IMG/VR virus record: IMGVR_UViG_3300024262_006558
Span: 248,001 to 312,000 of that record
Direction: 5' to 3' (one strand)
DNA length: 64,000 nt
Both the position numbers and the translations under genes were made by a program. This document shows, piece after piece, positions 1-64,000 of the stretch (position 1 is the first letter of the stretch; the number at the start of each line of letters is the position of its first letter). The notes beneath the pieces were generated by a model. It was not told where the DNA came from, did not search any database, and saw only the letters and a list, made by a program, of their open reading frames with translations.

Positions 1-102
1 GAACAAGCTACGAAAGTCTTGAATGATTACGGAAAACAATTTGAACCTAAGCCATTAACACAACAGGAAAGATGGGATAATTGGGCTATAGGTAAAGGGT
101 AA
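1..102 (+). CDS. 3' end of hypothetical protein (partial)
   Basis: Open frame from base 1 to TAA at 100-102, immediately followed by attC-like element 1. Confidence 0.6.
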   Translation, partial: EQATKVLNDYGKQFEPKPLTQQERWDNWAIGKG

Positions 103-104
103 TT

Positions 105-166
105 GCATATAACGAATTGTATATGAGGCGTGAGGAACGAATGACTGCATATACGCTGTTATATGC
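105..166 (+). repeat. attC-like palindromic recombination site 1
   Basis: GCATATAAC-gaatt-GTATATG...CATATAC-gct-GTTATATGC, directly after a stop codon. Confidence 0.7.
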
Positions 167-196
167 TTTTTTATTAACTAATTAAAACAGATTAAA

Positions 197-520
197 ATGA
201 TTATAGGATTAATACAAGGAAATAGAGTTGAATTAGGAGAAACTGATAACGGATATGTATACAAAAACAGTTTTGCGTTTGACAAAAAGACTGATGAAAT
301 ATGTTATATACCAGAGTTAGGGATTGAGGGAGATATAATTACAGAAGACACTTCTGTTTATAGATATTCCGACTTTTTAGAAATAGCTACTGATTATGTA
401 AAAAGAAATGGGTTAAGTAATACACCTCAAGATATGGCTGAACAATTATTTGAATGTGTTGATTGGCAACATCCAAGTACATTACTTGATGAATGGGAAA
501 TTCATTTAGAAGATGAGTAA
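197..520 (+). CDS. hypothetical protein (cassette 1), VDWQHPSTLLDEW motif
   Basis: ORF track; acidic phage-type small protein between two attC-like sites. Confidence 0.8.
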   Translation: MIIGLIQGNRVELGETDNGYVYKNSFAFDKKTDEICYIPELGIEGDIITEDTSVYRYSDFLEIATDYVKRNGLSNTPQDMAEQLFECVDWQHPSTLLDEWEIHLEDE

Positions 521-522
521 TT

Positions 523-587
523 GCATATAACGGTTAGTATATGAAATGTGGAGCAAAGCGGAATTTTTTATATACCGTGTTATGCTC
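523..587 (+). repeat. attC-like site 2
   Basis: GCATATAAC-ggtta-GTATATGAAA...TTTTATATAC-cgt-GTTATGCTC. Confidence 0.7.
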
Positions 588-604
588 TTTTAAATTAGAT
601 AATT

Positions 605-760
605 ATGATAAGTTTTAAATATTACAAGAATTACGGAATTGAATACTGCTTTGGTAGTGCAACTGTACAGGGATTTATGGGTAGACCTCTTAAAACTTTT
701 ACAGGTGGATGTATAAAGGCAGTAGAAAAAGCAGAAAAGTATATAGATAGCCTTAATTGA
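605..760 (+). CDS. 51-aa hypothetical protein (cassette 2)
   Basis: ATG at 605 to TGA at 760, MISFKYYKNYGIEYCFGSATVQGFMGRP...; below the ORF-track cutoff; fills the space between sites 2 and 3. Confidence 0.7.
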   Translation: MISFKYYKNYGIEYCFGSATVQGFMGRPLKTFTGGCIKAVEKAEKYIDSLN

Positions 761-830
761 GCATAACGGTTAGCGTATAGTGACGTGAAACGAAGTGAAA
801 TGCACTTATACGCCTTGTTGTGGTGAGTAC
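759..830 (+). repeat. attC-like site 3
   Basis: GAGCATAAC-ggtta-GCGTATAGTG...CACTTATACGC-ctt-GTTGTGGTGAGTAC, one extrahelical T. Confidence 0.7.
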
Positions 831-858
831 GGGTTATTAACCAATAAATTAAATTGAA

Positions 859-1080
859 ATGATACAAGACAAATTAGAAAATCAAATCCATAACGTAATT
901 ATGGAAACGGCAAGAGAACCTAAACTTATTGTAATGCACCCACAAACATGGGTTGACCTTGCAAAAGAAGTTACTGGCAAAGATGGGATGACAATAAATA
1001 GATACGACCCAAATATGAAGTACAGAGGGATTAAGGTGATTAGAAGTTTGGATTTGTTGGAGGGTGAGTTTGAAATGTAG
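859..1080 (+). CDS. hypothetical protein (cassette 3)
   Basis: ORF track; between sites 3 and 4. Confidence 0.75.
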   Translation: MIQDKLENQIHNVIMETAREPKLIVMHPQTWVDLAKEVTGKDGMTINRYDPNMKYRGIKVIRSLDLLEGEFEM

Positions 1081-1153
1081 TATTCACCACAACACGAAAA
1101 TAAAGATAAGCGTTAAGCGACCCGATAGGGTTATCTTTTATTTTCTGTTATCG
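1080..1153 (+). repeat. attC-like site 4
   Basis: GTATTCACCACAAC-acg-AAAATAAAGATAA...TTATCTTTTATTTT-ct-GTTATCG, one extra T in the stem. Confidence 0.65.
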
Positions 1154-1205
1154 GTACATAATATCCCCCGTACCGTATATATTGGTGAACTTAAATAAAA
1201 ACATC

Positions 1206-1472
1206 ATGGCAAAGCAAAACTTTAAAAAGAGATATAGAGATTTAGAGGTACAAGTATTCGCAACCCTTAGGGATGCGATTGAGAATAGTGAGTTTAAATC
1301 TGAACACTTAAGCGAAAAAGCTATTAAGGTAAATGTGTTTGATTATACAGAATTATCAATACTTAATGACCGCTTGGTATTATTAGACCATAAAGGTTTC
1401 CATTATTCAATTTATTCTGATTGTACGTTGGAAGATTTAATTGACATCATTAACAAATTGGAAGATGAATAA
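1206..1472 (+). CDS. hypothetical protein
   Basis: ORF track; start moved to the ATG downstream of the repeat. Confidence 0.75.
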   Translation: MAKQNFKKRYRDLEVQVFATLRDAIENSEFKSEHLSEKAIKVNVFDYTELSILNDRLVLLDHKGFHYSIYSDCTLEDLIDIINKLEDE

Positions 1473-2766
1473 ATATTCAAATACCGTAAAAATGTTAGGT
1501 GTAGATACTAGAAGCTCATTTCTTTTTGGGGATGCGTGCGACAATTTAATTAAGTGTAGCAGTAAAGAAATCCAACAAGAAGCAAAGGACGAAATTAGTC
1601 AGATACTAATCAAGCTAAAGCCCGTTGAAGGCGGTATAACTATTCAAATGGTTGACGCGCTTTTACATGGTATGATTACGGAACATGCACACAAAGATAC
1701 TTTGCCTTTAAAAGGGTTTAGTATAAAAGTACATAATTCCCCCGAAGCCGTATATATTGGTGAATCAAAAGAAAAGAATATGCACACTATAAGAAAAAGA
1801 ACGCCAGTATTTGAAACCGATGACTTTCAAGAAGTATTCAATACAGATTCTTACAATGTATTTGTGAAACCTGAATTTGAATCTAAATTCAAAAGCTCTT
1901 TATCTTATCCTGATATCGTACTAAGAAAGTATGACCACGAAAATGGAATGACTACAGTAGTGGCGGACTATCAAAACAAAATAGGAAGCAAGATGCTTGC
2001 AAGAGTAAGAACAGAAACAGTGTACAGAAACATTGAAGAAGCTCCAATAAAGCACACGGCAGTAGATAACATTAACCTGATGATTGTAAATGGTAATCGT
2101 TTAGAATTACCTCAGGATGTAAAGTTCAAAAACTACAATCAGATCAAAACGGTATTGGAGAACTCTGGAGGAAAATACAAGAAATTAGGATTTGAATTTA
2201 AAGGTGAAGCTCAAGAAATATTTGACCGTTTAGTTAATGGGGAAAAGGTTAATGACAAGAAGAAATTCCAATTCTTTGCGACTCCTGATACCTTAGCTAA
2301 AACAGTTGTGGATAAGGCTGACATTAAAGCAGGTGATAAAGTGTTGGAGCCGTCAGCAGGTGAAGCAGGTATAGCAAAACACATTCCTGAATCCGCAAGT
2401 TTAGATGTTGTCGAGTTCATGGAAGAGAATAGAAACTTCCTAATTAAAGAAGGGTACAATGTGATAGGGGAAGACTTCTTAAAAGTGGAGGGAGAGGAAG
2501 TATATGATAAGATTGTAGCTAATCCACCATTTACAAAGAATCAGGATATCAAGCATTTATATAATATGCTTAAGTTGTTAAAGTCAGGGGGGAGAGTTGT
2601 CTGCATTATGTCTACCAGTTGGGTAAAGGGTAGCTTGACTATTCACAAGGAGTTTAGAGATAAGCTAAAAGAATTAAAAGCGCAAGTTTCTGAGATAGAG
2701 CAGGGAGAGTTTAAATATAGTGGAACTAATATTGCCACTATGCTAGTAATAATTGATAAACCATAA
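1465..2766 (+). CDS. N6-adenine DNA methyltransferase domain protein with long N-terminal extension
   Basis: Motif I VLEPSAGEAGIA and motif IV IVANPPF in the C-terminal half. Confidence 0.85.
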   Translation: MNKYSNTVKMLGVDTRSSFLFGDACDNLIKCSSKEIQQEAKDEISQILIKLKPVEGGITIQMVDALLHGMITEHAHKDTLPLKGFSIKVHNSPEAVYIGESKEKNMHTIRKRTPVFETDDFQEVFNTDSYNVFVKPEFESKFKSSLSYPDIVLRKYDHENGMTTVVADYQNKIGSKMLARVRTETVYRNIEEAPIKHTAVDNINLMIVNGNRLELPQDVKFKNYNQIKTVLENSGGKYKKLGFEFKGEAQEIFDRLVNGEKVNDKKKFQFFATPDTLAKTVVDKADIKAGDKVLEPSAGEAGIAKHIPESASLDVVEFMEENRNFLIKEGYNVIGEDFLKVEGEEVYDKIVANPPFTKNQDIKHLYNMLKLLKSGGRVVCIMSTSWVKGSLTIHKEFRDKLKELKAQVSEIEQGEFKYSGTNIATMLVIIDKP

Positions 2767-2800
2767 AAAAAGGTGAGCTACATGGCTCACCTTTTTTGTT
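2766..2800 (+). terminator. intrinsic terminator (near-identical copy at ~10150-10182)
   Basis: AAAAGGTGAGC-tacatg-GCTCACCTTTTTT. Confidence 0.8.
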
Positions 2801-2889
2801 TAGCTGAAAGTACATAGTTTCCCCTTCGTAGTATATATTGGTGAATCGGACAAACAACAAGTTTGCCAGTAAACTAAAACAAATAGATC

Positions 2890-3111
2890 ATGAGCAAGAA
2901 AACATATAAAATCAATTACGGAGGTAAAGAAGAAACCATAACAGGCGTAAATCTTGAAACCGCTCTTTCGGATCATGGATTCAAAGATATTGTTATAGAG
3001 CCATCATGGAGAGGTAAGTCAAATGGAAAGTATATAGCTTTTTGTGGAGGTAGAACTAATCAAGTTCGATGTGAATGGGTTGAGAAGGTGAAAAGATTAG
3101 CAAGTACATAA
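2890..3111 (+). CDS. hypothetical protein
   Basis: ORF track; stop lies inside the next 36-bp repeat. Confidence 0.7.
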   Translation: MSKKTYKINYGGKEETITGVNLETALSDHGFKDIVIEPSWRGKSNGKYIAFCGGRTNQVRCEWVEKVKRLAST

Positions 3112-3170
3112 TATCCCCTCGGTCGTATATATTGGTGAATCTAAACAAAACAAATTAAAATATTAGTATT

Positions 3171-3461
3171 ATGGCAAAGACAGTTTTAAGAGTAGGAGGT
3201 AACGAAATCACGCACGTTTACTTTACAACAATAAATGGACAACATCAATATTTGACCAAAGCGGACAATGAAAGAATGTTAGATATATCTAATGAAGATG
3301 TTGAAATATACTATTCGGGCGAAGACCATGACGAGGTTTTGTCTTTAAAAGAAGATATTTCAAATTTGTTGACTGGTAACATTTCTTTAAAAGTGTTAAA
3401 ATTAAGAATTGCAATGCATAATGGTGTAATTAAAGATAAAGTATTAGAGATTAACGGATAG
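3171..3461 (+). CDS. hypothetical protein
   Basis: ORF track; TAG stop overlaps the first base of the repeat. Confidence 0.7.
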   Translation: MAKTVLRVGGNEITHVYFTTINGQHQYLTKADNERMLDISNEDVEIYYSGEDHDEVLSLKEDISNLLTGNISLKVLKLRIAMHNGVIKDKVLEING

Positions 3462-3512
3462 TACATAATATCCCCCGTCCCGTATATATTGGTGAATCTA
3501 AATAAAGAAACC

Positions 3513-4265
3513 ATGTTTAACATACAAGAACAAAGATATTTCGATGCAGGCATAATGCCTTTTACATTCCACCAAACGGAATCAGAAGAAAGCTACTCTT
3601 ACACCACTAAAGTAGAAGTGGGCAAGGAAGAGACCGTAGAGGTTACAATTACTCATTCTGAATTGAGAAAAGTAGTTGTAAAAGACACGGTAAGAAGAGT
3701 AAAATATTATGCTCCAGGAATGATTGTTAGCATTGTTGAGCTGTTAAAGTGTCCAGCTGGATCTGGATACAATCCATTGAGAAGCGGTAAGACGGAAGTA
3801 CACGTGGATACAGATATCGAAACAAAAAAGATAACAGGAAAAAGCGGTGGTTGGTATGGTCCTCATAAAATGTGCGATACATTTGAGGAAGCAATGGAAT
3901 ACGCTAAAGGATTCGTGAAAGAATTCAGCGAAATGGCGGAAGATGGATTTGTTGAAAAGTCTACTATATTCAAGGGTGATGAAGAAATAAACCGTCAACC
4001 TATAGAAGACGTATTTGGAATTGAAGTTGCGGACAAATGGGAAGCTGCTTGTATAAAAGCTAAGATGTCTAGAAAAGCGGAAGACAAGTATTTGGAAAAG
4101 CTTAGAGCTGTGTTTCATAATCACTTTGGAGAAACGAGACACTTCAAACATTATTGCTTTGAGTTCATGAGCTTCTTAAGAGATATAGACAAAAAGAAGG
4201 ATGACCTAACAGCATTCGAATTAAAACTAATCAGGAAACTATCAAAAGTTACTTGGAGACGGTAA
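3513..4265 (+). CDS. hypothetical protein
   Basis: ORF track; start moved to ATG at 3513. Confidence 0.8.
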   Translation: MFNIQEQRYFDAGIMPFTFHQTESEESYSYTTKVEVGKEETVEVTITHSELRKVVVKDTVRRVKYYAPGMIVSIVELLKCPAGSGYNPLRSGKTEVHVDTDIETKKITGKSGGWYGPHKMCDTFEEAMEYAKGFVKEFSEMAEDGFVEKSTIFKGDEEINRQPIEDVFGIEVADKWEAACIKAKMSRKAEDKYLEKLRAVFHNHFGETRHFKHYCFEFMSFLRDIDKKKDDLTAFELKLIRKLSKVTWRR

Positions 4266-4445
4266 AAATATTATTTTGGTTCAAGGAAAAGGGGACGTGC
4301 TTAGGCGCTGTCCCTTTTCTGATTAGCTGGTTCTCTGAGTTTTTCCGCATATTCGTAAACCTATAGTTTAGATCTTGGATCGGATCCAGAAGTACATAGT
4401 ATCCCCTCGGTCGTATATATTGGTGAACCAAAAAACAAATACATT

Positions 4446-4682
4446 ATGTTACATTTACATTCAGTAATCCTATTCTTGTTTAACAATCACGATTTCGTAA
4501 AAAACGTTTGGGGCGGTACTCATTTAGAAAATCATCTAGGTGGAAAGCTTGAAGGCTTTATCGAAAGACATGGAAACTTAGCGGGACTTGTAAGCTTCTT
4601 AGCGGAACTAGATGCGGAAAACCTTAAGCTAATAGAAGAGTACATCAAAACAAAGCACCCTTCTCATTACTATAAATCTTAA
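4446..4682 (+). CDS. hypothetical protein
   Basis: ORF track, downstream of a repeat. Confidence 0.7.
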   Translation: MLHLHSVILFLFNNHDFVKNVWGGTHLENHLGGKLEGFIERHGNLAGLVSFLAELDAENLKLIEEYIKTKHPSHYYKS

Positions 4683-4746
4683 ATAAAAAGGGGAAGTACA
4701 TAATTTCCCCTTCGTAGTATATATTGGTGAACCAAAAATAAAGAGC

Positions 4747-5112
4747 ATGAAAAAGTCAGAAGAAATCAAGTTAATGATTATCGAAAACTTCATTGACCAC
4801 TTTACTTCCAATGAGGAGGAGAGAGAGAAAATGAAGGCTACAGCCAAAGCTTATGTGGATGAAGACCACGTAAATGAAATTGAACAATCGGAACTGTTCC
4901 AAGAGGAAGAGGATGAAGAAATAAAAGCGGTAAGCAGAGCAGCTAATCTTCTATCTAATGATTACTTGGAGATACCAAGTATCTTAGAGAGGTTAAGCGA
5001 ATTAGAAGACCAGTCCGTAATGCTTGAAGGTTCTGTTGATGATATTATTGTATGGGAAAAGGTTGCGCATTCATTTACCGTTTCACAATTCTTAGAAGAA
5101 ATAGGGTACTAA
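4747..5112 (+). CDS. hypothetical acidic protein
   Basis: ORF track. Confidence 0.75.
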   Translation: MKKSEEIKLMIIENFIDHFTSNEEEREKMKATAKAYVDEDHVNEIEQSELFQEEEDEEIKAVSRAANLLSNDYLEIPSILERLSELEDQSVMLEGSVDDIIVWEKVAHSFTVSQFLEEIGY

Positions 5113-5180
5113 CTAAAAATGAGGGGGAAGTACATAATTTCCCCCTCATAGTATATATTGGTGAATCAAATAATTAACTC

Positions 5181-5636
5181 ATGGAAAGCACAATTCAAAT
5201 AAATAACAGATACGCTACAGGAACTTCTTATGCTTGCATAGATGAAGGAGAAAAGACTTTAGCTTTCACAAGCCTTGAAGATGCTGTTCAGTATTTCACC
5301 GATACATTAAAAGGTTTCTATTCAGAAAGAACGGGTGAATTTTCAAGATGGAACTATTGTTCTAAAAATGATCTTGATTGGCATGTACATACTCAAACCC
5401 TTGACTATGCAACTAACCTAGAAACGGTTAAAGCTTATTTAGATGAAAATGATGTTTATGAATGCAGCGGAGGTCTACCTCCAATGTATGAAATTAAAAT
5501 TAGTAAAGATTTCAAAGTAACAGTTAAAACGTTTATACACATGACTCTTCAAAGTCAAACGCTTACTTGGTTTTCGGAAGATGCTATTAAAGCGGCTATC
5601 ATTAAGAAAAGAAACCATATAGTAGAAAGTACATAA
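5181..5636 (+). CDS. hypothetical protein
   Basis: ORF track; stop inside the next repeat. Confidence 0.75.
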   Translation: MESTIQINNRYATGTSYACIDEGEKTLAFTSLEDAVQYFTDTLKGFYSERTGEFSRWNYCSKNDLDWHVHTQTLDYATNLETVKAYLDENDVYECSGGLPPMYEIKISKDFKVTVKTFIHMTLQSQTLTWFSEDAIKAAIIKKRNHIVEST

Positions 5637-5681
5637 TTTCCCCCTCATAGTATATATTGTTGAATTAAAAAAGAAGAGATT

Positions 5682-5885
5682 ATGAAAGTAGACATGTATG
5701 GTACGGAAGTAGAAATATTCTTTAATGAGTATGATTCTAAAACAAAGAAAAGAAAAGTTATTGACATGGAATTTACCTCTGCTCATAGAAGAGAGTTGGA
5801 TAACCAAATGGATAGTACAGACAGCGGCTGTTTCTTTAATGTAACAGTCGGAACTAAAACAATCACAGGACACTTTAGCTTTTAA
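5682..5885 (+). CDS. hypothetical protein
   Basis: ORF track. Confidence 0.7.
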   Translation: MKVDMYGTEVEIFFNEYDSKTKKRKVIDMEFTSAHRRELDNQMDSTDSGCFFNVTVGTKTITGHFSF

Positions 5886-5889
5886 AGAT

Positions 5890-6030
5890 ATGCCAAAAGA
5901 AAATCAAATCATACTATGCCCCGAATGTTTTAAGGGGCAAGTACAACCCGACTCTAAAGGAGAGGGGAAATGCAATCAATGTTCAACCGAGTTTGTGTAC
6001 AAAGCACCAACTACAGTAAAATTTAAGTAG
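5890..6030 (+). CDS. 46-aa zinc-ribbon peptide
   Basis: MPKENQIILCPECFKGQVQPDSKGEGKCNQCSTEF...; two CxxC motifs. Confidence 0.6.
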   Translation: MPKENQIILCPECFKGQVQPDSKGEGKCNQCSTEFVYKAPTTVKFK

Positions 6031-6096
6031 CACTCATAAGTAAAAGTACATAATATCCCCGACATCGTATATATTGGCAAACAAAACAAAAACAAT

Positions 6097-6483
6097 ATGA
6101 AAGATGTTAAATTCCTAGGAGTCGAGCTTAATTTCTTCGGCGACCTAACCAATTCAAAAATGGACTTCGGTTCACTAACTCTAACCAATGAAGGTAGAGA
6201 GTACAAATTAGATGTATGCCAAACCTATAGAACATTCGAAGGCGGTTTCACTAGCGTTAGGATAGACTTAGAAGAAGATAGAGAAACGTTAAATGATTGT
6301 AAGTATGACCTTACAGCGGTTGATCTAATGTCTTCTAGTATAGATGCAAACCTTTTCTTTGAATCAGAAGATACACCAGAGGATGGAACGTTCTTTGTAA
6401 AATTCATTAACAAGGATGGATCTGGATGCACAAAAGCAATCGATCTTAGTAATGAAACAGTAGATTGGAATGCTAACCACTAA
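6097..6483 (+). CDS. hypothetical protein
   Basis: ORF track. Confidence 0.75.
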   Translation: MKDVKFLGVELNFFGDLTNSKMDFGSLTLTNEGREYKLDVCQTYRTFEGGFTSVRIDLEEDRETLNDCKYDLTAVDLMSSSIDANLFFESEDTPEDGTFFVKFINKDGSGCTKAIDLSNETVDWNANH

Positions 6484-6634
6484 AACAAAGGGGAAGAAAT
6501 TCCCCTTTTTGTTTCTCTGAGTTTTTCCGCAACTTCGTATACCTACATATTTCTATGTATCCATATGTGAAAAGCTGAAAAGTACATAATGTCCCCACCG
6601 CCGTATATATTGGTGAATCAAAAAAAACATCATT

Positions 6635-6880
6635 ATGGAAAAGGCTTGTATATCAATTATCGTAAAAAAGAATTTTAAAAAGACGCAAGGTGGGAGTATT
6701 GACGTACAATACGATACGCAAATGGGTGAACTTAAAATTGTTGAAATTGGAGATGCAATTGCAAGTTTGAATAAGTCTGCTACCGTTACTATAGAGTATT
6801 CAGTATTCAGTGAAATTTCAGGAACTTGGTTAGTACTTAGAAGTTACTATGCAAATGAAAAAAGATTAGTTAAACACTAA
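6635..6880 (+). CDS. hypothetical protein
   Basis: ORF track. Confidence 0.7.
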   Translation: MEKACISIIVKKNFKKTQGGSIDVQYDTQMGELKIVEIGDAIASLNKSATVTIEYSVFSEISGTWLVLRSYYANEKRLVKH

Positions 6881-6937
6881 AAGTACATAATATCCCCACC
6901 ACCGTATATATTGATGAATCAAAAAACAAACATTATT

Positions 6938-7663
6938 ATGGAAAAGTTAAAATTTGGAAAAGGAAATGCGAAATTAGGTAAAAAGGTTATGACTTTCTCT
7001 TTGCCAGCAGGTTATTCTTGCCCTTTCGCAAAAGACTGTTTATCAAAAGCAGACAAAGATACTGGAACGTTAACCGATGGTAAACATACACAGTTTAGAT
7101 GTTTCAGCGCTTCTAGCGAATCTATTTATAAAAATACTCGCATAGCACGTTGGCACAATTACGATGCCTTAAAAGGGCTTAAAACGGAGCAAATGGCGGA
7201 GTTGATTAATGCTTCTATTCCAAAAAATACGGGCATGGTAAGAATACACGTTTCAGGAGACTTCTTTAATCAAGCTTACTTCGATGCTTGGATGTTAGTT
7301 GCAAATATTAATCCTGCAGTAGTATTCTATGCATACACTAAGAGCATTGGATATTGGGTAGAAAGATTAGGTTCAATTCCTGCTAACTTAAAATTAACTG
7401 CTTCATTCGGAGGTAAAAATGACAAGTTAATTGAAAAACATAACTTGAAATCTGCAAGAGTAGTATATTCTTATGCGGAGGCGGAAGAATTAGGCTTAGA
7501 AATTGACCATGACGATAGTCACGCATTCAAAACCGATTATAGTTTCGCGTTAATTATCCACGGTGGACAACCAAAAGGGTCTGCAGCTTCAAAAGCAAAG
7601 CAAGCTTTGAAAAAAGAAGGTTGGGAAGGTTACACTAAGAAAAACAAAAAGGCTGCAGCTTAG
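6938..7663 (+). CDS. GP88-like phage protein (radical-SAM-like fold)
   Basis: GNAKL, FSLPAGYSCPFAKDC...C, RIHVSGDF and FYAYTKS motifs typical of the gene-product-88 family. Confidence 0.75.
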   Translation: MEKLKFGKGNAKLGKKVMTFSLPAGYSCPFAKDCLSKADKDTGTLTDGKHTQFRCFSASSESIYKNTRIARWHNYDALKGLKTEQMAELINASIPKNTGMVRIHVSGDFFNQAYFDAWMLVANINPAVVFYAYTKSIGYWVERLGSIPANLKLTASFGGKNDKLIEKHNLKSARVVYSYAEAEELGLEIDHDDSHAFKTDYSFALIIHGGQPKGSAASKAKQALKKEGWEGYTKKNKKAAA

Positions 7664-7677
7664 TAGTCTTTATATAA

Positions 7678-7708
7678 AAAAAGGACCGATAAACTTCGGT
7701 CCTTTTTT
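7678..7708 (+). terminator. intrinsic terminator
   Basis: AAAAGGACCGA...TCGGTCCTTTTTT. Confidence 0.8.
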
Positions 7709-7740
7709 GTATCTCTCCCTATTAGTGCCTATATTTGTGT

Positions 7741-7926
7741 ATGGATTCAATAATAAAGAAAGATAAGCAAAACCCTCAAAGTGGTTTTACTTTGCAATTT
7801 GGTGGTAAGAATCAAAACAGCTCAATTCAAATAGAAAGATTATCAGATCCAAAAATAACAGTTTGTTATAATGGATCAAAAAAAACTCTCTCCCTTGAGG
7901 AGTTAGCAAAGTTATTAGATCTCTAA
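7741..7926 (+). CDS. hypothetical protein
   Basis: ORF track; ATG just after the TATATTTG element. Confidence 0.6.
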   Translation: MDSIIKKDKQNPQSGFTLQFGGKNQNSSIQIERLSDPKITVCYNGSKKTLSLEELAKLLDL

Positions 7927-8253
7927 TAATTTCCGCAACTTCGTAAACCTTATACTTAAGCTCTCCCTATGTGGAGGGCTTTTTTTGTTTAGCTGAAAAG
8001 TAAACTTTCCTATAAGTACATAATATCCCCACCACCGTATATATTGGTGAATTAAAACTAAAATCTTTATGAATAGATTAAAATTAATAAACCAGTTAAT
8101 GTCAAGAAAAAATGGAAGAAGAAATATTTCACTCATACGATACTGAATACATAAAAGAATGTATCGAAAACGAAAGCTGAAAAATAAAGTTTTCCTATAA
8201 GTACATAATATCCCCATCACCGTATATATTAGTGAACGAAAACAAAACACATC

Positions 8254-8709
8254 ATGAAAAAGTATAGAGTAAAACTTACAAGCGAAAGCAATCATAGACA
8301 AGACCAAAAGGTTATCGACCCAAAGAATCCCGAATCAGGATTTTATCTTGGAGATGTTTATTCAGAAACGCCATCACTTTATAGTAGAGGTGAAGCAGTT
8401 AAAAAAGCAAAAACTTTCAATGGTAAGATTGAAGTATACAACGGAGCGTATCAAATTGTAGATGTTATCAGTGTTGCTCATGTACCTTATGACTCTTTAC
8501 CCGATGTAGTTAAAGCTGAGTTTGAAAAGCATTCTCCTTCCTTCCAAGATACGGATGAAACATTAGGAGAGCAAATGTTTTCTGTAGATGCAATCAAAGA
8601 AGAGGTAATTGCAGAGTGTAAAACTGAATCTACTAGAGTAGAGTTGAGAGAATTGTATGAGATTCTTAATGATGGTAGTTTCTGTTATGTTTCATTTATA
8701 AAAGCTTAA
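8254..8709 (+). CDS. hypothetical protein
   Basis: ORF track. Confidence 0.75.
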   Translation: MKKYRVKLTSESNHRQDQKVIDPKNPESGFYLGDVYSETPSLYSRGEAVKKAKTFNGKIEVYNGAYQIVDVISVAHVPYDSLPDVVKAEFEKHSPSFQDTDETLGEQMFSVDAIKEEVIAECKTESTRVELRELYEILNDGSFCYVSFIKA

Positions 8710-8712
8710 GGT

Positions 8713-9003
8713 ATGAAAAAGATATATTTTAATTTGATGGAAGTGGGTAACCACGAATGTCCAAACATGGGAGTTGTTGAAACTCAAATAGATAAGGAAT
8801 TCAATATATCTGATGATAGTATTGATAGCAAAATAAAGCAGTGTATTCAATCTCACATGGATGCGGAAGTTGTTGATATGTCAAAGATTGATGTGATGCA
8901 AGCCCATCAAGCTTGTGGAGTTGAATTTGAAGTAACCATTGATAATGATGGTGAAATTCAAAAAATTAAAGTTGAAGTTGAACAAACCTGGTTATACTCA
9001 TGA
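8713..9003 (+). CDS. hypothetical protein
   Basis: ORF track. Confidence 0.7.
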   Translation: MKKIYFNLMEVGNHECPNMGVVETQIDKEFNISDDSIDSKIKQCIQSHMDAEVVDMSKIDVMQAHQACGVEFEVTIDNDGEIQKIKVEVEQTWLYS

Positions 9004-9200
9004 AAGCAAAATTAGTAAAAGTCTCCCTAATGACTAGAGTAGTTGTTGGGGATAACGCAACGGAAGAAGAAATCTTAGAAGCATCTAAGGCTCAACTAGT
9101 TGATAAGATTATGAATGAACTTGGAGACAATGTAGAAGAGGTCGAAGATGATGAAGAAATGCCTTATGGTCTAGGGTTAGGGGAGGATGAGGATTTATAA
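9000..9200 (+). CDS. hypothetical acidic protein
   Basis: ORF track; ATGA overlap with the previous gene. Confidence 0.7.
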   Translation: MKAKLVKVSLMTRVVVGDNATEEEILEASKAQLVDKIMNELGDNVEEVEDDEEMPYGLGLGEDEDL

Positions 9201-9266
9201 CTCTCCCCATGAGTACATAATATCCCCTCGAATGTATATATTGTTGAACTAAAAAGAAATATTATT

Positions 9267-10148
9267 ATGGGATGCGACATTCACATCATTGCCGAAGTAA
9301 AGGAGAACGGAGTCTGGAAAAAGAACACCAACAAAGTTTTCCTTAATCCTTATTACGAAATGTATAAGGGCATTAAGGTGACAGACCCAGCTCGATACAA
9401 AGAAATCAAAAAGGGTAACTGGATAGACCTTAAAAAGTTTATGGATGAGCCTTCAAGTGGTAGAAATTACAATTGGTTTGCCGTTCTAGCCGATGTTAGA
9501 AATGGTAGAGGGTTCGCTGGAATAAAAACGGGTGAAGGCTTTGATCCAATTGCAGATCCTAAAGGTTTTCCTAGTGATGCTTCAAGAGAAACAATGGAGT
9601 TTCTTGGGATGGTCATTGACGACAACATGACTATGGATGATTACAAAGAAAATGGTGGAGAAATCGACTTAGGCAATGGGGATTATAAATACGTTTACCC
9701 TCGTTTAAAAATCATTGACTGGGGCTGTAAGTATCTCGATGAAGAAGAAACGATTGCGGAAAATGTTGACTACCATAGTTACTCATATTTCACCGCAAAA
9801 GAATTAGCCGAGTTTGATTGGAAAGGTAAAATGACTATGCTTAGAGGAACTATATCTTTAGAGCAATATAAATCTTTGCAAGAAAAAGGAGGAGAGCCAA
9901 CAGAAGGTTGGTGCGGTGCTTCTTGGGGCAAAGGTTTTGTCACCGTAGATGAAGACCAAGCCGATAAGATTTTGAAAGATGGCGTGGAGGGTACAGAGTT
10001 TGAAGGTAAAACTATTAAAGTAAATTATCATTGGATGGATGGTTACCACAAAATGTTTGAGCATGAATTGAAAACAATTGTTGAGCCATTAAAAAAGCTC
10101 TCCATGAAATATGAAGATGCAAGAATAGTATTTGCATTTGACAATTAA
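9267..10148 (+). CDS. conserved phage hypothetical protein (MGCDIH...RNYNWFAVLADVRN type)
   Basis: N-terminal MGCDIH motif, recognised from memory as recurrent in large phages. Confidence 0.8.
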   Translation: MGCDIHIIAEVKENGVWKKNTNKVFLNPYYEMYKGIKVTDPARYKEIKKGNWIDLKKFMDEPSSGRNYNWFAVLADVRNGRGFAGIKTGEGFDPIADPKGFPSDASRETMEFLGMVIDDNMTMDDYKENGGEIDLGNGDYKYVYPRLKIIDWGCKYLDEEETIAENVDYHSYSYFTAKELAEFDWKGKMTMLRGTISLEQYKSLQEKGGEPTEGWCGASWGKGFVTVDEDQADKILKDGVEGTEFEGKTIKVNYHWMDGYHKMFEHELKTIVEPLKKLSMKYEDARIVFAFDN

Positions 10149-10244
10149 GAAAAGGTGAGCTGTATGGCTCACCTTTTTTGTTTAACTGAAAAGTACATAA
10201 TATCCCCCGCCTCGTATATATTGGTGAACTTAAATAAAAACATC

Positions 10245-10490
10245 ATGGCAGTAAGAATGGATATAAATGGATACTTAGGAATCACCTTCCACGATATTAA
10301 AACTGGAAAAGAAGTAGACCGTAAGACTGAAAAAGCTATTGCGGAAAAGCTACAAACTGGTGACTATGTAATTGGAATTGTTCAAAAACTGATATATGAC
10401 TTATCAGATTTCGAAAACCCTCCTTATGCGATTGAAATAGATTCCACTGATGGAGTTGAATTTGACTGGGATGTATTTGACGAACTGTAA
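10245..10490 (+). CDS. hypothetical protein
   Basis: Start moved to ATG at 10245; leader identical to that of the gene at 1206. Confidence 0.7.
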   Translation: MAVRMDINGYLGITFHDIKTGKEVDRKTEKAIAEKLQTGDYVIGIVQKLIYDLSDFENPPYAIEIDSTDGVEFDWDVFDEL

Positions 10491-10502
10491 AATTTAGAAA
10501 TC

Positions 10503-10718
10503 ATGAAAGCAATTCAAAGAGAAGATATGGAAGATGAAATGATTCCAGTAAAGAATGAAGAAACTGGAGATGAATCATACATGGAACTTAGAACTCCAGT
10601 AAGATCGGAACAGCATGAAGACTGGGAAGATCGAGCATTCTATAATACTAGACTGTTCTTAGAAGATGGGACTGTTGTGCTGGCTATGTCTGTGGATTTA
10701 GATTTCATAAACGATTAG
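10503..10718 (+). CDS. hypothetical protein
   Basis: ORF track; TAG overlaps the next repeat. Confidence 0.7.
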   Translation: MKAIQREDMEDEMIPVKNEETGDESYMELRTPVRSEQHEDWEDRAFYNTRLFLEDGTVVLAMSVDLDFIND

Positions 10719-10769
10719 TACATAATATCCCCCGCCCCGTATATATTATTGAATTTAAACGAAAAAATT

Positions 10770-11225
10770 ATGAATCCAATTATCATTCAAGCATTAGAAA
10801 AAGCAATAGAAGCAATTGATCTTAACGACAAATTTGGAGACGACAGCGATGCAAAAGAATCAGCAGAGATCGAAGCCGTAAGCTTACTACACGCAGCATT
10901 GGCGGAAGCTAAGAAAATACCACAGCCTATATTAGCTAGTGATGCCGATAACTATGACAGTATGAATGTTTTGGTGTCAAGCTTAAAAAGAGCTAGGCAA
11001 GAAAGATATGAAGACTTATTAGATCAAGGATTTACTGAAGAAGGTGCAAGGGTAGAATCTCATGAAAACATAGAGATGGAGTTCTATTACGAGAAAGGAT
11101 CGGGCTTATTTGCTGTGGAATCTGAAGCCGTTGAAACTAATACAATCATCTCTCCCTATACAGGTGGAGAAATCCTAGAAGATGAATTGTATTGCGAAAG
11201 AATGACTAAATTTAATAATCAATAA
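10770..11225 (+). CDS. hypothetical acidic protein
   Basis: ORF track. Confidence 0.75.
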   Translation: MNPIIIQALEKAIEAIDLNDKFGDDSDAKESAEIEAVSLLHAALAEAKKIPQPILASDADNYDSMNVLVSSLKRARQERYEDLLDQGFTEEGARVESHENIEMEFYYEKGSGLFAVESEAVETNTIISPYTGGEILEDELYCERMTKFNNQ

Positions 11226-11236
11226 ATATTATTACC

Positions 11237-11380
11237 ATGAAAAAAAAGGTTTTAAAAACTTGGGTCACCCCAATTATAAAAGAAGATTCAATACCTAAAA
11301 TAACTTTAGGTATTGGAAATGGAACTGGAAGAGGAAGTGGAAGCGGAAGAGGTAATGGAAACGGAAGAGGTAATAGTTAA
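11237..11380 (+). CDS. 47-aa peptide with RiPP-leader-like WxxP motif and Gly-rich tail
   Basis: MKKKVLKTWVTPIIKEDSIPKITLGIGNGTGRGSGSGRGNGNGRGNS. Confidence 0.65.
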   Translation: MKKKVLKTWVTPIIKEDSIPKITLGIGNGTGRGSGSGRGNGNGRGNS

Positions 11381-11434
11381 AAAGTACATAGTTTCCCCAC
11401 CACCGTATATATTGGTGAACTTAATTAAAGCATT

Positions 11435-11758
11435 ATGGAAAAGACATTTGACCAATTCGTAGAAGAGTATAAGCCCGAAACAAATAAGGTGCTTAGAAAA
11501 GAACATGACAGTAATATTGCCGATGGTGATGTTGCCCCTATATGTGGATTCATGTATGAAACTTATGGCGAAGAATTGGAAGTTGTTCGTGAAGCTTTGA
11601 AAAAGAATCCTAAAACGGTATGGACTGTATTGGATGGGGATGATGGAGAATTATTTATCAGTAGCGGTATGCAGTTTGTAAATCGCTTTGGGTATATTAT
11701 TACCGAAACCCCTTGCGAGTTAGGTAAATTTGGAATGAATATTAATTTAGAAGACTAA
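11435..11758 (+). CDS. conserved phage hypothetical protein
   Basis: ETYGEELEVV...VWT...VNRFGYIITE. Confidence 0.8.
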   Translation: MEKTFDQFVEEYKPETNKVLRKEHDSNIADGDVAPICGFMYETYGEELEVVREALKKNPKTVWTVLDGDDGELFISSGMQFVNRFGYIITETPCELGKFGMNINLED

Positions 11759-11763
11759 AAGTT

Positions 11764-12138
11764 ATGAGAACTAAAGTATTAGTATACGTAAAAGATGGTA
11801 TGATTCAAAGTGTTCATGCCAATGGCGGAGTAGAGGTTATTGTATTAGATGAAGAACAAGATTCAGCATCTAGCATAGAGCGACAAATGGTTCAAGAACA
11901 TACTATCGAGAAATTCGACCAGTTGGTTCAAGACTCTTGGAAAAGAACTTTAGAGAATGAGTTTAAATTCAATGATGAGGTAGAAGTAAGCCCTGATGGA
12001 GATGTTGTTACTCATGGGTTCTCAGGAAGAGTAATGGATGGTGTTCAAACCGATACAGATGGAAGTTTCTATGTGAACGTGAAAGACATGGATGATAATT
12101 GCTTTAGCGTTAACATTATGAATGTATCAATAGCATAA
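11764..12138 (+). CDS. hypothetical protein
   Basis: ORF track. Confidence 0.75.
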   Translation: MRTKVLVYVKDGMIQSVHANGGVEVIVLDEEQDSASSIERQMVQEHTIEKFDQLVQDSWKRTLENEFKFNDEVEVSPDGDVVTHGFSGRVMDGVQTDTDGSFYVNVKDMDDNCFSVNIMNVSIA

Positions 12139-12341
12139 AACTTTAAAGGAAAGACAGCAGGTGTGTTATAGCTCTCCCTATATAGGAAAGCGGTTTAAAA
12201 ATTACTCATATTCCTGCACGGACACAATGAAAGAAACGTAGGCGTAGCAATTGTGTGAACCTCCCCGTTGAGTTGACCTTTATTAAAAGTACATAATATC
12301 CCCCCGAACGTATATATTGGTGAACTAAAAAAGAAACAAAT

Positions 12342-12695
12342 ATGGGAGCAGAAACGTTTATGAATGTAGTACACGCAGTAACCGCAAAGGAAGCGTATCA
12401 ACAAGCAAAACAACAAGCTTGTTATGAACACGGTCATGGAGGTTATACGGGTACTATCGCAGAGAAGAGCGGTTATACTATGTCTAACAAGCCCGATGAA
12501 ATCGATGCAGACGATTGGGTAGAGATGATTGAGGGTTTCGATGAGGATGACACAGACCAAAAGCATTACTCTGAACTCAAAAAAGACTTCGGGGTATACG
12601 ATGACAAGTGGGGTGATGCTTTATGTATCGATTGCGGAAAAGTCGAAGGAAAGGATTATAATAAATACATATTATGCGGGTGGGCTTCTAGTTAA
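12342..12695 (+). CDS. conserved phage hypothetical protein
   Basis: GHGGYTGTIAEK motif. Confidence 0.8.
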   Translation: MGAETFMNVVHAVTAKEAYQQAKQQACYEHGHGGYTGTIAEKSGYTMSNKPDEIDADDWVEMIEGFDEDDTDQKHYSELKKDFGVYDDKWGDALCIDCGKVEGKDYNKYILCGWASS

Positions 12696-12716
12696 GCCAC
12701 CCATAAATTTATCACT

Positions 12717-13070
12717 ATGCAAGAATGTTTATTTGTAGTATTAAATAGCGCTAAGAATGGAACCATGATTTATCGAATGGTAGGATTCGATGAAGTGTAC
12801 TTCATTAATGAGAGAGAAGAATTGGCGGCTTTATTTACAGAGGATGGACGCTTAGTGAAGCAATGGAATAATATTTATGAGTTTCGTGAAGACTTCAGTA
12901 GAGATTGTTTCGAATCAGATGAGGATATGATGAGGGCTGAATATCAATTGAACATCAGCAAAAGAACATTAAACAAACCTTATGCGAAACTTGCTTCAGC
13001 TGAAGCCGTTGGAGAAAATCTCACCAAAGAATTGTGTATGAGAGCAATGAATCCAATATTTTATAATTAA
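12717..13070 (+). CDS. hypothetical protein
   Basis: ORF track. Confidence 0.7.
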   Translation: MQECLFVVLNSAKNGTMIYRMVGFDEVYFINEREELAALFTEDGRLVKQWNNIYEFREDFSRDCFESDEDMMRAEYQLNISKRTLNKPYAKLASAEAVGENLTKELCMRAMNPIFYN

Positions 13071-13252
13071 TATCAAAACCTAGGGTAAAAACCTTAGGTT
13101 TTTTTATGATCACATCTCTCGGAGAATTTCCGCAACTTCGTATACCTACATATTTCTATGTACTCATATGTGAAAAGCTGAAAAACAAAGTTTTCCTATA
13201 AGTACATAATATCCCCCGCCCCGTATATATTGGTGAACAAAACAAAAAGCAC

Positions 13253-13735
13253 ATGATAACTATAACATTAAATTTTCCAGAATACACAGATAGCTTTGAT
13301 GTTGAAGCTAATATTGTAGATGCTAGGAGATATGTAGCCCTTACTGAATTGGAAGTTTTTAAAGCAAGCTTTGAATGTAAGGTAATAATCTTCACACCTA
13401 AAAGTTATGTTAAGTATGTAGGCATTGAGGATATCGATAATGCAGCAAATGAAGTAATGGATTTTGTTAGAGACGTTGCAGGCATGGACAGCGATAGTGA
13501 TGAAGATGACGAGATGTACACTATAGTTCATGATATGATGCATGGAGGTTATGACGAAACAGAATTCGTTCCTTATTTCGAGACGGTAGAAGACGGTGTG
13601 CAGGTTATGCATGTATTGAAACAAAATTCAGCACCTAATATTTCAAAGTTAGAATTTGTGCAGGACTTACACTTTGACAGCCAAATACCTTATCATTTAA
13701 TAAAGGATGCTGTAGAAGAATTTCACGGATATTAA
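13253..13735 (+). CDS. hypothetical protein
   Basis: ORF track. Confidence 0.75.
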   Translation: MITITLNFPEYTDSFDVEANIVDARRYVALTELEVFKASFECKVIIFTPKSYVKYVGIEDIDNAANEVMDFVRDVAGMDSDSDEDDEMYTIVHDMMHGGYDETEFVPYFETVEDGVQVMHVLKQNSAPNISKLEFVQDLHFDSQIPYHLIKDAVEEFHGY

Positions 13736-13795
13736 AAATAAAGTACATAATATCCCCCGCTCCGTATATATTGGTGAACTAAAAACAAATATATT

Positions 13796-14080
13796 ATGGC
13801 AAAAATTGGAAACAAAGAGTATGATCTTTCAAATGAAAAAGAAAGAGAAGCTTACTGGGTAGCATACGCAAAGGAAAATTTTGTAGGTAAGAAAATAGTT
13901 TCGGCTAGATACCTAACGAAAAAAGAAGGTGAAGAAATGCACTGGTTTAGTAGACCAATAGTTTTCCAAATGGATGATGGTTCCTTAATGTTCCCATCTT
14001 GTGATGATGAGGGAAATGATGGAGGATCAATCTTTGGACAAAAGAAAAATGGCGAACATATTACTTGTCCAGTTCTTTAA
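13796..14080 (+). CDS. conserved phage hypothetical protein
   Basis: DDEGNDGG motif. Confidence 0.75.
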   Translation: MAKIGNKEYDLSNEKEREAYWVAYAKENFVGKKIVSARYLTKKEGEEMHWFSRPIVFQMDDGSLMFPSCDDEGNDGGSIFGQKKNGEHITCPVL

Positions 14081-14141
14081 AAAATAAAAAGGATCCAAGA
14101 ACTAACTTGGATCCATTATCAAACATTTAAATATTATTACC

Positions 14142-14651
14142 ATGGGATACACTCACTATTGGAAATTGCCGCAAGTAAGTAAATTAGACGCAGCTAAGTA
14201 TAACGCGTTTGTAAAAGATGTTAAAGAGCTGATGACAAACTTACCAGCTAATTCAGAAAGCGCAGGAGGTTATCATGAAGATGAGGACCTAGCTATCAGA
14301 GGAGGTCTTGGAGTTAAACTTCCAGAAATGAACTCACAGCATGTTTGGTTTAATGGAGACAATAACAAAAACATGGACCACGAGACTTTTGTCATCACAG
14401 CAGATGCAGGAGATGAAGAGGATTCTATGAGATGGTATAGAGGATTCCAGTTCTGTAAAACAGCTCGCAAGCCTTATGATTTATTAGTGTGCGCAGCGTT
14501 ACTCTCCCTAGAGCACCACTTCGGAAGAAGAGTTACTCAGGTTTCTAGTGACGGCGACTACAATGACTGGGAGCCAGCGATCAAATTCTACAGGGAGACT
14601 TTAAAAAGACCCGTTAAAAGATCAATCATTAATTATTTAAAGAAGGGATAA
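14142..14651 (+). CDS. conserved phage hypothetical protein (MGYTHYW type)
   Basis: MGYTHYW...HETF...FCKTARKPYD. Confidence 0.8.
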   Translation: MGYTHYWKLPQVSKLDAAKYNAFVKDVKELMTNLPANSESAGGYHEDEDLAIRGGLGVKLPEMNSQHVWFNGDNNKNMDHETFVITADAGDEEDSMRWYRGFQFCKTARKPYDLLVCAALLSLEHHFGRRVTQVSSDGDYNDWEPAIKFYRETLKRPVKRSIINYLKKG

Positions 14652-14668
14652 TTTAGTATCTTAGTCCC

Positions 14669-14869
14669 ATGAATAAAGATACGCATACAGAGACTCAATA
14701 CGTAGAGGAGTTTAGACGACTCCTCTACGATAACTATAGAGTTGACATCGATAAAGGGCCACTTAAGAAAAAGTACATAATTGCCCGCAAGTCGTATATA
14801 TTAGGCGAGAACGTTGAAGACGTAGTAGCTAATACGGCAGAGATGTTTAAGTTAATTCAAAGGAGGTGA
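14669..14869 (+). CDS. hypothetical protein containing a degenerate 36-bp repeat
   Basis: ORF track. Confidence 0.55.
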   Translation: MNKDTHTETQYVEEFRRLLYDNYRVDIDKGPLKKKYIIARKSYILGENVEDVVANTAEMFKLIQRR

Positions 14870-14876
14870 AGTAGGT

Positions 14877-15158
14877 ATGGATAAAACAGGAAATTTATTG
14901 GCAAAGTTATTCTCTACACATAGAGCGGACTTTAAAACTAATGAGAAATCATATCATTTCGCTTTAGGTTTTAGATTACAAAACAGCATTGACTCTTTAG
15001 ATAAATTAGAATTGGCTTACGGTTTTTCTTTATTAGAAACTTTAATCCAACAAGAAAAGTCTAAATCAGTTAAAAAGAAATTGACAGAGATAAAAACCGT
15101 GGGCATCTTCTCCCTATATAAGGAAGACTCTCCCCAGCATAAAACTATTGTTTCATAA
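14877..15158 (+). CDS. hypothetical protein
   Basis: ORF track. Confidence 0.55.
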   Translation: MDKTGNLLAKLFSTHRADFKTNEKSYHFALGFRLQNSIDSLDKLELAYGFSLLETLIQQEKSKSVKKKLTEIKTVGIFSLYKEDSPQHKTIVS

Positions 15159-15171
15159 AAAACTTATTATC

Positions 15172-15714
15172 ATGGGGTACCAAATAGAACTAAGAGGCGC
15201 CGAATTCAAAATCAAGAAAAGTAATGTTGATCAAGCGTTGCAGGCTTTGAAAGAATTCGTTAAGAATAAAAGAAACACTTTCATTGATGTGCCTGGTGTA
15301 GAGAATTCTAAGACTTTAGAAAAGGCTATGTTAAGTTGTAGATTTGTTTTAGACATCTCAACTGAGAAACAAAAACCTCTTCCTACTAAAGAAGAAATTT
15401 TGAAGGATGTTAGTTCAGCTTTGAAGATGGTTGAAGAAGATATGACCGTAGGATCAAATAAATCTATTGTTAAAGATTTATTAATTCAAGCGGAAGCAAA
15501 GTTGACGGCGAAACCAGAAGATATGATTTTAGTAACTGGAATCTCTTTTGAAGGTGAAAGTCAGGACGGATCAGAAGAGGCAATGTTTCAATCTATCGCT
15601 CCATTTGTTGAAGCCGATTCTTATATAGAGATGCAGGGCGAAGCAGGAGAAATTTGGAGATGGGTATTTGACGGGACAACCTGTGTAGAAAAAGTAGCAA
15701 ATTTAAATTTCTAA
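15172..15714 (+). CDS. conserved phage hypothetical protein
   Basis: IAPFVEADSYIEMQGEAGEIWRWVF. Confidence 0.75.
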   Translation: MGYQIELRGAEFKIKKSNVDQALQALKEFVKNKRNTFIDVPGVENSKTLEKAMLSCRFVLDISTEKQKPLPTKEEILKDVSSALKMVEEDMTVGSNKSIVKDLLIQAEAKLTAKPEDMILVTGISFEGESQDGSEEAMFQSIAPFVEADSYIEMQGEAGEIWRWVFDGTTCVEKVANLNF

Positions 15715-15716
15715 TT

Positions 15717-15860
15717 ATGGATCAGGAAATTATAGATTGGATCGAAGACGGTAATGCTGTGGAGATCAGGGACGGCGTATGGAAAGAACAAACTACTCAA
15801 TGGAGAAAAGAGTTCACCACTAAGGAATTAATTGACTTCTTCCATAGAGAATTTAGATAG
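15717..15860 (+). CDS. 47-aa hypothetical protein
   Basis: MDQEIIDWIEDGNAVEIRDGVWKEQTTQW...; TAG overlaps the next repeat. Confidence 0.65.
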   Translation: MDQEIIDWIEDGNAVEIRDGVWKEQTTQWRKEFTTKELIDFFHREFR

Positions 15861-15913
15861 TACATAATATCCCCCTGGTAGTATATATTGTTGAACTTAA
15901 ATTAAAAGAAATT

Positions 15914-16498
15914 ATGGCAGCACCTAAAAAAAGTTACGCAGTACAACCTTCCTGTTATTCAGATAGAAAGGCGGACTATAAAGAGCAAGAATATCTGAAC
16001 GAAGCATTCGAAACTATCTCTCATGAGGAAATGTATGAAGAGATCGATGGTAAAGAAAAGAAAGGTTTCGGAGGAACTTGTGGAAACATAGCCTGGGAGA
16101 TCAATTTTTCCAGACCTAAAAGAAAAGTTCTGGTAAACATCACTCCAGGAAAAGAAAATATGTTGGACAAAGGAGAAGAAGCTGTCAGATCTTATCAGGT
16201 AATCTCATCAGCATTCATGCTTTACAGAATGATCTGTATGTTTCCGAATCCTATTGTAGAGATGCAGGGATCAGAAGGGTACAAAGTCCCATGGTCGATC
16301 GCGCTTAAACATAAAGAAACAGGAGAGTTCTTTATTATTCGTGAATGGAAAGGTGGATTATCTTTTGCATCAGATGCCCATTCATTCAAAGATACACCTG
16401 CAAGCTTCACTAATGATGTACAGCGATTGTTGCAGCTGTTAGTTAGCGACAAGTCACCACATCCTTATGATGGAGTAACAGCAGGAGGTGTAGCATAA
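15914..16498 (+). CDS. hypothetical protein
   Basis: ORF track. Confidence 0.75.
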   Translation: MAAPKKSYAVQPSCYSDRKADYKEQEYLNEAFETISHEEMYEEIDGKEKKGFGGTCGNIAWEINFSRPKRKVLVNITPGKENMLDKGEEAVRSYQVISSAFMLYRMICMFPNPIVEMQGSEGYKVPWSIALKHKETGEFFIIREWKGGLSFASDAHSFKDTPASFTNDVQRLLQLLVSDKSPHPYDGVTAGGVA

Positions 16499-16500
16499 AC

Positions 16501-16538
16501 AAAAAAACCCTCATCTAATTAAAGATGAGGGTTTTTTA
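16501..16538. terminator. bidirectional intrinsic terminator
   Basis: AAAAAAACCCTCATCT...AGATGAGGGTTTTTT between convergent units. Confidence 0.8.
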
Positions 16539-16570
16539 TTTGCATACTACTATGGAAACTAACATGCTTG

Positions 16571-16671
16571 TGGGGGCGGAATAGATTCGAACTATCGACA
16601 CACTGGCTTTCACACCGAGCTGCTCTCAAGATCACGCCTCAAGGACGGATACCAAACTGAGCTACACCCCC
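16571..16671 (-). tRNA. non-canonical tRNA-like gene, copy 1 (Phe-like; D-loop hairpin insertion, 8-nt anticodon loop)
   Basis: Acceptor GGGGGTG/CGCCCCC, TAGCTCAGTTTGGT, GAGC, T-loop TTCGAAT; 23-nt insert in the D loop. Confidence 0.65.
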
Positions 16672-16697
16672 ATATAGAAAAAGCAAATTGCTTTTTG

Positions 16698-16797
16698 TGG
16701 GAACGGAATAGATTCGAACTATCGACACACTGGCTTTCACACCGAGCTGCTCTCAAGACTAACATCAAGTGTTAGCACCAGACTGAGCTACATTCCC
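16698..16797 (-). tRNA. non-canonical tRNA-like gene, copy 2
   Basis: Acceptor GGGAATG/CGTTCCC; same anticodon and T arms as copy 1; 22-nt D-loop hairpin. Confidence 0.65.
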
Positions 16798-16892
16798 ATG
16801 TAGTTAAAGATATAAAGGAAATTTGGAGAACTTGTTTTTTAATTTAAGATAATTTTTTAGAAGGAAGTCCAAGCATAGCCTTTAATCTTTTG

Positions 16893-16992
16893 TGGGAACG
16901 GAATAGATTCGAACTATCGACACACTGGCTTTCACACCGAGCTGCTCTCAAGACTAACATCAAGTGTTAGCACCAGACTGAGCTACATTCCC
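16893..16992 (-). tRNA. non-canonical tRNA-like gene, copy 3 (identical to copy 2)
   Basis: Direct 100-nt duplicate of 16698-16797. Confidence 0.65.
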
Positions 16993-17305
16993 ATATGTAA
17001 TAGGGGCTTATTTCGGATTTCATTCCGAGATAGATTCCCATATTAAGATTGTTGTTAAGAAGAAACCCTCTTGGTATCTTTATCCCTTATCAACAATACA
17101 AAAGTACTGTTTAAATATCATATTGTCAAGCATTAGATAGAAAAAAGTTTAAAAAGTTTTCTCTCCTCTGAGTTTTTCCGCAACTTCGTATACATAACCC
17201 TTTATCCATCAGACATTAAACTCAAAAAGCTGAAAAACAAAGTTTTCCTATAAGTACATAATATCCCCTCCACCGTATATATTGTCGAACGAAAAAGAAA
17301 CACTT

Positions 17306-18220
17306 ATGAAAATCTACTATAATCAATATAATATCGGTAAATCAAAGTATGTGGTAAAGCATCATGATGGTAAAAAAATCCATAAAGATGGAAGCAGGTT
17401 CTTTGATATTGCAATCTTTAGTAACAAAAAGAAACGCGACAGCTTTATAAAAGATCTGGAGGCGGATGGCTACACTCATAGAGATATGGCTATCAATACT
17501 TACTCTGGCTTAAAAAACAGAATTAAAGATTCTGATGTTGCTCGCTGGGTAATGACGTTCAATGAACCAGTAGTGATTAATAAGTTATCACGATATGGAA
17601 ATTGGAAAGAAAACGAAGATGGATCTAAATCTAAAAGCAAGAAAGCTAAAAAAACTTATAATGTATACTTACGCATTATCAATGGCAGCTTAACATATGC
17701 AGCAAGCAAAAAAGCTAGGTTTTGGAACTATGTAGAATTAGGTCTTCCTTTCTCTAAAATAGTAGACTTAAAACCACATATGTCAAAAACAGAAAAGATG
17801 TCCCCAGAAGAGTACAACAAAGCGGAATGTCAAAAGTTCATCAATAGATGTCATCCAAATATTTGGAATGAAATCAAAGAAGAATGTAAAATGTTCATAG
17901 AAACAGGGGACGAAGAACATCTTCCTAGCTTTATAAGATATAATGGCAAATGTAAGTTTGTTTCCATAAAAGGTAAAATGGGAGATTCTTATGCAGGGAA
18001 GCATACTATTGAAGCTTTGAAAAAAGCAATGGATGAGAATGGGGATTACAGAACATCATTTAGTGCTATGGCTCCACAAGGGAGAGATAGAAGTTTCTCT
18101 GTAGCAACTTCTAATGGAGAAACTAGGGCTTGGTTCTCATCGGAATTCCCTGGATGTGGAAATGGTGACTATTACTTACTAATAAATCCAACTACAGCAG
18201 TATTCTGTGAAAGAGATTAG
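17306..18220 (+). CDS. multidomain hypothetical phage protein
   Basis: N-terminal YNIGKSKYVVKHHDG...HKDGS.FFDIAIF; C-terminal SSEFPGCGNGDYYLLIN. Confidence 0.8.
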   Translation: MKIYYNQYNIGKSKYVVKHHDGKKIHKDGSRFFDIAIFSNKKKRDSFIKDLEADGYTHRDMAINTYSGLKNRIKDSDVARWVMTFNEPVVINKLSRYGNWKENEDGSKSKSKKAKKTYNVYLRIINGSLTYAASKKARFWNYVELGLPFSKIVDLKPHMSKTEKMSPEEYNKAECQKFINRCHPNIWNEIKEECKMFIETGDEEHLPSFIRYNGKCKFVSIKGKMGDSYAGKHTIEALKKAMDENGDYRTSFSAMAPQGRDRSFSVATSNGETRAWFSSEFPGCGNGDYYLLINPTTAVFCERD

Positions 18221-18270
18221 TACATAATATCCCCGCCACCGTATATATTGTCGAACGAAAAGAAAACAAC

Positions 18271-19095
18271 ATGAAAACATTAATTCAATTCAGAAAAACA
18301 AGAAAGGTAATTTCCCCAAGAGAATTAGAGAATATACTTGGCTTGAATGTTATCGATGAGGCAAACAAAGGAGTAAATGAGATCCTATTGTATGCAGGAA
18401 GATACTATATATTCATAACCGAAAACGGAGAATACTATACAGAGTTTTCTAATTGCTCACACTTACATCCTACTTTGGAAAGAGTAGAAGAAGCGTTGTG
18501 GGATGACTTTGCGAAATGGGAAGAAATAGATATTGATGAGATCGAAGAAGAGCTACACCAAAGAGCACGGGATCTTCTAGATAATACTGAGTTCCCTGCG
18601 CTGAGCTTGGATGAGGCAATCGCTGAAGGATTGACTAATCCATTCCATCACCAGCAAGCTTATTATCTTATGGATAAATTTGAACACCTTGCTAATGCAA
18701 TTGAGCCAGATGTAAAAAAAGAGTTCTCACCAGAAGAAGTGATACAATTTTCAAAAAATATGTCCCAACTTCTGTATGAAATGTACATAGAAAGTGAGTC
18801 CTCTAAAACGATACAATTCGAGTTCGATGAATTCTTAGAGCCAATCCCTGTAGAGTTTGTTGAAAAGACGTTGGATGACCCAATTTACATGGCTGCAATG
18901 AAAGCTGTAGTGTTTTATGAGCTGCTGTCAAATTTGAAAGATCCTGAAACTCAAAAGTTCTATACGGACAAAGAGGGAGCGTTAGCGTATAGGCCTGAAC
19001 TGAGAGATTATGATGCATCGTTTGATACATACATAAGAGATGTGTATGCTAGAGCATTAAAGTCAGGAGCTGAATCATATCCAGTAGAAAGTTAA
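18271..19095 (+). CDS. hypothetical acidic protein
   Basis: ORF track. Confidence 0.75.
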   Translation: MKTLIQFRKTRKVISPRELENILGLNVIDEANKGVNEILLYAGRYYIFITENGEYYTEFSNCSHLHPTLERVEEALWDDFAKWEEIDIDEIEEELHQRARDLLDNTEFPALSLDEAIAEGLTNPFHHQQAYYLMDKFEHLANAIEPDVKKEFSPEEVIQFSKNMSQLLYEMYIESESSKTIQFEFDEFLEPIPVEFVEKTLDDPIYMAAMKAVVFYELLSNLKDPETQKFYTDKEGALAYRPELRDYDASFDTYIRDVYARALKSGAESYPVES

Positions 19096-19187
19096 AAACA
19101 AAGAAGTACATAATGTCCCCGCCATGGTATATATTGGTGAAAGAAAGTTAAAGTAAAATAAATTGTTAAACAAAACCCAGAAAAATT

Positions 19188-19784
19188 ATGAAAAAGTTAT
19201 TAAGTATTTTATTTGCAATGTTATTATTCATTGCCCTACCTTCCTGCGAAAAAGAAGATGACACAAAACCTTCAAATGATCCTACAGTAACCGATGACGG
19301 AGGAGGAGTAACAACCACCGATCCAACGGTGACAGCCACCGTGCATTTTGTTCTTACCCATGAAGACAGCTGGAACGATCCCAATGCGTTAGGAGATTAC
19401 GGAACACCTTACGCTTACGTGAGCACAGATAGCTCAGCTTTAGAAGCAAGAGTCGCTGATCCTTATCTAAATAATAATGAGATAGTCTCAGTCTTTTCTC
19501 TAATTCAAAAACCCAATAACGATATAAGTCCCTGCGTTTTCACAAGCTCTACCACATATCAAAATACAAGCAATATAAGAGATAGGAAACTTACATCTAA
19601 AATAGGTCAGAAAATACATATAGTAATAGCTACTAGTACTTATCATCCAGAACTAGGCAAATCAATAAAGGTAGTCACACATAGAGGCAGCATTAAGATT
19701 AACAGCTATGGTATAGAGAGTATTAGCACAGAAAAAGGTGTCTTTGTATCTAGTTGCGCTAAAGCTATAGGTATAAAGTATTAA
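19188..19784 (+). CDS. lipoprotein
   Basis: MKKLLSILFAMLLFIALPS-C-EKEDD: signal peptide II with acidic residues after Cys, as in Bacteroidota surface lipoproteins. Confidence 0.75.
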   Translation: MKKLLSILFAMLLFIALPSCEKEDDTKPSNDPTVTDDGGGVTTTDPTVTATVHFVLTHEDSWNDPNALGDYGTPYAYVSTDSSALEARVADPYLNNNEIVSVFSLIQKPNNDISPCVFTSSTTYQNTSNIRDRKLTSKIGQKIHIVIATSTYHPELGKSIKVVTHRGSIKINSYGIESISTEKGVFVSSCAKAIGIKY

Positions 19785-19936
19785 CCACACAAGGAGATGA
19801 TATAGTCTGTAACCCAACAGGGTCCGAAAGCGGAATTCGGGTCTCCACTAAATAAATTTAAAGAAATGTTGCTAAATTGGAAACTTTTATTTTAATTGCA
19901 ACGTATACACAAACGGAAACTAAAACAAAAAAGCTT

Positions 19937-20515
19937 ATGAAAAATTCAACATTAGTAATTGCTGCACAAAATGGATGTCAAAAATCATTATCTAAGTTAT
20001 ACGCTCAATGCTATCCATTGCTAGTTAGAACTGTAAAAAGTAAAATGGGAGGTCGTAGAGACTCTCAACTTGTAGAAGACATAGCACAAGAGTCTATGAT
20101 CAAAGGGTTTCAAAGGATCAATGAATATAAGCCAAGCTTTAGCTTTAATACTTGGTTAGGGAGAATTGCATACAACCTAATGATTGACTTTACACGTAAG
20201 AATTCAAGAACATCGATTACCACTATAGACGGAGATGAGCGTGAAGATGAGAAGTTCTCCCTAACTAGCGTTCTTGCTAGTGAAGACTCTCTCCCTGACA
20301 TGATGATCATTGATGAAGAAACTAAAGCGAGGATCAACGCAATCATTAAGCACACTCTTAGTGAGGATATGCAAGAGGTTATTAAGATGAGATATTTCGA
20401 TGGATTATCTTATGAAGATATGAAGGATGAGCTTGATATCCCAATGGGGACTTTGAAAGCGCAGGTATTCAGAGCTCACAAAGCTTTAAAGAAATCAGCG
20501 CTAGCTGCAATCTAA
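19937..20515 (+). CDS. RNA polymerase ECF sigma-70 factor
   Basis: Region 2 VEDIAQESMIKGFQRINEYKPSFSFNTWLGRIAYNLMIDFTRK; region 4 MRYFDGLSYEDMKDELDIPMGTLKAQVFRA. Confidence 0.92.
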   Translation: MKNSTLVIAAQNGCQKSLSKLYAQCYPLLVRTVKSKMGGRRDSQLVEDIAQESMIKGFQRINEYKPSFSFNTWLGRIAYNLMIDFTRKNSRTSITTIDGDEREDEKFSLTSVLASEDSLPDMMIIDEETKARINAIIKHTLSEDMQEVIKMRYFDGLSYEDMKDELDIPMGTLKAQVFRAHKALKKSALAAI

Positions 20516-20784
20516 TGAATAGAAAAGAAACAAATATCCATATGGAACATTGCACATCAAGAGCATGTAAATATGGAGAGGAAAAAATCTGCCCTGCTGT
20601 GTCAAACAGAAAGGGTGGATCCTTTTCTTTTGAAGCAACTGCACATAAGACGGGAGAAAGCCCCGCTGCAGTATGGACCGATGGGCTAGGTCTTTCTAAT
20701 GACGACCTGCCTCACAAAAGCTATATCCTGATGCCAGGAAAAAGGTATAGAGTAACCGTAGAACAAATTGAAGATGAAGGATAA
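20515..20784 (+). CDS. hypothetical protein
   Basis: ORF track; translationally coupled to the sigma gene. Confidence 0.65.
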   Translation: MNRKETNIHMEHCTSRACKYGEEKICPAVSNRKGGSFSFEATAHKTGESPAAVWTDGLGLSNDDLPHKSYILMPGKRYRVTVEQIEDEG

Positions 20785-21112
20785 GATATTCAAAGTAAAC
20801 GCCGTCCTGGGAGAGAAAGGCTATAAACACTTCGGAATACATCCCTGCACTTGTTCCTTGTATGGTAGCAAAGAAGAAGATATTATAGAATTAGGAGTAG
20901 AAATAGCTGAAGATCAATCTCTCCCTGACAAGGATACTGGCACTGAAGAAGCTGACTACTGGGCCTGGCTGCCTGAAGGAAAAGACGGATTCTCCCTAAT
21001 GGTGTATCCTCAATACTTTCTATTGAACATGTGTTTCCCATATGGAATAAAATCTTCGGAAGAAGCTGGGCATGGAAAAGCATATAGAATTAATATCATA
21101 AAAGAATTGTAA
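20774..21112 (+). CDS. hypothetical protein
   Basis: ORF track. Confidence 0.7.
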   Translation: MKDKIFKVNAVLGEKGYKHFGIHPCTCSLYGSKEEDIIELGVEIAEDQSLPDKDTGTEEADYWAWLPEGKDGFSLMVYPQYFLLNMCFPYGIKSSEEAGHGKAYRINIIKEL

Positions 21113-21200
21113 TTTATTGAAACATATTTCATTTCTTTTCGTTAATATAAATCCAGGGGTTAAGAGCCCAACAATAAGTTCATAAGTTTAGTTTCCATTA

Positions 21201-21234
21201 AAAGCAAGTAACCTTTGTGGTTACTTGCTTTTTT
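21201..21234 (+). terminator. intrinsic terminator
   Basis: AAAGCAAGTAACC-tttgt-GGTTACTTGCTTTTTT. Confidence 0.85.
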
Positions 21235-21270
21235 ATTTCCTTTCTATCCAGTAATGTTTATATTTGTAAT

Positions 21271-21831
21271 ATGGATGTGAAGAAGTTCGAACAATTTTCA
21301 GACCTTGAATGGCAACGTCACTTCAGAGCTAATGAAGCTTCTGAAGAACTGATAGAAACTTATGCCTGCCAATTTAATGAGACTACCTGGAAAGTTATAT
21401 GCCAATACCAAAAATTAAGCGGAGACTTCATCACTACATTTAAATTTGAGCTTCCTATAAGAGATTTACTACAGCATCAGGTAGTACATCAGAATATCAT
21501 TGAAAATGATATAAACTTTTTTAAAGATTACATGTATCACATATGTAAACATCAGTATATTACTGAAGACTTTATCATAAGACATGATAATATAGTTAAC
21601 TGGCCAAGCGTATTTAGATACCAAGAACATCTATCTATCGTATTCATTAAGAGGACCTTCTCTAAATATTTTGGCAATAAAGAATTCCTGGACGGAAGCA
21701 GGGCTACTCAATACTTTTCTAGCCCCGTAGCTCTTAGGTGGCGTAAGAAATTGTCAGAAATAGTGTCACAGCACAACATTAAAACTTCTATAGTCCGCCA
21801 GGCTAGACATAGAATGTCATCCCATAAATAA
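21271..21831 (+). CDS. tryptophan-repeat family protein
   Basis: Repeats such as YQKLSGDFITTFK and HQYITEDFIIRHDNIVNW. Confidence 0.7.
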   Translation: MDVKKFEQFSDLEWQRHFRANEASEELIETYACQFNETTWKVICQYQKLSGDFITTFKFELPIRDLLQHQVVHQNIIENDINFFKDYMYHICKHQYITEDFIIRHDNIVNWPSVFRYQEHLSIVFIKRTFSKYFGNKEFLDGSRATQYFSSPVALRWRKKLSEIVSQHNIKTSIVRQARHRMSSHK

Positions 21832-21898
21832 TTTCCTTAATCCAGGAAACAAAATTCATTTTATTTCGTTAATTAAGTATTGAAACTCATTTAATACA

Positions 21899-22219
21899 AT
21901 GACAAAAAAAGAAAAAGAAAACTTAGCATTTATTTTGTTTGAATCTCATCCTGAGATGGCAACTATGAATGTGCTAAATAATTACCCAGACATAAAGAAA
22001 GCCTATAACAAACTAAAGGAACAAAGCAATAAAAAAGAATCCTCTTATGAAGCTGAAACCCAGAAGATGAAAGAAAACTATATGAATATAGGTAAAAAGT
22101 ATTCAGGTAGATTATTCTTTGGAGACTCTATGAGGTTTGATGTAGATGGAGACGGAAAAGAAAAAGCAGATAAAGATTGGCAAAAATTATATGGGACAAA
22201 ATATCCCACAAGCATTTAA
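21899..22219 (+). CDS. hypothetical protein
   Basis: ORF track, after a class II promoter. Confidence 0.7.
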   Translation: MTKKEKENLAFILFESHPEMATMNVLNNYPDIKKAYNKLKEQSNKKESSYEAETQKMKENYMNIGKKYSGRLFFGDSMRFDVDGDGKEKADKDWQKLYGTKYPTSI

Positions 22220-22239
22220 GTAATTGTAGGTTAGCAATA

Positions 22240-22660
22240 AATAAACGCGGAGCATTAAGGAAGGTACAACTTAATGAAAAGCTGAGGTCGGCGAATCAGC
22301 TGTTAACTTACATTTAAGGCTAAACATTGATCCATTGTGGGGCTACTCTTAATTGAGTACTAGTTTTCACATAAAGATACCAGTCGAAATACTGGATGTG
22401 TTGTTCCATGTGAGAAAGGAATGTTAGAGAGGTAACTTCTGGAAACGGACATAACACCTACAACACAAATGAGCAAGTATCCGTGAGGACTCGGACTGCA
22501 ATCCTAGTTAAAGCTAACATGCTTATAGTATGTTACTATACTAGCTTTCGACAGTTTCTCAGCAAGTAGTTGAAGGATAATCGGAGTAAAACTAGAAATA
22601 GATAATAGTCCGACTAAGAATAAACTACGTGACCGTACCAAGTAATGTTGACGGTGCTAA
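22240..22660 (+). ncRNA. large structured ncRNA candidate (GOLLD/ROOL-like)
   Basis: ORF-free ~420 nt with at least 8 stems plus a long-range pseudoknot, CTAGTTTT 22360-22367 / AAAACTAG 22588-22595. Confidence 0.65.
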
Positions 22661-22721
22661 ATAAATATAACTACATTGAAACATTTACTAAATTATTTCG
22701 TTAACTAAAATAAAAAACATT

Positions 22722-23195
22722 ATGACTAAATCAAAAAACTCTACTGAAGTAGCAAAGGCATCTTTAACTTTAACTCAAGCTGATGTGCCTGCTCAAATAG
22801 ACCTGCTGAAAAAACAACTACAAGAAATCCAAGGAGACGGAAAAACAAAAATCTCTACCGATGTCTCCTATAAAGGTAGTAAAATCAACAAAGTCTCTAC
22901 AGTAAAAGAACTGTTAGAAATATCAGCTTCAATACATGCTAGAGCTAAAGCATTTGAAGAAGAAACCGCCAGATATAAAATGGAAGGTAAATTAGATAAA
23001 TTCCAAACAGAAGGACACACTCCAGAACAATGGAAACTTATTATAGAAAAAGCAATCTTTGATAAAGTGAACAGTGTGCAAATAAGTAATATTAAAAAAG
23101 CTATCTCTGAACTAGAAGAATTCCTTAGCGATGAAGCTAAACTACAAAACAAACTGTCGCAAATTGTCAATATGGCTAACCAAAAAATAGCATAA
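22722..23195 (+). CDS. hypothetical coiled-coil protein
   Basis: ORF track, after a class II promoter. Confidence 0.75.
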   Translation: MTKSKNSTEVAKASLTLTQADVPAQIDLLKKQLQEIQGDGKTKISTDVSYKGSKINKVSTVKELLEISASIHARAKAFEEETARYKMEGKLDKFQTEGHTPEQWKLIIEKAIFDKVNSVQISNIKKAISELEEFLSDEAKLQNKLSQIVNMANQKIA

Positions 23196-23241
23196 CATAA
23201 AAGAGCCTTTCAATAGGCTCTTTTTTTTTACTCTCTCTACT

Positions 23242-23448
23242 ATGAAAAAAGAAATCTTGTTTGAACTTAATCGCTTTGGTGATAGAAAATATTATCTTGA
23301 TGATGAACTCCATAGAGAAGATGGCCCAGCCGTTGAATATTCTAATGGAGATAAAGAGTGGCGCCTGAATGGTAAAGAATTAACCGAAGAAGAGTTTAAT
23401 AAGAAGATAACCGAATTGAATGTGTCTAAAATACACGAGCTATGGTAA
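23242..23448 (+). CDS. HREDGPA-repeat protein, array gene 1 (1 unit)
   Basis: 22-aa WxLNGKxHRxDGPA repeat (MORN-variant-like) plus tail ELTEEEFNKKITELNVSKIHELW. Confidence 0.8.
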   Translation: MKKEILFELNRFGDRKYYLDDELHREDGPAVEYSNGDKEWRLNGKELTEEEFNKKITELNVSKIHELW

Positions 23449-23855
23449 AGCAAGAACCTATATGTAAAACAACTGCCTATGGAGATAAGCATTGGTATCT
23501 CAATGGAAAGCAACATCGTGAAGATGGTCCAGCCGTTGAATGGGCTGATGGAACTAAATTCTGGTACCTCAATGGAAAACGCCATAGAGAAGATGGCCCA
23601 GCCGTTGAATATGCATATGGAACTAAAGCTTGGTGGATTAATGGAGAACTACATAGATTAGGAGGACCATCAGTCACTGATGAAGATGGTAAGTTCTGGT
23701 ACCTCAATGGAAAACGCCATAGAGAAGATGGTCCAGCCGTTGAATATAACGATGGAACTAAAGAATGGTTTCTTAATGGTAAAAAATTAACCGAAGAAGA
23801 GTTTAATAAGAAGATAACCGAATTGAATGTGTCTAAAATACATGAGCTATGGTAG
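23442..23855 (+). CDS. HREDGPA-repeat protein, array gene 2 (4 units)
   Basis: Same repeat and tail; 7-nt overlap with gene 1. Confidence 0.85.
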   Translation: MVKQEPICKTTAYGDKHWYLNGKQHREDGPAVEWADGTKFWYLNGKRHREDGPAVEYAYGTKAWWINGELHRLGGPSVTDEDGKFWYLNGKRHREDGPAVEYNDGTKEWFLNGKKLTEEEFNKKITELNVSKIHELW

Positions 23856-24127
23856 AACAGGAACCTATATGTAAAACAACTTCCGATGGAACTAAAAACT
23901 GGTTTCTGAATGGAAAGCATCATCGTGAAGATGGGCCAGCCGTTGAATATACTAATGGAGATAATCACTGGTTCCTTCATGGAAAACGCCATAGAGAAGA
24001 TGGTCCAGCTGTTGAATTAGCAGGTGGATATAAATATTGGTTCCTTCATGGTAAAGAATTAACCGAAGAAGAATTTAATAAGAAGATAACCGAATTGAAT
24101 GTGTCTAAAATACATGAGCTATGGTAG
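23849..24127 (+). CDS. HREDGPA-repeat protein, array gene 3 (2 units)
   Basis: MVEQEPICKTT head, IHELW tail. Confidence 0.85.
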   Translation: MVEQEPICKTTSDGTKNWFLNGKHHREDGPAVEYTNGDNHWFLHGKRHREDGPAVELAGGYKYWFLHGKELTEEEFNKKITELNVSKIHELW

Positions 24128-24399
24128 AACAGGAACCTATATGTAAAACAACTTCCGATGGAGATAAATGTTGGTACCTGAATGGAAAAAGGCATAGAGA
24201 AGATGGTCCAGCTATTGAATATGCCGATGGAGACAAAGAATGGTGCCTGAATGGAAAACGCCATAGAGAAGATGGTCCAGCTGTTGAATTAGCAGGTGGA
24301 TATAAATATTGGTTCCTTCATGGTAAAGAATTAACCAAAAAAGAGTTTAATAAAAAGATCTCCGAATTGAATGTGTCTAAAATACACGAGCTATGGTAG
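24121..24399 (+). CDS. HREDGPA-repeat protein, array gene 4 (2 units)
   Basis: Same head, repeat and tail. Confidence 0.85.
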   Translation: MVEQEPICKTTSDGDKCWYLNGKRHREDGPAIEYADGDKEWCLNGKRHREDGPAVELAGGYKYWFLHGKELTKKEFNKKISELNVSKIHELW

Positions 24400-24671
24400 A
24401 ACAGGAACCTATATGTAAAACAACTGCCGATGGAGATAAGCATTGGTATCTGAATGGAAAGCATCATCGTGAAGATGGTCCAGCTATTGAAAGGGTTAAT
24501 GGATCTAAATACTGGTATCTGAATGGAAAGCATCATCGTGAAGATGGTCCAGCTATTGAATATGCCAATGGAGATAAATACTGGTTTCTCAATGGTAAAG
24601 AATTAACCGAAGAAGAATTTAATAAGAAGATAACCGAATTGAATGTGTCTAAAATACACGAGCTATGGTAG
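24393..24671 (+). CDS. HREDGPA-repeat protein, array gene 5 (2 units)
   Basis: Same head, repeat and tail. Confidence 0.85.
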   Translation: MVEQEPICKTTADGDKHWYLNGKHHREDGPAIERVNGSKYWYLNGKHHREDGPAIEYANGDKYWFLNGKELTEEEFNKKITELNVSKIHELW

Positions 24672-25009
24672 AACAGGAACCTATATGTAGATTATTTCCA
24701 GATGGAACTAAACAATGGTACCTAAATAGAAAGCTTCATCGTGAAGATGGGCCAGCCGTTGAATATACTAATGGAGATAAATGTTGGTTTATTAATGATA
24801 AACTTCATAGATTAGATGGCCCAGCTGTGGAGTCTATTGGAGATAAGCAATGGTGTTTAAATGGAAAAAGACATCGTGAAGATGGCCCAGCTGTTGAATG
24901 TTCTGATGGAGATAAATTTTGGTTTCTTAATGGTAAAAAATTAACCGAAGAAAAATACAATGAAGAGATCGCTAAATTGAATGCATCTAAAATACATGAG
25001 TTATGGTAG
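24665..25009 (+). CDS. HREDGPA-repeat protein, array gene 6 (3 units)
   Basis: Same head, repeat and tail. Confidence 0.85.
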   Translation: MVEQEPICRLFPDGTKQWYLNRKLHREDGPAVEYTNGDKCWFINDKLHRLDGPAVESIGDKQWCLNGKRHREDGPAVECSDGDKFWFLNGKKLTEEKYNEEIAKLNASKIHELW

Positions 25010-25488
25010 AACAAGAACCTATATGTAAAACATGTTCCAATGGAGATAAAGAATGGTATCTCAATGGAAAACTACATAGAGTAGATGAGCCAGCTATTGA
25101 ATCTGCCAATGGACATAAACTATGGTATCTCAATGGAAAGCAACATCGTGAAGATGGTCCAGCTTGTGAATATGCCAATGGAGATAAATCTTGGTACCTG
25201 AATGGAGAAAGGCATAGAGAAGATGGTCCAGCTATTGAATCTGCCAATGGAGATAAATCTTGGTTCCTTCATGGAAAACGCCATAGAGAAGATGGTCCAG
25301 CTATTGAATCTGCCAATGGACATAAACTATGGTATCTCAATGGAAAAAGGCATAGAGTAGATGGTCCAGCCTGTGAATGGAGCAATGGAGACAAAGAATG
25401 GTTCCTTCATGGGAAAGAGTTAAGCGAAGAAGAATTTAATAAGAAGATCTCCGAATTGAATGCATCTAAAATACACGAGCTATGGTAA
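25003..25488 (+). CDS. HREDGPA-repeat protein, array gene 7 (5 units)
   Basis: Same head, repeat and tail. Confidence 0.85.
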   Translation: MVEQEPICKTCSNGDKEWYLNGKLHRVDEPAIESANGHKLWYLNGKQHREDGPACEYANGDKSWYLNGERHREDGPAIESANGDKSWFLHGKRHREDGPAIESANGHKLWYLNGKRHRVDGPACEWSNGDKEWFLHGKELSEEEFNKKISELNASKIHELW

Positions 25489-25567
25489 AAAGCTGAAAAG
25501 TTAACTTTCCTAAAAAGTACATAATTTCCCTGATGTTGTATATATTGGTGAATTTAGAATATAGATT

Positions 25568-25864
25568 ATGAAAAAAAGATATACATTAGCAAAGCAGGCA
25601 AAAGTTGGAGAGACATGCACATGTCCAAGTTGCGGCACTCAGTTCGAGAAAACCAATTACCAACAAGCTTTCTGTAAATCTAAAGGCGGAACTATATGTA
25701 AAGATAAGTATTGGAATACAGTAACTCCAAACAAAAGAAATAACACTACAAGAATTTCGCCAGCGTCAGCAAGATGGATGGCTCAACAAGCCCAGGAAAG
25801 AGAAGACTTTGACCCTTATGACATGGAGCATCCATTTAGCTCGGAAGCTCTGGGACAATGGTAA
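25568..25864 (+). CDS. Cys-rich (zinc-binding) hypothetical protein
   Basis: CTCPSC...C...C; last + strand gene, preceded by a 36-bp repeat. Confidence 0.75.
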   Translation: MKKRYTLAKQAKVGETCTCPSCGTQFEKTNYQQAFCKSKGGTICKDKYWNTVTPNKRNNTTRISPASARWMAQQAQEREDFDPYDMEHPFSSEALGQW

Positions 25865-26972
25865 ACAAAAACTTCGGAATCACTACCATTCAACGCCTAG
25901 CGCTTAGCGGACGTAGATTCTAAGCTGGGCATGTGAATGATGTAGCGAAGCGGAATCATTCACGTAACGCGTAGCGTTACTTTGATTAATTATGCCCAGG
26001 CAATAACCGACCAGGTCGGTAATCTTTTTAACTCATCATATAATTAAATGTACGACATGGTATGTCGTACATTTAATAGAGCAGCAACATTATAATTTGC
26101 AACCCAATCTCTGAGAATTTCCGCAAGTTCGTAAACCTAACCCCTTAGCTATGTTAATGAATTTATGCCTGCGGGAATGTGGAGGAATTTTTGCTGGTTT
26201 GTAACAAAGCAGAAAAATGACGACACAAGACTAAAGGCATAAAGAAAAGACATAGCAGCTTGGTCCTGATCTGGATCAGGACAATAACTAGACCTATAAA
26301 AAACTCTTAGCAGCACTCCCATCTTTTTATATTTGTTATCCTCGATAACAAATAGCATTATCCCGACTAGGTCGGGTTTAAATAAACTTCCTAAGAGAAA
26401 GCAACGCTTTCGAAGAATACCTACACTGACCCTCTGAAAATTTCCGCAAACTCGTAAACGATTAACCCGCCACAATCCCCCACTTACCCCCACCCTACTC
26501 TCTGAAAATTTCCGCAAACTCGTAAACGATAAAACATACCAGTAACAACCAACGTTTCTCGTAGAATTTCCGCACTTTCGTAAACGCTATGCAGACACAA
26601 CTCTACATATAAATTTTTTACTTAAAAATAAAGTACATAATATCCCCAACAAAATAGAGATTATTTCGTTTATTAAGTATAGGGAGTTTGGACAAGAACA
26701 GACGCCGCCTTTTAACACGAGAACAAAGGCGGATCCAATAAACAAAAAAGGAGCTTGTCCCCTACCCTATTAAAACATTATGTATACACGCCCAACCGCA
26801 TACCCGCTTACGCGATTATACGGACAGGATTATACAGCCTAAAAAAAAAATTCTCATTATTGTAAATTATAAGTTTGATTATTGTCGCATTTAATCACAC
26901 TTGACTAGGAGTTAACGCAGTGAGAAAAAATTTGGCCCCCTTAATGGAGTGCCGAGCGGCTTCAGTTAGAGA

Positions 26973-26988
26973 TGTTCCACGTGGAACA
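26973..26988. promoter_or_regulatory. parS: parS centromere-like site
   Basis: TGTTCCACGTGGAACA, inside a perfect 24-bp palindrome at 26969-26992, in a long non-coding region. Confidence 0.8.
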
Positions 26989-28181
26989 TCTCGCTAAAGT
27001 CTAAGAATTTTAAAGTTTCCACTTTGGAAACCTGGGTTTTAAAGTTTTTTCGTTGGTTGAAAAACCATGAGGATTTCTGGTGGAAAATCTTGGGCAAATT
27101 GAGTCGCTTTTCTAGAACGCCCCCAGCCCACAAAATGTACTTTTACTCTCCTTCCCTCCAAAAAAACCAATTTTACCTCTTAAAAACCTTTTTTACACCA
27201 AACATACCGCCTAAGTCTCCCCCTAATATAAGCCATTCTAAGCCCCTATAATCTCCCTATTAATACATCATTAATAAGTCTTAAAAACCTCTCTAAAAAC
27301 CTCTTATATATGCACCTATTAACACGTCTATATACTGGGTTAAATCGGGTTAAAAAGTACTCTATTTCTTCATGTGAATAACCTACTCTTTTTACACACA
27401 TATTCACACATATTTTTACATACTTCCTCTCCCTAATTTGGACCTCTCCCTGTGTGGTAAAAAGCGATCAGATTTAGGGCATAAAACCGATGTTAAAAAA
27501 GGGGTTTTGGCGACCCCTTTTTACCATAGAATAACTACCATAATTAATGGCGTAAAAACCTCTAATAACCCTATCCTTTTACTGGGTGTGAAAACGCTCA
27601 AATCACACCTCTCCCTGCCCTATATAATACACCACAATAAACAGCCTATTAATAAGTCATTTTAAGCTCTTCTAAGCGACTCGATTATACATCTGGGGTA
27701 ATGAGTTATTATCTACATAAAAACGTTATTATACATGCTTATATCTAACCTCTCCCTATTCGTAGATTTAAGTCATATACAATTTTGTTGGGGTTTATTT
27801 GTAAGTAATATTTTTTATTAATATTTATTCATGTAACCCTTAATCAGAGGGGGGTTTAGGAAGCTTCAACATAGTTGAATGAAGACTACACTTTTAAACT
27901 ACGTTCCTCAATAGCACGGGTACTAATTACGAAGCATCTCTATAATACTTGGAGGTTCAATGCTAAGTCTGTTTCTATTTTTTCCAAAGGGGGTTGTTGA
28001 TGGGGCAGAGCCTAAACTCAATCGTACTGACTTGACTGACAGCAAGACGAAGGTTAATAAAACAATTCTCAAATCTCTTTCTAACGAAGGGGGTTTGGGG
28101 GTTGTTGTTTAAGACCTACCTCTTCTCACCAGCCTTACTTCCAGCAAATAATTTACTGTCTACAATAGGCATGTATATTAC

Positions 28182-28886
28182 TTATATAGTTCTCCTAGTA
28201 ATTTTGTAGTCTAGTTCACCTCTAAGTTTCTTCTGTTGGAATTCTTGTCTCTTCAAGTAATCTAATATAAAATCCTTAGTAGGGTCTGAAACATATCCTT
28301 CATTAACTAGACGCCAAGGAGATTGGTTATGTACATTTCTTATATACATATCCGCTCCAGCATCGAGTAGAGCTTTAATCATATCCAGTGAAGCTCTTCG
28401 TTCTAGCGCGGCATACAATACGGTCCAGGAAGATGGTGTTGATTGGTAGTTAGGATCTACTCCTAATTCCAACAACAGCTTTAGAGCTTTGGGGGAATTC
28501 TGAGTTGCGGCTTGTACAATTGGAGGGGCCCATTGTTTAGCAATACACCTATGTATATCTACTCCTATTCCGTGTAGGTATTTGATACAATCTACCGAAT
28601 CATAAACGGAGCATATTATAATTAAGCTTCTACTATCTTTGTCTAATTCATCTCTATGAATAGCTCCTACGTATATTAGTTTTTTAAGCGCTAGTGGTTT
28701 ATCGTCTCTAATACATTGTACAGCTATCTCCATAAAATCTATATCTGTTTTGAAGTCTTTGAAGAATTCATTGGACAGGAACTGGAAAGATAGATAGTAG
28801 TCTGACCAATTTATTTGGTCGGCATGTTCTATGAGCCACTCTTCTGTTTTTATAAAATTTCTTTGAGGTATTTCACTTAAGTACAT
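28182..28886 (-). CDS. ankyrin-repeat protein with N-terminal Trp module
   Basis: TEEWLIEHADQINW head; PPIVQAATQNSPKALKLLLELGVDPN. Confidence 0.85.
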   Translation of the reverse strand: MYLSEIPQRNFIKTEEWLIEHADQINWSDYYLSFQFLSNEFFKDFKTDIDFMEIAVQCIRDDKPLALKKLIYVGAIHRDELDKDSRSLIIICSVYDSVDCIKYLHGIGVDIHRCIAKQWAPPIVQAATQNSPKALKLLLELGVDPNYQSTPSSWTVLYAALERRASLDMIKALLDAGADMYIRNVHNQSPWRLVNEGYVSDPTKDFILDYLKRQEFQQKKLRGELDYKITRRTI

Positions 28887-29563
28887 AAAACTTTTTCTTT
28901 AAATTCTTCTTCTCTATGCCTTTCTCCATTCAGATACCAAGATTTATCTCCATTGGCACATTCAATAGCTGGACCATCTTCACGATGTTTTTCTCCATTC
29001 AGATACCAAGATTTATCTCCATTGGCACATTCAATAGCTGGACCATCTTCACGATGTTTTTCTCCATTCAGATACCAAGATTTAGATCCATTGGCATATT
29101 CAACGGCTGGACCATCTACTCTATGTCTTTCTCCATTCAGATACCATTCTTTTTGTCCATCGGCATATTCAACGGCTGGACCATCTACTCTATGTCTTTC
29201 TCCATTCAGATACCAATATTTAGATCCATCGGCATATTCAATGGCTGGACCATCTACTCTATGTCTTTCTCCATTGAGATACCAATATTTAGATCCATCG
29301 CTCCATTCAACGGCGGGTCCATCTTCTCTATGCCTTTCTCCATTAAAAAACCAATACTTATCTCCATCGGCATGTTCAATAGCTGGACCATCTTCTCTAT
29401 GCCTTTTTCCATTCAGGTACCAGTTAGTTATTTCATACTTAAACATATCTCCGAATTCTTTGGAGAAGATATCGGAATGGTATTCGAATTTATCCCAATC
29501 AATAGAGTCGGCATGTTCAATGCACCACTTTTCTCCTTTATCTATGTAATCATTGGCGATCAT
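28877..29563 (-). CDS. Trp module + HREDGPA repeats (7 full units)
   Basis: GEKWCIEHADSIDWDKF head, then 22-aa repeats. Confidence 0.85.
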   Translation of the reverse strand: MIANDYIDKGEKWCIEHADSIDWDKFEYHSDIFSKEFGDMFKYEITNWYLNGKRHREDGPAIEHADGDKYWFFNGERHREDGPAVEWSDGSKYWYLNGERHRVDGPAIEYADGSKYWYLNGERHRVDGPAVEYADGQKEWYLNGERHRVDGPAVEYANGSKSWYLNGEKHREDGPAIECANGDKSWYLNGEKHREDGPAIECANGDKSWYLNGERHREEEFKEKVLCT

Positions 29564-30215
29564 TGTATTTTTTTTCGGTTAATTCTTTTCCATTGAGATA
29601 CCATGATTTATCTCCATCGGCATATTCAATAGCTGGACCATCTTCTCTATGCCTTTTTCCATTGAGATACCATGATTTATCTCCATCGGCATATTCAATA
29701 GCTGGACCATCTTCTCTATGTAGATTTCCATTGAAATACCACTCTTTATGTCCATTGGCCCATTCAACGGCTGGCCCATCTAATCTATGCCTTTCTCCAT
29801 TAATCCACCATTCTTTATGTCCATTGGCAGATTCAATAGCTGGACCATCTTCACGATGATGCTTTCCATTCAGAAACCATTCTTTATATCCATTGACATA
29901 TTCAATAGCTGGTCCATCTAATCTATGCCTTTCTCCATTAATCCACCATTCTTTATGTCCATTGGCATATTCACAAGCTGGACCATCTACTCTATGCCTT
30001 TTTCCATTCAGGTACCATTCTTTGTCTCCATTGACTAATTCAACAGCTGGACCATTTTCTCTATGTAGTTCTCCTTTGGAGTTTTTCCATACAAACCTTA
30101 TAATTTCATATTTAAAGGTTTCAAAGAAATCTTTAGAGTAATAATTCATATCGCATTGGAATGAGTTCCAGTCGAATGAGTCGGCGTGCTTTATGATATA
30201 TTCTTCTGTTTGCAT
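29550..30215 (-). CDS. Trp module + HREDGPA repeats (7 units)
   Basis: TEEYIIKHADSFDW head. Confidence 0.85.
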   Translation of the reverse strand: MQTEEYIIKHADSFDWNSFQCDMNYYSKDFFETFKYEIIRFVWKNSKGELHRENGPAVELVNGDKEWYLNGKRHRVDGPACEYANGHKEWWINGERHRLDGPAIEYVNGYKEWFLNGKHHREDGPAIESANGHKEWWINGERHRLDGPAVEWANGHKEWYFNGNLHREDGPAIEYADGDKSWYLNGKRHREDGPAIEYADGDKSWYLNGKELTEKKYNDRQ

Positions 30216-30841
30216 TGAGTTCTTTGTTTAAAGTCTTCTTCGGTTACTCGTTTACCATTGAGATACCAGTGTTTAGATCCATTGTATTTAATTACAGCTG
30301 GTCCATCTTCTCTATGAAGTTCATCATTGATATACCAAAAATTATCTCCATTGGCATATTCACAGGCTGGACCATCTTCTCTATGTAGTTTTCCATTCAG
30401 GTACCAAAAATTATCTCCATTGGATTTAATTACAGCTGGCTCATCTACTCTATGCCTTTTCCCATTCAGATACCATTCTTTGTCTCCATCGCTCCATTCA
30501 CAGGCTGGACCATCTACTCTATGCCTTTTCCCATTCAGATACCATTCTTTGTCTCCATCGGCATATTCACAGGCTGGACCATCTACTCTATGCCTTTTTC
30601 CATTAATAAACCAATGCTTATCTCCATCGGCATATTCAATAGCTGGCCCATCTACCCTATGACATTTACCATTCAGATACCAATGTTTAATTTCACTTTT
30701 AAACTGTACAGCAAAGTCTGTTGAGAACTTATCTGCATGGTATTCGAATTTATCCCAATCAATCTTATCGGCATTATTAATACACCATTCTTCTCCTAGT
30801 ATAGTATAGTCTTCTGCATTAATATTATCCTGTGTATTCAT
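30191..30841 (-). CDS. Trp module + HREDGPA repeats (6 units)
   Basis: GEEWCINNADKIDW head. Confidence 0.85.
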   Translation of the reverse strand: MNTQDNINAEDYTILGEEWCINNADKIDWDKFEYHADKFSTDFAVQFKSEIKHWYLNGKCHRVDGPAIEYADGDKHWFINGKRHRVDGPACEYADGDKEWYLNGKRHRVDGPACEWSDGDKEWYLNGKRHRVDEPAVIKSNGDNFWYLNGKLHREDGPACEYANGDNFWYINDELHREDGPAVIKYNGSKHWYLNGKRVTEEDFKQRTQCKQKNIS

Positions 30842-30886
30842 TATATTCTCTATAGTAGTTGAAGTGTTATTCTCCTATGTAATATA

Positions 30887-31648
30887 TTAATTATCTATAG
30901 TTGAAGTTGTGTTTTCTAATTGGGGTTCTCCATGAATGTGCCAACGTTTATGTCCATCGACATATTCAACAGATGGACCATCTTCACGATGTCTTTTTCC
31001 ATTTAGCCACCAGGATTTAGTTCCATTGGCAGATTCAATGGCTGGACCATCTACTCTATGTCTTTCTCCATTGAGATACCAAGCTTTATCTCCATCGGCA
31101 TATTCAATGGCTGGACCATCTACTCTATGTCTTTCTCCATTGAGATACCAGTGATTATCTCCATTAGTATATTCAACGGCTGGCCCATCTTCACGATGTT
31201 TTTCTCCATTCAGATACCAAGCTTTATGTCCATCGCTCCATTCAACGGCGGGTCCATCTTCACGATGTTTTTCTCCATTCAGATACCAAGCTTTATCTCC
31301 ATCAGAACATTCAACGGCGGGTCCATCTAATCTATGCCTTTCTCCATTAAGAAACCATTCTTTATATCCATTGGCCCATTCAACGGCTGGCCCATCTTCT
31401 CTATGTCTTTCTCCATTCAGATACCATTCTTCATCTCCATCGCTCCATTCAACGGCGGGTCCATCTTCTCTATGAAGCTTTCCATTCAGATACCAGTTAG
31501 TTATTTCATATCTAAACATTTCACCGAATTCTTTGGAGAAGATATCGGCATGATATTCAAATACATCCCAATCAATATTATCTGCATTAGCGATACACCA
31601 TTTTTCTCCTTTAGTTATATGGAAATTGTTTTCTAAGTTAATAGCCAT
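30887..31648 (-). CDS. Trp module + HREDGPA repeats (8 units)
   Basis: GEKWCIANADNIDW head. Confidence 0.85.
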   Translation of the reverse strand: MAINLENNFHITKGEKWCIANADNIDWDVFEYHADIFSKEFGEMFRYEITNWYLNGKLHREDGPAVEWSDGDEEWYLNGERHREDGPAVEWANGYKEWFLNGERHRLDGPAVECSDGDKAWYLNGEKHREDGPAVEWSDGHKAWYLNGEKHREDGPAVEYTNGDNHWYLNGERHRVDGPAIEYADGDKAWYLNGERHRVDGPAIESANGTKSWWLNGKRHREDGPSVEYVDGHKRWHIHGEPQLENTTSTIDN

Positions 31649-31651
31649 AAT

Positions 31652-32374
31652 CTATTTTGTATTTTCTATATCATCTAGATTATCTATGGTTACGGTTATT
31701 TCTCTAAAGACTCTTTTGTTACTATAGTTAGTTTCTCTGGTTTCCAGTATTCTAGCGCTTGGATATTTACTGGTTAGTAATTTAGAAAGTGCTTCGAAGT
31801 TTTTATCTGATGCTATTGTTTGGTTATCATCATTAAAAGACAGGCCGACTTTTTCCAGGTCTACTTTCTTTTCTTCTATGGTCTTACCTTTATCTCTATA
31901 CGGATCGCATAGCATACCTGAAAGGGTAAGGTTTATTCTACCTGATTGTCCAATGGAGAATTCCTTTATATGTCCTAGTCCTTCTAAGTTCCACCACATC
32001 CAGATATCATCATAGATATTCTTTATTCTTTCTCTAGCGTCTTCGTTGGTTACTTTGTTGCCCAGTTGTTTTCTAAGATCCCTGTTCTCGATGTTCAGGG
32101 ATCTTATCTCTGAGTATCGTTCTTTATTTTGTTGGTCTAGTACCCCTTCATAACCTAAAGTCTTCTGTAATTCTAGAACATAGTGTTCCGAAAGGGATAA
32201 CTGAGTTGCTTTCATTCCTTCAGTAAGTTTACCCGCTTTCAGTTGAGAGTGAAGATGTCCTATGTTAAATTTAATGTCATTATAGGATTTCTCTATAGCT
32301 TTTAGAAGATCTCCTTTGGGATCTTCTACAAGCGTTGTGTCTTCTTTATCAAATGTTAATTGTCTATCTTTCAT
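31652..32374 (-). CDS. hypothetical coiled-coil phage protein
   Basis: ORF track. Confidence 0.75.
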   Translation of the reverse strand: MKDRQLTFDKEDTTLVEDPKGDLLKAIEKSYNDIKFNIGHLHSQLKAGKLTEGMKATQLSLSEHYVLELQKTLGYEGVLDQQNKERYSEIRSLNIENRDLRKQLGNKVTNEDARERIKNIYDDIWMWWNLEGLGHIKEFSIGQSGRINLTLSGMLCDPYRDKGKTIEEKKVDLEKVGLSFNDDNQTIASDKNFEALSKLLTSKYPSARILETRETNYSNKRVFREITVTIDNLDDIENTK

Positions 32375-32894
32375 TATATTTTTCTTCGGTTAATTGTTTA
32401 CCATTCAGATACCACTCTTTATTTCCATCGGCATTTTCAATAGCTGGACCATCTAATCTATGCCTTTCTCCGTTGAGATACCAATATTTAGATCCATTGG
32501 CAGATTCAACAGCTGGGCCATCTAATCTATGACATTTACCATTGATATACCAATATTTAGATCCATCGTTCCATTCAATAGCTGGCTCATCTACTCTATG
32601 CTTCTTTCCATTCAGGTACCAGTATTTATCTCCATTGTCCAATTCCATAGCTGGGCCATCTAATCTATGACATTTACCATTGATATACCAGTATTTAGAT
32701 CCATTGTCAGATTCAATAGCTGGACCATCTACTCTATGGAATTTACCATCTGGGTTTTTACAAACATAAACTAGTATTTCATCTTTAAAGTCATCGGCAA
32801 ATTCCTTTGAATAGGTATTCATATCGCATTGGAATGAGTCCCAATCGAAAGAGTCGGCGTGCTTTATGATATATTCTTCTGAATACTTTTCCAT
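32364..32894 (-). CDS. Trp module + HREDGPA repeats (5 units)
   Basis: SEEYIIKHADSFDW head. Confidence 0.85.
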   Translation of the reverse strand: MEKYSEEYIIKHADSFDWDSFQCDMNTYSKEFADDFKDEILVYVCKNPDGKFHRVDGPAIESDNGSKYWYINGKCHRLDGPAMELDNGDKYWYLNGKKHRVDEPAIEWNDGSKYWYINGKCHRLDGPAVESANGSKYWYLNGERHRLDGPAIENADGNKEWYLNGKQLTEEKYNER

Positions 32895-32902
32895 GAATAA
32901 AT

Positions 32903-33883
32903 TTATTTAAAATCTACTTTTCCATGAAAGTTCCAACCAGTTACAAGGCAATGATCATTGTAGGCTTTGTACTCATGTCCATCTGGAGAAGTAAACGTCA
33001 CCGTGTATGAGCAGACTTGTCCATCATGGTTGTGATATTCGTCAGTACTAGCTTCAAACTCCCACTCTTCAAGGGCGGACCAATCAACTTCAAATTCCTC
33101 ATTCCATTCACTTATAGTTTCTTTATCTAGAATCATATGATCTCCACAAGTATCATATAAAACTCCATTAAGTACTTTCCCATCAATTTCAAATGGGAAA
33201 GGAGGTTTCTTATCTTTTTTACCAAAAATTTTACACAGTAAAGATTCATCTTCCGCTAAACTGATAGCCTTTGGTAATTCATTCATACTAATCTCTATAC
33301 GAGTTTTTAGTATGTAGTTAGCTATACGTTTAAGCGTAGCTTTAGATTTCAATTTCTTCTTGCTATCATTGAGCCATTTTTCTAACTCGACTAAACCTTT
33401 CACAAAGTATTCTTTTTCGTAGTAAGTATGACCCCCATTTCCTGTAGAGAAAGAAAGGCCGCTAAAATAAAAGTCTAATTTTTCATAAGAAACAAAAACG
33501 CCTGTATGATACTCATTAGATCCGAGTAAATTTCTTTCATAAATCTTTTCATCTCTAAACGACTCCTTTTTAAAAACGAATTTCTCTGGGCTTTCTTCCC
33601 AAGCTTTAATAACTTTATTAGCTACTCTCTTAACTTTTTCGGATTCATCTTCAATCTTCTTTAATAATGAGTCAGCTATTTGTTGAACAGCTTCATCAAC
33701 GCCATCAGCGCTAGATATATTAGCTAATACTCCATCTAGATCAATTTCATCAATTCTAATTTTAATATTAGAGAGTTTAACGTTGTGATCAGAAAGGTTT
33801 TCAATCTTGAAATCTGGATTTAAATTGAAGTCTTTGTTTAGGTTCTTCACGAATCCTGATAATGTTATTTCTTTTGCGCTCAT
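32903..33883 (-). CDS. hypothetical protein
   Basis: ORF track. Confidence 0.75.
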   Translation of the reverse strand: MSAKEITLSGFVKNLNKDFNLNPDFKIENLSDHNVKLSNIKIRIDEIDLDGVLANISSADGVDEAVQQIADSLLKKIEDESEKVKRVANKVIKAWEESPEKFVFKKESFRDEKIYERNLLGSNEYHTGVFVSYEKLDFYFSGLSFSTGNGGHTYYEKEYFVKGLVELEKWLNDSKKKLKSKATLKRIANYILKTRIEISMNELPKAISLAEDESLLCKIFGKKDKKPPFPFEIDGKVLNGVLYDTCGDHMILDKETISEWNEEFEVDWSALEEWEFEASTDEYHNHDGQVCSYTVTFTSPDGHEYKAYNDHCLVTGWNFHGKVDFK

Positions 33884-33889
33884 ACCTTT

Positions 33890-34630
33890 TTAATTTGTTT
33901 TAGCAACTACTAATTTCTTTTCTATTTCTGGCTGTACGTAATCTTTATGTTCTCTTATGAAATTTGCCATTTCCTCTTTATAGAAGAAATCGCAAAACAT
34001 GACAGCATTCCTGTCGTGATCATCCACCGCATTAATATCAGCTCCAAGTTCTAGAAGCAGGTCAACAGTTTTTCTTTGATCACTACTTGCCGCCATCATA
34101 AAGGCGGTGCTACCAACATATTCTCTATAGTCTACTCCTAATATTTCTACTAGTATTTTGACTAACGTGTTATAGCCTTGCTCTGCTGACCACATAAACA
34201 TTTCACCTAACTCAAGGGTTTCTTTTGCTTTAACGAAGAAATCTTTTGAAAAGTTGCGTAACAGTGGGAACTTTTCATCTTTATACTTAAGTTTGTGCAT
34301 GTTTTCTAAATACCAAACTTCTTTTTCTTCCGAGTTCTTAAACTTTTGTTTCTTTGCTTTAGATAAAAACTTCTTTGTATTTTTAGAGATTTCTTCACCA
34401 TCAATGTACCATGTTTTTTGGTTATATCTCTTGTCAATTGTGGCTGGACCATCTTCTCTATGCAATAGACCTTCCTCATTTTTCCAAAATAGAATTTTAA
34501 TTTCGCTTTTAAATTCCTTAACAAACTTTTTTGAGAAGATATTCATACTGCACTCAAAATCATCCCAGTTAAATGAATCGGCGTTCTCTGTTATATATTC
34601 TTCGTTATATGTGTCTCTAAATTTGTCCAT
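33890..34630 (-). CDS. chimeric Trp module + HREDGPA unit + second Trp-like module + ankyrin repeats
   Basis: NEEYITENADSFNW; LHREDGPA; GSTAFMMAASSDQRKTVDLLLELGADINAVD. Confidence 0.85.
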   Translation of the reverse strand: MDKFRDTYNEEYITENADSFNWDDFECSMNIFSKKFVKEFKSEIKILFWKNEEGLLHREDGPATIDKRYNQKTWYIDGEEISKNTKKFLSKAKKQKFKNSEEKEVWYLENMHKLKYKDEKFPLLRNFSKDFFVKAKETLELGEMFMWSAEQGYNTLVKILVEILGVDYREYVGSTAFMMAASSDQRKTVDLLLELGADINAVDDHDRNAVMFCDFFYKEEMANFIREHKDYVQPEIEKKLVVAKTN

Positions 34631-34637
34631 CTATTAA

Positions 34638-36044
34638 TTACCATTTGTCTTTAGTAAAGTACTTTTTTAATGAGTCATATATGTATATAGACGCTTCTCC
34701 TGTAGATCCTGTTTCATAAGATCCTCTATAACTATAATCTATCAAACTACTAGACACAGTTTGAACCATTTTTGTAATTGGCGTTGGAATTAGTGGTATA
34801 TCCATTCCATATTTATTAAGAGCTTTAATGAAGAAATTTCGAGCTATTACTGATGCTACCAAATATTTTGTAGAGTGGCTTAGTTCCGCGCATTTATCTA
34901 AAGCTTTTTCAATAGTAATGTGTGATCTCTTACTAGGATTAGCTCCGTGTTTCATCAGAACTTTAAAAGAATCTTGACAATCTTGCATAATAGAACAAAT
35001 AATAGCTGTCACTTTTTTCTTGTTAAGAAAATTCATATTTGCTCCAAAGTTTGCTAAGATTTCCAATTTTTCTACATCACCTTTCATTACACATTCATGC
35101 ACTAATCTGTTACCATTACTAACAAAAGAGTTTGGGTTAGCTCCGTTTTTCATGAACAACACTAGCACTCTCTTATCGCTATGATCGATAGCTTCTTCTA
35201 TAAACCTATTAGCATTTGACCCTTTCTTCAATAAAGACTCCATCTTTTTAAGAACTTTAACTCTAGTGTTTTTCTCTTCTTTATCATTTAACAAAGTGAT
35301 TGAGTTTATTATATTGGATGGATCAGTTTTCAACAAATAAGATAGAATTATGTCAGGGTCAATCCCCATTTCTATTAATAAATCAAATTTACTCTCTTTA
35401 TTTTCAAAAGTTTCTTGAAGGTAATCTCTTATATATAGATCTGTGTTGGAAAAACATTTAGATAATAAAATCATCTTCTCATCAAAATCATCTCTTTTAA
35501 AGAGATGATCATGTTTCCAATAATAAAAAATAAATGAAGATTTTAAACTTTCACTTGTTATTTGAGAGATTAATGCTTTAAAAACATTAATTTCCTGACA
35601 GAATATTTCATATAAAATATCATTGTCAGTAACCAGTTGTAATGATATAAAAGAAAACGTTCCAAGTTTACTTAATGCTTTCTCCACATAATTAAATTTT
35701 CTTTTAACTAATAAGAAAATTAAAAATTTAGACCCAAAACTTTTAAGTTTACTGTCGTCAACTACTATACTTTCAACTTTTTGTATAATCTTATTTAGTA
35801 TGTAGTTAAATACTATATCTAATTTTTTGTCATCTTTATTATCTATACAGTGAAGAAGTACTTCAAGAGCTTCATCTAATGTAAGATTTGTAGGTTCAGC
35901 TGAAAATTCAAAGAAGTATTTAAATAAGAAAGGTTTAGGAAGTTTAAATCTTTCTTTTTCGCTCATAGACTCAATATCAATGAATTCCATGTATTCATTG
36001 GCTATTTCTTCGCTGTATGGTAGTTTAAGGTTTATAGTAGCCAT
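34638..36044 (-). CDS. ankyrin-repeat protein with LPYSEE-type head
   Basis: GNRLVHECVMKGDVEKLEILANFGANMN. Confidence 0.8.
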   Translation of the reverse strand: MATINLKLPYSEEIANEYMEFIDIESMSEKERFKLPKPFLFKYFFEFSAEPTNLTLDEALEVLLHCIDNKDDKKLDIVFNYILNKIIQKVESIVVDDSKLKSFGSKFLIFLLVKRKFNYVEKALSKLGTFSFISLQLVTDNDILYEIFCQEINVFKALISQITSESLKSSFIFYYWKHDHLFKRDDFDEKMILLSKCFSNTDLYIRDYLQETFENKESKFDLLIEMGIDPDIILSYLLKTDPSNIINSITLLNDKEEKNTRVKVLKKMESLLKKGSNANRFIEEAIDHSDKRVLVLFMKNGANPNSFVSNGNRLVHECVMKGDVEKLEILANFGANMNFLNKKKVTAIICSIMQDCQDSFKVLMKHGANPSKRSHITIEKALDKCAELSHSTKYLVASVIARNFFIKALNKYGMDIPLIPTPITKMVQTVSSSLIDYSYRGSYETGSTGEASIYIYDSLKKYFTKDKW

Positions 36045-36544
36045 TAGGAAAAAGGTTTATGTGTTTTTTCGAACATCATTGTTTTAATGCTCGTAATATG
36101 TTTTGAATTTAAACCACTAGAAAGATCGTCAATTGCAAGCATTGCGCTATTACCATCATCTTTACTTTCTAGTTCAGGATCAGCTCCGTTTTTAAGTAAG
36201 GCTTTAACTATTTCCACATGCTTGACTGAAATAGATGGACAGTACCATTGTCCAGATTTTACTATTAGCCTGCAAATAATTGATTCGTTATGTCTTGGAG
36301 CTGTAATATTTGGATCAACTCCTTTACTTAGAAAGTCTTTTATAGCCTCTACGTCCAACACATCAATCATTTTGTTAAATATTCTTCTTTGAGATACTAC
36401 TGGAATAGCGCTAATTATTTCTTTAGGGACTTTACTAATTAATTTATAGGACACATTGTCCCAATCAATGAATTCAGCGAATTCATTGAGAACTTCTTCA
36501 CTAAAGTCTATTATGATAGGTATTTTAAGATTAGATTCACTCAT
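36044..36544 (-). CDS. ankyrin-repeat protein with Trp head
   Basis: FSEEVLNEFAEFIDW; IVKALLKNGADPE. Confidence 0.8.
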   Translation of the reverse strand: MSESNLKIPIIIDFSEEVLNEFAEFIDWDNVSYKLISKVPKEIISAIPVVSQRRIFNKMIDVLDVEAIKDFLSKGVDPNITAPRHNESIICRLIVKSGQWYCPSISVKHVEIVKALLKNGADPELESKDDGNSAMLAIDDLSSGLNSKHITSIKTMMFEKTHKPFS

Positions 36545-37370
36545 GTCTAAGGAGTTTATAAACGTCTATTTTATCTAATACTTCTTGAAAGTAATTTCTT
36601 ATAACGTTTTCAGGTGTGCTATTATATTCTGAGGTCTCAAGACATCCCTCAGAATAATCAACTACACCAAGCTTTGTATCATCTTTAGGTTTTAACGTCT
36701 TTTGTTCTTCATTGTATTGTTCTATGTTTTTCATGCCATATTTTACTAGTAGAAAATAGATTTCTTCAAATTCTCGTCCAGGACTATACCATTGGTGATA
36801 AGAGTCCCCTTCACTATCTAGGTAATATGGATTAGCTCCATATTTAAGCATAGATTCTATTATTATGTATTCAATATGAGAGCCTTCATATCCTACTACA
36901 AGTTCATTAAAAACACTGCTTCCGTCCTCTAATATTAGATTAGGGTCAGCTCCATGTCTCAATAAAGTCTTAACAATGTGAAAATTTTTGGAGTCCACCG
37001 ATCTTTCTAAAGACGTAAAACCACAAAAATCTTCTCCTATGTTAGGGTTAGCCCCTTTTTTTAGAAGATGTTCAACAAAATCTATTTTATAATTCTCAAT
37101 ACATAATGGAAGCATCGCTGTATCATTTTCAAATATAGTATTTACGTCAAACTCAGATATTTCTAATATCTTCTTAAACTTTTTAAGAGAGCATGTGTAA
37201 TCTTCTTTAATAATATATAGGATGATTGACTTCCAGTCCATTTCAGTTTTGAAATCTTCTAGGAATCCAATAGAAAAACCTAAAAAATGCTGAACCCATT
37301 CTTTAGGGAAGAAATTTTGAGGTTTATCGGCATTCTTTATATACCATTTTTCTGAATATTTTTTTGGCAT
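36537..37370 (-). CDS. ankyrin-repeat protein with Trp-like head
   Basis: SEKWYIKNAD; VEHLLKKGANPN, VKTLLRHGADPN. Confidence 0.85.
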   Translation of the reverse strand: MPKKYSEKWYIKNADKPQNFFPKEWVQHFLGFSIGFLEDFKTEMDWKSIILYIIKEDYTCSLKKFKKILEISEFDVNTIFENDTAMLPLCIENYKIDFVEHLLKKGANPNIGEDFCGFTSLERSVDSKNFHIVKTLLRHGADPNLILEDGSSVFNELVVGYEGSHIEYIIIESMLKYGANPYYLDSEGDSYHQWYSPGREFEEIYFLLVKYGMKNIEQYNEEQKTLKPKDDTKLGVVDYSEGCLETSEYNSTPENVIRNYFQEVLDKIDVYKLLRHE

Positions 37371-37831
37371 TTTTGTCTATTTTCAAATTTAGTAAGATAA
37401 GATAAGCATCTTTTAAATTTCCTAAATGCTACTCTATTTTTTCTAGTATAACCTTTTCCAGATGCTATAACCACTTTTAATTTAAGTAACTTTCTTGATA
37501 AATTTAGATTTGTATAACTATCTTCATCAATAAGAAACTTAATAGCTTCTATGTTACCATGCATAATGGAAATAACCCAAGGAGTTTCTCCATTAGAATC
37601 ATAAAGATACTTAAATTCTAACAAAACAGCAACTCTTCTCATTTCTATTGATCTACTTTTACATTGACAAAGATAACAGAAATAGTTTATGAGATTTATT
37701 TCATCTTTAAAATGCAATATAAAATCAGTAGAGAAGTCTGGCAATCTGTGCCAGACTTCTTTTTCCCAATTAGTTATTAGATCAGCATTTCTAGTAGCCC
37801 ACTCTTCGGTTATTAACCTACCCATTCCCAT
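37337..37831 (-). CDS. Trp head + degenerate ankyrin repeat
   Basis: TEEWATRNADLITNW; GETPWVISIMHGNIEAIKFLID. Confidence 0.7.
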   Translation of the reverse strand: MGMGRLITEEWATRNADLITNWEKEVWHRLPDFSTDFILHFKDEINLINYFCYLCQCKSRSIEMRRVAVLLEFKYLYDSNGETPWVISIMHGNIEAIKFLIDEDSYTNLNLSRKLLKLKVVIASGKGYTRKNRVAFRKFKRCLSYLTKFENRQKCQKNIQKNGI

Positions 37832-38481
37832 TTATTATAGTCTTGATCTTTAGATTCTGAAGCTCCAGCTCCAGGAACAGCCCCTAAGTTAAGCAAATAT
37901 TCTTTTACTATTGTGTAAGGGTTAGCGTTATCATAAAGATAGTTTAATTCATTGTTATATAGATAATCTAATGGAGTCCAACCTTTATGACATTTATCAT
38001 TAATATTAGCACCAGCTTCAATAAGATAGCGATGTATATTATCTTCTATATGAGATTGCTCCAAAGAAATCATCAATGGAGATTTACCTGTTGATATACC
38101 TTTTGAGTTTGGATCCGCTCCGCATTGTATAAGCATGTCTAAGGAGTTTTTGAGACCGTGGTATGCGGCAGCACATAATGAAGGAGTTATTGTATTAAGA
38201 GGCTTCTTTCTTAGCCAATACCTAACATAATTAATATCCATTATAGTGCTTAGAGTATTTATCAAATGGATTTTTTCATTATGTATAGCCCATGAAAATA
38301 ATACACCTAAATTTAGTTCATTTTTAAAGTCATTTAAAAACTCAGCATCAAAACCAGATATCTCTTCAAAATATTCATACCATTCTTCTATTTGATCCGC
38401 ATTTTGCACAAACCATTCCTGTCCTGAAGATCTTCTACGAATCTTTCTGGATTCATAATTAAAATATCCACTAGCTTCCAT
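37813..38481 (-). CDS. ankyrin-repeat protein with Trp head
   Basis: QEWFVQNADQIEEW; GKSPLMISLEQ...LIEAGANIN. Confidence 0.85.
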   Translation of the reverse strand: MEASGYFNYESRKIRRRSSGQEWFVQNADQIEEWYEYFEEISGFDAEFLNDFKNELNLGVLFSWAIHNEKIHLINTLSTIMDINYVRYWLRKKPLNTITPSLCAAAYHGLKNSLDMLIQCGADPNSKGISTGKSPLMISLEQSHIEDNIHRYLIEAGANINDKCHKGWTPLDYLYNNELNYLYDNANPYTIVKEYLLNLGAVPGAGASESKDQDYNKWEWVG

Positions 38482-39613
38482 ATTCTTGTAGTAGTTCTGT
38501 GAGCTCGTAATTACGTTTACTTCTAGCATATTCTACTAACTTTAAACCATTAATAGTTCCTTTATTAGGATCAACTCCTAGCTTTAACATATCTTCAACA
38601 ACTTTTAGGTTGTTGTCGCAAATTGCTCTTTGTAGAATTTCACTATTTGAATATGACCCGTTTTTAGATAACATTTTAATTGCTTCTATTGGACCATTTG
38701 TTATTGCATGCTTAGCTAAAGAAATACCTTCATTGTTTTTTTTAGTTAAATCGGCACCTTTATCAATAGCAAATTTGAATAGGTCTAGATTTTTATTGTA
38801 AAGACCTATCCATATAAGTGATTTTTTATCTCTTAATACAGCATCAATTTTCCAAAAACCATTATCAATAATGTATCCTAACAGTTTCATCATATTTTTC
38901 TTTTGATTGTCTGGTACTGGCTTTATCATATTATTAGCGCACCATAAAACAGTTCTTTCAACAACTTTCTTCTCCATACATGAATTAATAAATTCTTCAT
39001 CTATAGAGTTTTTAAGATCATACATATACACCATAGATTTAATTAAAGGAACTGAAGGCGCGGCTTTATATCCTTTTTCTTTTATGAAGAATTTGATCAA
39101 CTCTACAGTTTTTATATATGAAAATCTATCACTATTTGAAATAACAATCGTCATTTGTAAGTTGGTAAGGTTTAAGCGTTTTAATAAACTTATCGCTATA
39201 TTAGATGAAACAACCGACATTACAAACGCTAAAGTAAACTTATCTATTTTTCTGCCTTCTAAAAATTTAACACATGATATTATATCCTCTTGCTTTAAAG
39301 CGTGTTTAAAAGCGTCTCTAACACCACCTACTTCAATTGAGCTATTTTTAAGACTAGCATCCTTAGTCTTTATGTCTAGAATGTTAAATATCATTCTAGC
39401 CGAATTGCCTCTATTATCATTTATGAGAGTAATATATAGCTGGCTAAGCATTTTAAATGTCAATCCAGTCTGATCCGTAATCAGACTGGATAGTAGATCA
39501 TCGGGAAGGGCAGAAATATCTTCACAACTCATTAAAGGAAGCTCAAGGAACTCAAAGAATTCCTTGGCTAACTCATTAGAGTATGGCACTTTTAACGTTA
39601 GGTAATTGGACAT
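38471..39613 (-). CDS. ankyrin-repeat protein with VPYSNE-type head
   Basis: FAIDKGADLTKKNNEGISLAKHAI; MLKLGVDPN. Confidence 0.8.
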   Translation of the reverse strand: MSNYLTLKVPYSNELAKEFFEFLELPLMSCEDISALPDDLLSSLITDQTGLTFKMLSQLYITLINDNRGNSARMIFNILDIKTKDASLKNSSIEVGGVRDAFKHALKQEDIISCVKFLEGRKIDKFTLAFVMSVVSSNIAISLLKRLNLTNLQMTIVISNSDRFSYIKTVELIKFFIKEKGYKAAPSVPLIKSMVYMYDLKNSIDEEFINSCMEKKVVERTVLWCANNMIKPVPDNQKKNMMKLLGYIIDNGFWKIDAVLRDKKSLIWIGLYNKNLDLFKFAIDKGADLTKKNNEGISLAKHAITNGPIEAIKMLSKNGSYSNSEILQRAICDNNLKVVEDMLKLGVDPNKGTINGLKLVEYARSKRNYELTELLQEYGS

Positions 39614-39614
39614 A

Positions 39615-41579
39615 TTACAATAAAGATTTTAGTTTTTCCATTGTCTTAGCAAGTTCAGACATTTCTTTTTTAATAGCTTCTTTATCTTTTTCTATAATAG
39701 CTTTGATATCGAATTTAGTCAACATTTCATTGTCTAGCCATTTGTCTACAGTTGTATACAAAGCTTCAACATCTCCTTTAAAATCACTTAACTTAATGGC
39801 ATGAAAATATTTTTCATCGTAATGATTTTTACCCTCCCATCTACTTCCTGTATGATGTGCATTGGTCTCAGACAGCACTAGGTAAGCTTCTCCGTTATCC
39901 ACGTAATCTGTTAAACAATCAACATTGTGTTGCAAGTCAAAAGAATAGTTAGTTACTTGAACCGTTCTAATTAGCATATTAGAACCTCCATGACTCAGTA
40001 AAAAAGAGGAATAGTTTGAATTATAATATCCTCCATATACCCTTTTTTTGTATTTTAAATTTATTTCTTTATTAATTAAAGATTTTTTGTTTATAATTAA
40101 TGTTCTATTTTCATCTGTTCCAACTATCTTTTTAGAATTTTTCTTAACCAATGCTTTAGTCATTTTAAGATCATCACTTTCATCTTCAAAGTGATGATTA
40201 ACAAACTCACGAGATAAAAATTTATCTATAGCATATATTCTTTGTTTTTTAATGTCAACATTTGATTCATCGTTTTTTAAAGACAAATCAAACAAATTCC
40301 TTAGACTTATATGTTCTGTAACATAACAACTAGTAACATATCCTTTATCATCCGTACCATTTTTATGAATATTATGAAATAATTTAAGAGTTGGGAAATC
40401 TGTAGTCAATGTCTCAACCCAATTCAACAAACTAATAAGCACAGGATACATTTCTTCTTCTGATTCTATAAACTCTGTTAGATATTGATTCTTTCTTTCA
40501 TATTTCCATTCAAGATTACTTAGTTGCTCTTTTCTTTCACTTTCATCTTTGCAATTTTTAAGTTGTTTATTTTCCTCTTTAGTAATAGATTGAGGTTTAG
40601 GCATTTCTTGACCTATAGTCTCTTGCCAATATTTAGACCATCCATGAAGGTGTGAATGTCTATTTCCGATCAATTTGTTAATTAACAAATACATAAATGA
40701 GTTCTCAGATGTTTTATCTACTAGCTCTTCATTTAATCCTTGTTCCTTTAAAAACTCATACCCTTCTTTACTGTCAAACTTAATACATGCTGAAAGTAAA
40801 TTACTAGCTACGGATAAATTCTCTGCTTTATTATCTTGACTTGTGTAAACATCATCAATTTTAACCATTCCAGTTAAAAATATAAATTTAAGAAAATCTA
40901 AGAAGTTTTCTTTTTCTAACCTGATACTGCTTGAAAAATGTTGGTTATTTCTTCTATTATTATCAGATGAGTAATGATAAATAAATTGGAGCACTAAACT
41001 TTGCACTGTGTCTTTAGACACTACTTTGTATAGTTTTCTCTCTTCTAATAGTTTATTGACTTTTTCATTTTCTATATTAAACTCTTCTTTATTAACTTTA
41101 GGTGAATATTCATTACCTATAACATCGCGTATATCATCAATCTTTTTTTGAATTTTGTCTATAGATTTTTCGTTTTCCTCGTTATACTTAACAAGAACCA
41201 TATCTTTATGTTTTAGGCTCAAAGGGTTATAAGGGAAAGATCTATAATCTTCATTTCTACGTGAATTTACATTATTTGATTCACTTCTTGTAAGATAATA
41301 TTTATTTAAAAAATGATACACAAAAGGTTTATACAACTCCATGTCTTCGTGGGTGTATATTTTTAACTGTTCTGGAGTTATAGATTCCAAGTATGATTTA
41401 TAGTAAAATTTTTCATCAGAATTTTTACATAATGTTTCGTTTTCAGAAACTCTAACATTAACATAAGATTGAGCAGTAGAAATTATTTTTTTTATATCTA
41501 AATCATAAACTTCACCCTCTTCATCAGTGAATTGTGTTAAATTTAATTCTATTGAAAATTTACTATCTACCTTTTTCAT
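39615..41579 (-). CDS. large hypothetical protein
   Basis: 654-aa ORF preceded by a class II promoter. Confidence 0.8.
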   Translation of the reverse strand: MKKVDSKFSIELNLTQFTDEEGEVYDLDIKKIISTAQSYVNVRVSENETLCKNSDEKFYYKSYLESITPEQLKIYTHEDMELYKPFVYHFLNKYYLTRSESNNVNSRRNEDYRSFPYNPLSLKHKDMVLVKYNEENEKSIDKIQKKIDDIRDVIGNEYSPKVNKEEFNIENEKVNKLLEERKLYKVVSKDTVQSLVLQFIYHYSSDNNRRNNQHFSSSIRLEKENFLDFLKFIFLTGMVKIDDVYTSQDNKAENLSVASNLLSACIKFDSKEGYEFLKEQGLNEELVDKTSENSFMYLLINKLIGNRHSHLHGWSKYWQETIGQEMPKPQSITKEENKQLKNCKDESERKEQLSNLEWKYERKNQYLTEFIESEEEMYPVLISLLNWVETLTTDFPTLKLFHNIHKNGTDDKGYVTSCYVTEHISLRNLFDLSLKNDESNVDIKKQRIYAIDKFLSREFVNHHFEDESDDLKMTKALVKKNSKKIVGTDENRTLIINKKSLINKEINLKYKKRVYGGYYNSNYSSFLLSHGGSNMLIRTVQVTNYSFDLQHNVDCLTDYVDNGEAYLVLSETNAHHTGSRWEGKNHYDEKYFHAIKLSDFKGDVEALYTTVDKWLDNEMLTKFDIKAIIEKDKEAIKKEMSELAKTMEKLKSLL

Positions 41580-41635
41580 ATGCTTCTCAATTTAGTTCCT
41601 TAACTATACAACGGATAAAACCTTAAAATGTTTCA

Positions 41636-42328
41636 TCAATCTATATCATATCCATAAACTTTATTGTGCATTACGGCTCCGTAACCCGATAATAGATTCA
41701 CTGTATCATCTTTTCCATCGTTATTACACTTTGAAGCATACCATAACACGCTTGCTCCAGAGTAACACTTGGCATTAACATCTGCTCCATGACATATAAG
41801 TAAATCGCATAGATCTGTTTTTCCAAGAAATGCTAAAAACATAAGAGGTGTGTTTCCCAATTTATGTTTTTTGTTAATGTCTACACCCAAATCGATTAAA
41901 TAATTAATCACACCATCATCATCGTTTTTTCTTTTAGCGGAATAGTAAATAGGTGACACTTCATTTTCATCACAAGCATTTTTATCTGCACCTTTATCGA
42001 TAAAATATTTAACCATGTCTAAGTCGGCATGGTTAGCAGCCCACATAAGAGGAGTGGTATCACCTTCTAATCTTATATCTATATCATAATCTAAAAAGTG
42101 AGAATCAAAAATAGTTTTAATTGTATAAAAATTATTGTTTTGAATAGCCCATACTATTAATTTGTTCATTCCAATTTCATCTTTAAATTGGCAAAAGAAA
42201 TCTTCAGAGAAATCGCAAATTACTTCCCAATAATAATCCCAGTCAACTATGTCATCAGCATTTTCAATATACCATTCTTCTCTGTAGTAGTCATCCTCAT
42301 TATCAGATTCTAAAATTTTTTCATTCAT
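41636..42328 (-). CDS. ankyrin-repeat protein with Trp head
   Basis: REEWYIENADDIVDW; GDTTPLMWAANHADLDMVKYFIDKGAD. Confidence 0.9.
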   Translation of the reverse strand: MNEKILESDNEDDYYREEWYIENADDIVDWDYYWEVICDFSEDFFCQFKDEIGMNKLIVWAIQNNNFYTIKTIFDSHFLDYDIDIRLEGDTTPLMWAANHADLDMVKYFIDKGADKNACDENEVSPIYYSAKRKNDDDGVINYLIDLGVDINKKHKLGNTPLMFLAFLGKTDLCDLLICHGADVNAKCYSGASVLWYASKCNNDGKDDTVNLLSGYGAVMHNKVYGYDID

Positions 42329-42329
42329 A

Positions 42330-42800
42330 TTAGCGTGATGTTAGTAGAGATGAAATGAACTTATCACCTTTTAATTCCGCGTAGTAAAAAGCGTTGTTGC
42401 CATTTTTATCAGTTTTAAATGGATCCGCTTTAAATTTAAGTAATAAATCAATAAAATCTGCATTATTAAATGCAATAGCAAAACATAACATTGGAGTTTT
42501 TAAACCATTTCTAAAATTTATTAAAATATTTGGATCAGCTTTATTAGCCAATAGGTCACAAGCAATAGAGTACCTATTGCTATTTAAAGCGTAAGCTAGA
42601 GATGAATTTCCATTATCGTCTATTTGGTTAACGTCCGCTCCATGTTTAATTAATAACTTCATAACGGCTGTTGTTCCTTTGTTAGCGCAATTCATGAGAG
42701 CCGTTCTAGAGTTGTTATCTTTATAGACTTGGTTGACATCAGCTCCAGCTTGTATTAATTTATTAGTTAATTTTACATTTAGCGACATATAATGAAACAT
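42330..42800 (-). CDS. ankyrin-repeat protein
   Basis: RTALMNCANKGTTAVMKLLIKHGADVN. Confidence 0.9.
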   Translation of the reverse strand: MFHYMSLNVKLTNKLIQAGADVNQVYKDNNSRTALMNCANKGTTAVMKLLIKHGADVNQIDDNGNSSLAYALNSNRYSIACDLLANKADPNILINFRNGLKTPMLCFAIAFNNADFIDLLLKFKADPFKTDKNGNNAFYYAELKGDKFISSLLTSR

Positions 42801-42827
42801 TGCTTATGAATTTCATCATATGTTTGA

Positions 42828-43142
42828 TTAAAATAAAACACTTCCTCTAGAGATAGTATGTTGATAAGCTCCCGACAACTCACTGCCAAAAACCTTCTTG
42901 GATTCAAGTATGTTGTTTATTAAAATTTCATACATTTGCTCTAAACAATCCTCTGGTGTGCCTGGAATATTTAAATAAAAGTCATACACTATAAAAAGTT
43001 GACTCATGGATAACTCATTTAAATTATCTAAAATAAGATTTTTTGGCACTCCCGTGATATCTTTAACTGATATCGAACCCCATTCAATAAGATGAGGGTA
43101 CTCAACAATAATGTCTAAAGAAAATGGAACGTTAATTTTCAT
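42828..43142 (-). CDS. small protein with VPFS-type Trp head
   Basis: KINVPFSLDIIVEYPHLIEW. Confidence 0.65.
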   Translation of the reverse strand: MKINVPFSLDIIVEYPHLIEWGSISVKDITGVPKNLILDNLNELSMSQLFIVYDFYLNIPGTPEDCLEQMYEILINNILESKKVFGSELSGAYQHTISRGSVLF

Positions 43143-43217
43143 ATTTTAATTTACCCATAATATTGTTTTTTATATTTCTCCTAGCACAAATATAAGAAAA
43201 ATAAATTATTTATTATT

Positions 43218-43940
43218 ATGAACTGGCTAAAAAAGATTTCTGAAAGTTTCTTTGCACAATTAATGATGATGCTAGGAGCGTTTGCTGTCCTTCTAGGTAT
43301 TGTTTTCTTTTGTTTAACCATTTATGCTAATAGCTTATCTGGAAGCATGAGAGGTGGTCATTCTCATGATTTCAAAGTAGAGTATGTAAATAATAAAGTT
43401 TATCTTGTGGATCATGACAATGAATCTAAGATATCTGTTATAAAGTCGGTTTACCAGGAGCCAGCATTTGAGCGTATTATTGGTCAAATGAATGAGATAA
43501 GAAAAAGATCAGAATCTCATGATAAAACCATGATTTTCTTTTTTCAACAACAATACATTTTCAATTTGCTACAAGCTTTTATGATACTTGTCACCACTAT
43601 TTTTATGCTAGTGGTAAGTAAATATGGATGGGACAACGTAGATAGATGGCTTCTTATAGCCTTCTTTGTTTGCGGTGGGTACGTTGCGTTCTTTAACGTA
43701 ATACCTCAATCCCTTAAAATTCAAGACAACATACACAACAATAAGAAGTATTATCTTATTTATGACAATGCTGAGAGTTCTATCATAACTTATTTAGCTA
43801 CTGGAGAGAACTCTGAAGGAGTGTTTATTAAACCTAATGACTATGTTCACAAATTGGATAAACAATTAAAGATGAACAATGATATTTCTTTTGATTTAGA
43901 TGATATACCTAAACAAGACTTTCAATTCGATAAGAAATAA
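43218..43940 (+). CDS. membrane protein (3 predicted TM segments), counter-oriented
   Basis: Hydrophobic stretches; the only credible + strand gene in the right arm. Confidence 0.75.
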   Translation: MNWLKKISESFFAQLMMMLGAFAVLLGIVFFCLTIYANSLSGSMRGGHSHDFKVEYVNNKVYLVDHDNESKISVIKSVYQEPAFERIIGQMNEIRKRSESHDKTMIFFFQQQYIFNLLQAFMILVTTIFMLVVSKYGWDNVDRWLLIAFFVCGGYVAFFNVIPQSLKIQDNIHNNKKYYLIYDNAESSIITYLATGENSEGVFIKPNDYVHKLDKQLKMNNDISFDLDDIPKQDFQFDKK

Positions 43941-43961
43941 TCATTTAATACTGGTTTAATA

Positions 43962-44306
43962 TCAAGCATAAAGAGAAATTCGATGACTACATTCTTCACA
44001 TCTATGATGTAAATCTTGTATAGAGTTTTCTAAATCAACCTTCATGTTTTGAAACCTATCTGGTAGATATGAAATATCAGGTTGATCAAATGGGGATTGA
44101 TGATTCATACCTCTATCTTTCATTTCTGCAGCTACTTGATCATGACGAATACCCATAGACTGGGGTTCTATCTGAACAATTGGCTCCATTCTTCCCGTCA
44201 TATTATGTTTCTTAATAAAATTGTGTCGGTGTTTATGTATCTCTCCATGTTCTCCTAAAAGATGCTTATTACAAAGCATTTTTGGAGGTATCATCCACAT
44301 TCTCAT
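43962..44306 (-). CDS. pyrimidine dimer DNA glycosylase / endonuclease V family
   Basis: MRMWMIPPKMLCNKHLLGEHGEIH, matching the DenV-like N-terminal motif. Confidence 0.8.
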   Translation of the reverse strand: MRMWMIPPKMLCNKHLLGEHGEIHKHRHNFIKKHNMTGRMEPIVQIEPQSMGIRHDQVAAEMKDRGMNHQSPFDQPDISYLPDRFQNMKVDLENSIQDLHHRCEECSHRISLYA

Positions 44307-44412
44307 ATATCTCGTTTAAGAGCGTCTCCATAACTTGGCAAACACCCTAAATTGCTGGCCATAATTCCAGCTTCAGAGGTTGGATCTATAGGGCAGTCTT
44401 TGCAAGGCTTTT

Positions 44413-45168
44413 TCATATTAAGTCTTTAAATGCTTCTTGGACTAACTGTGTATTTTCCATACCTTTCATTAAAGAATTTATCTTCAAACGAATTTCAAGT
44501 TCTGCAATGTTTTTCTTATTTTCCTCTATGTCACTTTTTACTTCATCTTCATGTTTTTTGTCTTGTTTCTTTAAATCAATAATCTCTGCAACAATTTCAA
44601 TCTGTTTATTTCTATCTGGAATAGTTTTTTCAGAGATCTCTAGCCCTTCCTTAATGGTTTTATTTTTTTCATACCATCCCCTAGATGTAAGAAAATCTTT
44701 TTCTTCATCAGTAAGTTTTTCTACTTTATATTCAATTGGATTACCTTTTAACGCGACAAGAGCATCTAACCCTTCTTTGTTATCCTTTAGCCAGGCTTCA
44801 TACAGAGGCTTACCTTCTTCGCTTTGTGCGATTTCTGTATCTGTCTTACCAAATGCTGGTATATTTTCTGAGGATCCAAGTAAATGACGTAAAAATGACA
44901 TGTGACTTAAGTTACCTCCACTTTTTGACAGCTCTTCTTCAATGCAATATACTCCTTCCAAGCATATTGTTTCATCATCAGGGAGGTGAGAGTATGATTT
45001 AGTAACTATCTTAACCTTCTTCTCAGTAATAAGAGAATCCAAAGCATCTTGAACTTCTTTATTTTGTTTTAACATGAATAGAGGTATTCCCTGGCCATGC
45101 TTTGCTGTAATATCCACAACGTTTTCATAAAGCTCTTCTTTAGTTACAGTTTTTTTCTTAGTAGCCAT
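44413..45168 (-). CDS. hypothetical protein
   Basis: ORF track. Confidence 0.75.
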   Translation of the reverse strand: MATKKKTVTKEELYENVVDITAKHGQGIPLFMLKQNKEVQDALDSLITEKKVKIVTKSYSHLPDDETICLEGVYCIEEELSKSGGNLSHMSFLRHLLGSSENIPAFGKTDTEIAQSEEGKPLYEAWLKDNKEGLDALVALKGNPIEYKVEKLTDEEKDFLTSRGWYEKNKTIKEGLEISEKTIPDRNKQIEIVAEIIDLKKQDKKHEDEVKSDIEENKKNIAELEIRLKINSLMKGMENTQLVQEAFKDLI

Positions 45169-45170
45169 AT

Positions 45171-45740
45171 CTATTTATCTTTTAATTTCTCATCAAATAA
45201 AAACCAGTGACCTTTATGTTCATGAAGATTGTATGGAGGATATTCACCTTCATCATCTTCTTCTCCATTGGGGTCACAATCCCAATCACTGCTGCATACT
45301 GATGTCTGATTCCATCCTACGGCAATTATATTATCATCATCTAAAGTCTTTTCAATTATATCGGCTTGTTCATTGAGAGAACTTTCAAATTCCATAGCTC
45401 TAAACGATTCAATCAACTCTACGAAGTTTTCTTTTTTAACTACTACTTTATCGTATGTAGACATCATAACTATTTGATGTTTTCTATCTATTGAATCTAA
45501 ATTTACTATATTCCATATTTCTTTTTGCTCTTGATCTGTAGCTCCATTTATTCTATGATACTTTTTACCTTCCTTATGGAGATGGGGATGTTTTTTAATC
45601 CAATCTGGAATATATTCAGGAAGATACTTTTCCTCCATATAACACCAGACGGCCATTGCTCCTCTCCATGAATTTTTAATTTCATCTTCATGGGCAACTA
45701 ATCCATCTTTACCAAAAAACGTAATTTCTGTATAGCTCAT
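45171..45740 (-). CDS. hypothetical phage protein
   Basis: ORF track. Confidence 0.75.
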   Translation of the reverse strand: MSYTEITFFGKDGLVAHEDEIKNSWRGAMAVWCYMEEKYLPEYIPDWIKKHPHLHKEGKKYHRINGATDQEQKEIWNIVNLDSIDRKHQIVMMSTYDKVVVKKENFVELIESFRAMEFESSLNEQADIIEKTLDDDNIIAVGWNQTSVCSSDWDCDPNGEEDDEGEYPPYNLHEHKGHWFLFDEKLKDK

Positions 45741-45774
45741 GTTTCTATAACGAATTTATATGTTATTTTGTTGC

Positions 45775-46389
45775 TTAATACTTTTTGTTTTTAATATGAG
45801 TCAAAAATTTTTGATATATTTCCATGTGCTTAAGTCGATGAGCTATGGTAAGTGCGCAGTCTTGTAACACATCAGTCTCAAGAGGGTCTGCTCCTTTTTC
45901 CAATAACAGATCAACAACTACTTCCAGGTTATTCTGAACGGCGTACATAAGCGCCGTTCTACCATCTTTATTCTTTTTATGAACATCTGCTCCACTTCTT
46001 ATGAGAAAGCTTACTAGGACGAAGTTTAAACCTCTTATAGCATGAGTAAGCGGTGTGTCTAGATCTTCATCAACGTTATTGATGTTTGCTCCGTGTTTAA
46101 TAAGAATTTTGGCTATTTCTGTATGACCATGATAGCATGCATCCATCAGAGCGGTTTGTTTGTAACCTCTTTTATCGAAAGCTTTATCTGGTTTAACTCC
46201 AGATTTAATTAATTTATCTGCAGTTTTTCCATACCCATGAACACAGGCCCAAGTCAACATAATTTCACCATCCAGATCAAACACAAAACTATCAAAAAAC
46301 TCTTGGGAGAAGTCTTTTATATTCTCATAATATTCAGACCAATTAGATACCCTATCAGCTTGTTCTATAAATTCTTCTTCAGTGTACAT
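45775..46389 (-). CDS. ankyrin-repeat protein with Trp head
   Basis: TEEEFIEQADRVSNW; GRTALMYAVQNNLEVVVDLLLEKGADP. Confidence 0.9.
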   Translation of the reverse strand: MYTEEEFIEQADRVSNWSEYYENIKDFSQEFFDSFVFDLDGEIMLTWACVHGYGKTADKLIKSGVKPDKAFDKRGYKQTALMDACYHGHTEIAKILIKHGANINNVDEDLDTPLTHAIRGLNFVLVSFLIRSGADVHKKNKDGRTALMYAVQNNLEVVVDLLLEKGADPLETDVLQDCALTIAHRLKHMEIYQKFLTHIKNKKY

Positions 46390-46423
46390 ATTGACAAATA
46401 TAGTTTTGTTATGCCAATAAAAC

Positions 46424-46458
46424 AAAAAAGACCTAAACTTTCGCTTAGGTCTTTTTTT
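46424..46458. terminator. intrinsic terminator (bidirectional)
   Basis: AAAAAAGACCTAA...TTAGGTCTTTTTTT. Confidence 0.7.
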
Positions 46459-46678
46459 ATTTTTCAGAAGAAACGTGGCACGCTTTTTATCGTTGCTCTT
46501 ATAGTTGTAGAAGGAAGCGCTATAATCCCCGTGTCCTTAAATAGATTTACACGTCTAACGTGAAACCAAAGCATTTTTTTTTTGCGCTTTACTTTAAGGG
46601 GTTATAGAATTATGAACCATAGCCTCTGATAAATTTCTAAAGTAAATATATATATTTTTTAGTAAAACATCAAGCATT

Positions 46679-46879
46679 TTACAATTTACATGAAAAGCAC
46701 AGGTCTTCTTTCCTAGCTTCATCTAACGTAATAGTATCAACATCACATCCAGATGCCACTAATTCAGATTGCTCTTTTTTCTCTTGTTTAGAAGGAGGGT
46801 TGTCAGCATCTATTACAGATAACATTCTAGATTTACCGCAAAGGCATTTAAACCTTCTTACTTTAATTTCGTCTTCCAT
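46679..46879 (-). CDS. small Cys-containing hypothetical protein
   Basis: ORF track, start moved to the internal ATG. Confidence 0.6.
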   Translation of the reverse strand: MEDEIKVRRFKCLCGKSRMLSVIDADNPPSKQEKKEQSELVASGCDVDTITLDEARKEDLCFSCKL

Positions 46880-46881
46880 AA

Positions 46882-47370
46882 TTATTTTATTAAAAAAAGC
46901 TTTGCGCATGCAATAGCATCTGATAAAGCTTCATGGTGATCAAGTTCTATTTTATGTTTACTACAACATTCATTTAATTTAGTTGACTTATAACCTTTGT
47001 CTTTAAACTTCTTCATAGTACATTCCCACTTCTCAGACAATTTCAATTCCGTATAGTCTAAACCATATAATTCCATTGTTGCTTTTAGAACACTACGATC
47101 AAACACTTCATTATGAGCAACTAATATATTTCCTTGAAGCCTTCTTTTGATCTCTGGATACAGCTCTTTGAAAGTTTTAGCGTTAGCTGTGTCTTTAGCA
47201 GTTAATCCATGAACCTTTGTATTGGCCCAAGAATATTTATTACCTGGAGGTTTAATTAAAGCTTGGTACTCATGAGCTATTACACCATCCTTTACCATAA
47301 CTATTCCTACTGAACAAGCGGAGTTACGCTTACCTGTAGCGGTTTCAAAATCAATAGCAACAAAGTTCAT
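46882..47370 (-). CDS. DEDDh 3'-5' exonuclease (DnaQ-like)
   Basis: AIDFETA, VAHNEVFDRSVL, HHEALSDA. Confidence 0.9.
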   Translation of the reverse strand: MNFVAIDFETATGKRNSACSVGIVMVKDGVIAHEYQALIKPPGNKYSWANTKVHGLTAKDTANAKTFKELYPEIKRRLQGNILVAHNEVFDRSVLKATMELYGLDYTELKLSEKWECTMKKFKDKGYKSTKLNECCSKHKIELDHHEALSDAIACAKLFLIK

Positions 47371-47386
47371 AATAATATTTTATTTG

Positions 47387-47531
47387 CAGAGAAGATAGGC
47401 CTCGAACCTACAAGGATTTAAAGAAATAATCTCCAACTATTCACGTTTATAGTTTGTCCACCGAGTTCCCCCACTCTATACGTTTCTTCAAGGGTACTGT
47501 CAGCGTGGTTGCCAAATTTCACCACTTCTCT
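47387..47531 (-). tRNA. tRNA-like gene with Leu/Ser-type D arm and enlarged central region; anticodon undefined
   Basis: Acceptor AGAGAAG/CTTCTCT, TGGTGAAATTTGGCAACCAC, T arm GTAGG-TTCGAGG-CCTAT; 145 nt long. Confidence 0.55.
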
Positions 47532-47538
47532 ATTTTTG

Positions 47539-47672
47539 CGTTCTCGGCAGGACTCGAACCTGCAACCCCCTGTTTGGAAATGTAGAAGGAAGACTTGAAC
47601 ATAGCCAATGGTCTTAGGTAATTGTCATGTCTAAACGATAGACAGGTGCTCTACCAGTTGAGCTACGAGAAC
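47539..47672 (-). tRNA. tRNA-Gly(UCC)-like gene interrupted by a 61-nt insertion in the anticodon loop
   Basis: GTTCTCG/CGAGAAC acceptor, GCTC/GAGC D stem, CCTGT-CT-[61 nt, 47579-47639]-TCC-AA-ACAGG, GCAGG-TTCGAGT-CCTGC. Confidence 0.75.
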
Positions 47673-47685
47673 ATAAATACTTAGC

Positions 47686-49761
47686 TTATGCTAAGTATTC
47701 TGAGTTAATTACATCGATATCGTAAGGCGTGATTTTACCTTCAGCGACTTCCCAAGAGAAGACGGTGTCGGCATCCTCTGCCTTGTCCACGAATTCGGTA
47801 CCTCTAGCTTCTGCATGAAGTCTGAATAACTGGTGCAATGTAGGTTTATTTTCCAAACTTAACATTGCTTCAAGCAAATCTGTAGTAGTTGCTTTGTTTG
47901 ACTCTAAATTAATAGGTCCAATGCTACCACTTCTCTCATTATGAGCAAGGTCACACCATACAGCTTCTCTTGTTTCTAAATCAAACACTACAGGAAGTGC
48001 TACTTTTGACTCTGAAGATAGATCAATCTTTTGATTAACAGTCTTAGCATCATATATCTCATTTGCATTTGGTTTAGACTTCATCATCCACCCAGCATAA
48101 CAAGATTCCATTTCACAATAACTAATATCAGAGAAAGAGTAAACATGCATCACAACATATCTAACTCCTTTTTCAAGAGCATCTTTAATACTGAAGTCAA
48201 CAAACTCTGCAGCTCCAGCTGGAGAAGGGGCTCTAGTTATATCTCCACCATGAACCGCTTGAACTTTATTACCTCTCAACCTAGTATAGCTTACTTGATC
48301 CACCATAGTGAAATCTTCTTTATGGAAAGATGCACTTAAATCAACATCTTGTCCAATCCAGTGGATAAACATTCTCACTGTATCTTTAGTGCCTAAATTC
48401 ATTCTAGTACCTCTAGCAACAGTGAACAATCCGCTAGAAGCATTTCTTTGCTGTAAAGGAAGTGGGCAAGACTTAAGTTTTGGATCTAAATATACCTTTC
48501 CAAGGTCCTCACCTTCAGAAAATTTAGTAACCAATACCTTTTCAATACCTTTTACCAACTTATTTACAGTTGCGTTACCGAAAGCTGGCAATTCATTTCT
48601 AAGAATTATAGCCTTAGCTACGCTTCCTTTAGGAAACACCACTCTTTTATCGATAGCAGATGAACCTTTTCTAGCATTGAAGTGTCCCAGTAACTGGAAC
48701 AACACTCTAGTTGATACTTTATTCGCTACAGAAAGAAAAGTTTCTATTGTTTTCGTTCTTGATCTCTCATGGAGTCTCAAGATATGATCCAATCTCCTTG
48801 CAAACTCACCTGGCCTATTAGATAACAGATCAAGTATTTCTGTGGCATTTCCATTATCAAGAGCGTTTTCAACTTTAGAGTTGAAAGTCTCAAGAGATTT
48901 GTTTTCTCTGATCTTTTGAGCAATTTCGAAAACTTTTGGTGCCTTAGTCTTGTACTCACCAACATGTAAACTATGGAATAATTTACCCCATTTGTTTTTA
49001 TGTCGATTAATATCATCTTCATTAATAACGTTTTCCAACGTTGAAACGAATAACTTTCTAGCACTTCTCGGCAAAGATCTAAACTTAGTATTCTGAGCAA
49101 GAGAAACGTCTCCATCAGAAAGGTAAGTTATAACCCTCAATACGTCTGTAGCCGTTTTAATGCAGCCAGTTATGTCTTGATTTTTTTCAAGAAGCTTACC
49201 TACAATAAGGCATAAATTCTCTTTGAATGGTATCTCTGTTGGATACTCTTGAGTATCATGTTTGTCAATAAACCATTCAACAATTGTTCTGTCTTCATCA
49301 GAGATAGAAGCATTTGATCCAACAAGTCTTGTAAAGACTTTATTGAAATCCTCCTCAGCTTTTAACTCTAGAGTCTTAAATGTTGTTTCTTCATAGGCAA
49401 ACTGTTTTGGCAAAGCCTCATAGTTTGGCTTCCAAGTACCATTTGACCAGTAATGCAAAATAGCATTACGATAAAGTTCTGCATCTTCCATCTCCATCAC
49501 TTGCTGAGGAAAATTTGGATAAAGAGGAACATACTTTTTATCTGCACCTTTCATCTCTTTCAAGACAGGTATTAGTTCATTATAAAGAGCTTCCGCAGCA
49601 TCTTCAGATAATGACTTAACAGCATTAAGTAAATCTTCAGACATAATATACCCTAACTGCATCAATGACGCATTAAGAGAAAGGGCAATTTGTTCATTAC
49701 CTTCATCTTGTGGATTTACAACTATTCCATTAAGTTTCTTTACAGATATTATAGTCTTCAT
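47686..49761 (-). CDS. TerD-domain-containing protein (Ter stress-response associated)
   Basis: C-terminal DVDLSASF...HGGDITRAP...AAEFVDF TerD fold; N-terminal LYPNFP...LHYW...RPGEFARRLDHILR. Confidence 0.75.
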   Translation of the reverse strand: MKTIISVKKLNGIVVNPQDEGNEQIALSLNASLMQLGYIMSEDLLNAVKSLSEDAAEALYNELIPVLKEMKGADKKYVPLYPNFPQQVMEMEDAELYRNAILHYWSNGTWKPNYEALPKQFAYEETTFKTLELKAEEDFNKVFTRLVGSNASISDEDRTIVEWFIDKHDTQEYPTEIPFKENLCLIVGKLLEKNQDITGCIKTATDVLRVITYLSDGDVSLAQNTKFRSLPRSARKLFVSTLENVINEDDINRHKNKWGKLFHSLHVGEYKTKAPKVFEIAQKIRENKSLETFNSKVENALDNGNATEILDLLSNRPGEFARRLDHILRLHERSRTKTIETFLSVANKVSTRVLFQLLGHFNARKGSSAIDKRVVFPKGSVAKAIILRNELPAFGNATVNKLVKGIEKVLVTKFSEGEDLGKVYLDPKLKSCPLPLQQRNASSGLFTVARGTRMNLGTKDTVRMFIHWIGQDVDLSASFHKEDFTMVDQVSYTRLRGNKVQAVHGGDITRAPSPAGAAEFVDFSIKDALEKGVRYVVMHVYSFSDISYCEMESCYAGWMMKSKPNANEIYDAKTVNQKIDLSSESKVALPVVFDLETREAVWCDLAHNERSGSIGPINLESNKATTTDLLEAMLSLENKPTLHQLFRLHAEARGTEFVDKAEDADTVFSWEVAEGKITPYDIDVINSEYLA

Positions 49762-49872
49762 ACTAATATTAAAATTTATGTTCAACCTTAGAAATATACT
49801 AACGTATTTCTATGTGATAATGTTGCAAATATAATGTAAAATTTAATTCAGGTCAAGTAAAAGAATAGATTT

Positions 49873-50475
49873 TTATAAATTCTTTTCCCATTCATGTTGA
49901 TCATCCATTTCTTTATCAATCATTTCAGTTGGAAATATTTGAGCAGGATGATTTAAGTTGTTATTGTCTATTATATATCTTCGCAGAAAAGAATGAGCTT
50001 TTAATACGTTACCAAGTCTTTCGTAATCGATTTCACATTCAAAGTTACCCATAAAATCTTCAGAATAAAACAACTGCAATTTAGCTATAGCTGTTGTTAT
50101 ATCAGAAAACCTATCAGCATTTTCGATAAAGAAATCTTCAATAAACTCAATAGCTTCAATGGATCCATGTTTTTCTAAATCTCTCCTACTGTTAAACACC
50201 TCATTGTGTTCTAATAAGAATTTTATAGCATAAAACTTAGCCGTTTTTCTATCATTAAACCTGTAAATGTGTTCAAACAACCATTCGTAAGAATCTTTAG
50301 GAAACATTTGCACATACTCTTTACCATTTACATAGAATAAACAATAACATCTATACGGAACCTCACTAAATATTATCTCATCATAATGAGTTAATATTAA
50401 AACATACATTTGTAGTCCACCGAAGTCTAGTTCAATATCACACTTACTTTTAATATCATCTGATGTAAATTCCAT
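49873..50475 (-). CDS. hypothetical protein with C-terminal Trp-like module
   Basis: EDFFIENADRF...FYSEDFMGNFECEIDY. Confidence 0.7.
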   Translation of the reverse strand: MEFTSDDIKSKCDIELDFGGLQMYVLILTHYDEIIFSEVPYRCYCLFYVNGKEYVQMFPKDSYEWLFEHIYRFNDRKTAKFYAIKFLLEHNEVFNSRRDLEKHGSIEAIEFIEDFFIENADRFSDITTAIAKLQLFYSEDFMGNFECEIDYERLGNVLKAHSFLRRYIIDNNNLNHPAQIFPTEMIDKEMDDQHEWEKNL

Positions 50476-50657
50476 ATTTAAACGCTAATTTTACCATCAT
50501 CCATCTTCATTGGGCCCAAGGAAGGTATATATCTTTTACTAGCACAAGAAAAAAGTAATAAAATCAATACAAAACTAATAACTAAAGTTTTCATTATTTG
50601 ATCTCTAACATTGCTTTCTCTCCAGAAAAAAGTGTATTTATTATTCATTTTTTGTTT

Positions 50658-52466
50658 TTAAAATGGTAAATCTTCTTCATCATCACCTCGATCTACCATG
50701 TCAGTGAAAAAAGGTTCTACATGCTCTTTTGGTTCATAGGCCTCAAAAGCATACAAAACTTGTTGAACTGGCCTGTGTAAACCTAAAGATTTCTCTTCTT
50801 TTTTGTATATGGAAATTGGAGCAGAATCTAATATTTTATTTATATCACTAACAACTTCTATGGGAGGGTTTATATTTGAATAACCTCTAAACTGTTTATA
50901 TTTAAAGAAGTTATTACCTTCACTATTTAACCCAACTCCCACTTCTAAAGTCCACCCTTTTTTATGAATTTCAACTTCTTCTTTACATAATTTTTCTAGG
51001 AGTATATCATCTTTCAATTTTATATGAAATATAGCACTTTGACCTGAATTAATAACATTAGAATATGATGTTACACAATGCTTCATTTTAGTCCCTTCTA
51101 ACACTAAACGATCTACATCATCTACCAATTCTATGTCGTACTTATCTGTAGATTGAATAACTCGGTACCAAGATTTAGATTTAATTTCACCTAATTCTTT
51201 CTTTTTATAAACAATAGAAACATTATCATGTTCTTGCTTTAACCTCTTTGGTGACTTGATCTTTAAATTAATCTTCATGCCTAATTCATAAGACATCCTT
51301 ACATAGTCTTTAACTAAATAATCTTGGTCTTCTAATCCTGGTATTAAATGATTATATAATTTTCTAAAAAAGATCATGTTATATGATGTATTTGTAAAAA
51401 TCAAATCATTACAAGCTGCTCTTTTTATTGCAGGAACATCAAGCGGTTGATTCTTATCAACTATAGGACTTCCTCCAATTGTAAGTCTATTTTTTCTCTG
51501 TTCATCATTTTTATATAGTATATGATTGGATAATAATCCGTATGATTTAATCTCTTCTAAGCTCATAATAGAAGTAAGAGAATCTACAAAGCTTTTTATC
51601 TTGTTTTCTTGATTATGTATGAACTGAGTTACTTTATTCAATTCATCTGGCTCTACAATATAAGCAATAATTAAAGCTAGGTCTGTGTTACACATTCCTA
51701 ATAGCTTCTTAGGAATGTTAACCTCATTTCCATTAACTTTTTTTAGTAGTTCAGCCATAGTTTTTGTGTTTTTAATTAATTTATTGGGTATTGGCTTATT
51801 GTATAAGCTTTTCATTAAAACGCTTGCAACTGGGCCTCCACTATAAATGTCGAGCAACTCTCCAAATAAATCACCTTTATTAGTTAATCCAGTTTTACTA
51901 CAAATTGTTTCATGATTCTTGAGAGATAGATATTGAGTTCTATAAGTACATCTCTGCTTATAGTTTTTCATTTTAAACCTAACTAAAGTAGAATCATTTT
52001 TCATATTAAATACAACTCTACCTTGCCACACTTTATCTAAAAAGTAATGCTCCGTTTTATTGTTATATCCAGTATAATGATACCACTCTTGGTATTGAAA
52101 CTTTTCCTCTCTTAAATCATATCTCAAGATCTTTTCCTCAAAAAAAGATCTTGAGATACTTGATTCACCATCAAACTTATTTTTGTTTAATATAGCTTTT
52201 TCTGAATTAAACCAATTATTTTCCCAATGTTCAAGTATCCAATACTCCCATCGATCTGTTTTTATATACTTGATTTTTTCAACATAACTATTTTCAGTTC
52301 TAAAGTCTTCATAATCACTTATACCAGTAGTGAACTTGTTAGATAAACAAGTTCTATTAAATATATCTAAAACAAGCCTTTTCTTACCAGTTTCTTTAGA
52401 AAATATTTTTCTGATATCATTGACATCAGATATTTCGATCTTATCTTCAGTATGTTCTTGAATCAT
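50658..52466 (-). CDS. PcfJ-like domain protein
   Basis: C-terminal LKQEHD...LVLEGTKMKHCVTSY...AIFHI...TLEV. Confidence 0.8.
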   Translation of the reverse strand: MIQEHTEDKIEISDVNDIRKIFSKETGKKRLVLDIFNRTCLSNKFTTGISDYEDFRTENSYVEKIKYIKTDRWEYWILEHWENNWFNSEKAILNKNKFDGESSISRSFFEEKILRYDLREEKFQYQEWYHYTGYNNKTEHYFLDKVWQGRVVFNMKNDSTLVRFKMKNYKQRCTYRTQYLSLKNHETICSKTGLTNKGDLFGELLDIYSGGPVASVLMKSLYNKPIPNKLIKNTKTMAELLKKVNGNEVNIPKKLLGMCNTDLALIIAYIVEPDELNKVTQFIHNQENKIKSFVDSLTSIMSLEEIKSYGLLSNHILYKNDEQRKNRLTIGGSPIVDKNQPLDVPAIKRAACNDLIFTNTSYNMIFFRKLYNHLIPGLEDQDYLVKDYVRMSYELGMKINLKIKSPKRLKQEHDNVSIVYKKKELGEIKSKSWYRVIQSTDKYDIELVDDVDRLVLEGTKMKHCVTSYSNVINSGQSAIFHIKLKDDILLEKLCKEEVEIHKKGWTLEVGVGLNSEGNNFFKYKQFRGYSNINPPIEVVSDINKILDSAPISIYKKEEKSLGLHRPVQQVLYAFEAYEPKEHVEPFFTDMVDRGDDEEDLPF

Positions 52467-53470
52467 GTTAAAATATCTATGATAAGCTTTATAAGTCCAG
52501 TTAGAATGCCTATACAGGCCCACAGTTTGTATAATCGTTTAATATAGTCTACTTTTTCGTCCTTTATGGTATCATCAAATTTAAAAATTAAACCCCCCAT
52601 AAAAGTATACAATAAAGCTCCTACAACTTTAACTGCAAAGAAAGTAATTAATAAATCATTAAATTTGGTACCATATATAAAATAGACCATTGAACTTACA
52701 ACGGATGGAATTGCAATACAATAACATAAAAACATTATTCCTGTAACTTTCCAGAATCTTTTTACATTTATATTATTATTGTTTTCTAATATTTCATAAT
52801 TTTCGGCAATTATTCTTTCATTTTCTTCCTCTATTTCCCTGCACTCTCTTGCTTGTGTTACTAGTTCTTCAGCTATTCTAGCCTCAAATTCTTGCATTAT
52901 TTCATACGTAGGAACATCCAATAAGCCTGAGAAGTCACCTTCAATCATTTTAGTTAATGTAATATTTCCTCCGTTCTTAGCATTTTTATAAACTATATTC
53001 ATCATGGAGCTAACATACTTATTGCCATAAATGGTTTTAATAATAACTAAAGCTTTAAACACTACCGAGCTGAACTCTTTTTTTGTGGAATTAAAACTTA
53101 TAAAATGTTCAATATCTTCAAGTATTAAACGATTTTTATTCCCTTTTTCTCTAAAGCATCTCAATGACTCCATCATTAAAGTGATCCCGCCTTTATCATA
53201 AGGATGGTTCATAAAATAATCACTTAAATAAGAAATTATTTTTTTATTTGCAATCCTTTCTTCATAAACTACTTGTTTCACTAATTCCAATGGAGCATTA
53301 AATAATATCCTAATGTCAAATTGTTCCCAATCTATAATGTCAAAATAGTCTTCTATAACATTATCTGTAATAGGTAAATTTACTTTAATGAATTCAGGTT
53401 CAGATTTTGGATTTTTATAATATACTTTTCTCGAATACATGTCTTGTGTTATTGATATTACATCCATCAT
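52463..53470 (-). CDS. Trp head + C-terminal membrane segments
   Basis: NLPITDNVIEDYFDIIDW; 3 hydrophobic helices at the C-terminus. Confidence 0.7.
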   Translation of the reverse strand: MMDVISITQDMYSRKVYYKNPKSEPEFIKVNLPITDNVIEDYFDIIDWEQFDIRILFNAPLELVKQVVYEERIANKKIISYLSDYFMNHPYDKGGITLMMESLRCFREKGNKNRLILEDIEHFISFNSTKKEFSSVVFKALVIIKTIYGNKYVSSMMNIVYKNAKNGGNITLTKMIEGDFSGLLDVPTYEIMQEFEARIAEELVTQARECREIEEENERIIAENYEILENNNNINVKRFWKVTGIMFLCYCIAIPSVVSSMVYFIYGTKFNDLLITFFAVKVVGALLYTFMGGLIFKFDDTIKDEKVDYIKRLYKLWACIGILTGLIKLIIDILT

Positions 53471-54345
53471 ATAGGCCAAGTTAAAATGAATGATATAATA
53501 TATAAAAACACATTAGATACTAAATTTGTAATAAAATCTATTCTATCATTATCCTCTATATTAAATTTTCTTTTTCTATAATAATCTTCATAGCAAAGAG
53601 CGCCGCAACCTACAAACTGAACTATGAAAAACAATTTCAAAGACATGTTTTCAGAAATTGGAGTATTAGACCAAGCATTAAGTGTAAAGAAAAAAAACAA
53701 GGGGACAATTACAGCATAAACAGAAAATGAAACCATAAAATGGTTAAGGTAGATGTTTTCTAAATGTTTTGAATTTTCTCTAACATTTAATTGAAGCATC
53801 TTTTTATGTTCAGAAATTCTACCTTCTTTAGTTTTCAAATTAGGATTTAAATTTTCAACATACCTCACTAATTCCCTATTATTGCTTCTAGTCGCTTCTT
53901 TGTGTATCTCAAACAAATACAATTTCTTTTTACCCTCATCTGGGTGTGAGTTCATTAAATCAGCTAATGCTGTAGATAATAAATTGAAGCTATCATCAGA
54001 GTAACCACCAACTCTCTTATAGAAATCTCTAAGTGAATATATAATTTTGTACATCCTTTTTGGGTGATCTCTTGCATCAGACATCAAACCTCTTAAAACT
54101 TCAGCACTTTTCTTATCCAACTCTGCTCGATCTTCAACATGATTCAAGAAAGTGTCAAAAATACGTATAACCATAAGACCATCCATGTCGGTGGTGTGCC
54201 TTGTTATCTTTCGTATTTTAGAAGCTTCATATGTAAGAAACCAAGAATAATCAAACGTTCTCCAATTGATAATGTCCATATATTCTATGACATTATCCTG
54301 GCTAGGATCAATTTGAACATCTAACAATTGTTTTTTAGTTGTCAT
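53467..54345 (-). CDS. Trp head + C-terminal membrane segments
   Basis: PSQDNVIEYMDIINW; hydrophobic C-terminus. Confidence 0.7.
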   Translation of the reverse strand: MTTKKQLLDVQIDPSQDNVIEYMDIINWRTFDYSWFLTYEASKIRKITRHTTDMDGLMVIRIFDTFLNHVEDRAELDKKSAEVLRGLMSDARDHPKRMYKIIYSLRDFYKRVGGYSDDSFNLLSTALADLMNSHPDEGKKKLYLFEIHKEATRSNNRELVRYVENLNPNLKTKEGRISEHKKMLQLNVRENSKHLENIYLNHFMVSFSVYAVIVPLFFFFTLNAWSNTPISENMSLKLFFIVQFVGCGALCYEDYYRKRKFNIEDNDRIDFITNLVSNVFLYIISFILTWPI

Positions 54346-54348
54346 TTC

Positions 54349-54711
54349 TTATTTTTTTAAGGCTTTATTATCAGAAGATGATCCATTCTTAATTTCGTTT
54401 ATTTGTAATTTAAACAGTTCAGTTCTCAGGCTATCATTTGTGAAATTAACAGTTGTCATACCACCATGATCACCTCCCACCCTAAATATTTTATAGTGTA
54501 TATCTCCATCATAAACTTCAAATAATTCAACATCATATCCTCTCCCATTCTCATGAAGAGTGAATTTTTCCGTAGTAATTACTCGGTCTACAAAAACACC
54601 TTTACCTATCTGCATGTCTATTGACATTTCCTGTTTAGAACTTGTATCATCGCATGATGTTAATAAAACAATTAACGATATGATCAATAAGTATATGTAT
54701 ATGTGTTTCAT
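54349..54711 (-). CDS. lipoprotein
   Basis: LIVLLTS-C-DDTSS lipobox. Confidence 0.75.
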   Translation of the reverse strand: MKHIYIYLLIISLIVLLTSCDDTSSKQEMSIDMQIGKGVFVDRVITTEKFTLHENGRGYDVELFEVYDGDIHYKIFRVGGDHGGMTTVNFTNDSLRTELFKLQINEIKNGSSSDNKALKK

Positions 54712-54783
54712 ATTAATTTTCTAATCTAACAATTTCTTTAGCTAACGTAATTAAGTTACCATATGTTTCATTCCAAGCTCCCA

Positions 54784-55221
54784 TTATTTTATAAGCTCTT
54801 CTACAGTTTCATCTATTTCTTCTATTGGAGTTAGTAAAACAACTCCAGGCATGTCTCTATAATAATAATAAGAAGACATTTCAATATTGAATATGTTCCA
54901 ATTAGCTTCTTGTATAATGGGTTTACCTGCCTTCAAATAATTAATGGACTTCATATCTTTAATTACTTTTAAATCATTTTGAAAAGATAGACATCCATAA
55001 TCATCTACTATTTCAAAGTGATAGTTTTTATGAGCATAGTATTTGGATTCAAATGATACAATAAATCCTGTCAATAAAAACACAGCAACACCTATTATAC
55101 TAAGCGCTCCAAACACATCAAAACCACTGCTGTTGTAATTATTACGGTAAAACCAAAGCCATGTTCCTGATAAGATCAGTAAAACAGTTACTTCTATTAA
55201 AATTAATGTTAATCTATCCAT
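54784..55221 (-). CDS. membrane protein
   Basis: Two N-terminal TM helices. Confidence 0.7.
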   Translation of the reverse strand: MDRLTLILIEVTVLLILSGTWLWFYRNNYNSSGFDVFGALSIIGVAVFLLTGFIVSFESKYYAHKNYHFEIVDDYGCLSFQNDLKVIKDMKSINYLKAGKPIIQEANWNIFNIEMSSYYYYRDMPGVVLLTPIEEIDETVEELIK

Positions 55222-55232
55222 TTTATTTTTGT

Positions 55233-56243
55233 TTAATTCATAAAACTATTACTGTTATCTGCGTCTTCATCTCCATAGTCATAATCATCTCGATAGTCAT
55301 AATCATCACAATGAATATCGTAGTAAGAAGTGTCATTTACAGACACTAATCCCTTAGTGGGGCTTGTATCAATTTCACGTTTACTTAGAGCATGTTGTAG
55401 CTCTTTTCTAACACCTCTTTTGTTAGCTATATCATCAATTATATTAATCATAGCCTCTATAGCAGGAGGTTCTATATCAGACACAACTTCTTTGACATTA
55501 TCCGTAACAAAATTCAAAAGCCAAAATAATGCGTCATTAGCTACTTCAGATCTATTGATTAAACTTTTAAAAATTGGTAACTCTGGATTATCCTTATGCT
55601 CATATCCTCCGACCACAGATAACAATTGAGGTTTCACTTGATCAGCTACAAATGAGTACATTGACGTGAAGTATTTTTTAAATGTTTCGTCCTCATATCT
55701 TGCACACATGGCTGATGCAGCTAAATATGTATTGTATCCCCAAGTAGCTCCATTCTCCAAGAAAAACTCTACCATCTCCACATTATTACATGCAATAGAA
55801 AATGATAACGGAGAAGCGTCTTGTCCACTATTAACTTTTTCTAAGAAATTGTATATTGGACGAGCATTGAGTTTCATATTATCACTATGAATCTTTTTAA
55901 TTATATCATTACTATGGTGAGAAATGCATAATATTATGACTAACTGAAGATTAGTAGCCTTCATTAAATCAGAAATATTTTTTACCGTAGCTGGATTATT
56001 TCCTAGAAGAGAGTTTAGTAAATCAATTCGATTATCTTCAAGAATAACTGTTCTATAAATATCGTACCTCTTTGCTTCGCTGACTAACAAGGAAACTTCT
56101 TTTATAGTGTCATCATCGAAAGCTTTAAAAGCTTTGACTTCTACTTTTTCCCAATCAATTACATCCATGTACTCGTTAGCGAATTCATTAGTAAGTTCCA
56201 TATGTATTGGAACTGTAGTATGTATTTTATTATCCCTAGGCAT
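55233..56243 (-). CDS. Trp head + ankyrin-like repeat protein
   Basis: LTNEFANEYMDVIDW; ASPLSFSIACNNVEMVEFFLENGA. Confidence 0.75.
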   Translation of the reverse strand: MPRDNKIHTTVPIHMELTNEFANEYMDVIDWEKVEVKAFKAFDDDTIKEVSLLVSEAKRYDIYRTVILEDNRIDLLNSLLGNNPATVKNISDLMKATNLQLVIILCISHHSNDIIKKIHSDNMKLNARPIYNFLEKVNSGQDASPLSFSIACNNVEMVEFFLENGATWGYNTYLAASAMCARYEDETFKKYFTSMYSFVADQVKPQLLSVVGGYEHKDNPELPIFKSLINRSEVANDALFWLLNFVTDNVKEVVSDIEPPAIEAMINIIDDIANKRGVRKELQHALSKREIDTSPTKGLVSVNDTSYYDIHCDDYDYRDDYDYGDEDADNSNSFMN

Positions 56244-56267
56244 ATAAACAAAGTTAAGACTTTAAAA

Positions 56268-56639
56268 TTATATTAACAACAATTTGTCGAAAGTATATAG
56301 TAAACATATAGCATGTATCATTTGATCAAAACCTATTGTCCACCAAAAAAGACCCAATTTATCATGTTTATAGAAATAAGAACTAGCTTTGCTAGTAGTG
56401 AAGTCTGTAACCAAATGCAGTAATCCATTAATCATACAGAATTGTAGCACAGTCAAATAACTAACGCTAATTTCGTATACATACCAAGCTCCAAATGAGC
56501 ATGCTGTAATAATAGAAGTATAAACTAAGATATGAGCCAACAGCCATTTAAGGCTGTGGCTCTTATTAACTCCCATCTCTCTAGTCTGACATAGAAAGTC
56601 TGCTATAAAATGTGCTATTATTAACCAAATGTATTGCAT
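56268..56639 (-). CDS. DUF3307 membrane protein
   Basis: IAHFIADFLCQT...LLAHILVY...HLVTDF...GFDQMIH. Confidence 0.85.
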   Translation of the reverse strand: MQYIWLIIAHFIADFLCQTREMGVNKSHSLKWLLAHILVYTSIITACSFGAWYVYEISVSYLTVLQFCMINGLLHLVTDFTTSKASSYFYKHDKLGLFWWTIGFDQMIHAICLLYTFDKLLLI

Positions 56640-56658
56640 ATTGTTATGGTTTCATTTA

Positions 56659-57255
56659 TCAAAGTTTACCGAAGAATGCAATATTTACTTCTTTTATGAA
56701 AGATTCATAACTATCTGATCCATGAACAGAATTCTCGGTCATAGAGTGGGCGTAGTTTGCTCTCAAAGTGTTAGGGTATCTATCTGGATCATTAACGGCT
56801 GCAACTGGTCCCATGAGGTCTCTAAATGCTTTTATAGCGCCTCCATCCTCTTTCTCCAGCACAAGAATATAACTTGGTCCAGAAGACAGAAAATCTACCA
56901 ATCCATCAAAGAAGTCTTTTCCCTCATGCTCTTTGTAAAATGATCTTGCTACTGATTCTACAAATAAAACTTTCTTAGCAGCAATTACATTTAAGCCTGC
57001 TATTTTAATGTCTCCAATGATGCTGTTTACTTGATTGCCTTTTACAGCGTTTGGTTTAAGTATCGCGAATGTGTACTTATCATCAGTTGATTCAAAGTTA
57101 TCATATTGTTTCTCGAAAGACTTTAAAGCGTTAATTGGAATATCTCTATTACAACTTATTGCTTCTTCAATATCAAAATTTTCTCCAAAATTAGATTCAA
57201 AATTCTCAATTAGATTTAGAATTTCATTGGATAACTCTTTTTTATTCTGTTTCAT
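56659..57255 (-). CDS. ndk: nucleoside diphosphate kinase with N-terminal extension
   Basis: TFAILKPNAV, FYKEHEGKDFF, SSGP, TLRANY, NSVHGSDS. Confidence 0.92.
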   Translation of the reverse strand: MKQNKKELSNEILNLIENFESNFGENFDIEEAISCNRDIPINALKSFEKQYDNFESTDDKYTFAILKPNAVKGNQVNSIIGDIKIAGLNVIAAKKVLFVESVARSFYKEHEGKDFFDGLVDFLSSGPSYILVLEKEDGGAIKAFRDLMGPVAAVNDPDRYPNTLRANYAHSMTENSVHGSDSYESFIKEVNIAFFGKL

Positions 57256-57439
57256 TTTTCTTCGGTTTAATTCTTAATGTAAATAACAATGCTATCACTT
57301 GAGCTATTAAAACTCCAATAGTAAAAGGTAGTATATGCCATAGAATAAATGGGTATAATAAAAAGTATATAAAATAACTAAAGCACATGTTAGGAAATCT
57401 ATTCTCCCAATACTTTTCCGTTTTAAAATATAATCTCAT
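57242..57439 (-). CDS. small membrane protein
   Basis: ORF track, hydrophobic. Confidence 0.6.
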   Translation of the reverse strand: MRLYFKTEKYWENRFPNMCFSYFIYFLLYPFILWHILPFTIGVLIAQVIALLFTLRIKPKKNETE

Positions 57440-57993
57440 TATTTATTACTACTTCTAATTTGGCTTTTTAAACTCTGTATTGTATTTCTTGAATCCATGA
57501 ACCATGAAGTTAAATTTAAAACTTTTTCAAAAGCTTTTTGATCTTCATGTGAAACTTTAAATGTTTTGAATGTTAAAGTCTCTATCCCTGGATCATCTGG
57601 ATCTTCATCATATAGTTCACTTGTAATTCTTGCTACAAGTATATCAACGCCATTTCTTATCTTTTCCTTTTTAAGAAAAGTTCTCCTGTTAGTAAATATG
57701 TTATACACTTCTCCACTAGTAATTTCTTGTATTGATGCTTTAACTTCTAATTCATCAATATTAACAGCTTCTATATTATTGTTTTTAAAAGAAAAATCCA
57801 AAACCAAGAAATGGCTTGAGTGATCTAATGGAACATCATCGGGTAAGTCTCGTCCATATAACATGCCCCTCATGTGCATGTTTCTATGTATCGTCTCACA
57901 CTCTCCAGTGAAATGGTAATAAATAACATCACCTATATCAAACCCAAAATTTCTAACGCCTAATTCTCTAGGTGAGTATAATAAATTTTCCAT
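57439..57993 (-). CDS. hypothetical protein
   Basis: ORF track; preceded by a TATATTTG element. Confidence 0.7.
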   Translation of the reverse strand: MENLLYSPRELGVRNFGFDIGDVIYYHFTGECETIHRNMHMRGMLYGRDLPDDVPLDHSSHFLVLDFSFKNNNIEAVNIDELEVKASIQEITSGEVYNIFTNRRTFLKKEKIRNGVDILVARITSELYDEDPDDPGIETLTFKTFKVSHEDQKAFEKVLNLTSWFMDSRNTIQSLKSQIRSSNK

Positions 57994-58036
57994 ATAGGCA
58001 AATATATGGAAACCATACTCTTAAAACAAATTAGTA

Positions 58037-58399
58037 TTATAAAATATTATAATCTTTGAGCATAGATCTAATCTGCATAGTTAAACACAAAGAAAGAAGC
58101 GCAGCTATTATAGCGCTTCCATAAGAAATTTCTCCAGTCTCTATAACAAAAATGTTTGATATAAAGTATCCTATTATAATGATAGTAGTTATCATGATAG
58201 ATATCATTGGAATAAAGAAAAACTTTCTAGTCCTTGACAACTCTTGTTCTAGCTGTTCTATTAAATCTAGATGTATCTGCATATATTGGTCTACATCTAC
58301 TTTAGCTTCTTTATAAGAAAAATAAAAACGCTTTCTAATTTTCGGTGTCTTCTTCGAAATCATCGAATTCTCTGGGGGGCCTTGGTGGTATGTATCCAT
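58037..58399 (-). CDS. membrane protein
   Basis: Two C-terminal TM helices. Confidence 0.65.
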   Translation of the reverse strand: MDTYHQGPPENSMISKKTPKIRKRFYFSYKEAKVDVDQYMQIHLDLIEQLEQELSRTRKFFFIPMISIMITTIIIIGYFISNIFVIETGEISYGSAIIAALLSLCLTMQIRSMLKDYNIL

Positions 58400-58610
58400 A
58401 CGCTCTTAGAATAATTTTGATTGCAAATGTAAATGGTATTAGCGAAATTAACGATAGGATTAAATAATCCTGTATAGTTTGTATATTTTCCTGTTCAAGA
58501 ACATTACTTATGAATAAGAGGGTGTTGACAATTATAACTAAGCCCATAAAGACTCTTGTGTACCTTCCATACACTTCATCTTTATACTTACCCCCTCTTT
58601 TATAACTCAT
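58335..58610 (-). CDS. membrane protein
   Basis: Two TM helices. Confidence 0.6.
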   Translation of the reverse strand: MSYKRGGKYKDEVYGRYTRVFMGLVIIVNTLLFISNVLEQENIQTIQDYLILSLISLIPFTFAIKIILRAYGYIPPRPPREFDDFEEDTEN

Positions 58611-58620
58611 TCTACATCAT

Positions 58621-59445
58621 TTATTCTTTTTTTGGAGTTACAGTTTTTACTTGTTCTACACCTTTCTCTTTTACAGAGAAATGGTCATCTATATTAACAA
58701 TTGATGTATATATAGAGAACGTTATCATAAGCGCTATTATACCCATAACCACCCTATATATAATTATCCGTCTTTTTACGCTTTTCTCAATTCTCTCTCT
58801 ATTATTTTGACCTTCTGCTTCCGTTAGGTCTCGAAGCTGGTCTAATAAATTTTGCAATGCTGGATTTGCTGCAACTTCACCTGCACCTGCACCTGCATCA
58901 ACTGCATATTCATCTTCAAAACCAACCTCATCTTCTAAACCAACCTCATCTTCTAAACTTTCTTTCTCTTGTTTATATGCAGCTAGACTTTGAAATTCGA
59001 AATTACTTACGATTTTATCTTTGTGTTTTTCTAAAAACTCGGTAGATAGATCTTGGCATAAAAAAATTGCACACCAATCTAACACATCTTGATATTCTTC
59101 AATAAAATCTTCACTAAGTTTTTGAGTCTCAGATATCAAGTCACCATCAAATAATTCTATATTCTTACTTATTATGCTTTCTTCTATATAATAATTTCTA
59201 CATATATCTTTATATGCTGCAATTACGGATTGATTATATATTCTAGCTTTAAAGTTATATAAGTCATCAACTGGATTTCGTGAAACATCTACCACTATTT
59301 TTCTGTAACACAAATCTGGATTTAGTGATTTTTGTGGAGTTGTAGATTCTTTCAGCTCAGCAATCGAATTACCTACCAGGCTAATTAAACTAATATATTC
59401 ATCAATTTTATCCTTAAACTCTTTTTCTGTCGTAATGGTTTTCAT
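58621..59445 (-). CDS. Trp-repeat protein with C-terminal TM anchor
   Basis: LSEDFIEEYQDVLDWCAIFLCQDLSTEFLEKHKDKI. Confidence 0.75.
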   Translation of the reverse strand: MKTITTEKEFKDKIDEYISLISLVGNSIAELKESTTPQKSLNPDLCYRKIVVDVSRNPVDDLYNFKARIYNQSVIAAYKDICRNYYIEESIISKNIELFDGDLISETQKLSEDFIEEYQDVLDWCAIFLCQDLSTEFLEKHKDKIVSNFEFQSLAAYKQEKESLEDEVGLEDEVGFEDEYAVDAGAGAGEVAANPALQNLLDQLRDLTEAEGQNNRERIEKSVKRRIIIYRVVMGIIALMITFSIYTSIVNIDDHFSVKEKGVEQVKTVTPKKE

Positions 59446-59469
59446 ATGATCAAATATAAATAAAAGTTA

Positions 59470-59700
59470 TTAATAAATCATAAATTCTGAAAACTCTTTT
59501 AAAAAATAATCTTCTTTTTGAGTTGTATCCAGTACTTCCCATACTAAATCGAATTTAAATTGTTGATAGAAGTTATGTGAAAAATTATCTGGATTCATAA
59601 AAAAAGAGAATGCATGCCAATCTACCTCATCAGCATGGTCAATTATTTCTTGTTCAGTTACAAGTTTATATTCATGATAGTTACTCCATTTTTTTACCAT
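59470..59700 (-). CDS. stand-alone Trp module protein
   Basis: TEQEIIDHADEVDW...FSHNFYQQFKFDLVW. Confidence 0.7.
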   Translation of the reverse strand: MVKKWSNYHEYKLVTEQEIIDHADEVDWHAFSFFMNPDNFSHNFYQQFKFDLVWEVLDTTQKEDYFLKEFSEFMIY

Positions 59701-60499
59701 CTAACAATCCATTTCTTATTTCATAATTATCTTTCATAATCTTCCATCTAGACCATTCTTTAGGCGTAATTGATACATCATGATCCATCAAGCATCTATA
59801 TTTAGACTCTTCTGAAACTTTTATGTTTCTAATAATGTTATCCCATGTTATTTTATCTGCAAACTCAATTAAAAAGTCTAGTGACATTGATTGCTTTAGA
59901 GATAAACTTGTCCAATCAAGTTCATTTGAGTAATCTTTCATAAACTGTTCAGAAATAACTCTGCTAAATGAAATTGTTTTAAAGAAACTTTTAAGGGAGC
60001 TAGACAGTTCTGGTTCGGACAATAAATAAGAATTATTATCTATTATAGCCCTCTGTCTTTCAATCAACTCTCTCATGAAATCTTCTTCATCACCTAAGTT
60101 GATTGACATATTATTAAGAATGTAAGCGGGAACTAAAGAGTCTATAAATTCTTTAGCAAAATTTAAGCTCATAGTTTTGTTTGCGCTTATTAATGACCAA
60201 TTGAGTTCCCCTCTAAAACTTTCAAAGAAATCTGAGCTGAACTTTTTTATATCCATGCTCATTGCTAAAGCTTCAAAATCTATCTTGTCAGCCCAGCATG
60301 TTGCTTCTTCTTCGGTTATGGTTGGGTAATTAAAAACTTTATCTTTAATCAATTTTTCTTTAAACGACATGCCTGAGTTTTCCCTCAGCCAGTCTTTTAT
60401 GAAGTTTAAATCTTCATCCCTATGATCTAAACTATAAGCTCTTCCTTGGGTTACAAGTTGAGAGGTATAGGCTTTTTTTACATCTTCTTTATTTGCCAT
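59681..60499 (-). CDS. tryptophan-repeat family protein
   Basis: Multiple LxW..IS...MSLxF repeats. Confidence 0.8.
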   Translation of the reverse strand: MANKEDVKKAYTSQLVTQGRAYSLDHRDEDLNFIKDWLRENSGMSFKEKLIKDKVFNYPTITEEEATCWADKIDFEALAMSMDIKKFSSDFFESFRGELNWSLISANKTMSLNFAKEFIDSLVPAYILNNMSINLGDEEDFMRELIERQRAIIDNNSYLLSEPELSSSLKSFFKTISFSRVISEQFMKDYSNELDWTSLSLKQSMSLDFLIEFADKITWDNIIRNIKVSEESKYRCLMDHDVSITPKEWSRWKIMKDNYEIRNGLLDGKKME

Positions 60500-60525
60500 T
60501 TACATTAATGTAATAAAACATATAC

Positions 60526-60999
60526 TTATTTTGTAGCTAGTTTGTATTTAAACTTCTCTTTAACTGATGGGGAAATTCTTTCATTATTCATAATAGATCT
60601 CCAACAAACTTCATCTTGATATTCTTCCACTAATTCATTAGTGATATATTTTGAATAACTTAACGCTGCAAAGTCCATTGTGTCAGCAAAATATCTAATG
60701 TTTTCCTGATTCTCTAAAAACTTCTTGCCTTGACTCATAGTTATAGACCAGTTAATTTTATCTTTGAATTGCTTGAAGAATTCTATATCACTATTTTTTT
60801 TAGAAAGCTCTATCCAAGATAAAGAGTCACGAAACTCTTCTATAAAGTCTAGAGATAAATCTTCACGCATTGATATAGCGTTCCAAAATATTGACTTTGT
60901 GTTTAATTTAAAATAATCAAATGAATATTTTTCAAAATCACAGTTTTTAGAAAACTCTAGCCAAAAACTTAAATTACTTTGATTCTTTTGTATCTTCAT
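60526..60999 (-). CDS. tryptophan-repeat family protein
   Basis: IFWNAISMREDLSLDFIEEFRDSLSWIELS. Confidence 0.8.
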   Translation of the reverse strand: MKIQKNQSNLSFWLEFSKNCDFEKYSFDYFKLNTKSIFWNAISMREDLSLDFIEEFRDSLSWIELSKKNSDIEFFKQFKDKINWSITMSQGKKFLENQENIRYFADTMDFAALSYSKYITNELVEEYQDEVCWRSIMNNERISPSVKEKFKYKLATK

Positions 61000-61330
61000 C
61001 TGGCTGAAATTTTATAAGAATAAACTCTAATTTTTGTTGTAATATAGAAAGCTCTGCATACGTAGCTTCAATAAGATCATCAACGTTTTCAGTAATATAA
61101 TTATCCCATTCAGAAACAACTTTTTCAACTCCATAATCATTTAACAAAAGCTCTAGATCTCTACTGGCTGTATACTTAATCAAAGATATAAGAAACATTT
61201 GTTTAGTCATGTCATGTATTAAATCTGGTTTAATACTTTTAGCTACAGATCTTAACGTGCTCATTGTTGAGCCATTGAATAAAGATGTTGCTAACTCATT
61301 TGATATGGGTCCAAATTCTTTAAGTTTCAT
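60974..61330 (-). CDS. hypothetical protein
   Basis: ORF track. Confidence 0.65.
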   Translation of the reverse strand: MKLKEFGPISNELATSLFNGSTMSTLRSVAKSIKPDLIHDMTKQMFLISLIKYTASRDLELLLNDYGVEKVVSEWDNYITENVDDLIEATYAELSILQQKLEFILIKFQPDEDTKESK

Positions 61331-62274
61331 TTCTTGTTATGTTTTAATTTTATCTTTTCTATGTTCTTAGTTCCTAGATAATCTATAGAGTCTCCACTTT
61401 TAGAATGGCTTCCTCCACTTCTTTCTAGTTGTAATTGCTCTAAAGATTCTGCGGCTTTAATTATCTCTGCATGATTAGCAGGTTTCTTATTAGAAGATGT
61501 AGGGATTAACTTCAATCTAGGCTCTGGAACATAAGAATCCTTTATAGTTTTTATTATATGATCAGGATAAGATTTAAACTCCTCTGAATTAAAACTGGAA
61601 TACTCTATATATACTCCTTTTCCTCTCCAAAAAGCATCCATAAAGAAATGAGTTAACTGATCCATGAAAACTAATTCCATACTCCAGCTTATTTCTATGC
61701 AGTCTTGTATTAACAATCCTAAATCATAACGATTCATTCTTAGGAACTTTTTAAATAGTTCAGCGTCCTCGCTCTCCATTATCTTTCCTAAGAACTTAGT
61801 GACTCTCTTTTGCTTATATTCAAATTCTTGAGTAGTTACTTCTTTAAATCTTTTCAAATACGACTTTTCTATAAGCCCGTTTTCTTTCAAGAAAGTATAC
61901 ACTGGAGTAAAATAAGATTTTCTATGTTGTGCAAACAGCAGCTCTTCACCACTTCTTCCAAACATAGAAAAATTATAGATAGTTTCACTATCCACAAGAT
62001 CTCCATTAAGCATTTCAATATAACAAACAGGAGTTCCGCTGTTAGCATTTATCAATACAAAAGAATTATATTTACCTAAAGCATGTCTAGCTGTATCAAT
62101 GTCTTCCCAGTGATTTTCCAAATATAATCCATACATTAGATAAGCTTCTAATGTTAATGGCTTTACTAATTGCAAATCATTTTCTTCTATCTCAAGAGCT
62201 ATTTGATAATCTTGATCCTGGACTAGTTCTATTTTATCAAAGAAGGATTCATTTTTATCTTGTTCTGAGATCAT
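61327..62274 (-). CDS. hypothetical protein
   Basis: ORF track. Confidence 0.7.
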   Translation of the reverse strand: MISEQDKNESFFDKIELVQDQDYQIALEIEENDLQLVKPLTLEAYLMYGLYLENHWEDIDTARHALGKYNSFVLINANSGTPVCYIEMLNGDLVDSETIYNFSMFGRSGEELLFAQHRKSYFTPVYTFLKENGLIEKSYLKRFKEVTTQEFEYKQKRVTKFLGKIMESEDAELFKKFLRMNRYDLGLLIQDCIEISWSMELVFMDQLTHFFMDAFWRGKGVYIEYSSFNSEEFKSYPDHIIKTIKDSYVPEPRLKLIPTSSNKKPANHAEIIKAAESLEQLQLERSGGSHSKSGDSIDYLGTKNIEKIKLKHNKK

Positions 62275-62284
62275 AAGAGTTTAT

Positions 62285-62602
62285 TTATATAATTTCTACA
62301 GACTTCCAAGTGTCAGTCACCTTCTTGCGGCATACTACAAATTCACGAAGAACGTTTTCAAATATCATGTAATGCACTAATGTATCATCATCATGATCCT
62401 CTTCTAGTATGCTAAAAAGATCTTTAACAACATCAGCTTTAGTAAATGTGCTATTCATAACAGAAGGAGCACTCAGATCATAACTATCTGTTATTACTGC
62501 TTCTTTTATTAATTTCAATTCAGCAATTGTAATAGTCTCTTTTTCTTTTTCAACCCCGTTAGCGTTAAACACTTTCGTAACTGTTGTAATTGGTCTTTTC
62601 AT
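62285..62602 (-). CDS. hypothetical protein
   Basis: ORF track. Confidence 0.65.
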   Translation of the reverse strand: MKRPITTVTKVFNANGVEKEKETITIAELKLIKEAVITDSYDLSAPSVMNSTFTKADVVKDLFSILEEDHDDDTLVHYMIFENVLREFVVCRKKVTDTWKSVEII

Positions 62603-63266
62603 CTTTGTTTATTTGATTTAACATGTAATCGATAAGTCTGTCAGCTTCATCTTCAAGATCTTTGAAGTTATACTCTGAATTTTGCTCGCATATCACTTCA
62701 ACAAACTTACTAAAAATATTTGAATTAAACCACATTATTTGGTTTAATTGCTTAATGTCTGGGTTTGAAATTAAACAAGATTTAATTGAAAAATATGTTA
62801 CAAGTAGCTCCTCTTCAGCTTCTATGAAATCCATCTCTTCTTGAGTTAAGTCTTCATTTATGGTATGAAACACTTCTCTATTCATTCTTTTAGGGTGCAT
62901 AGTGCTATGGCCTAATTCATGAAACATGAGTTGATAATACATTAAAGGGTTTGAAAAAAACCCTTTAGATAAAGTGTGTATCTTGTCATGTTTGGGATGA
63001 TATATAGGATCTTCATAATCTCCAGACATATAAATTATTTTAGGTTTGCCTGACCAATTATCTATTAAGTTTTCTAGAGTTTGATTGGGTTTAAAAGTTT
63101 CTTTACGTTTATTGCTAAATCTTAAAAATACACCGCAACTACCAGTTAAGTTCTTTTTAAACCAACTGAAAATAACTCTTATAAAATAAGGTGTCTTCAC
63201 AGTTTTTCTATGAAGACGTATTAATTGTAAAGTTATAGATATGTTAGGATCAAAATTATTTATCAT
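62565..63266 (-). CDS. zincin-like metallopeptidase (ArdC/MPTase-like HExxH)
   Basis: YYQLMFHELGHSTMHPKRMNR...EEELL. Confidence 0.7.
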   Translation of the reverse strand: MINNFDPNISITLQLIRLHRKTVKTPYFIRVIFSWFKKNLTGSCGVFLRFSNKRKETFKPNQTLENLIDNWSGKPKIIYMSGDYEDPIYHPKHDKIHTLSKGFFSNPLMYYQLMFHELGHSTMHPKRMNREVFHTINEDLTQEEMDFIEAEEELLVTYFSIKSCLISNPDIKQLNQIMWFNSNIFSKFVEVICEQNSEYNFKDLEDEADRLIDYMLNQINKDEKTNYNSYESV

Positions 63267-63846
63267 ATTTATTATTTAATTTATGACCTAAAACTGCCAC
63301 GAATATACACATAACCTCTACCGCTACAAAATCTCTAAAACCATTTCTTGCAGATATGTTTTTTGTATTTTTTATAACTCCTTCTGTAACATTTTGATTG
63401 CCGCTTGCATACTTGGTGATAACTTCAATATTATGTTCTCCATCAACGTTAACTACTTTAATCATTGCTTTTGCTAATACCTTTTTATCTAATCTTCCAT
63501 AAATAGATACATAGGCTTTAGCAAACTCTATATCTTCTTCTGGCCAAGGTTCAGCATATCCAGTAGTAGATATCCCATAGTCTGATTTCATTTTGTCAGA
63601 TATACCTTTAGACATTTCATCAGCAACCCTTTCACTTACACAATTTACCTCTTTTGCATGTAAATAATTTACACCTAAAATGTTTACTTTATGAGTTAAA
63701 TTGTATGCAGTAATACCTCCTTCAAAGAAACTTGATGATCCCGATATACTAGCAAACGCGTCCTGAAGTTTACCTGCAGTAATACTTTCCGCAACAGCTA
63801 CAGTAGCCCCTTCTAAAATTAATAACTTCTTTATGGAATCAATCAT
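63256..63846 (-). CDS. CinA C-terminal domain / nicotinamide-nucleotide amidohydrolase (PncC-like)
   Basis: VAVAESITAGKL, SGSSSFFEGGITAY, VSERVADEM, GISTTGYA. Confidence 0.88.
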   Translation of the reverse strand: MIDSIKKLLILEGATVAVAESITAGKLQDAFASISGSSSFFEGGITAYNLTHKVNILGVNYLHAKEVNCVSERVADEMSKGISDKMKSDYGISTTGYAEPWPEEDIEFAKAYVSIYGRLDKKVLAKAMIKVVNVDGEHNIEVITKYASGNQNVTEGVIKNTKNISARNGFRDFVAVEVMCIFVAVLGHKLNNKYDK

Positions 63847-64000
63847 CCTTTTCTTGTTTTAAGTCTCTCATAAGCCCTCTGTATGCTCCTATATTTGTTA
63901 ACAAGGAGAAAAGTCCAGTTCCTACAAACAGAAGACATATTATTTCAGGTCTAGCTGTTTTATTTTCTTGATCCATTTCATAATGAGACACGAAAGTTTT
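63839..64000 (-). CDS. 3' end of a membrane-anchored hypothetical protein (partial)
   Basis: Frame open from the window end to TGA at 63839-63841; IICLLFVGTGLFSLL. Confidence 0.5.
   Translation of the reverse strand, partial: KTFVSHYEMDQENKTARPEIICLLFVGTGLFSLLTNIGAYRGLMRDLKQEKDD

What the first reader, a model, noticed from the sequence alone, without database searches (positions are those of the whole stretch)
19879..22702. Phage-encoded ECF sigma factor with a readable regulon, and two ECF-shaped promoter classes
Seen: an ECF sigma gene (19937-20515) is preceded by GGAAAC-N17-CGTA. TGAAAC/GGAAAC-N16-CGTT occurs at 21118, 21845 and 22677 on + and at 41610-41635 on -; an N17 version is at 54744-54770 on -. 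Established: TGAAAC-N16-CGTA is the SigW-type ECF promoter architecture, and ECF genes are commonly autoregulated. The 36-bp repeat has the same spacing (AAGTAC-N16-CGTA) but GTAC in place of AAAC. Inference: a three-tier programme of host TAnnTTTG promoters, class II promoters for this sigma, and class I promoters for a second, re-specified sigma that may be encoded elsewhere. No adjacent anti-sigma was recognised.
Basis: partly seen in the sequence, partly recalled or inferred. Interest (0 to 1): 0.7.

Follow-up and report, generated by a model that had tools for sequence, protein, structure and literature searches.

The report
Phage ECF sigma factor and its promoters
A giant phage of a Bacteroidota-type host, with no RNA polymerase found in the 388 kb searched, encodes an ECF-type sigma factor whose roughly 30 target promoters can be read from the DNA, one of them in front of a phage copy of the host's main sigma factor, which suggests a sigma cascade of a kind already known from other phages.

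Summary
Window 19937-20515 encodes a 192-aa ECF sigma factor, with Pfam regions 2 and 4 and best matches to SigW and RpoE.

Genome-wide the motif is G(A/C)AAC(A)-N16/17-CGTT. There are 29 fully intergenic copies against 0.4 expected, and 27 of 30 intergenic copies point into the adjacent gene. Only GAAAC or GCAAC, only CGTT, and only spacers of 16 or 17 are enriched. Sites are kept at the same intergenic positions in three related metagenomic phages.

Targets are accessory genes, a tRNA array and a second, RpoD-like phage sigma, but no recognised structural gene.

Autoregulation is doubtful. The site before the sigma gene departs from the consensus. Its CGT is lost in 48%-identity relatives. 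Its GGAAAC belongs to a TTGGAAACTw box that also precedes the other sigma gene.

The 36-bp class I repeat (54 copies) is conserved through its spacer and is not ECF-shaped. No second ECF sigma was found, only two RpoD-like ones.

A late class (TATTTATAA) and host-like TTG-N-TAnnTTTG promoters also exist.

Verdict: a new member of a known kind, with no transcript data available.

The parts
19937..20515 (+). ECF (group 4) sigma factor gene, 192 aa. The true start is ATG 19937, not the TTG at 19877 used in the public gene call.
   Evidence: Pfam regions 2 and 4 plus Sigma70_ECF. NCBIfam ECF superfamily above cut-off, best model SigW. PDB matches to RpoE at 3.9e-19 and SigW at 3.7e-16. Orthologues in L009 and L010 start at the equivalent ATG.
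19877..19918 (+). Conserved block upstream of the sigma gene: a TTGGAAACTT box (19877-19886), CGTA at 19902-19905, and a second GGAAACT at 19912-19918. It is either a variant class II promoter or a separate regulatory box.
   Evidence: Alignment with L009 and L010-L012: the box is invariant, and CGT becomes CAT in L010-L012. The same box lies upstream of sigma#2 and its orthologues. It is the only well-placed CGTA site of its kind.
20515..20784 (+). 89-aa ORF coupled to the sigma gene by an ATGA overlap. It is not conserved.
   Evidence: No Pfam or PHROG match. Broken by stop codons in L009 and absent in L010.
20774..21112 (+). 112-aa ORF, the last gene of the sigma operon, of unknown function.
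   Evidence: Conserved directly after the sigma gene in L010-L012 as a 110-aa ORF with an ATGA overlap. Truncated in L009. No family match.
21118..21143 (+). Class II promoter, TGAAAC-N16-CGTT.
   Evidence: The syntenic site in L010 (1384-1409) reads GCAAC-N17-CGTTAT.
21200..21232 (+). Intrinsic terminator (14-bp stem followed by a T run). It lies between the 21118 promoter and the gene at 21271. It ends the sigma operon and would also give a short RNA of about 85 nt from the 21118 promoter.
   Evidence: Terminator scan. Fold of -24.8 kcal/mol, z -3.8.
21271..21831 (+). 186-aa gene downstream of the 21118 promoter.
   Evidence: PHROG 3532, function unknown. Orthologue in L010 at 1866-2432.
21845..21870 (+). 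Class II promoter, GGAAAC-N16-CGTT, 29 nt upstream of gene 21899-22219.
   Evidence: The syntenic site in L010 (2441-2466) reads ACAAC-N17-CGTTAT.
22677..22702 (+). Class II promoter, TGAAAC-N16-CGTT, 20 nt upstream of gene 22722-23195.
   Evidence: The orthologous promoter TGAAAC-N16-CGTT lies before the orthologous gene in L009 at 3481-3505.
41610..41635 (-). Class II promoter, TGAAAC-N16-CGTT, 31 nt upstream of the 654-aa gene 39615-41579.
45749..45774 (-). Class II promoter of the GCAAC type (N17), 9 nt upstream of gene 45171-45740, so the mRNA is probably nearly leaderless.
46472..46496 (-). Possible class II site (AGCAAC-N16-CGTT), 83 nt upstream of the ankyrin-repeat gene 45775-46389. 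It is the palindromic counterpart of the + strand match at 46470.
   Evidence: A host-type promoter at 46395-46426 lies closer to the gene.
49801..49826 (-). Class II promoter of the GCAAC type (N17), 40 nt upstream of the 691-aa gene 47686-49761. An intron-bearing tRNA follows that gene.
54744..54769 (-). Class II promoter, GAAACA-N17-CGTT, 33 nt upstream of gene 54349-54711.
1154..25545 (+). The window's share (27 copies) of the class I array of 36-bp promoters, aAGTACATAaTaTCCCC-N6-GTATATATTGgTGAA. Each copy lies 22-26 nt upstream of a small gene. The last copy before the sigma gene is at 19106.
   Evidence: There are 54 copies confined to genome 230,299-273,517, 53 of them on the + strand.

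Best explanation
The 192-aa protein is a phage-encoded ECF (group 4) sigma factor. It binds the host core RNA polymerase and directs it to about 30 phage promoters with the consensus (T/G/A)G(A/C)AACA-N15/16-CGTT(A/T). This is the canonical ECF layout: 'AAC' at -35, 'CGT' at -10 and a spacer of 16-17 bp.

The gene lies at the 3' end of the array of class I early promoters, with no terminator between the class I promoter at 19106 and the sigma gene. It is therefore probably first made by read-through with the early genes. The operon ends at the terminator at 21200-21232.

The sigma then switches on a dispersed middle set of targets: three promoters just downstream of its own operon, accessory enzymes, homing endonucleases, a tRNA array, and a phage copy of the host-type primary sigma (genome 215,581-216,444). 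This gives a sigma cascade. Structural genes use a different, late promoter class.

No anti-sigma factor is involved, so activity is set by when the gene is transcribed.

Shown: the protein family, and the existence, specificity, placement and conservation of the promoter class. Inferred: that this sigma, and not another, reads the class; its timing; and the cascade.
For: Protein. It has regions 2 and 4 only and resembles SigW and RpoE.

Motif statistics:
- 29 fully intergenic G[AC]AAC-N16/17-CGTT sites against 0.41 +/- 0.62 in composition-matched random intergenic sequence, maximum 3 in 200 trials.
- 27 of 30 intergenic sites point into the adjacent gene.
- 23 sites lie 5-60 nt upstream of a start on the same strand.

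Specificity controls:
- Of the 16 possible NNAAC pentamers only GAAAC (9 sites) and GCAAC (14 sites) are enriched.
- Of 13 variants tried at -10 only CGTT is enriched (23 sites).
- Of spacers 12-21 only 16 (17 sites) and 17 (6 sites) are enriched.

Architecture: it matches what is established for ECF sigmas. 'AAC' at -35 and 'CGT' at -10 are general features, and TGAAAC/CGTA is the SigW form (PMC5758882).

This is the only ECF sigma in the 388-kb record.

Comparative evidence:
- L009 (sigma 71% identical) keeps TGAAAC-N16-CGTT before the orthologue of gene 22722, and has GCAAC-N16-CGTT before a tRNA.
- L010 (48% identical) keeps xCAAC-N17-CGTTAT at the two syntenic intergenic positions.
- Orthologues of sigma#2 in L033 and L034 keep xAAACA-N17-CGTTA upstream.

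No RNA polymerase genes were found. This fits the jumbo-phage group that lacks its own polymerase and carries sigma factors instead (PMC7824862).

The late class TATTTATAA, not class II, precedes the terminase, major head and tail-fibre-like genes.
Against: There are no transcript data. No RNA run was listed, and the only holder is the source DNA metagenome. Transcription start sites and dependence on this sigma are therefore untested.

A host ECF sigma could read the same motif.

The two -35 variants (GAAAC and GCAAC) could belong to two different factors.

The sigma gene's own upstream site departs from the consensus and is not conserved at CGT, so the usual ECF hallmark of autoregulation is missing or altered.

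105 kb of the 494-kb source contig lie outside the record and could not be searched.

Gene starts come from a simple ORF caller, so some promoter-to-ATG distances may be off.
Confidence: 0.72

Rival explanations
1. Class II promoters are read by a host ECF sigma, for example an envelope-stress sigma induced by infection. The phage ECF sigma would then have other targets or would simply reinforce the host factor.
For: AAC/CGT promoters are common to many cellular ECF sigmas, and overlapping recognition between them is frequent (PMC5758882). The phage sigma's own gene lacks a consensus class II promoter.
Against: The phage carries its own ECF sigma. Its closest relatives (48-71% identity) are all on phage-like contigs that carry the same motif. 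Cellular homologues are at most about 34% identical. A phage gains nothing from a dedicated set of 30 promoters that depends on an unpredictable host stress state.
Confidence: 0.1
2. The phage ECF sigma reads the 36-bp class I promoters (AAGTAC-N16-CGTA), and another factor reads class II.
For: The gene sits inside the class I array. Class I shares the N16 spacing, and 41 of 54 copies have CGTA, the same -10 tetramer as the sigma gene's own upstream site.
Against: Class I has no AAC at -35. It is invariant across the spacer (TCCCC), which is unlike promoters read by a sigma alone. Its C is variable. The protein is closest to SigW and RpoE, whose -35 is GAAAC or GGAAC. Class II would be left without a reader, because no other ECF sigma was found.
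Confidence: 0.07
3. GAAAC-type and GCAAC-type promoters are two classes read by two different factors or at different times. Only the GAAAC subset, which clusters next to the sigma gene, belongs to this sigma.
For: The three sites beside the sigma gene and the site before sigma#2 are all GAAAC. GCAAC sites are spread elsewhere.
Against: The two subsets share the same -10 (CGTTA/T), the same spacers, the same A after AAC and the same T-rich spacer end. In L010 the positions syntenic to GAAAC sites carry GCAAC or ACAAC, so the two forms interchange during evolution.
Confidence: 0.08
4. The motif is a chance or compositional feature, or a non-promoter element such as a protein-binding site or RNA signal.
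For: No expression data exist.
Against: Enrichment is about 70-fold over composition-matched intergenic sequence. There is strict strand bias toward the downstream gene, narrow tolerance in spacer, -35 and -10, and conservation at syntenic positions.
Confidence: 0.03

Closest known systems
Bacillus subtilis SigW (ECF01) and E. coli RpoE / P. aeruginosa AlgU
   Same: Two-domain sigma of about 190 aa with regions 2 and 4. These are the best NCBIfam and PDB matches. The promoter layout is TGAAAC-N16-CGT, like SigW (PMC5758882).
   Different: Only about 30% identical, and below every equivalog cut-off. The -10 is CGTT rather than CGTA, and GCAAC is accepted at -35. It is phage-borne, has no anti-sigma partner, and its own gene has no consensus autoregulatory promoter.
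Coliphage phiEco32 gp36 (and SU10 gp32), a phage sigma annotated as ECF type
   Same: A phage-encoded small sigma that retargets host core polymerase to middle and late phage promoters (PMC4281155).
   Different: gp36 promoters are described as a single motif, tAATGTATAtA, just upstream of the start site. Here the promoters are bipartite -35/-10 ECF promoters. The phiEco32 genome is 77 kb with one sigma. This phage is at least 388 kb with three.
Bacillus phage SPO1 gp28 then gp33/34, and T4 gp55/gp33 (from my own knowledge)
   Same: A temporal programme run by successive phage sigma factors on host core polymerase. Here one phage sigma gene (sigma#2) sits behind a promoter of the class assigned to another phage sigma.
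   Different: Those sigmas are highly diverged or truncated and are not ECF type. Here the second sigma is a 51%-identical copy of the Bacteroidota primary sigma. The link to late promoters is only inferred.
RpoE-like sigma of rhizobiophages PhiM9 and P10VF; 'sigma-W' genes annotated in crAss-like phages; sigE of Microcystis phage MaAM05
   Same: ECF-type sigma genes carried by phages (PMC4621102; tblastn hits at 24-31% identity).
   Different: The sources seen here give only annotation or speculation about their role, with no promoter class. Identity to the present protein is low.
Group 2 jumbo phages (Iyer et al. 2021)
   Same: No RNA polymerase of their own, reliance on phage sigma factors, and RpoD-like versions present (PMC7824862).
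   Different: The passages read describe minimal (gp55-like) and RpoD-like sigmas. The term ECF does not occur in the paper.

Membership tests
ECF (group 4) sigma-70 family | Only regions 2 and 4 are present, with no region 1.1 or 3, in a protein of about 170-220 aa. | tested here: met
   192 aa. Sigma70_r2 covers residues 21-92 and Sigma70_r4_2 covers 140-184. No r3 or r1 hit. The ECF superfamily model TIGR02937 scores 91.6 bits against a cut-off of 42.9.
ECF (group 4) sigma-70 family | Cognate promoters have a conserved AAC in -35 and a short group-specific -10 (often CGT), 16-17 bp apart. | tested here: met
   A class G(A/C)AAC-N16/17-CGTT exists with strong enrichment and specificity. That this particular sigma reads it is inferred, not shown.
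ECF (group 4) sigma-70 family | Positive autoregulation from a cognate promoter upstream of its own gene. This is common but not universal. | tested here: inconclusive
   The upstream site is GGAAACT-N17-CGTA, which departs from the regulon consensus. CGT becomes CAT in L010-L012. The GGAAAC is part of a box shared with the sigma#2 gene.
ECF (group 4) sigma-70 family | A co-transcribed anti-sigma factor. This is typical but not universal. | tested here: not met
   The two downstream ORFs have no family match. The 89-aa ORF is not conserved. No zf-HC2 or FecR domain is present in the record. Structure-based or binding tests were not run.
SigW equivalog (NCBIfam NF007223 / TIGR02948) | Score above the curated equivalog cut-off. 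| tested here: not met
   95.5 bits against 209, and 82.7 bits against 243. The protein resembles SigW but is not a SigW orthologue.
Phage sigma cascade (SPO1 / T4 type temporal control) | A phage sigma gene is itself transcribed from a promoter of the class read by an earlier phage sigma. | tested here: met
   GGAAACA-N16-CGTTAT lies 42 nt upstream of the RpoD-like sigma#2 gene (genome 215,515). Equivalent sites precede its orthologues in L033 and L034. The dependence is inferred from sequence only.
Phage sigma cascade (SPO1 / T4 type temporal control) | Successive sigmas are shown to drive early, middle and late transcription in that order. | not testable with these tools
   No RNA run was listed for this phage.

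The most novel reading that the evidence does not exclude
A megaphage of a Bacteroidota host, at least 388 kb long (its contig is 494 kb), has no RNA polymerase of its own and runs a four-tier programme with three phage sigma factors. A canonical ECF sigma is made at the end of the early array. It opens a middle regulon of about 30 promoters that includes a phage copy of the primary sigma, and that sigma then reads the TATTTATAA late promoters. The 36-bp class I early promoters, and the TTGGAAACTw box shared by both sigma genes, would be read by factors not yet identified. This would be the first phage ECF regulon with textbook AAC/CGT promoters, and an ECF-to-primary-like sigma relay.
Probability: 0.3. 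Interest if true: 0.7.

Novelty: new member of a known kind. Interest (0 to 1): 0.5.

Why it matters
Phage sigma factors that retarget host polymerase are a classic theme, and ECF-type sigma genes are annotated in many uncultured phages. In the sources seen here they appear only as annotation or speculation, with no promoter class given.

In this phage the whole target set can be read from the sequence with very clean specificity. It shows what such a sigma controls in a giant phage: accessory genes, tRNAs and another sigma, but not recognised structural genes. It also offers a compact, anti-sigma-free and probably orthogonal sigma/promoter pair from a Bacteroidota system, where genetic parts are scarce.

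The finding gives a concrete and testable map of four promoter classes and three sigmas for an uncultured megaphage.

Tried and rejected
- Megablast of the region against cultured phage records found no match.
- A scan of IMG/VR with peptide patterns from the sigma found no relatives. A scan of IMG/VR with the class I pattern also found none.
- A metagenome scan with the class I pattern found only the source contig and two contigs of the L010 phage.
- No RNA sequencing run was listed. The only holder is one DNA run from a subsurface metagenome, probably the source. Start-site mapping was therefore impossible and read laying was not used.
- Rfam found nothing in 21100-28200 at E <= 1. The 457-nt gap 22220-22676 folds no better than shuffles, z -1.75.
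- T7-type and multisubunit RNA polymerase domains are absent from the record. The PF00940 search also rang in none of its control genomes, so that negative is weak.
- The 105 kb of the source contig outside the record could not be searched.
- The 89-aa ORF with an H-x3-C...C pattern was considered as a zinc anti-sigma factor. It was rejected because it is broken in L009, absent in L010 and has no zf-HC2 match.
- Complex prediction was not sent. I do not claim that the sigma binds the 112-aa neighbour.
- Reading class I as a host-type promoter was considered. Its 3' half (TATATTGG) is one base from TAnnTTTG, but no TTTG lies at -33, so this is left open.
Full report
CONTEXT

The window is bases 248,001-312,000 of a 388,594-bp virus record with 34% G+C. 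The record is the first 388 kb of a 494,080-bp metagenome contig, JGI 3300024262 Ga0210003_1000004. The one run that holds the sequence is labelled subsurface metagenome.

The record encodes a large terminase, a major head protein and tail-fibre-like proteins. It also has ribonucleotide reductase-like and NAD-synthase-like genes (read by eye from the translations) and ten tRNAs.

No T7-type or multisubunit RNA polymerase domain was detected. The record therefore belongs with the jumbo phages that lack a polymerase and carry sigma factors (PMC7824862).

One of its sigma genes is 51% identical to the 287-aa primary sigma of Cytophagales and other Bacteroidota. Host-like TTG-N18-21-TAnnTTTG promoters occur in intergenic regions. 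The host is therefore probably a member of Bacteroidota.

THE SIGMA GENE

Window 19937-20515 encodes a 192-aa protein with Sigma70 region 2, region 4 and ECF-model matches.
- NCBIfam places it in the ECF superfamily above the cut-off. SigW, SigY and RpoE are the best specific models, all far below their equivalog cut-offs.
- The best solved relatives are E. coli RpoE, the 6in7 chain deposited as 'sigma-H factor' (which I take to be P. aeruginosa AlgU, from my own knowledge) and B. subtilis SigW.
- Among 5.8 billion proteins only three are close (71, 60 and 48% identity), all on short phage-like contigs. Everything else is at most about 34% identical.
- The public gene call starts at the TTG at 19877. 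The orthologues support the ATG at 19937.

THE PROMOTER CLASS

GAAAC-N16/17-CGTW is found 10 times in the window against 0.87 expected.

Over the genome, 13 of 20 matches are intergenic, although only 7.5% of the genome is intergenic.

The motif is G(A/C)AAC, usually followed by A, then 16 or 17 bp, then CGTT, usually followed by A or T.

The specificity controls are clean:
- Of all 16 NNAAC pentamers only GAAAC (9 well-placed sites) and GCAAC (14) are enriched.
- Of 13 tetramers tried at -10 only CGTT is enriched (23 sites).
- Of spacers 12-21 only 16 (17 sites) and 17 (6 sites) are enriched.

There are 29 fully intergenic copies against 0.41 +/- 0.62 in composition-matched random intergenic sequence. 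Of 30 intergenic copies, 27 point into the adjacent gene. Distances from CGTT to the ATG are mostly 9-42 nt, and the shortest imply nearly leaderless mRNAs.

This is the ECF architecture established in the literature: AAC at -35, CGT at -10, and TGAAAC/CGTA for SigW (PMC5758882).

In the window the class comprises:
- 21118, 21845 and 22677 on the + strand.
- 41610, 45749, 49801 and 54744 on the - strand.
- Possibly 46472 on the - strand.

COMPARATIVE SUPPORT

- L009 (a TARA ocean contig, sigma 71% identical) has the same gene order, class I promoters, the conserved block upstream of the sigma gene, and TGAAAC-N16-CGTT in front of the orthologue of gene 22722. It also has GCAAC-N16-CGTT in front of what looks like a tRNA.
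- L010 (sigma 48% identical) carries GCAAC- and ACAAC-N17-CGTTAT at the two intergenic positions syntenic to the window's 21118 and 21845 sites. The flanks have diverged.
- Orthologues of the RpoD-like sigma in L033 and L034 keep xAAACA-N17-CGTTA upstream.

The class and its positions are therefore conserved across a small clade of uncultured phages that also carry this sigma.

WHAT THE REGULON CONTAINS

The first genes behind well-placed sites are mostly of unknown function. The recognisable ones are:
- a cpYpsA SLOG protein;
- HNH and LAGLIDADG endonucleases;
- a YqeY-like protein;
- an HATPase_c protein;
- a microbial PARG;
- a metallophosphatase;
- an ankyrin-repeat protein;
- the RpoD-like sigma#2 (genome 215,581-216,444).

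The GAAAC-N17-CGTA site at genome 376,991 on the - strand lies upstream of the ten-tRNA array. None of the first genes that matched a family is structural.

Terminase, major head and tail-fibre-like genes instead sit behind a different motif, tttt-N6-TATTTAtaa-aAAa, 21-27 nt upstream of the ATG. This motif has about 60 candidates, mostly in genome 0-200 kb. Class II therefore looks like a middle or accessory class, and TATTTATAA like the late class.

AUTOREGULATION IS DOUBTFUL

The site upstream of the sigma gene has GAAACT instead of GAAACA, and CGTA instead of the otherwise invariant CGTT.

The block is well conserved in relatives, but in L010-L012 the CGT is CAT.

Its GGAAAC is embedded in a 10-mer, TTGGAAACTw. 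The same 10-mer lies about 96 nt upstream of sigma#2 in this genome. It also lies upstream of the sigma#2 orthologues, once in L033 and twice in L034, with no CGT at the right distance in those places.

A second GGAAACT follows 34 bp downstream of the first one at the ECF gene. I read this as a separate element common to the two sigma genes, either an operator or another promoter type. I give classical autoregulation about 0.3.

No terminator was detected between the class I promoter at 19106 and the sigma gene. The first convincing terminator is at 21200-21232, after the 112-aa ORF. In L009 the sigma gene directly follows a gene driven by class I. Read-through from the early array is therefore the simplest source of the first sigma molecules.

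CLASS I

There are 54 copies, all within genome 230,299-273,517, and 53 are on the + strand. Typically each lies 22-26 nt upstream of a small ORF.

The logo is aAGTACATAaTaTCCCC-N6-GTATATATTGgTGAA. The spacer block TCCCC is invariant, and the C that would make 'CGTA' is present in 41 of 54 copies.

This is not the pattern of an ECF promoter, which has a variable spacer. No second ECF sigma exists in the record. The other two sigmas, of 285 and 287 aa, are RpoD-like with regions 2, 3 and 4.

Sigma#1 lies in an operon behind a host-like TTG-N20-TAGATTTG promoter. Which factor reads class I is open. The 3' half (TATATTGG) is one base from the Bacteroidota -7 element TAnnTTTG and resembles the TAwwTTGG that overlaps the TTGGAAACT box. 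This hints at a primary-like sigma helped by a factor bound to the 5' half, but that is speculation.

ANTI-SIGMA

None was recognised.
- The 89-aa ORF that overlaps the sigma stop codon is broken in L009 and absent in L010.
- The 112-aa ORF is conserved directly behind the sigma gene in L010-L012 but truncated in L009. It matches no family.
- No zf-HC2 or FecR domain occurs in the record.

For a lytic programme, timing by transcription alone is sufficient.

COMPARISON AND NOVELTY

Phage sigmas that retarget host polymerase are classical. ECF-type ones are annotated in several places:
- phiEco32 and SU10, where the promoters are described as a single motif (PMC4281155);
- rhizobiophage PhiM9 (PMC4621102);
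- crAss-like phages, Microcystis phage MaAM05 and uncultured phage records of about 640 kb.

What is new here is a phage ECF sigma paired with a textbook bipartite promoter class of about 30 members, including a promoter in front of a phage copy of the primary sigma. That is a new member of a known kind. The link between sigma and motif, the timing and the cascade all remain inferences from sequence, because no transcript data could be found.

CONFIDENCE

- ECF sigma gene is real: 0.98.
- Class II is a genuine promoter class: 0.93.
- Class II is read by this sigma: about 0.72.
- ECF to sigma#2 relay: about 0.6.
- Sigma#2 reads the late class: about 0.3.
- Autoregulation through the 19879 site: about 0.3.
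- Class I is read by a second ECF-like sigma: less than 0.1.

Noticed in passing
window 47539-47672 (-): A tRNA scoring 55.6 bits in Rfam has 66 nt where the model has 5 in the anticodon loop, so it carries an insert or intron of about 61 nt. ARAGORN did not call it. It lies just downstream of the class II-driven gene 47686-49761.
   Followed up: partly
window 25865-28100; L010 2600-4890: A stretch of about 2.2 kb with no convincing ORF, partly conserved in the 48%-identity relative L010. It holds four spaced copies of TTTCCGCAAnnTCGTAAAC (26103-26585), a hybrid element with a class I 5' half followed by CCAAC-N17-CGTT (26632-26675), and two palindromes: GTTTCCA-N3-TGGAAAC and GGTTTTTC-N7-GAAAAACC (about 27009-27070). 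No Rfam match. It could be an origin, a packaging site or a non-coding RNA region.
   Followed up: partly
window 4327, 6509, 7915, 13112, 17160 (+): The same TTTCCGCAAnTTCGTAwAC element lies 60-100 nt upstream of a subset of class I promoters, often followed by AAAGCTGAAAA. Its role is unknown.
   Followed up: no
window 21144-21240 (+): The class II promoter at 21118 is followed after about 55 nt by a strong terminator (21200-21232), before gene 21271. This predicts a short RNA or leader of about 85 nt. L010 has a weaker hairpin plus T run at the same place.
   Followed up: partly
window 22220-22676: A 457-nt gap with no ORF between gene 21899-22219 and the 22677 promoter. It has no Rfam match, its fold is not better than shuffles, and L009 lacks it. 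It may be a decayed gene.
   Followed up: partly
window 19877-19886; genome 215,481-215,490; L033 about 1372; L034 about 405 and 427: A TTGGAAACTw box lies upstream of both the ECF sigma gene and the RpoD-like sigma gene, and of their orthologues in related phages. It may be a shared control element of the sigma genes.
   Followed up: partly
genome 0-205 kb, e.g. upstream of genome 56134-57885 (terminase) and 99639-101297 (major head): A late promoter class, tttt-N6-TATTTAtaa-aAAa, lies 21-27 nt upstream of the ATG, with about 60 candidates. By eye the core is the reverse complement of the T4 late motif TATAAATA (from my own knowledge).
   Followed up: partly
window 7706-7737 (+), 46395-46426 (-), 57999-58030 (-), and genome 317-325 kb: Host-like TTTG-N19-21-TAnnTTTG promoters end only 4-6 nt before the ATG. 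This suggests leaderless mRNAs. Several class II sites (9-11 nt from the ATG) suggest the same.
   Followed up: no
window 23242-25488 (+) and 28800-34500 (-): Large arrays of paralogous genes built from 69-nt (23-aa) repeats of the YLNGKxHREDGPA type, which look like MORN repeats (by eye, from my own knowledge). Many share an identical C-terminal tail.
   Followed up: no
window 16566-16994: Three copies of a 107-nt repeat (two identical) in a region without ORFs. The nearby sequence has TΨC-arm-like GGTTCGAAT-type strings on the - strand. They may be tRNA-derived elements.
   Followed up: no
genome 52149, 275015 (window 27015), 387639: GTTTCC-N2-8-GGAAAC palindromes. At two class II promoters (genome 52129 and 387619) the -35 GGAAAC is one arm of such a palindrome.
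   Followed up: no

What the first reader, a model, noticed from the sequence alone, without database searches (positions are those of the whole stretch)
23242..25488. Seven-gene tandem array of variable-length repeat proteins joined by an invariant start/stop overlap
Seen: each gene is a constant head (MVEQEPICK), then 1, 4, 2, 2, 2, 3 or 5 copies of a 22-aa HRxDGPA repeat, then a constant tail (KELTEEEFNKKITELNVSKIHELW). Every junction uses the same 7-nt overlap, ATGGTAG or ATGGTAA: TGG-TAG ends one gene while ATG-GTA starts the next. About 70 bp around the junction is nearly identical, whereas residues flanking the GPA core vary. Inference: an accordion-like binder library generated by unequal crossover at two scales (66-bp unit and whole gene), with strict translational coupling or occasional frameshift fusion into one long solenoid.
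Basis: partly seen in the sequence, partly recalled or inferred. Interest (0 to 1): 0.68.

Follow-up and report, generated by a model that had tools for sequence, protein, structure and literature searches.

The report
Phage array of MORN-like repeat minigenes
A 389-kb tailed phage carries seven back-to-back small genes for beta-hairpin (MORN-like) repeat proteins that differ mainly in how many 23-residue repeats they hold; the same layout recurs in many other phages, most likely as sets of adjustable protein binders, but their targets are unknown.

Summary
Seven intact + strand ORFs (23242-25488) are joined by ATGGTAA/ATGGTAG stop-start overlaps and hold 1, 4, 2, 2, 2, 3 and 5 HRxDGPA repeats. 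Corrections: the unit is 23 aa / 69 bp (17 of 19 units), and gene 1 has a different head.

The window lies in a 388.6-kb contractile-tailed jumbo phage whose gene starts lack a Shine-Dalgarno motif. AlphaFold2 (pLDDT 95.8) gives a single-layer sheet of beta-hairpins with two C-terminal helices. The best solved matches are MORN proteins, but the Pfam MORN and MORN_2 thresholds are not met. Head and tail look like N- and C-caps.

The family is very large, unnamed and mostly viral. All 13 copies in this genome lie within 11.4 kb, in two convergent clusters. Variable residues alternate with invariant ones along the predicted strands, which implies one variable sheet face. The gene copies are recombination mosaics.

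Other phage contigs show the same plan: array-specific caps, lengths stepping by 23 aa, and stop-start overlaps or gaps of 0-3 nt. Two near-identical contigs differ by exactly three repeats.

Duplication at two scales is supported. A binder role is plausible but untested. Frameshift fusion is not supported. I rate it a new variant of a known kind (repeat-protein gene expansions), of moderate interest.

The parts
23199..23234 (+). Intrinsic-terminator-like hairpin plus T-run that ends the upstream gene (22722-23195), 8 nt before gene 1
   Evidence: 10-pair stem, T-run; sequence
23242..23448 (+). Gene 1, 68 aa: odd head, 1 repeat, constant tail
   Evidence: Its start context is poor (4th percentile of real starts)
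23442..23855 (+). Gene 2, 137 aa, 4 repeats (one of 22 aa); ATGGTAA overlap with gene 1
23849..24127 (+). Gene 3, 92 aa, 2 repeats; ATGGTAG overlap
24121..24399 (+). Gene 4, 92 aa, 2 repeats; its second repeat is identical to that of gene 3
24393..24671 (+). Gene 5, 92 aa, 2 repeats
24665..25009 (+). Gene 6, 114 aa, 3 repeats (one of 22 aa); most diverged head and tail
25003..25488 (+). Gene 7, 161 aa, 5 repeats; the protein that was folded
25568..25864 (+). Co-directional 98-aa Cys-rich ORF after the array (phrog_8162), probably in the same transcription unit; not a family member
25964..26020 (+). Two terminator-like hairpins downstream of the + strand block
28877..32894 (-). Convergent second cluster: five larger paralogs (28877-29563, 29550-30215, 30191-30841, 30887-31648, 32364-32894; 176-253 aa, 5-8 repeats). 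They have a shared ~45-aa N-terminal module and a short helical C-cap. One unrelated ORF (31652-32374) interrupts the cluster
33890..34630 (-). Hybrid paralog: the same N-terminal module, one HREDGPA hairpin, then ankyrin repeats

Best explanation
The seven ORFs are real paralogous genes of a contractile-tailed jumbo phage. The predicted fold is a MORN-like single-layer beta-sheet. The array grew and is reshuffled by unequal recombination and gene conversion, both between 69-bp units and between whole 272-bp genes; this is shown by sequence. The genes are packed so that one mRNA can express all of them. Each internal start lies 4 nt before the upstream stop, in the phage's normal A-rich, unstructured start context, so re-initiation and direct initiation are both possible; this step is inferred. 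The proposed function, also inferred, is a co-expressed set of protein-binding scaffolds of graded length. One sheet face would be conserved and the other variable. They would act inside the infected cell on host or competitor proteins, in host takeover or counter-defence. The same 'cap-(repeat)n-cap minigene array' recurs in many unrelated phages and changes repeat number between near-identical genomes.
For: Anatomy.
Virus type: tail sheath phrog_23, E 2.5e-64; no NCLDV capsid hit, though that search also found nothing in the control genomes.
Start signals: no Shine-Dalgarno motif, with an A-rich stretch at -14..-10.
Fold: AlphaFold2 pLDDT 95.8 for gene 7 and 96.7 for a - strand paralog. The top Foldseek PDB hits are all MORN proteins (MORN1, junctophilin, MORN4, radial-spoke proteins), E 9e-6 to 1e-3. 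VIA-align Z is about 8.
MORN function: MORN repeats are protein-protein interaction modules (PMC7725318).
Solubility: no hydrophobic segment, pI 5-6.4.
Variable face: repeat positions 8, 10, 16 and 18 vary while positions 7, 9, 15, 17 and 19 are invariant or nearly so within the predicted strands.
Selection: dN/dS 0.15 at conserved codons, 0.18 in the tail and 0.82 at variable codons.
Recombination mosaic. Some units are up to 94% identical between the two inverted clusters.
Family: at least 7,964 relatives, with the search saturated, and none with an informative name (all 'hypothetical protein' or blank). Atlas clusters are 93-100% viral.
Arrays elsewhere: 42 of 90 distinct runs hold several genes. 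Gaps are mostly -4 (26 cases) or 0-3 nt (33 cases), and lengths step by 23 aa.
Repeat-number change: a 3-repeat indel between contigs whose flanks are 99.9% and 98.9% identical.
Neighbours: replication and nucleotide-metabolism genes, not virion genes, in other phages (ThyX in 7 loci, ligase, MazG, PolA).
Fusions: the repeat module is fused to MazG, DUF3310, DUF5824 or DUF7666 in other proteins, as expected of an adaptor module.
Against: No target, expression data or phenotype exists. dN/dS at variable codons is below 1, so positive selection is not shown. The fold match is to a broad class: the CPAP G-box scores Z 7.9 and OspA 6.9. The homodimer test gave no verdict. Copy number in this phage could not be checked with reads. 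The contig-to-contig repeat differences come from short-read metagenome assemblies, which can collapse repeats. No promoter for the array was found between the upstream terminator and gene 1.
Confidence: 0.6

Rival explanations
1. Immunity-type neutralisers. The array would be a 'poly-immunity' locus of YwqK-like (MORN_2) antitoxin or immunity proteins. Each would block a different host abortive-infection toxin or a polymorphic toxin of competitors.
For: MORN_2 proteins are named 'YwqK family antitoxin' in NCBI annotation (my own knowledge). There are weak MORN_2 matches. Tandem, fast-changing paralogs are typical of immunity loci (my own knowledge, not tested here). This is a special case of the binder model.
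Against: MORN_2 scores 10-14 bits against a cut-off of 29.6. None of the neighbours scanned has a toxin domain. There are no PADLOC matches.
Confidence: 0.15
2. Envelope or virion role. The proteins would bind cell wall or membrane, or decorate the particle, as reported for MORN repeats in some endolysins and for secreted MORN2 proteins of Fusobacterium.
For: MORN repeats have been reported in phage endolysins (statement in PMC9238414). Fusobacterium MORN2 families are mostly secreted and expand by local duplication (PMC4222103).
Against: There is no signal peptide or hydrophobic segment and no lytic domain. Neighbours in other phages are replication and nucleotide-metabolism genes. TbMORN1 did not bind membranes (PMC7725318).
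Confidence: 0.1
3. One long solenoid made by programmed frameshifting or stop read-through across the junctions.
For: All junctions are identical, and the next frame continues the same repeat type.
Against: The downstream frame has a TAA 15 nt before each ATG. There is no slippery heptamer and no downstream structure. TAG read-through ends at TGA after 19 junk codons. Genome stop usage is normal (TAA 223, TAG 27, TGA 26). Other arrays use unrelated junctions.
Confidence: 0.03
4. Assembly artefact, or functionless repeat DNA that merely stays open.
For: Repeats are a known cause of misassembly (PMC9238414). Long antisense ORFs also run across the repeats.
Against: The copies differ by 12-24% and all seven frames are intact. 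Purifying selection acts on structural codons (dN/dS 0.15). The longest exact repeat is 89 bp. The fold is predicted with high confidence. The same layout appears in dozens of independent assemblies, and the family is present in a cultured phage (Celeribacter phage P12053L gene 09).
Confidence: 0.05

Closest known systems
Eukaryotic MORN repeat proteins (MORN1, junctophilins, MORN4, radial-spoke RSP1/10; Pfam PF02493)
   Same: Both have a 23-residue period, with each unit a beta-hairpin plus loop in an elongated single-layer sheet. Both keep a Trp in the second strand, a Gly at the hairpin turn and a G-K-x-H stretch. They are the best structural matches. MORN repeats act as protein-protein interaction modules (PMC7725318).
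   Different: No Pfam MORN hit at E up to 1. D-G-P-A replaces the GxG motif, and K-x-W-[YF]-L replaces YEGEW. The proteins here are tiny, stand-alone and phage-encoded, with their own helical C-cap (L-T-E-E-E-F).
Bacterial MORN_2 (PF07661) gene expansions in Fusobacterium; YwqK-type proteins
   Same: Repeats of 22-23 aa, many paralogs made by local duplication, and a variable number of repeats per gene (PMC4222103).
   Different: 87% of the Fusobacterium proteins have signal peptides; none do here. The MORN_2 threshold is not met. The genes here are stop-start overlapped minigenes with constant caps.
Repeat-protein multigene families of giant viruses (ankyrin, MORN, FNIP; 'genomic accordion')
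   Same: Viral clusters of repeat-protein paralogs that expand and contract (PMC5753266). Mimivirus R871, Megavirus and Marseillevirus proteins are close structural matches. Ankyrin proteins sit beside the - strand cluster.
   Different: The host is bacterial and the virus is a tailed phage. The genes are 68-161 codons long, appear polycistronic, and have quantised lengths.
Pfam DUF6745 (PF20530)
   Same: It is the only Pfam family that reaches threshold on relatives. The - strand paralogs score 29-33 bits, and the Atlas clusters are auto-named DUF6745.
   Different: Only profile positions about 61-107 of 206 are matched, roughly one or two hairpins. The seven array genes score 13-26.5 bits, below the cut-off of 27. 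No function is attached to the name.
Designed repeat-protein binders (DARPin-style N-cap, n repeats, C-cap), as a functional analogy only
   Same: Constant caps, a variable number of internal units, and variation concentrated at alternate surface positions.
   Different: Those are ankyrin helical units and man-made. Binding has not been shown for the phage proteins.

Membership tests
MORN repeat (PF02493; structure-based definition in PMC7725318) | 23-residue repeat period | tested here: met
   TRF period 69 bp; 17 of 19 units are 23 aa
MORN repeat (PF02493; structure-based definition in PMC7725318) | Each unit is a beta-hairpin plus connecting loop, and units stack into a single-layer sheet | tested here: met
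   AlphaFold2 model, pLDDT 95.8, with hairpins in every unit. MORN chains are the top hits. This is predicted, not solved
MORN repeat (PF02493; structure-based definition in PMC7725318) | GxG, G10 and YEGEW sequence motifs; a match to the Pfam model | tested here: not met
   No PF02493 hit at E up to 1. The motifs are D-G-P-A and K-x-W-[YF]-L instead. Only the turn Gly and the Trp are kept
MORN_2 / YwqK-type (PF07661) | Score at or above the gathering cut-off (29.6 bits) | tested here: not met
   10.4 and 14.2 bits, E 0.92 and 0.054
DUF6745 (PF20530) | Score at or above 27 bits over the domain | tested here: inconclusive
   Array genes score 13-26.5 bits. The - strand paralogs score 26.6-33.3 bits, but over only about 45 of 206 profile positions
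Programmed -1 ribosomal frameshift site | Slippery heptamer, an open -1 frame across the site, and a downstream stimulatory structure | tested here: not met
   TAA in the downstream frame 15 nt before the ATG and no X-XXY-YYZ motif. The junction RNA is no more structured than shuffled sequence
Translationally coupled polycistronic genes | Stop and start codons overlap or abut | tested here: met
   7-nt overlap at all six junctions. Related arrays have gaps of -4 or 0-3 nt
Translationally coupled polycistronic genes | Downstream translation depends on upstream translation | not testable with these tools
   This needs reporter fusions or Ribo-seq. The internal starts also have a normal autonomous start context
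Poly-immunity or antitoxin locus | A linked toxin gene, or a match to known defence or toxin families | tested here: inconclusive
   The scanned neighbours have no toxin domain and there are no PADLOC matches. Targets could be encoded by the host

The most novel reading that the evidence does not exclude
Tailed phages of many lineages may carry a so far undescribed class of 'natural binder libraries'. These would be operon-like arrays of capped MORN-like minigenes. Their repeat number (in 23-aa steps) and one sheet face would diversify by unequal recombination between near-identical genomes, letting the phage track varying host targets such as defence proteins. That would be a prokaryotic-virus counterpart of the repeat-protein accordions of giant viruses.
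Probability: 0.3. Interest if true: 0.75.

Novelty: new variant of a known kind. Interest (0 to 1): 0.5.

Why it matters
This is a very large protein family: at least about 8,000 clusters at 90% identity were found in one saturated search. It is mostly viral and has no informative name, no described function and no solved structure. No paper I could find mentions its motif.

If the arrays are adjustable binder sets, they would be a general phage tool for engaging host proteins, possibly for counter-defence. They would also be a natural scaffold for engineered binders, being small, cysteine-poor, modular and predicted with very high confidence.

The arrays also illustrate why repeat-rich phage genes are under-recovered in short-read viromes (PMC9238414).

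If the proteins turn out to be simple structural or inert proteins, the finding is just one more repeat-gene expansion.

Tried and rejected
Copy number and population variation in this phage remain unchecked.
- Complex prediction on two copies of gene 5 returned 'no answer'. It is not evidence either way.
- A megablast of the region against the GenBank phage collection found nothing.
- A profile search of PDB sequences found no relative.
- NCBIfam and PADLOC gave nothing meaningful for the family.
- PHROGs gave only weak hits to families of unknown function.
- Literature searches for DUF6745, the HREDGPA, REDGPA and WYLNG motifs, and 'MORN repeat' with 'jumbo phage' found nothing relevant.
- The Agrobacterium phage Atu_ph07 hit looked like an overlapping pair, but only one of the two genes belongs to the family. 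I do not count it as an array.
- A recurrent 'neighbour family' in the clustering proved to be antisense ORFs across the repeats.
- An alternative genetic code was considered and rejected. Stop usage is ordinary, and reading TAG as sense gives junk.
Full report
**1. What is in the sequence**

Between 23242 and 25488 the + strand holds seven intact ORFs of 68, 137, 92, 92, 92, 114 and 161 codons. Each of the six junctions reads ATGGTAA (once) or ATGGTAG (five times). The upstream gene ends ...TGG-TAG while the next gene starts ATG-GTA, one base back, which gives a 7-nt overlap.

Tandem Repeats Finder reports periods of 69 bp and 272 bp; the 272-bp period is the whole gene minus the overlap (4.0 copies, 85% matches).

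The unit is therefore 23 aa, not 22: 17 of 19 units are 23 aa and two are 22 aa. Gene 1 has an unrelated-looking head, gene 2 starts MVK, and gene 6 has the most diverged head and tail. Seventy-seven of 99 columns from -72 to +27 around the six junctions are invariant.

The 'head' is itself a degenerate half-repeat: E-P-I-C-K...D-G-x-K-x-W-Y-L-N-G-K compares with G-P-A-V-E...N-G-D-K-x-W-Y-L-N-G-K.

**2. Where it lies**

The window is bases 248001-312000 of a 388,594-bp virus record.
- A 765-aa ORF elsewhere in the genome is a tail sheath (phrog_23, E 2.5e-64).
- No NCLDV capsid was found, although that search also found nothing in the control genomes.

This is therefore a contractile-tailed jumbo phage.

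Gene starts in the genome have no Shine-Dalgarno motif. Instead they have an A-rich stretch at -14 to -10, and TAAAA is the commonest upstream 5-mer. From general knowledge this is typical of Bacteroidota-type initiation, so that host assignment is an inference.

All 13 genomic copies of the repeat family lie within 11.4 kb:
- the seven + strand genes;
- a convergent - strand cluster at 28877-34630, with five larger paralogs (176-253 aa, 5-8 repeats) and one hybrid of a single hairpin plus ankyrin repeats.

The six - strand family genes and one neighbouring ankyrin protein (seven genes in all) share a ~45-aa N-terminal module. The two clusters face each other across a 2.3-kb stretch without convincing ORFs, at the GC-skew switch.

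**3. What the proteins are**

*Sequence families.* Pfam gives only near- or sub-threshold DUF6745 matches and very weak MORN_2 matches. NCBIfam, PADLOC and PDB sequence searches give nothing.

*Predicted fold.* AlphaFold2 on gene 7, with a 50-sequence alignment, gives pLDDT 95.8. The model is a row of beta-hairpins, one per 23-aa unit, closed by two short C-terminal helices. A - strand paralog gives pLDDT 96.7. In that model the N-terminal module forms a small helix-strand cap and a single C-terminal helix follows.

*Structural matches.*
- The top Foldseek PDB hits are all MORN proteins: MORN1 of three parasites, junctophilin-1 and -2, MORN4 with Myo3a, and radial-spoke proteins, at E 9e-6 to 1e-3.
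- VIA-align Z is about 8, only slightly above the CPAP G-box (7.9) and OspA (6.9). The safe statement is 'single-layer hairpin-repeat sheet, closest to MORN'.
- Against predicted viral structures, the best matches are uncharacterised proteins of uncultured tailed phages. Next come Megavirus and Mimivirus (R871), Marseillevirus, and giant-virus proteins named 'MORN repeat'.

*Comparison with the MORN definition (PMC7725318).* The 23-aa period, the hairpin plus loop, a turn glycine and the strand tryptophan are all present. The GxG and YEGEW motifs are replaced by D-G-P-A and K-x-W-[YF]-L. I therefore call the proteins MORN-like, not members of Pfam MORN or MORN_2.

*Physical properties.* The proteins have no hydrophobic segment and a pI of 5.0-6.4, so they should be soluble and cytoplasmic.

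**4. Caps and the variable face**

The first half of the 'constant tail' (K-E-L-T-E-E-E-F) is a family-wide C-cap. It also ends the - strand paralogs and many distant relatives. The second half (...NVSKIHELW) is specific to this array.

Entropy over 17 (+ strand) and 32 (- strand) in-register units shows two classes of position:
- invariant or nearly so: H1, R2, D4, G5, P6, A7, E9, G13, K15, W17, L19, N20, G21;
- variable: 8, 10, 11, 12, 14, 16, 18, 23.

Within the predicted strands (A-V-E-Y and K-E-W-Y-L), variable and invariant residues alternate. This implies one conserved and one variable sheet face; it is an inference from the DSSP string combined.

Nei-Gojobori estimates:

| Codon class | dN/dS |
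|---|---|
| Conserved repeat codons | 0.15 |
| Tail | 0.18 |
| Variable repeat codons | 0.82 |

This shows strong constraint on the scaffold and near-neutral change on the variable face. It is not proof of positive selection.

**5. How the array evolves**

The three 92-codon genes are mosaics:
- Genes 3 and 4 have 0/66 differences in unit 2, but 15/69 in unit 1 and 7/72 in the tail.
- Genes 3 and 5 have 1/72 differences in the tail, but 13/66 in unit 2.

Exact shared tracts of 86-89 bp lie in a background of 12-16% divergence. Some + strand units have their nearest relative in the inverted - strand cluster, at up to 94% identity. These patterns point to unequal crossover and gene conversion among units and among genes.

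**6. The same plan in other phages**

A pattern scan of IMG/VR found 92 related places. In the 79 loci fetched:
- 42 of 90 distinct runs hold two or more adjacent family genes, and up to nine by my run criterion. Raw counts reach 14 and 20 family ORFs in single 12-kb loci.
- Intergenic distances are mostly -4 nt (ATGA, 26 cases) or 0-3 nt (33 cases).
- Within an array, heads and tails are constant but differ between phages.
- Lengths step by 23 aa, for example 120/143/166 and 107/130/153/176.

Contig GC content ranges from 0.32 to 0.62, so the hosts are diverse.

Two contigs from different samples have flanks that are 99.9% and 98.9% identical, and they differ by a 207-bp (3-unit) indel in one gene. 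Another pair diverges inside the second array gene. As a caveat, these are short-read assemblies.

The cultured Celeribacter phage P12053L has a single copy (gene 09), two genes downstream of thyX in its left-end region. Recurrent neighbours elsewhere are ThyX (7 loci), ligases, MazG and family-A DNA polymerase. That is the replication and nucleotide-metabolism module, not the virion module.

In other proteins the repeat module is fused to MazG, DUF3310, DUF5824 or DUF7666.

The word-index search saturated at 7,964 relatives. None carries an informative name: those that have one are called 'hypothetical protein'. Atlas clusters are 93-100% viral. A pattern scan of 185,579 bacterial and archaeal genomes found only eight loci, all in metagenome-assembled genomes. 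That scan reaches close relatives only, so it does not show that bacteria lack the family.

**7. Expression logic**

A strong terminator-like hairpin with a T-run ends 8 nt before gene 1. Two more follow the 98-codon ORF after gene 7. No sigma-70-like promoter stands out above chance.

Each internal ATG has TAAAA at -15 to -11, encoded by the S-K-I codons of the upstream tail. These starts score at the 27th-66th percentile of real starts in this genome and at the 89th-98th percentile of random ATGs. The junction RNA is, if anything, less structured than shuffled controls: z-scores are +0.4 to +1.5 for five junctions and -0.85 for one.

The overlap therefore permits termination-reinitiation, but direct initiation is equally plausible, so 'strict' coupling is not shown.

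Fusion by frameshift is unlikely, for these reasons:
- the downstream frame has a TAA 15 nt before each ATG;
- there is no slippery heptamer or stimulatory structure;
- reading through TAG meets TGA after 19 junk codons;
- stop usage in the genome is ordinary (TAA 223, TAG 27, TGA 26). The five TAG stops in the array simply reflect copying of one junction.

**8. Most likely function**

Shown or strongly predicted:
- these are real genes under purifying selection;
- the fold is a capped MORN-like hairpin sheet of variable length;
- the array shows two-scale recombinational turnover;
- the architecture is widespread in phages;
- the proteins are cytoplasmic and not encoded in virion modules.

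Inferred: the proteins are protein-binding scaffolds, made together, that engage host or competitor proteins during infection (takeover or counter-defence). Length and one sheet face would set specificity.

Indirect support comes from three sources. MORN repeats are known protein-protein interaction modules (PMC7725318). Local expansions of MORN2 genes with varying repeat number occur in Fusobacterium (PMC4222103). Repeat-protein 'accordions' occur in giant viruses (PMC5753266).

The rivals are given in their own section: an immunity-type subset of the binder model, an envelope or virion role, frameshift fusion, and artefact.

**9. Limits**

I did not try to get round this.
- The complex prediction gave no verdict.
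- No alternative genetic code was used.

**10. Verdict**

I rate the novelty as a new variant of a known kind: viral and bacterial repeat-protein gene expansions, with a MORN-like fold. The family-wide 'cap-(23 aa)n-cap minigene array' pattern in phages appears undescribed in the literature I could search. Interest is 0.5.

Noticed in passing
window 25900-28150: About 2.3 kb without a convincing ORF, between the two convergent repeat-gene clusters and at the GC-skew and strand switch. It holds four copies of a ~30-37-nt direct repeat (at 26106, 26429, 26497, 26555), a perfect 16-nt hairpin (26043-26077) and several short GC-rich stem-loops. It could hold terminators, iterons or an origin, a packaging site, or small RNAs.
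   Followed up: partly
window 28182-34630 (- strand): Seven genes share a ~45-aa N-terminal module (motif H-A-D-x-[FI]-[DN]-W). In different genes it is followed by MORN-like hairpins, by ankyrin repeats, or by both. So one constant module is joined to different repeat scaffolds. In the AlphaFold2 model the module forms a small helix-strand cap.
   Followed up: partly
window 47539-47672 (- strand): Rfam calls a tRNA (55.6 bits) that spans 134 nt for a 71-position model. ARAGORN found no tRNA anywhere in the window. This may be an intron-containing or otherwise interrupted tRNA gene.
   Followed up: no
whole genome (G000); window-wide: Gene starts lack a Shine-Dalgarno motif. They show an A-rich stretch at -14..-10, with TAAAA the commonest upstream 5-mer. 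This suggests a Bacteroidota-type host for this 389-kb phage.
   Followed up: partly
window 23477-23992 (-), 28916-29596 (+) and similar: Long ORFs (up to 226 aa) run antisense across the repeat genes and recur in other phages' arrays. They appear to be by-products of the repeat composition and not genes.
   Followed up: partly
window 31652-32374 (- strand): A 240-aa ORF with no family match sits inside the - strand cluster, between two MORN-like paralogs.
   Followed up: no
window 28182-28886 (- strand): The ankyrin protein next to the - strand cluster matches the PADLOC candidate-defence model PDC-M72A (E 1.2e-9). This is probably only through its ankyrin repeats.
   Followed up: no
window 25568-25864 (+ strand): A 98-aa Cys-rich (zinc-ribbon-like) ORF directly follows the array (phrog_8162, E 2.8e-17, with a weak HNH-endonuclease family hit). 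It may be co-transcribed with the array.
   Followed up: no
L099 (ENA contig of 410,992 bp), 8676-11205: Another jumbo-phage-sized contig carries a 254-aa family member. It lies beside a Kelch-repeat protein, within a long run of small unannotated ORFs.
   Followed up: no

What the first reader, a model, noticed from the sequence alone, without database searches (positions are those of the whole stretch)
26969..26992. Perfect chromosomal-type parS site in a phage-like genome
Seen: TGTTCCACGTGGAACA within the 24-bp perfect palindrome GAGATGTTCCAC|GTGGAACATCTC, intergenic. Established: this is the symmetric form of the bacterial parS consensus (TGTTNCACGTGAAACA) bound by ParB/Spo0J, which also loads SMC. 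No parA or parB gene is in the window. Inference: the element hijacks the host ParABS/SMC for segregation in a carrier or plasmid state, or titrates host ParB to disturb chromosome segregation.
Basis: partly seen in the sequence, partly recalled or inferred. Interest (0 to 1): 0.72.

Follow-up and report, generated by a model that had tools for sequence, protein, structure and literature searches.

The report
Orphan host-type parS in huge phage
A roughly 494-kb tailed phage from a subsurface metagenome carries one perfect copy of the bacterial chromosome centromere site parS but no parA or parB gene, and many unrelated phage genomes do the same, which suggests phages use the host's ParB machinery.

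Summary
Window 26969-26992 is a perfect 24-bp palindrome, and its 16-bp core is the symmetric parS TGTTCCACGTGGAACA. It is the only such site (up to 2 mismatches) in about 493 of the 494 kb of this phage. About 5e-5 copies are expected by chance.

The same 24-mer occurs in 30 bacterial species genomes. In 12-15 of them parA/parB and rsmG/mnmG gene families lie within the 8-kb locus, and in the two loci typed with Pfam the site lies between rsmG and parA. It is therefore a genuine chromosomal-type parS.

The site is not a chimera. Three assemblies carry it in the same context, and the phage's own promoter-like repeats run into the same 2.3-kb gene-free gap.

The "provirus" label is a trimming artefact. 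The element is a closed ~494-kb myovirus with no ParA, ParB or tyrosine integrase.

Closer relatives, including a complete 519-kb genome, lack parS, so it is a lineage-specific gain. Across IMG/VR, however, the 16-mer occurs in at least 120 contigs against 3 and 12 for two control palindromes. It avoids ORFs, and 26 of 28 near-complete carrier genomes lack ParB.

Best reading: an orphan centromere that loads host ParB onto phage DNA. What that achieves (partition, SMC loading or titration) is unproven, and the host is unknown.

The parts
26973..26988 (.). 16-bp parS core TGTTCCACGTGGAACA, the symmetric CC/GG variant of TGTTNCACGTGAAACA
   Evidence: It is the only match in G000 with up to 2 mismatches, and none is found in the remaining ~105 kb of the genome.
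26969..26992 (.). 24-bp perfect palindrome that extends the core by GAGA/TCTC
   Evidence: The exact 24-mer occurs in 30 bacterial species genomes. In 12-15 of them parA/parB and rsmG/mnmG families lie in the 8-kb locus, and in the two loci typed with Pfam the site lies between rsmG and parA. It occurs in no other IMG/VR contig.
25865..28181 (.). 2.3-kb gap without credible genes between two convergent gene blocks; the local maximum of cumulative GC skew lies at about window 26000
   Evidence: There is no Rfam match above noise.
26106..26591 (+). Four copies of a ~37-nt direct repeat with core AATTTCCGCAAnnTCGTAAAC, an element present 10 times on the + strand of the phage (G000 233-275 kb)
26629..26641 (+). 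Last of 26 + strand copies of the promoter-like motif AAAGTACATAAT (one mismatch to the searched 13-mer AAAAGTACATAAT), all within G000 231-275 kb; it points towards parS, about 330 nt downstream
   Evidence: The promoter function is inferred.
27015..27031 (+). Terminator-like hairpin with a T-rich tail, 23 nt after the palindrome
   Evidence: The 26645-27060 + strand folds with z = -4.7.
26749..26763 (-). Terminator-like hairpin with a T run on the - strand, downstream of parS for leftward transcription
25568..25864 (+). Left flanking gene, a 98-aa Cys-rich protein (phrog_8162, function unknown), last gene of the + strand block
28182..28886 (-). Right flanking gene, a 234-aa ankyrin-repeat protein, last gene of the - strand block

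Best explanation
The site is a functional orphan centromere. It is a host-type parS that a ~494-kb virulent-looking myovirus acquired in its own lineage and carries without any partition genes.

Proposed mechanism:
- In a host with a canonical ParABS system, host ParB dimers would nucleate on the 16-bp core.
- They would close as CTP-dependent sliding clamps and spread over the neighbouring phage DNA.
- This would build a partition complex on the phage genome.
- That complex would couple the phage DNA to what ParB normally recruits: ParA (positioning and segregation of copies) and the SMC-ScpAB loader (folding and resolution of a very large replicating genome).

Shown: the sequence identity to working bacterial parS sites, the orphan status, the authenticity of the locus, and a general non-random presence of such sites in phage genomes.

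Inferred: binding by the unknown host's ParB and every downstream effect.
For: The site and its genome:
- The core and the 24-bp palindrome are exact, and far beyond chance.
- The identical 24-mer is found in 30 bacterial species of many phyla. In 12-15 of them, families typed on two loci as mnmG/rsmG, ParA and ParB lie in the 8-kb locus, and in those two loci the site lies between rsmG and parA.
- Five Bacteroidota genomes carry 2-4 clustered perfect sites, all of this CC/GG variant.
- The same 16-mer is the published parS of P. aeruginosa and P. putida (PMC7022226).
- There is one site and no ParA, ParB_N or HTH_ParB in G000 (Pfam) and none by my own ParA/ParB profiles or JGI's annotations in the other ~105 kb; about 493 of 494 kb were examined.
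- The locus is native phage DNA. Phage-specific repeat and promoter-like motifs extend into the gap. Three assemblies agree base for base.

The general pattern in IMG/VR:
- Sites fall inside ORFs in 50% of cases against 76% for random positions, p = 5e-10.
- Only 2 of 28 carrier genomes that are at least 90% complete have a ParB_N gene.
- In a second subclade of related myoviruses (L032, L096) the 16-mer is intact about 230-260 nt upstream of the tail-tube gene, although the flanks have diverged and carry indels.

Precedent:
- SGI1 carries parS mimics and is stabilised by another replicon's ParAB (PMC10954446).
- From established knowledge, a single chromosomal parS stabilises an otherwise unstable plasmid through Soj/Spo0J, and an ectopic parS suffices to load SMC.
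Against: - The host is unknown, so no cognate ParB could be examined. A search for the phage's CRISPR repeat in 401 Bacteroidota genomes found nothing.
- None of the 27 closer relatives (sheath 39-68% identical, tube 35-88% where the gene is in the locus), including a complete 518,809-bp genome, has a consensus parS. The site is therefore dispensable for this phage type.
- There is a single site, not a cluster.
- It lies at a convergence of transcription and near a GC-skew maximum, the opposite of the origin-proximal, co-directional setting of chromosomal parS.
- A promoter-like motif 330 nt upstream may drive transcription through the site.
- There is no evidence for a carrier or plasmid state. 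No tyrosine integrase was found, and plasmid-type replication genes were not looked for.
- No binding test was possible.
Confidence: 0.5

Rival explanations
1. ParB sink or host-takeover decoy. The site's benefit is not to the phage DNA itself. Once the genome replicates to many copies, the sites soak up host ParB-CTP clamps, and with them SMC loading and ParA regulation. That would derange host origin segregation, replication control or division in favour of the infection.
For: - The sequence evidence is the same as for the main reading.
- The site sits at the end of a block of small genes with repeated promoter-like motifs, the typical look of early host-takeover genes.
- SGI1's parS mimics destabilise the replicon whose ParB they bind, in a dose-dependent way (PMC10954446).
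- One site per genome is enough if the copy number is high.
Against: - ParB is non-essential in many bacteria (PMC7022226 table 1), so the gain from titration may be small.
- There is no timing or copy-number information.
- The data cannot separate this from the main reading. Both need ParB binding.
Confidence: 0.15
2. Neutral passenger. A short piece of host DNA, or a chance palindrome, was fixed in a non-essential gap of one lineage and has no role.
For: - It is absent from all closer relatives, including a complete genome.
- It lies in a hypervariable region of repeat-protein paralogs.
- A few of the IMG/VR hits must be chance, since the controls gave 3 and 12.
Against: - The chance expectation is 5e-5 for the core and 3e-7 for the 24-mer.
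- No remnant of rsmG, parA or parB flanks it.
- The excess over controls is at least 10- to 40-fold, the sites avoid ORFs across phages, and the 16-mer is conserved in L032 and L096 within diverged flanks.
Confidence: 0.2
3. The palindrome works in another way: as an RNA hairpin in a ~390-nt non-coding transcript or a bidirectional transcription stop at the convergence point, or as an operator for a phage-encoded helix-turn-helix protein. Its identity to parS would then be coincidental.
For: - A promoter-like motif lies 330 nt upstream and a terminator-like hairpin 23 nt downstream.
- The 26645-27060 + strand folds better than all 100 shuffles, z = -4.7.
- The phage encodes generic HTH proteins, for example a 140-aa double-HTH protein with a marginal HTH_ParB match over 35 residues.
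Against: - The palindrome itself has no U tract.
- There is no Rfam family.
- It cannot explain why exactly this 16-mer recurs in unrelated phages and at bacterial parAB loci.
- The HTH protein lacks the ParB N-terminal CTPase and dimerisation domains.
Confidence: 0.1

Closest known systems
Chromosomal parS of the ParABS system (B. subtilis Spo0J sites; P. aeruginosa and P. putida parS TGTTCCACGTGGAACA)
   Same: The 16-bp sequence is identical. The identical 24-mer is present in 30 bacterial genomes, next to parAB in the loci examined.
   Different: Here there is a single site on a virus genome with no parA or parB. It is not in a cluster and not in an origin-like setting.
SGI1 parS mimics that hijack the IncC plasmid ParABS (PMC10954446)
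   Same: A mobile element without its own ParAB carries centromere copies of another replicon, gains stability and disturbs the owner of the system.
   Different: SGI1 mimics a plasmid parS and is an integrative mobilisable island. Here the mimicked system is the host chromosome's and the carrier is a huge tailed phage. Nothing is shown experimentally.
Partition cassettes of phage-plasmids (P1 parAB-parS, N15 sopAB with dispersed centromeres)
   Same: Phage genomes that carry centromere sites for segregation as episomes.
   Different: Those phages encode their own ParA and ParB and use their own, different parS sequences. This phage encodes neither, and no tyrosine integrase was found.
Test plasmids carrying a chromosomal parS that are stabilised by host Soj/Spo0J (established knowledge; vectors of this kind in PMC4820964)
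   Same: One orphan chromosomal parS on a foreign replicon suffices to engage the host system.
   Different: Those are laboratory constructs. Here the arrangement is natural and on a virus.

Membership tests
Chromosomal-type parS (ParB/Spo0J nucleation site) | 16-bp inverted repeat matching TGTTNCACGTGAAACA or its symmetric variants | tested here: met
   Exact TGTTCCACGTGGAACA at 26973-26988. This variant is listed as the Pseudomonas parS in PMC7022226.
Chromosomal-type parS (ParB/Spo0J nucleation site) | The same sequence is used at bona fide chromosomal centromeres next to parAB | tested here: met
   The exact 24-mer occurs in 30 species genomes. ParB, ParA and rsmG/mnmG families lie in 12-15 of the 8-kb loci, and in the two loci typed with Pfam the site lies between rsmG and parA. 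Clustered sites are seen in 5 Bacteroidota genomes.
Chromosomal-type parS (ParB/Spo0J nucleation site) | Specific binding and CTP-dependent spreading of the resident ParB | not testable with these tools
   The host is unknown. Complex prediction returned no verdict for protein-DNA.
Chromosomal-type parS (ParB/Spo0J nucleation site) | Origin-proximal position, usually several sites | tested here: not met
   There is a single site. It lies about 1 kb from a local cumulative GC-skew maximum, at convergent transcription, and about 164 kb from the skew minimum. The phage origin itself is not known.
Self-contained ParABS partition cassette (plasmid or phage-plasmid type) | parA and parB genes on the same replicon, usually adjacent to parS | tested here: not met
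   No ParB_N, HTH_ParB or AAA_31 at E <= 1 in G000. None was found with my own ParA and ParB profiles in G000 or the extra 96 kb. None appears in JGI's annotations of 388.6-397.1 kb.
Integrated prophage (the record's IMG/VR label) | Host DNA on the flanks and an integrase | tested here: not met
   The trimmed 105 kb has the same GC, skew and gene strand as the phage. The contig end overlaps its start. There is no tyrosine integrase. Serine recombinases were not tested.
Intrinsic (Rho-independent) terminator | GC-rich stem-loop followed directly by a U tract | tested here: not met
   The palindrome is followed by GCTAAAG on the + strand and TAACTGA on the - strand. The scan does not list it, although it lists a separate hairpin at 27015-27031.

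The most novel reading that the evidence does not exclude
Orphan host-type parS sites are a widespread, selected feature of tailed-phage genomes, from ~35-kb phages to ~0.5-Mb huge phages. They would be a general way for viruses without partition genes to load the host's ParB-CTP clamp, and through it ParA and SMC, onto viral DNA, or to drain it from the host chromosome. This phage is one independent acquisition.
Probability: 0.4. Interest if true: 0.8.

Novelty: new variant of a known kind. Interest (0 to 1): 0.62.

Why it matters
ParB-parS is the universal loader of bacterial condensin and the handle for chromosome segregation. If phages routinely carry the host's centromere without the proteins, the ParB-CTP clamp becomes a host factor that viruses exploit or attack. 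That would bear on three things:
- how very large phage genomes are organised or kept in slowly dividing hosts;
- pseudolysogeny and carrier states;
- host prediction, because the parS variant must match the host's ParB.

The idea is directly testable with any cultured phage-host pair that shows the same pattern.

Tried and rejected
- **Giant eukaryotic virus** (suggested by MORN-variant and ankyrin paralogs and an interrupted tRNA): rejected. There was no NCLDV capsid match, though that search had no positive control. Portal, sheath, tube and a tape-measure-like protein are present.
- **Integrated prophage or host chimera:** rejected.
- **Megablast of the locus against GenBank phages:** no match. 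The nearest isolates are only about 31% identical in the sheath.
- **Same-locus conservation:** could not be tested. The only contigs that share the gap are 100% identical copies of the same phage.
- **Rfam, both thresholds:** nothing in the gap.
- **ParB dimer plus phage DNA in complex prediction:** the tool did not fold it, so it is no evidence either way.
- **Host search with the phage's 36-nt CRISPR repeat** in 401 sampled Bacteroidota genomes: no match.
- **Twofold step in Logan word depth near window 26500** (48 against 25): could be inflation by multi-copy MORN k-mers or a real boundary. It was not resolvable.
- **Literature:** six searches found no description of orphan chromosomal parS in lytic or jumbo phages. 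Livny et al. 2007 is not held.

Full report
**The observation.** Window 26969-26992 reads GAGATGTTCCAC|GTGGAACATCTC. It is a perfect palindrome without a spacer, and its central 16 bp are TGTTCCACGTGGAACA. No credible ORF crosses it. JGI's gene calls leave the stretch between the 98-aa gene (25568-25864) and the ankyrin gene (28182-28886) empty apart from one 50-aa call beside the ankyrin gene, about 1 kb from the site. From base composition, 4.7e-5 exact copies are expected in the genome, 3.3e-3 for any TGTTNCACGTGNAACA, and 2.7e-7 for the 24-bp palindrome. Only five spacer-less palindromes with arms of 12 or more exist in 388.6 kb, against 0.075 expected.

**What the genome is.** The window is positions 248001-312000 of a 388,594-bp IMG/VR record labelled 'provirus', from a subsurface metagenome.
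- It is a tailed myovirus with a portal (carrying an HNH insertion), a tape-measure-like protein, ribonucleotide reductase, a tail sheath and a tail tube. There was no NCLDV capsid match.
- The record is simply the first 388,594 bp of the 494,080-bp JGI contig Ga0210003_1000004.
- The same phage was assembled in another sample. In that contig, G032 position x equals contig position x+397,940, and it runs across the contig's end into its start. The map therefore closes at about 494 kb.
- The 'host' flank that was trimmed off has the same GC (0.343), the same negative GC skew and the same gene strand as the neighbouring phage DNA.
- No tyrosine integrase is present. The provirus label is therefore an artefact, and the element is a huge phage.
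- Its nearest cultured relatives are only about 31% identical in the sheath: Microcystis phage Mel-JY01 and Flavobacterium phage immuto, plus an uncultured 484-kb phage.

**Is the site alone, and is a partner encoded?**
- With up to 2 mismatches there is exactly one parS-like site in G000. There is none in contig 388,595-397,109 and none in the remaining 96 kb. Only about 830 bp were not seen.
- Pfam ParB_N, HTH_ParB and AAA_31 find nothing at E <= 1 in G000.
- Profiles I built from the ParA and ParB genes next to bacterial copies of the site find nothing in G000 or in the extra 96 kb. The one exception is a 140-aa protein with two generic helix-turn-helix motifs. Its marginal HTH_ParB score covers 35 residues, and it has no CTPase or dimerisation domain.

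**Is it really a chromosomal parS?**
- The exact 24-mer occurs in 30 species genomes of many phyla: Acidimicrobiia, Bacteroidota, Nitrospirota, Myxococcota, Planctomycetota, Clostridia, Bdellovibrionota, Shewanella, a CPR lineage and others. About 0.002 hits are expected by chance.
- In 12-15 of these 8-kb loci the same three gene families recur. Pfam typing on two of the loci identifies them as MnmG/RsmG, ParA and ParB, and in those two loci the site sits between rsmG and parA.
- Five Bacteroidota genomes among them have 2-4 clustered perfect sites, all of this CC/GG variant.
- The same 16-mer is tabulated as the parS of P. aeruginosa and P. putida (PMC7022226).
- The outer GAGA/TCTC is probably not lineage-specific homology. 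Many bacterial copies sit in even longer palindromes, and flanks outside the 24-mer differ everywhere.

**Is it a chimera?** No.
- An independent Logan contig of 2,437 nt joins the site to the ankyrin and MORN genes. Another of 1,108 nt joins the left part of the gap to the 98-aa gene.
- An ENA MEGAHIT contig of 156,940 bp is identical over window 25682-29342.
- The gap carries the phage's own regulatory repeats. There are 26 + strand copies of AAAAGTACATAAT (one mismatch allowed), all at G000 231-275 kb, the last at window 26629. There are 10 + strand copies of AATTTCCGCAAnnTCGTAAAC, four of them at window 26106-26591.
- MORN-variant paralogs lie on both sides of the gap.

**Anatomy of the locus.**
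- The site lies in a 2.3-kb gene-free gap where a + strand block of small genes (probable early genes, each with the promoter-like motif) meets a long - strand block. The local maximum of cumulative GC skew is at about window 26000.
- A promoter-like motif 330 nt upstream points at the site, and a terminator-like hairpin follows it at 27015-27031. A - strand terminator-like hairpin lies at 26749-26763.
- The 26645-27060 + strand folds unusually well (z = -4.7), but no RNA family matches.
- This setting is unlike the origin-proximal, co-directional context of chromosomal parS.

**Relatives.**
- Twenty-seven IMG/VR contigs with a related sheath (39-68% identity; tube 35-88% where the gene lies in the locus), together about 1.5 Mb and including a complete 518,809-bp genome, have no consensus parS. 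Two-mismatch hits are at background level. In this lineage the site is a recent, dispensable gain.
- Two more distant relatives (L032 and L096; tube 55%, sheath C-terminus about 50%) each carry the perfect 16-mer about 230-260 nt upstream of the tail-tube gene. The surrounding intergenic sequence there has substitutions and indels.
- A weakly related 350-kb contig has one copy directly after a stop codon.

**A general pattern.**
- Two control palindromes of identical composition give 3 hits (sequence read backwards) and 12 hits (half-sites swapped).
- In the fetched flanks only 4 of 120 loci have a weak ParB-like ORF and none has ParA.
- Of 50 larger carrier records, 28 are at least 90% complete, and only 2 of those encode a ParB_N domain.
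- The sites lie inside ORFs of 100 aa or more in 50% of cases, against 76% for random positions in the same loci (p = 5e-10).
- Orphan host-type parS therefore looks like a recurrent, non-random feature of phage genomes. Six literature searches found no description of it. The nearest precedent is SGI1, whose parS mimics bind the IncC plasmid's ParB, stabilise SGI1 and expel the plasmid (PMC10954446).

**Mechanism.** I commit to the reading that the site loads host ParB onto phage DNA (confidence 0.5).
- The steps from binding to CTP-clamp spreading, ParA coupling and SMC loading follow from established ParABS biology and are inferred here.
- Which consequence matters cannot be decided from sequence. 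The candidates are partition or positioning of a non-integrated genome, condensin-assisted handling of a 494-kb replicating DNA, or titration of ParB away from the host origin. Titration is listed as a separate rival (0.15).
- A neutral passenger (0.2) and an RNA or other-protein role (0.1) remain possible.
- The host is unknown. A Bacteroidota host is a weak lead, from the nearest isolates, MORN-variant repeats and the parS variant. The phage's CRISPR repeat was not found in 401 sampled Bacteroidota genomes.

**Verdict.** It gains support from a broader, previously undescribed enrichment of orphan parS in phages. I rate it a new variant of a known kind (centromere mimicry by a mobile element), with interest 0.62.

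Noticed in passing
G000:C1:376291-384400 (outside the window; loci L215, L018): The phage encodes a CRISPR-Cas system of type I-F-variant look: a 740-aa Cas3 with HD and DEAD domains at 380866-383088, a Cas7fv-like protein and Cas6. It also has a 14-repeat array at 377,043-377,945 (36-nt repeat, period 66). One spacer occurs twice.
   Followed up: partly
window 47539-47672 (-): A tRNA gene (Rfam 55.6 bits) has about 61 extra nucleotides in the anticodon loop, so it looks intron-containing. ARAGORN does not call it.
   Followed up: partly
window 23442-25488 (+) and 28877-32894 (-); ankyrin genes at 28182-28886, 34638-36044, 38471-39613: There are large tandem families of MORN-variant repeat proteins (repeat WYLNGKRHREDGPA...) on both sides of the gap, plus several ankyrin-repeat proteins. 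This is unusual cargo for a phage and first suggested a giant eukaryotic virus.
   Followed up: partly
G000 231-275 kb, including window 25513 and 26629: There are 26 + strand copies of AAAAGTACATAAT (one mismatch allowed) and one - strand copy elsewhere. Ten + strand copies of AATTTCCGCAAnnTCGTAAAC also occur, several of them about 25-45 nt upstream of a copy of the first motif. These are probably the early promoters of this phage.
   Followed up: partly
whole record G000 and contig Ga0210003_1000004: The IMG/VR 'provirus' of 388,594 bp is a truncation of a closed ~494-kb phage genome. The 105 kb that were cut away are phage DNA.
   Followed up: yes
window 25354-28937: Logan word depth is 48 for the contig covering 25354-26461 and 25 for the one covering 26501-28937. 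This could be inflation by multi-copy k-mers or a real boundary such as a terminal repeat.
   Followed up: no
L004:12456-16097 (-) = G000 52456-56097: The 1,213-aa portal ORF carries an HNH endonuclease segment at residues ~236-300, upstream of the portal domain.
   Followed up: no
window 26043-26077: A perfect 16-bp-arm hairpin with a 3-nt loop (arms ATTAAATGTACGACAT and its reverse complement) lies in the same gap. Its function is unknown.
   Followed up: no
loci L176, L178, L181, L187, L188, L194, L199, L200: In many bacteria the 24-mer parS sits inside a still longer palindrome, often with A-run and T-run flanks. This suggests that bacterial parS sites often double as hairpin or terminator-like elements.
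   Followed up: no
L037, L110, L117 (IMG/VR contigs): Some phage contigs carry two perfect parS copies. In L037 they are 297 bp apart within a duplicated unit.
   Followed up: no
window 50658-52523 (-): A 621-aa protein has a PcfJ-like domain, a family known from conjugative plasmids.
   Followed up: no
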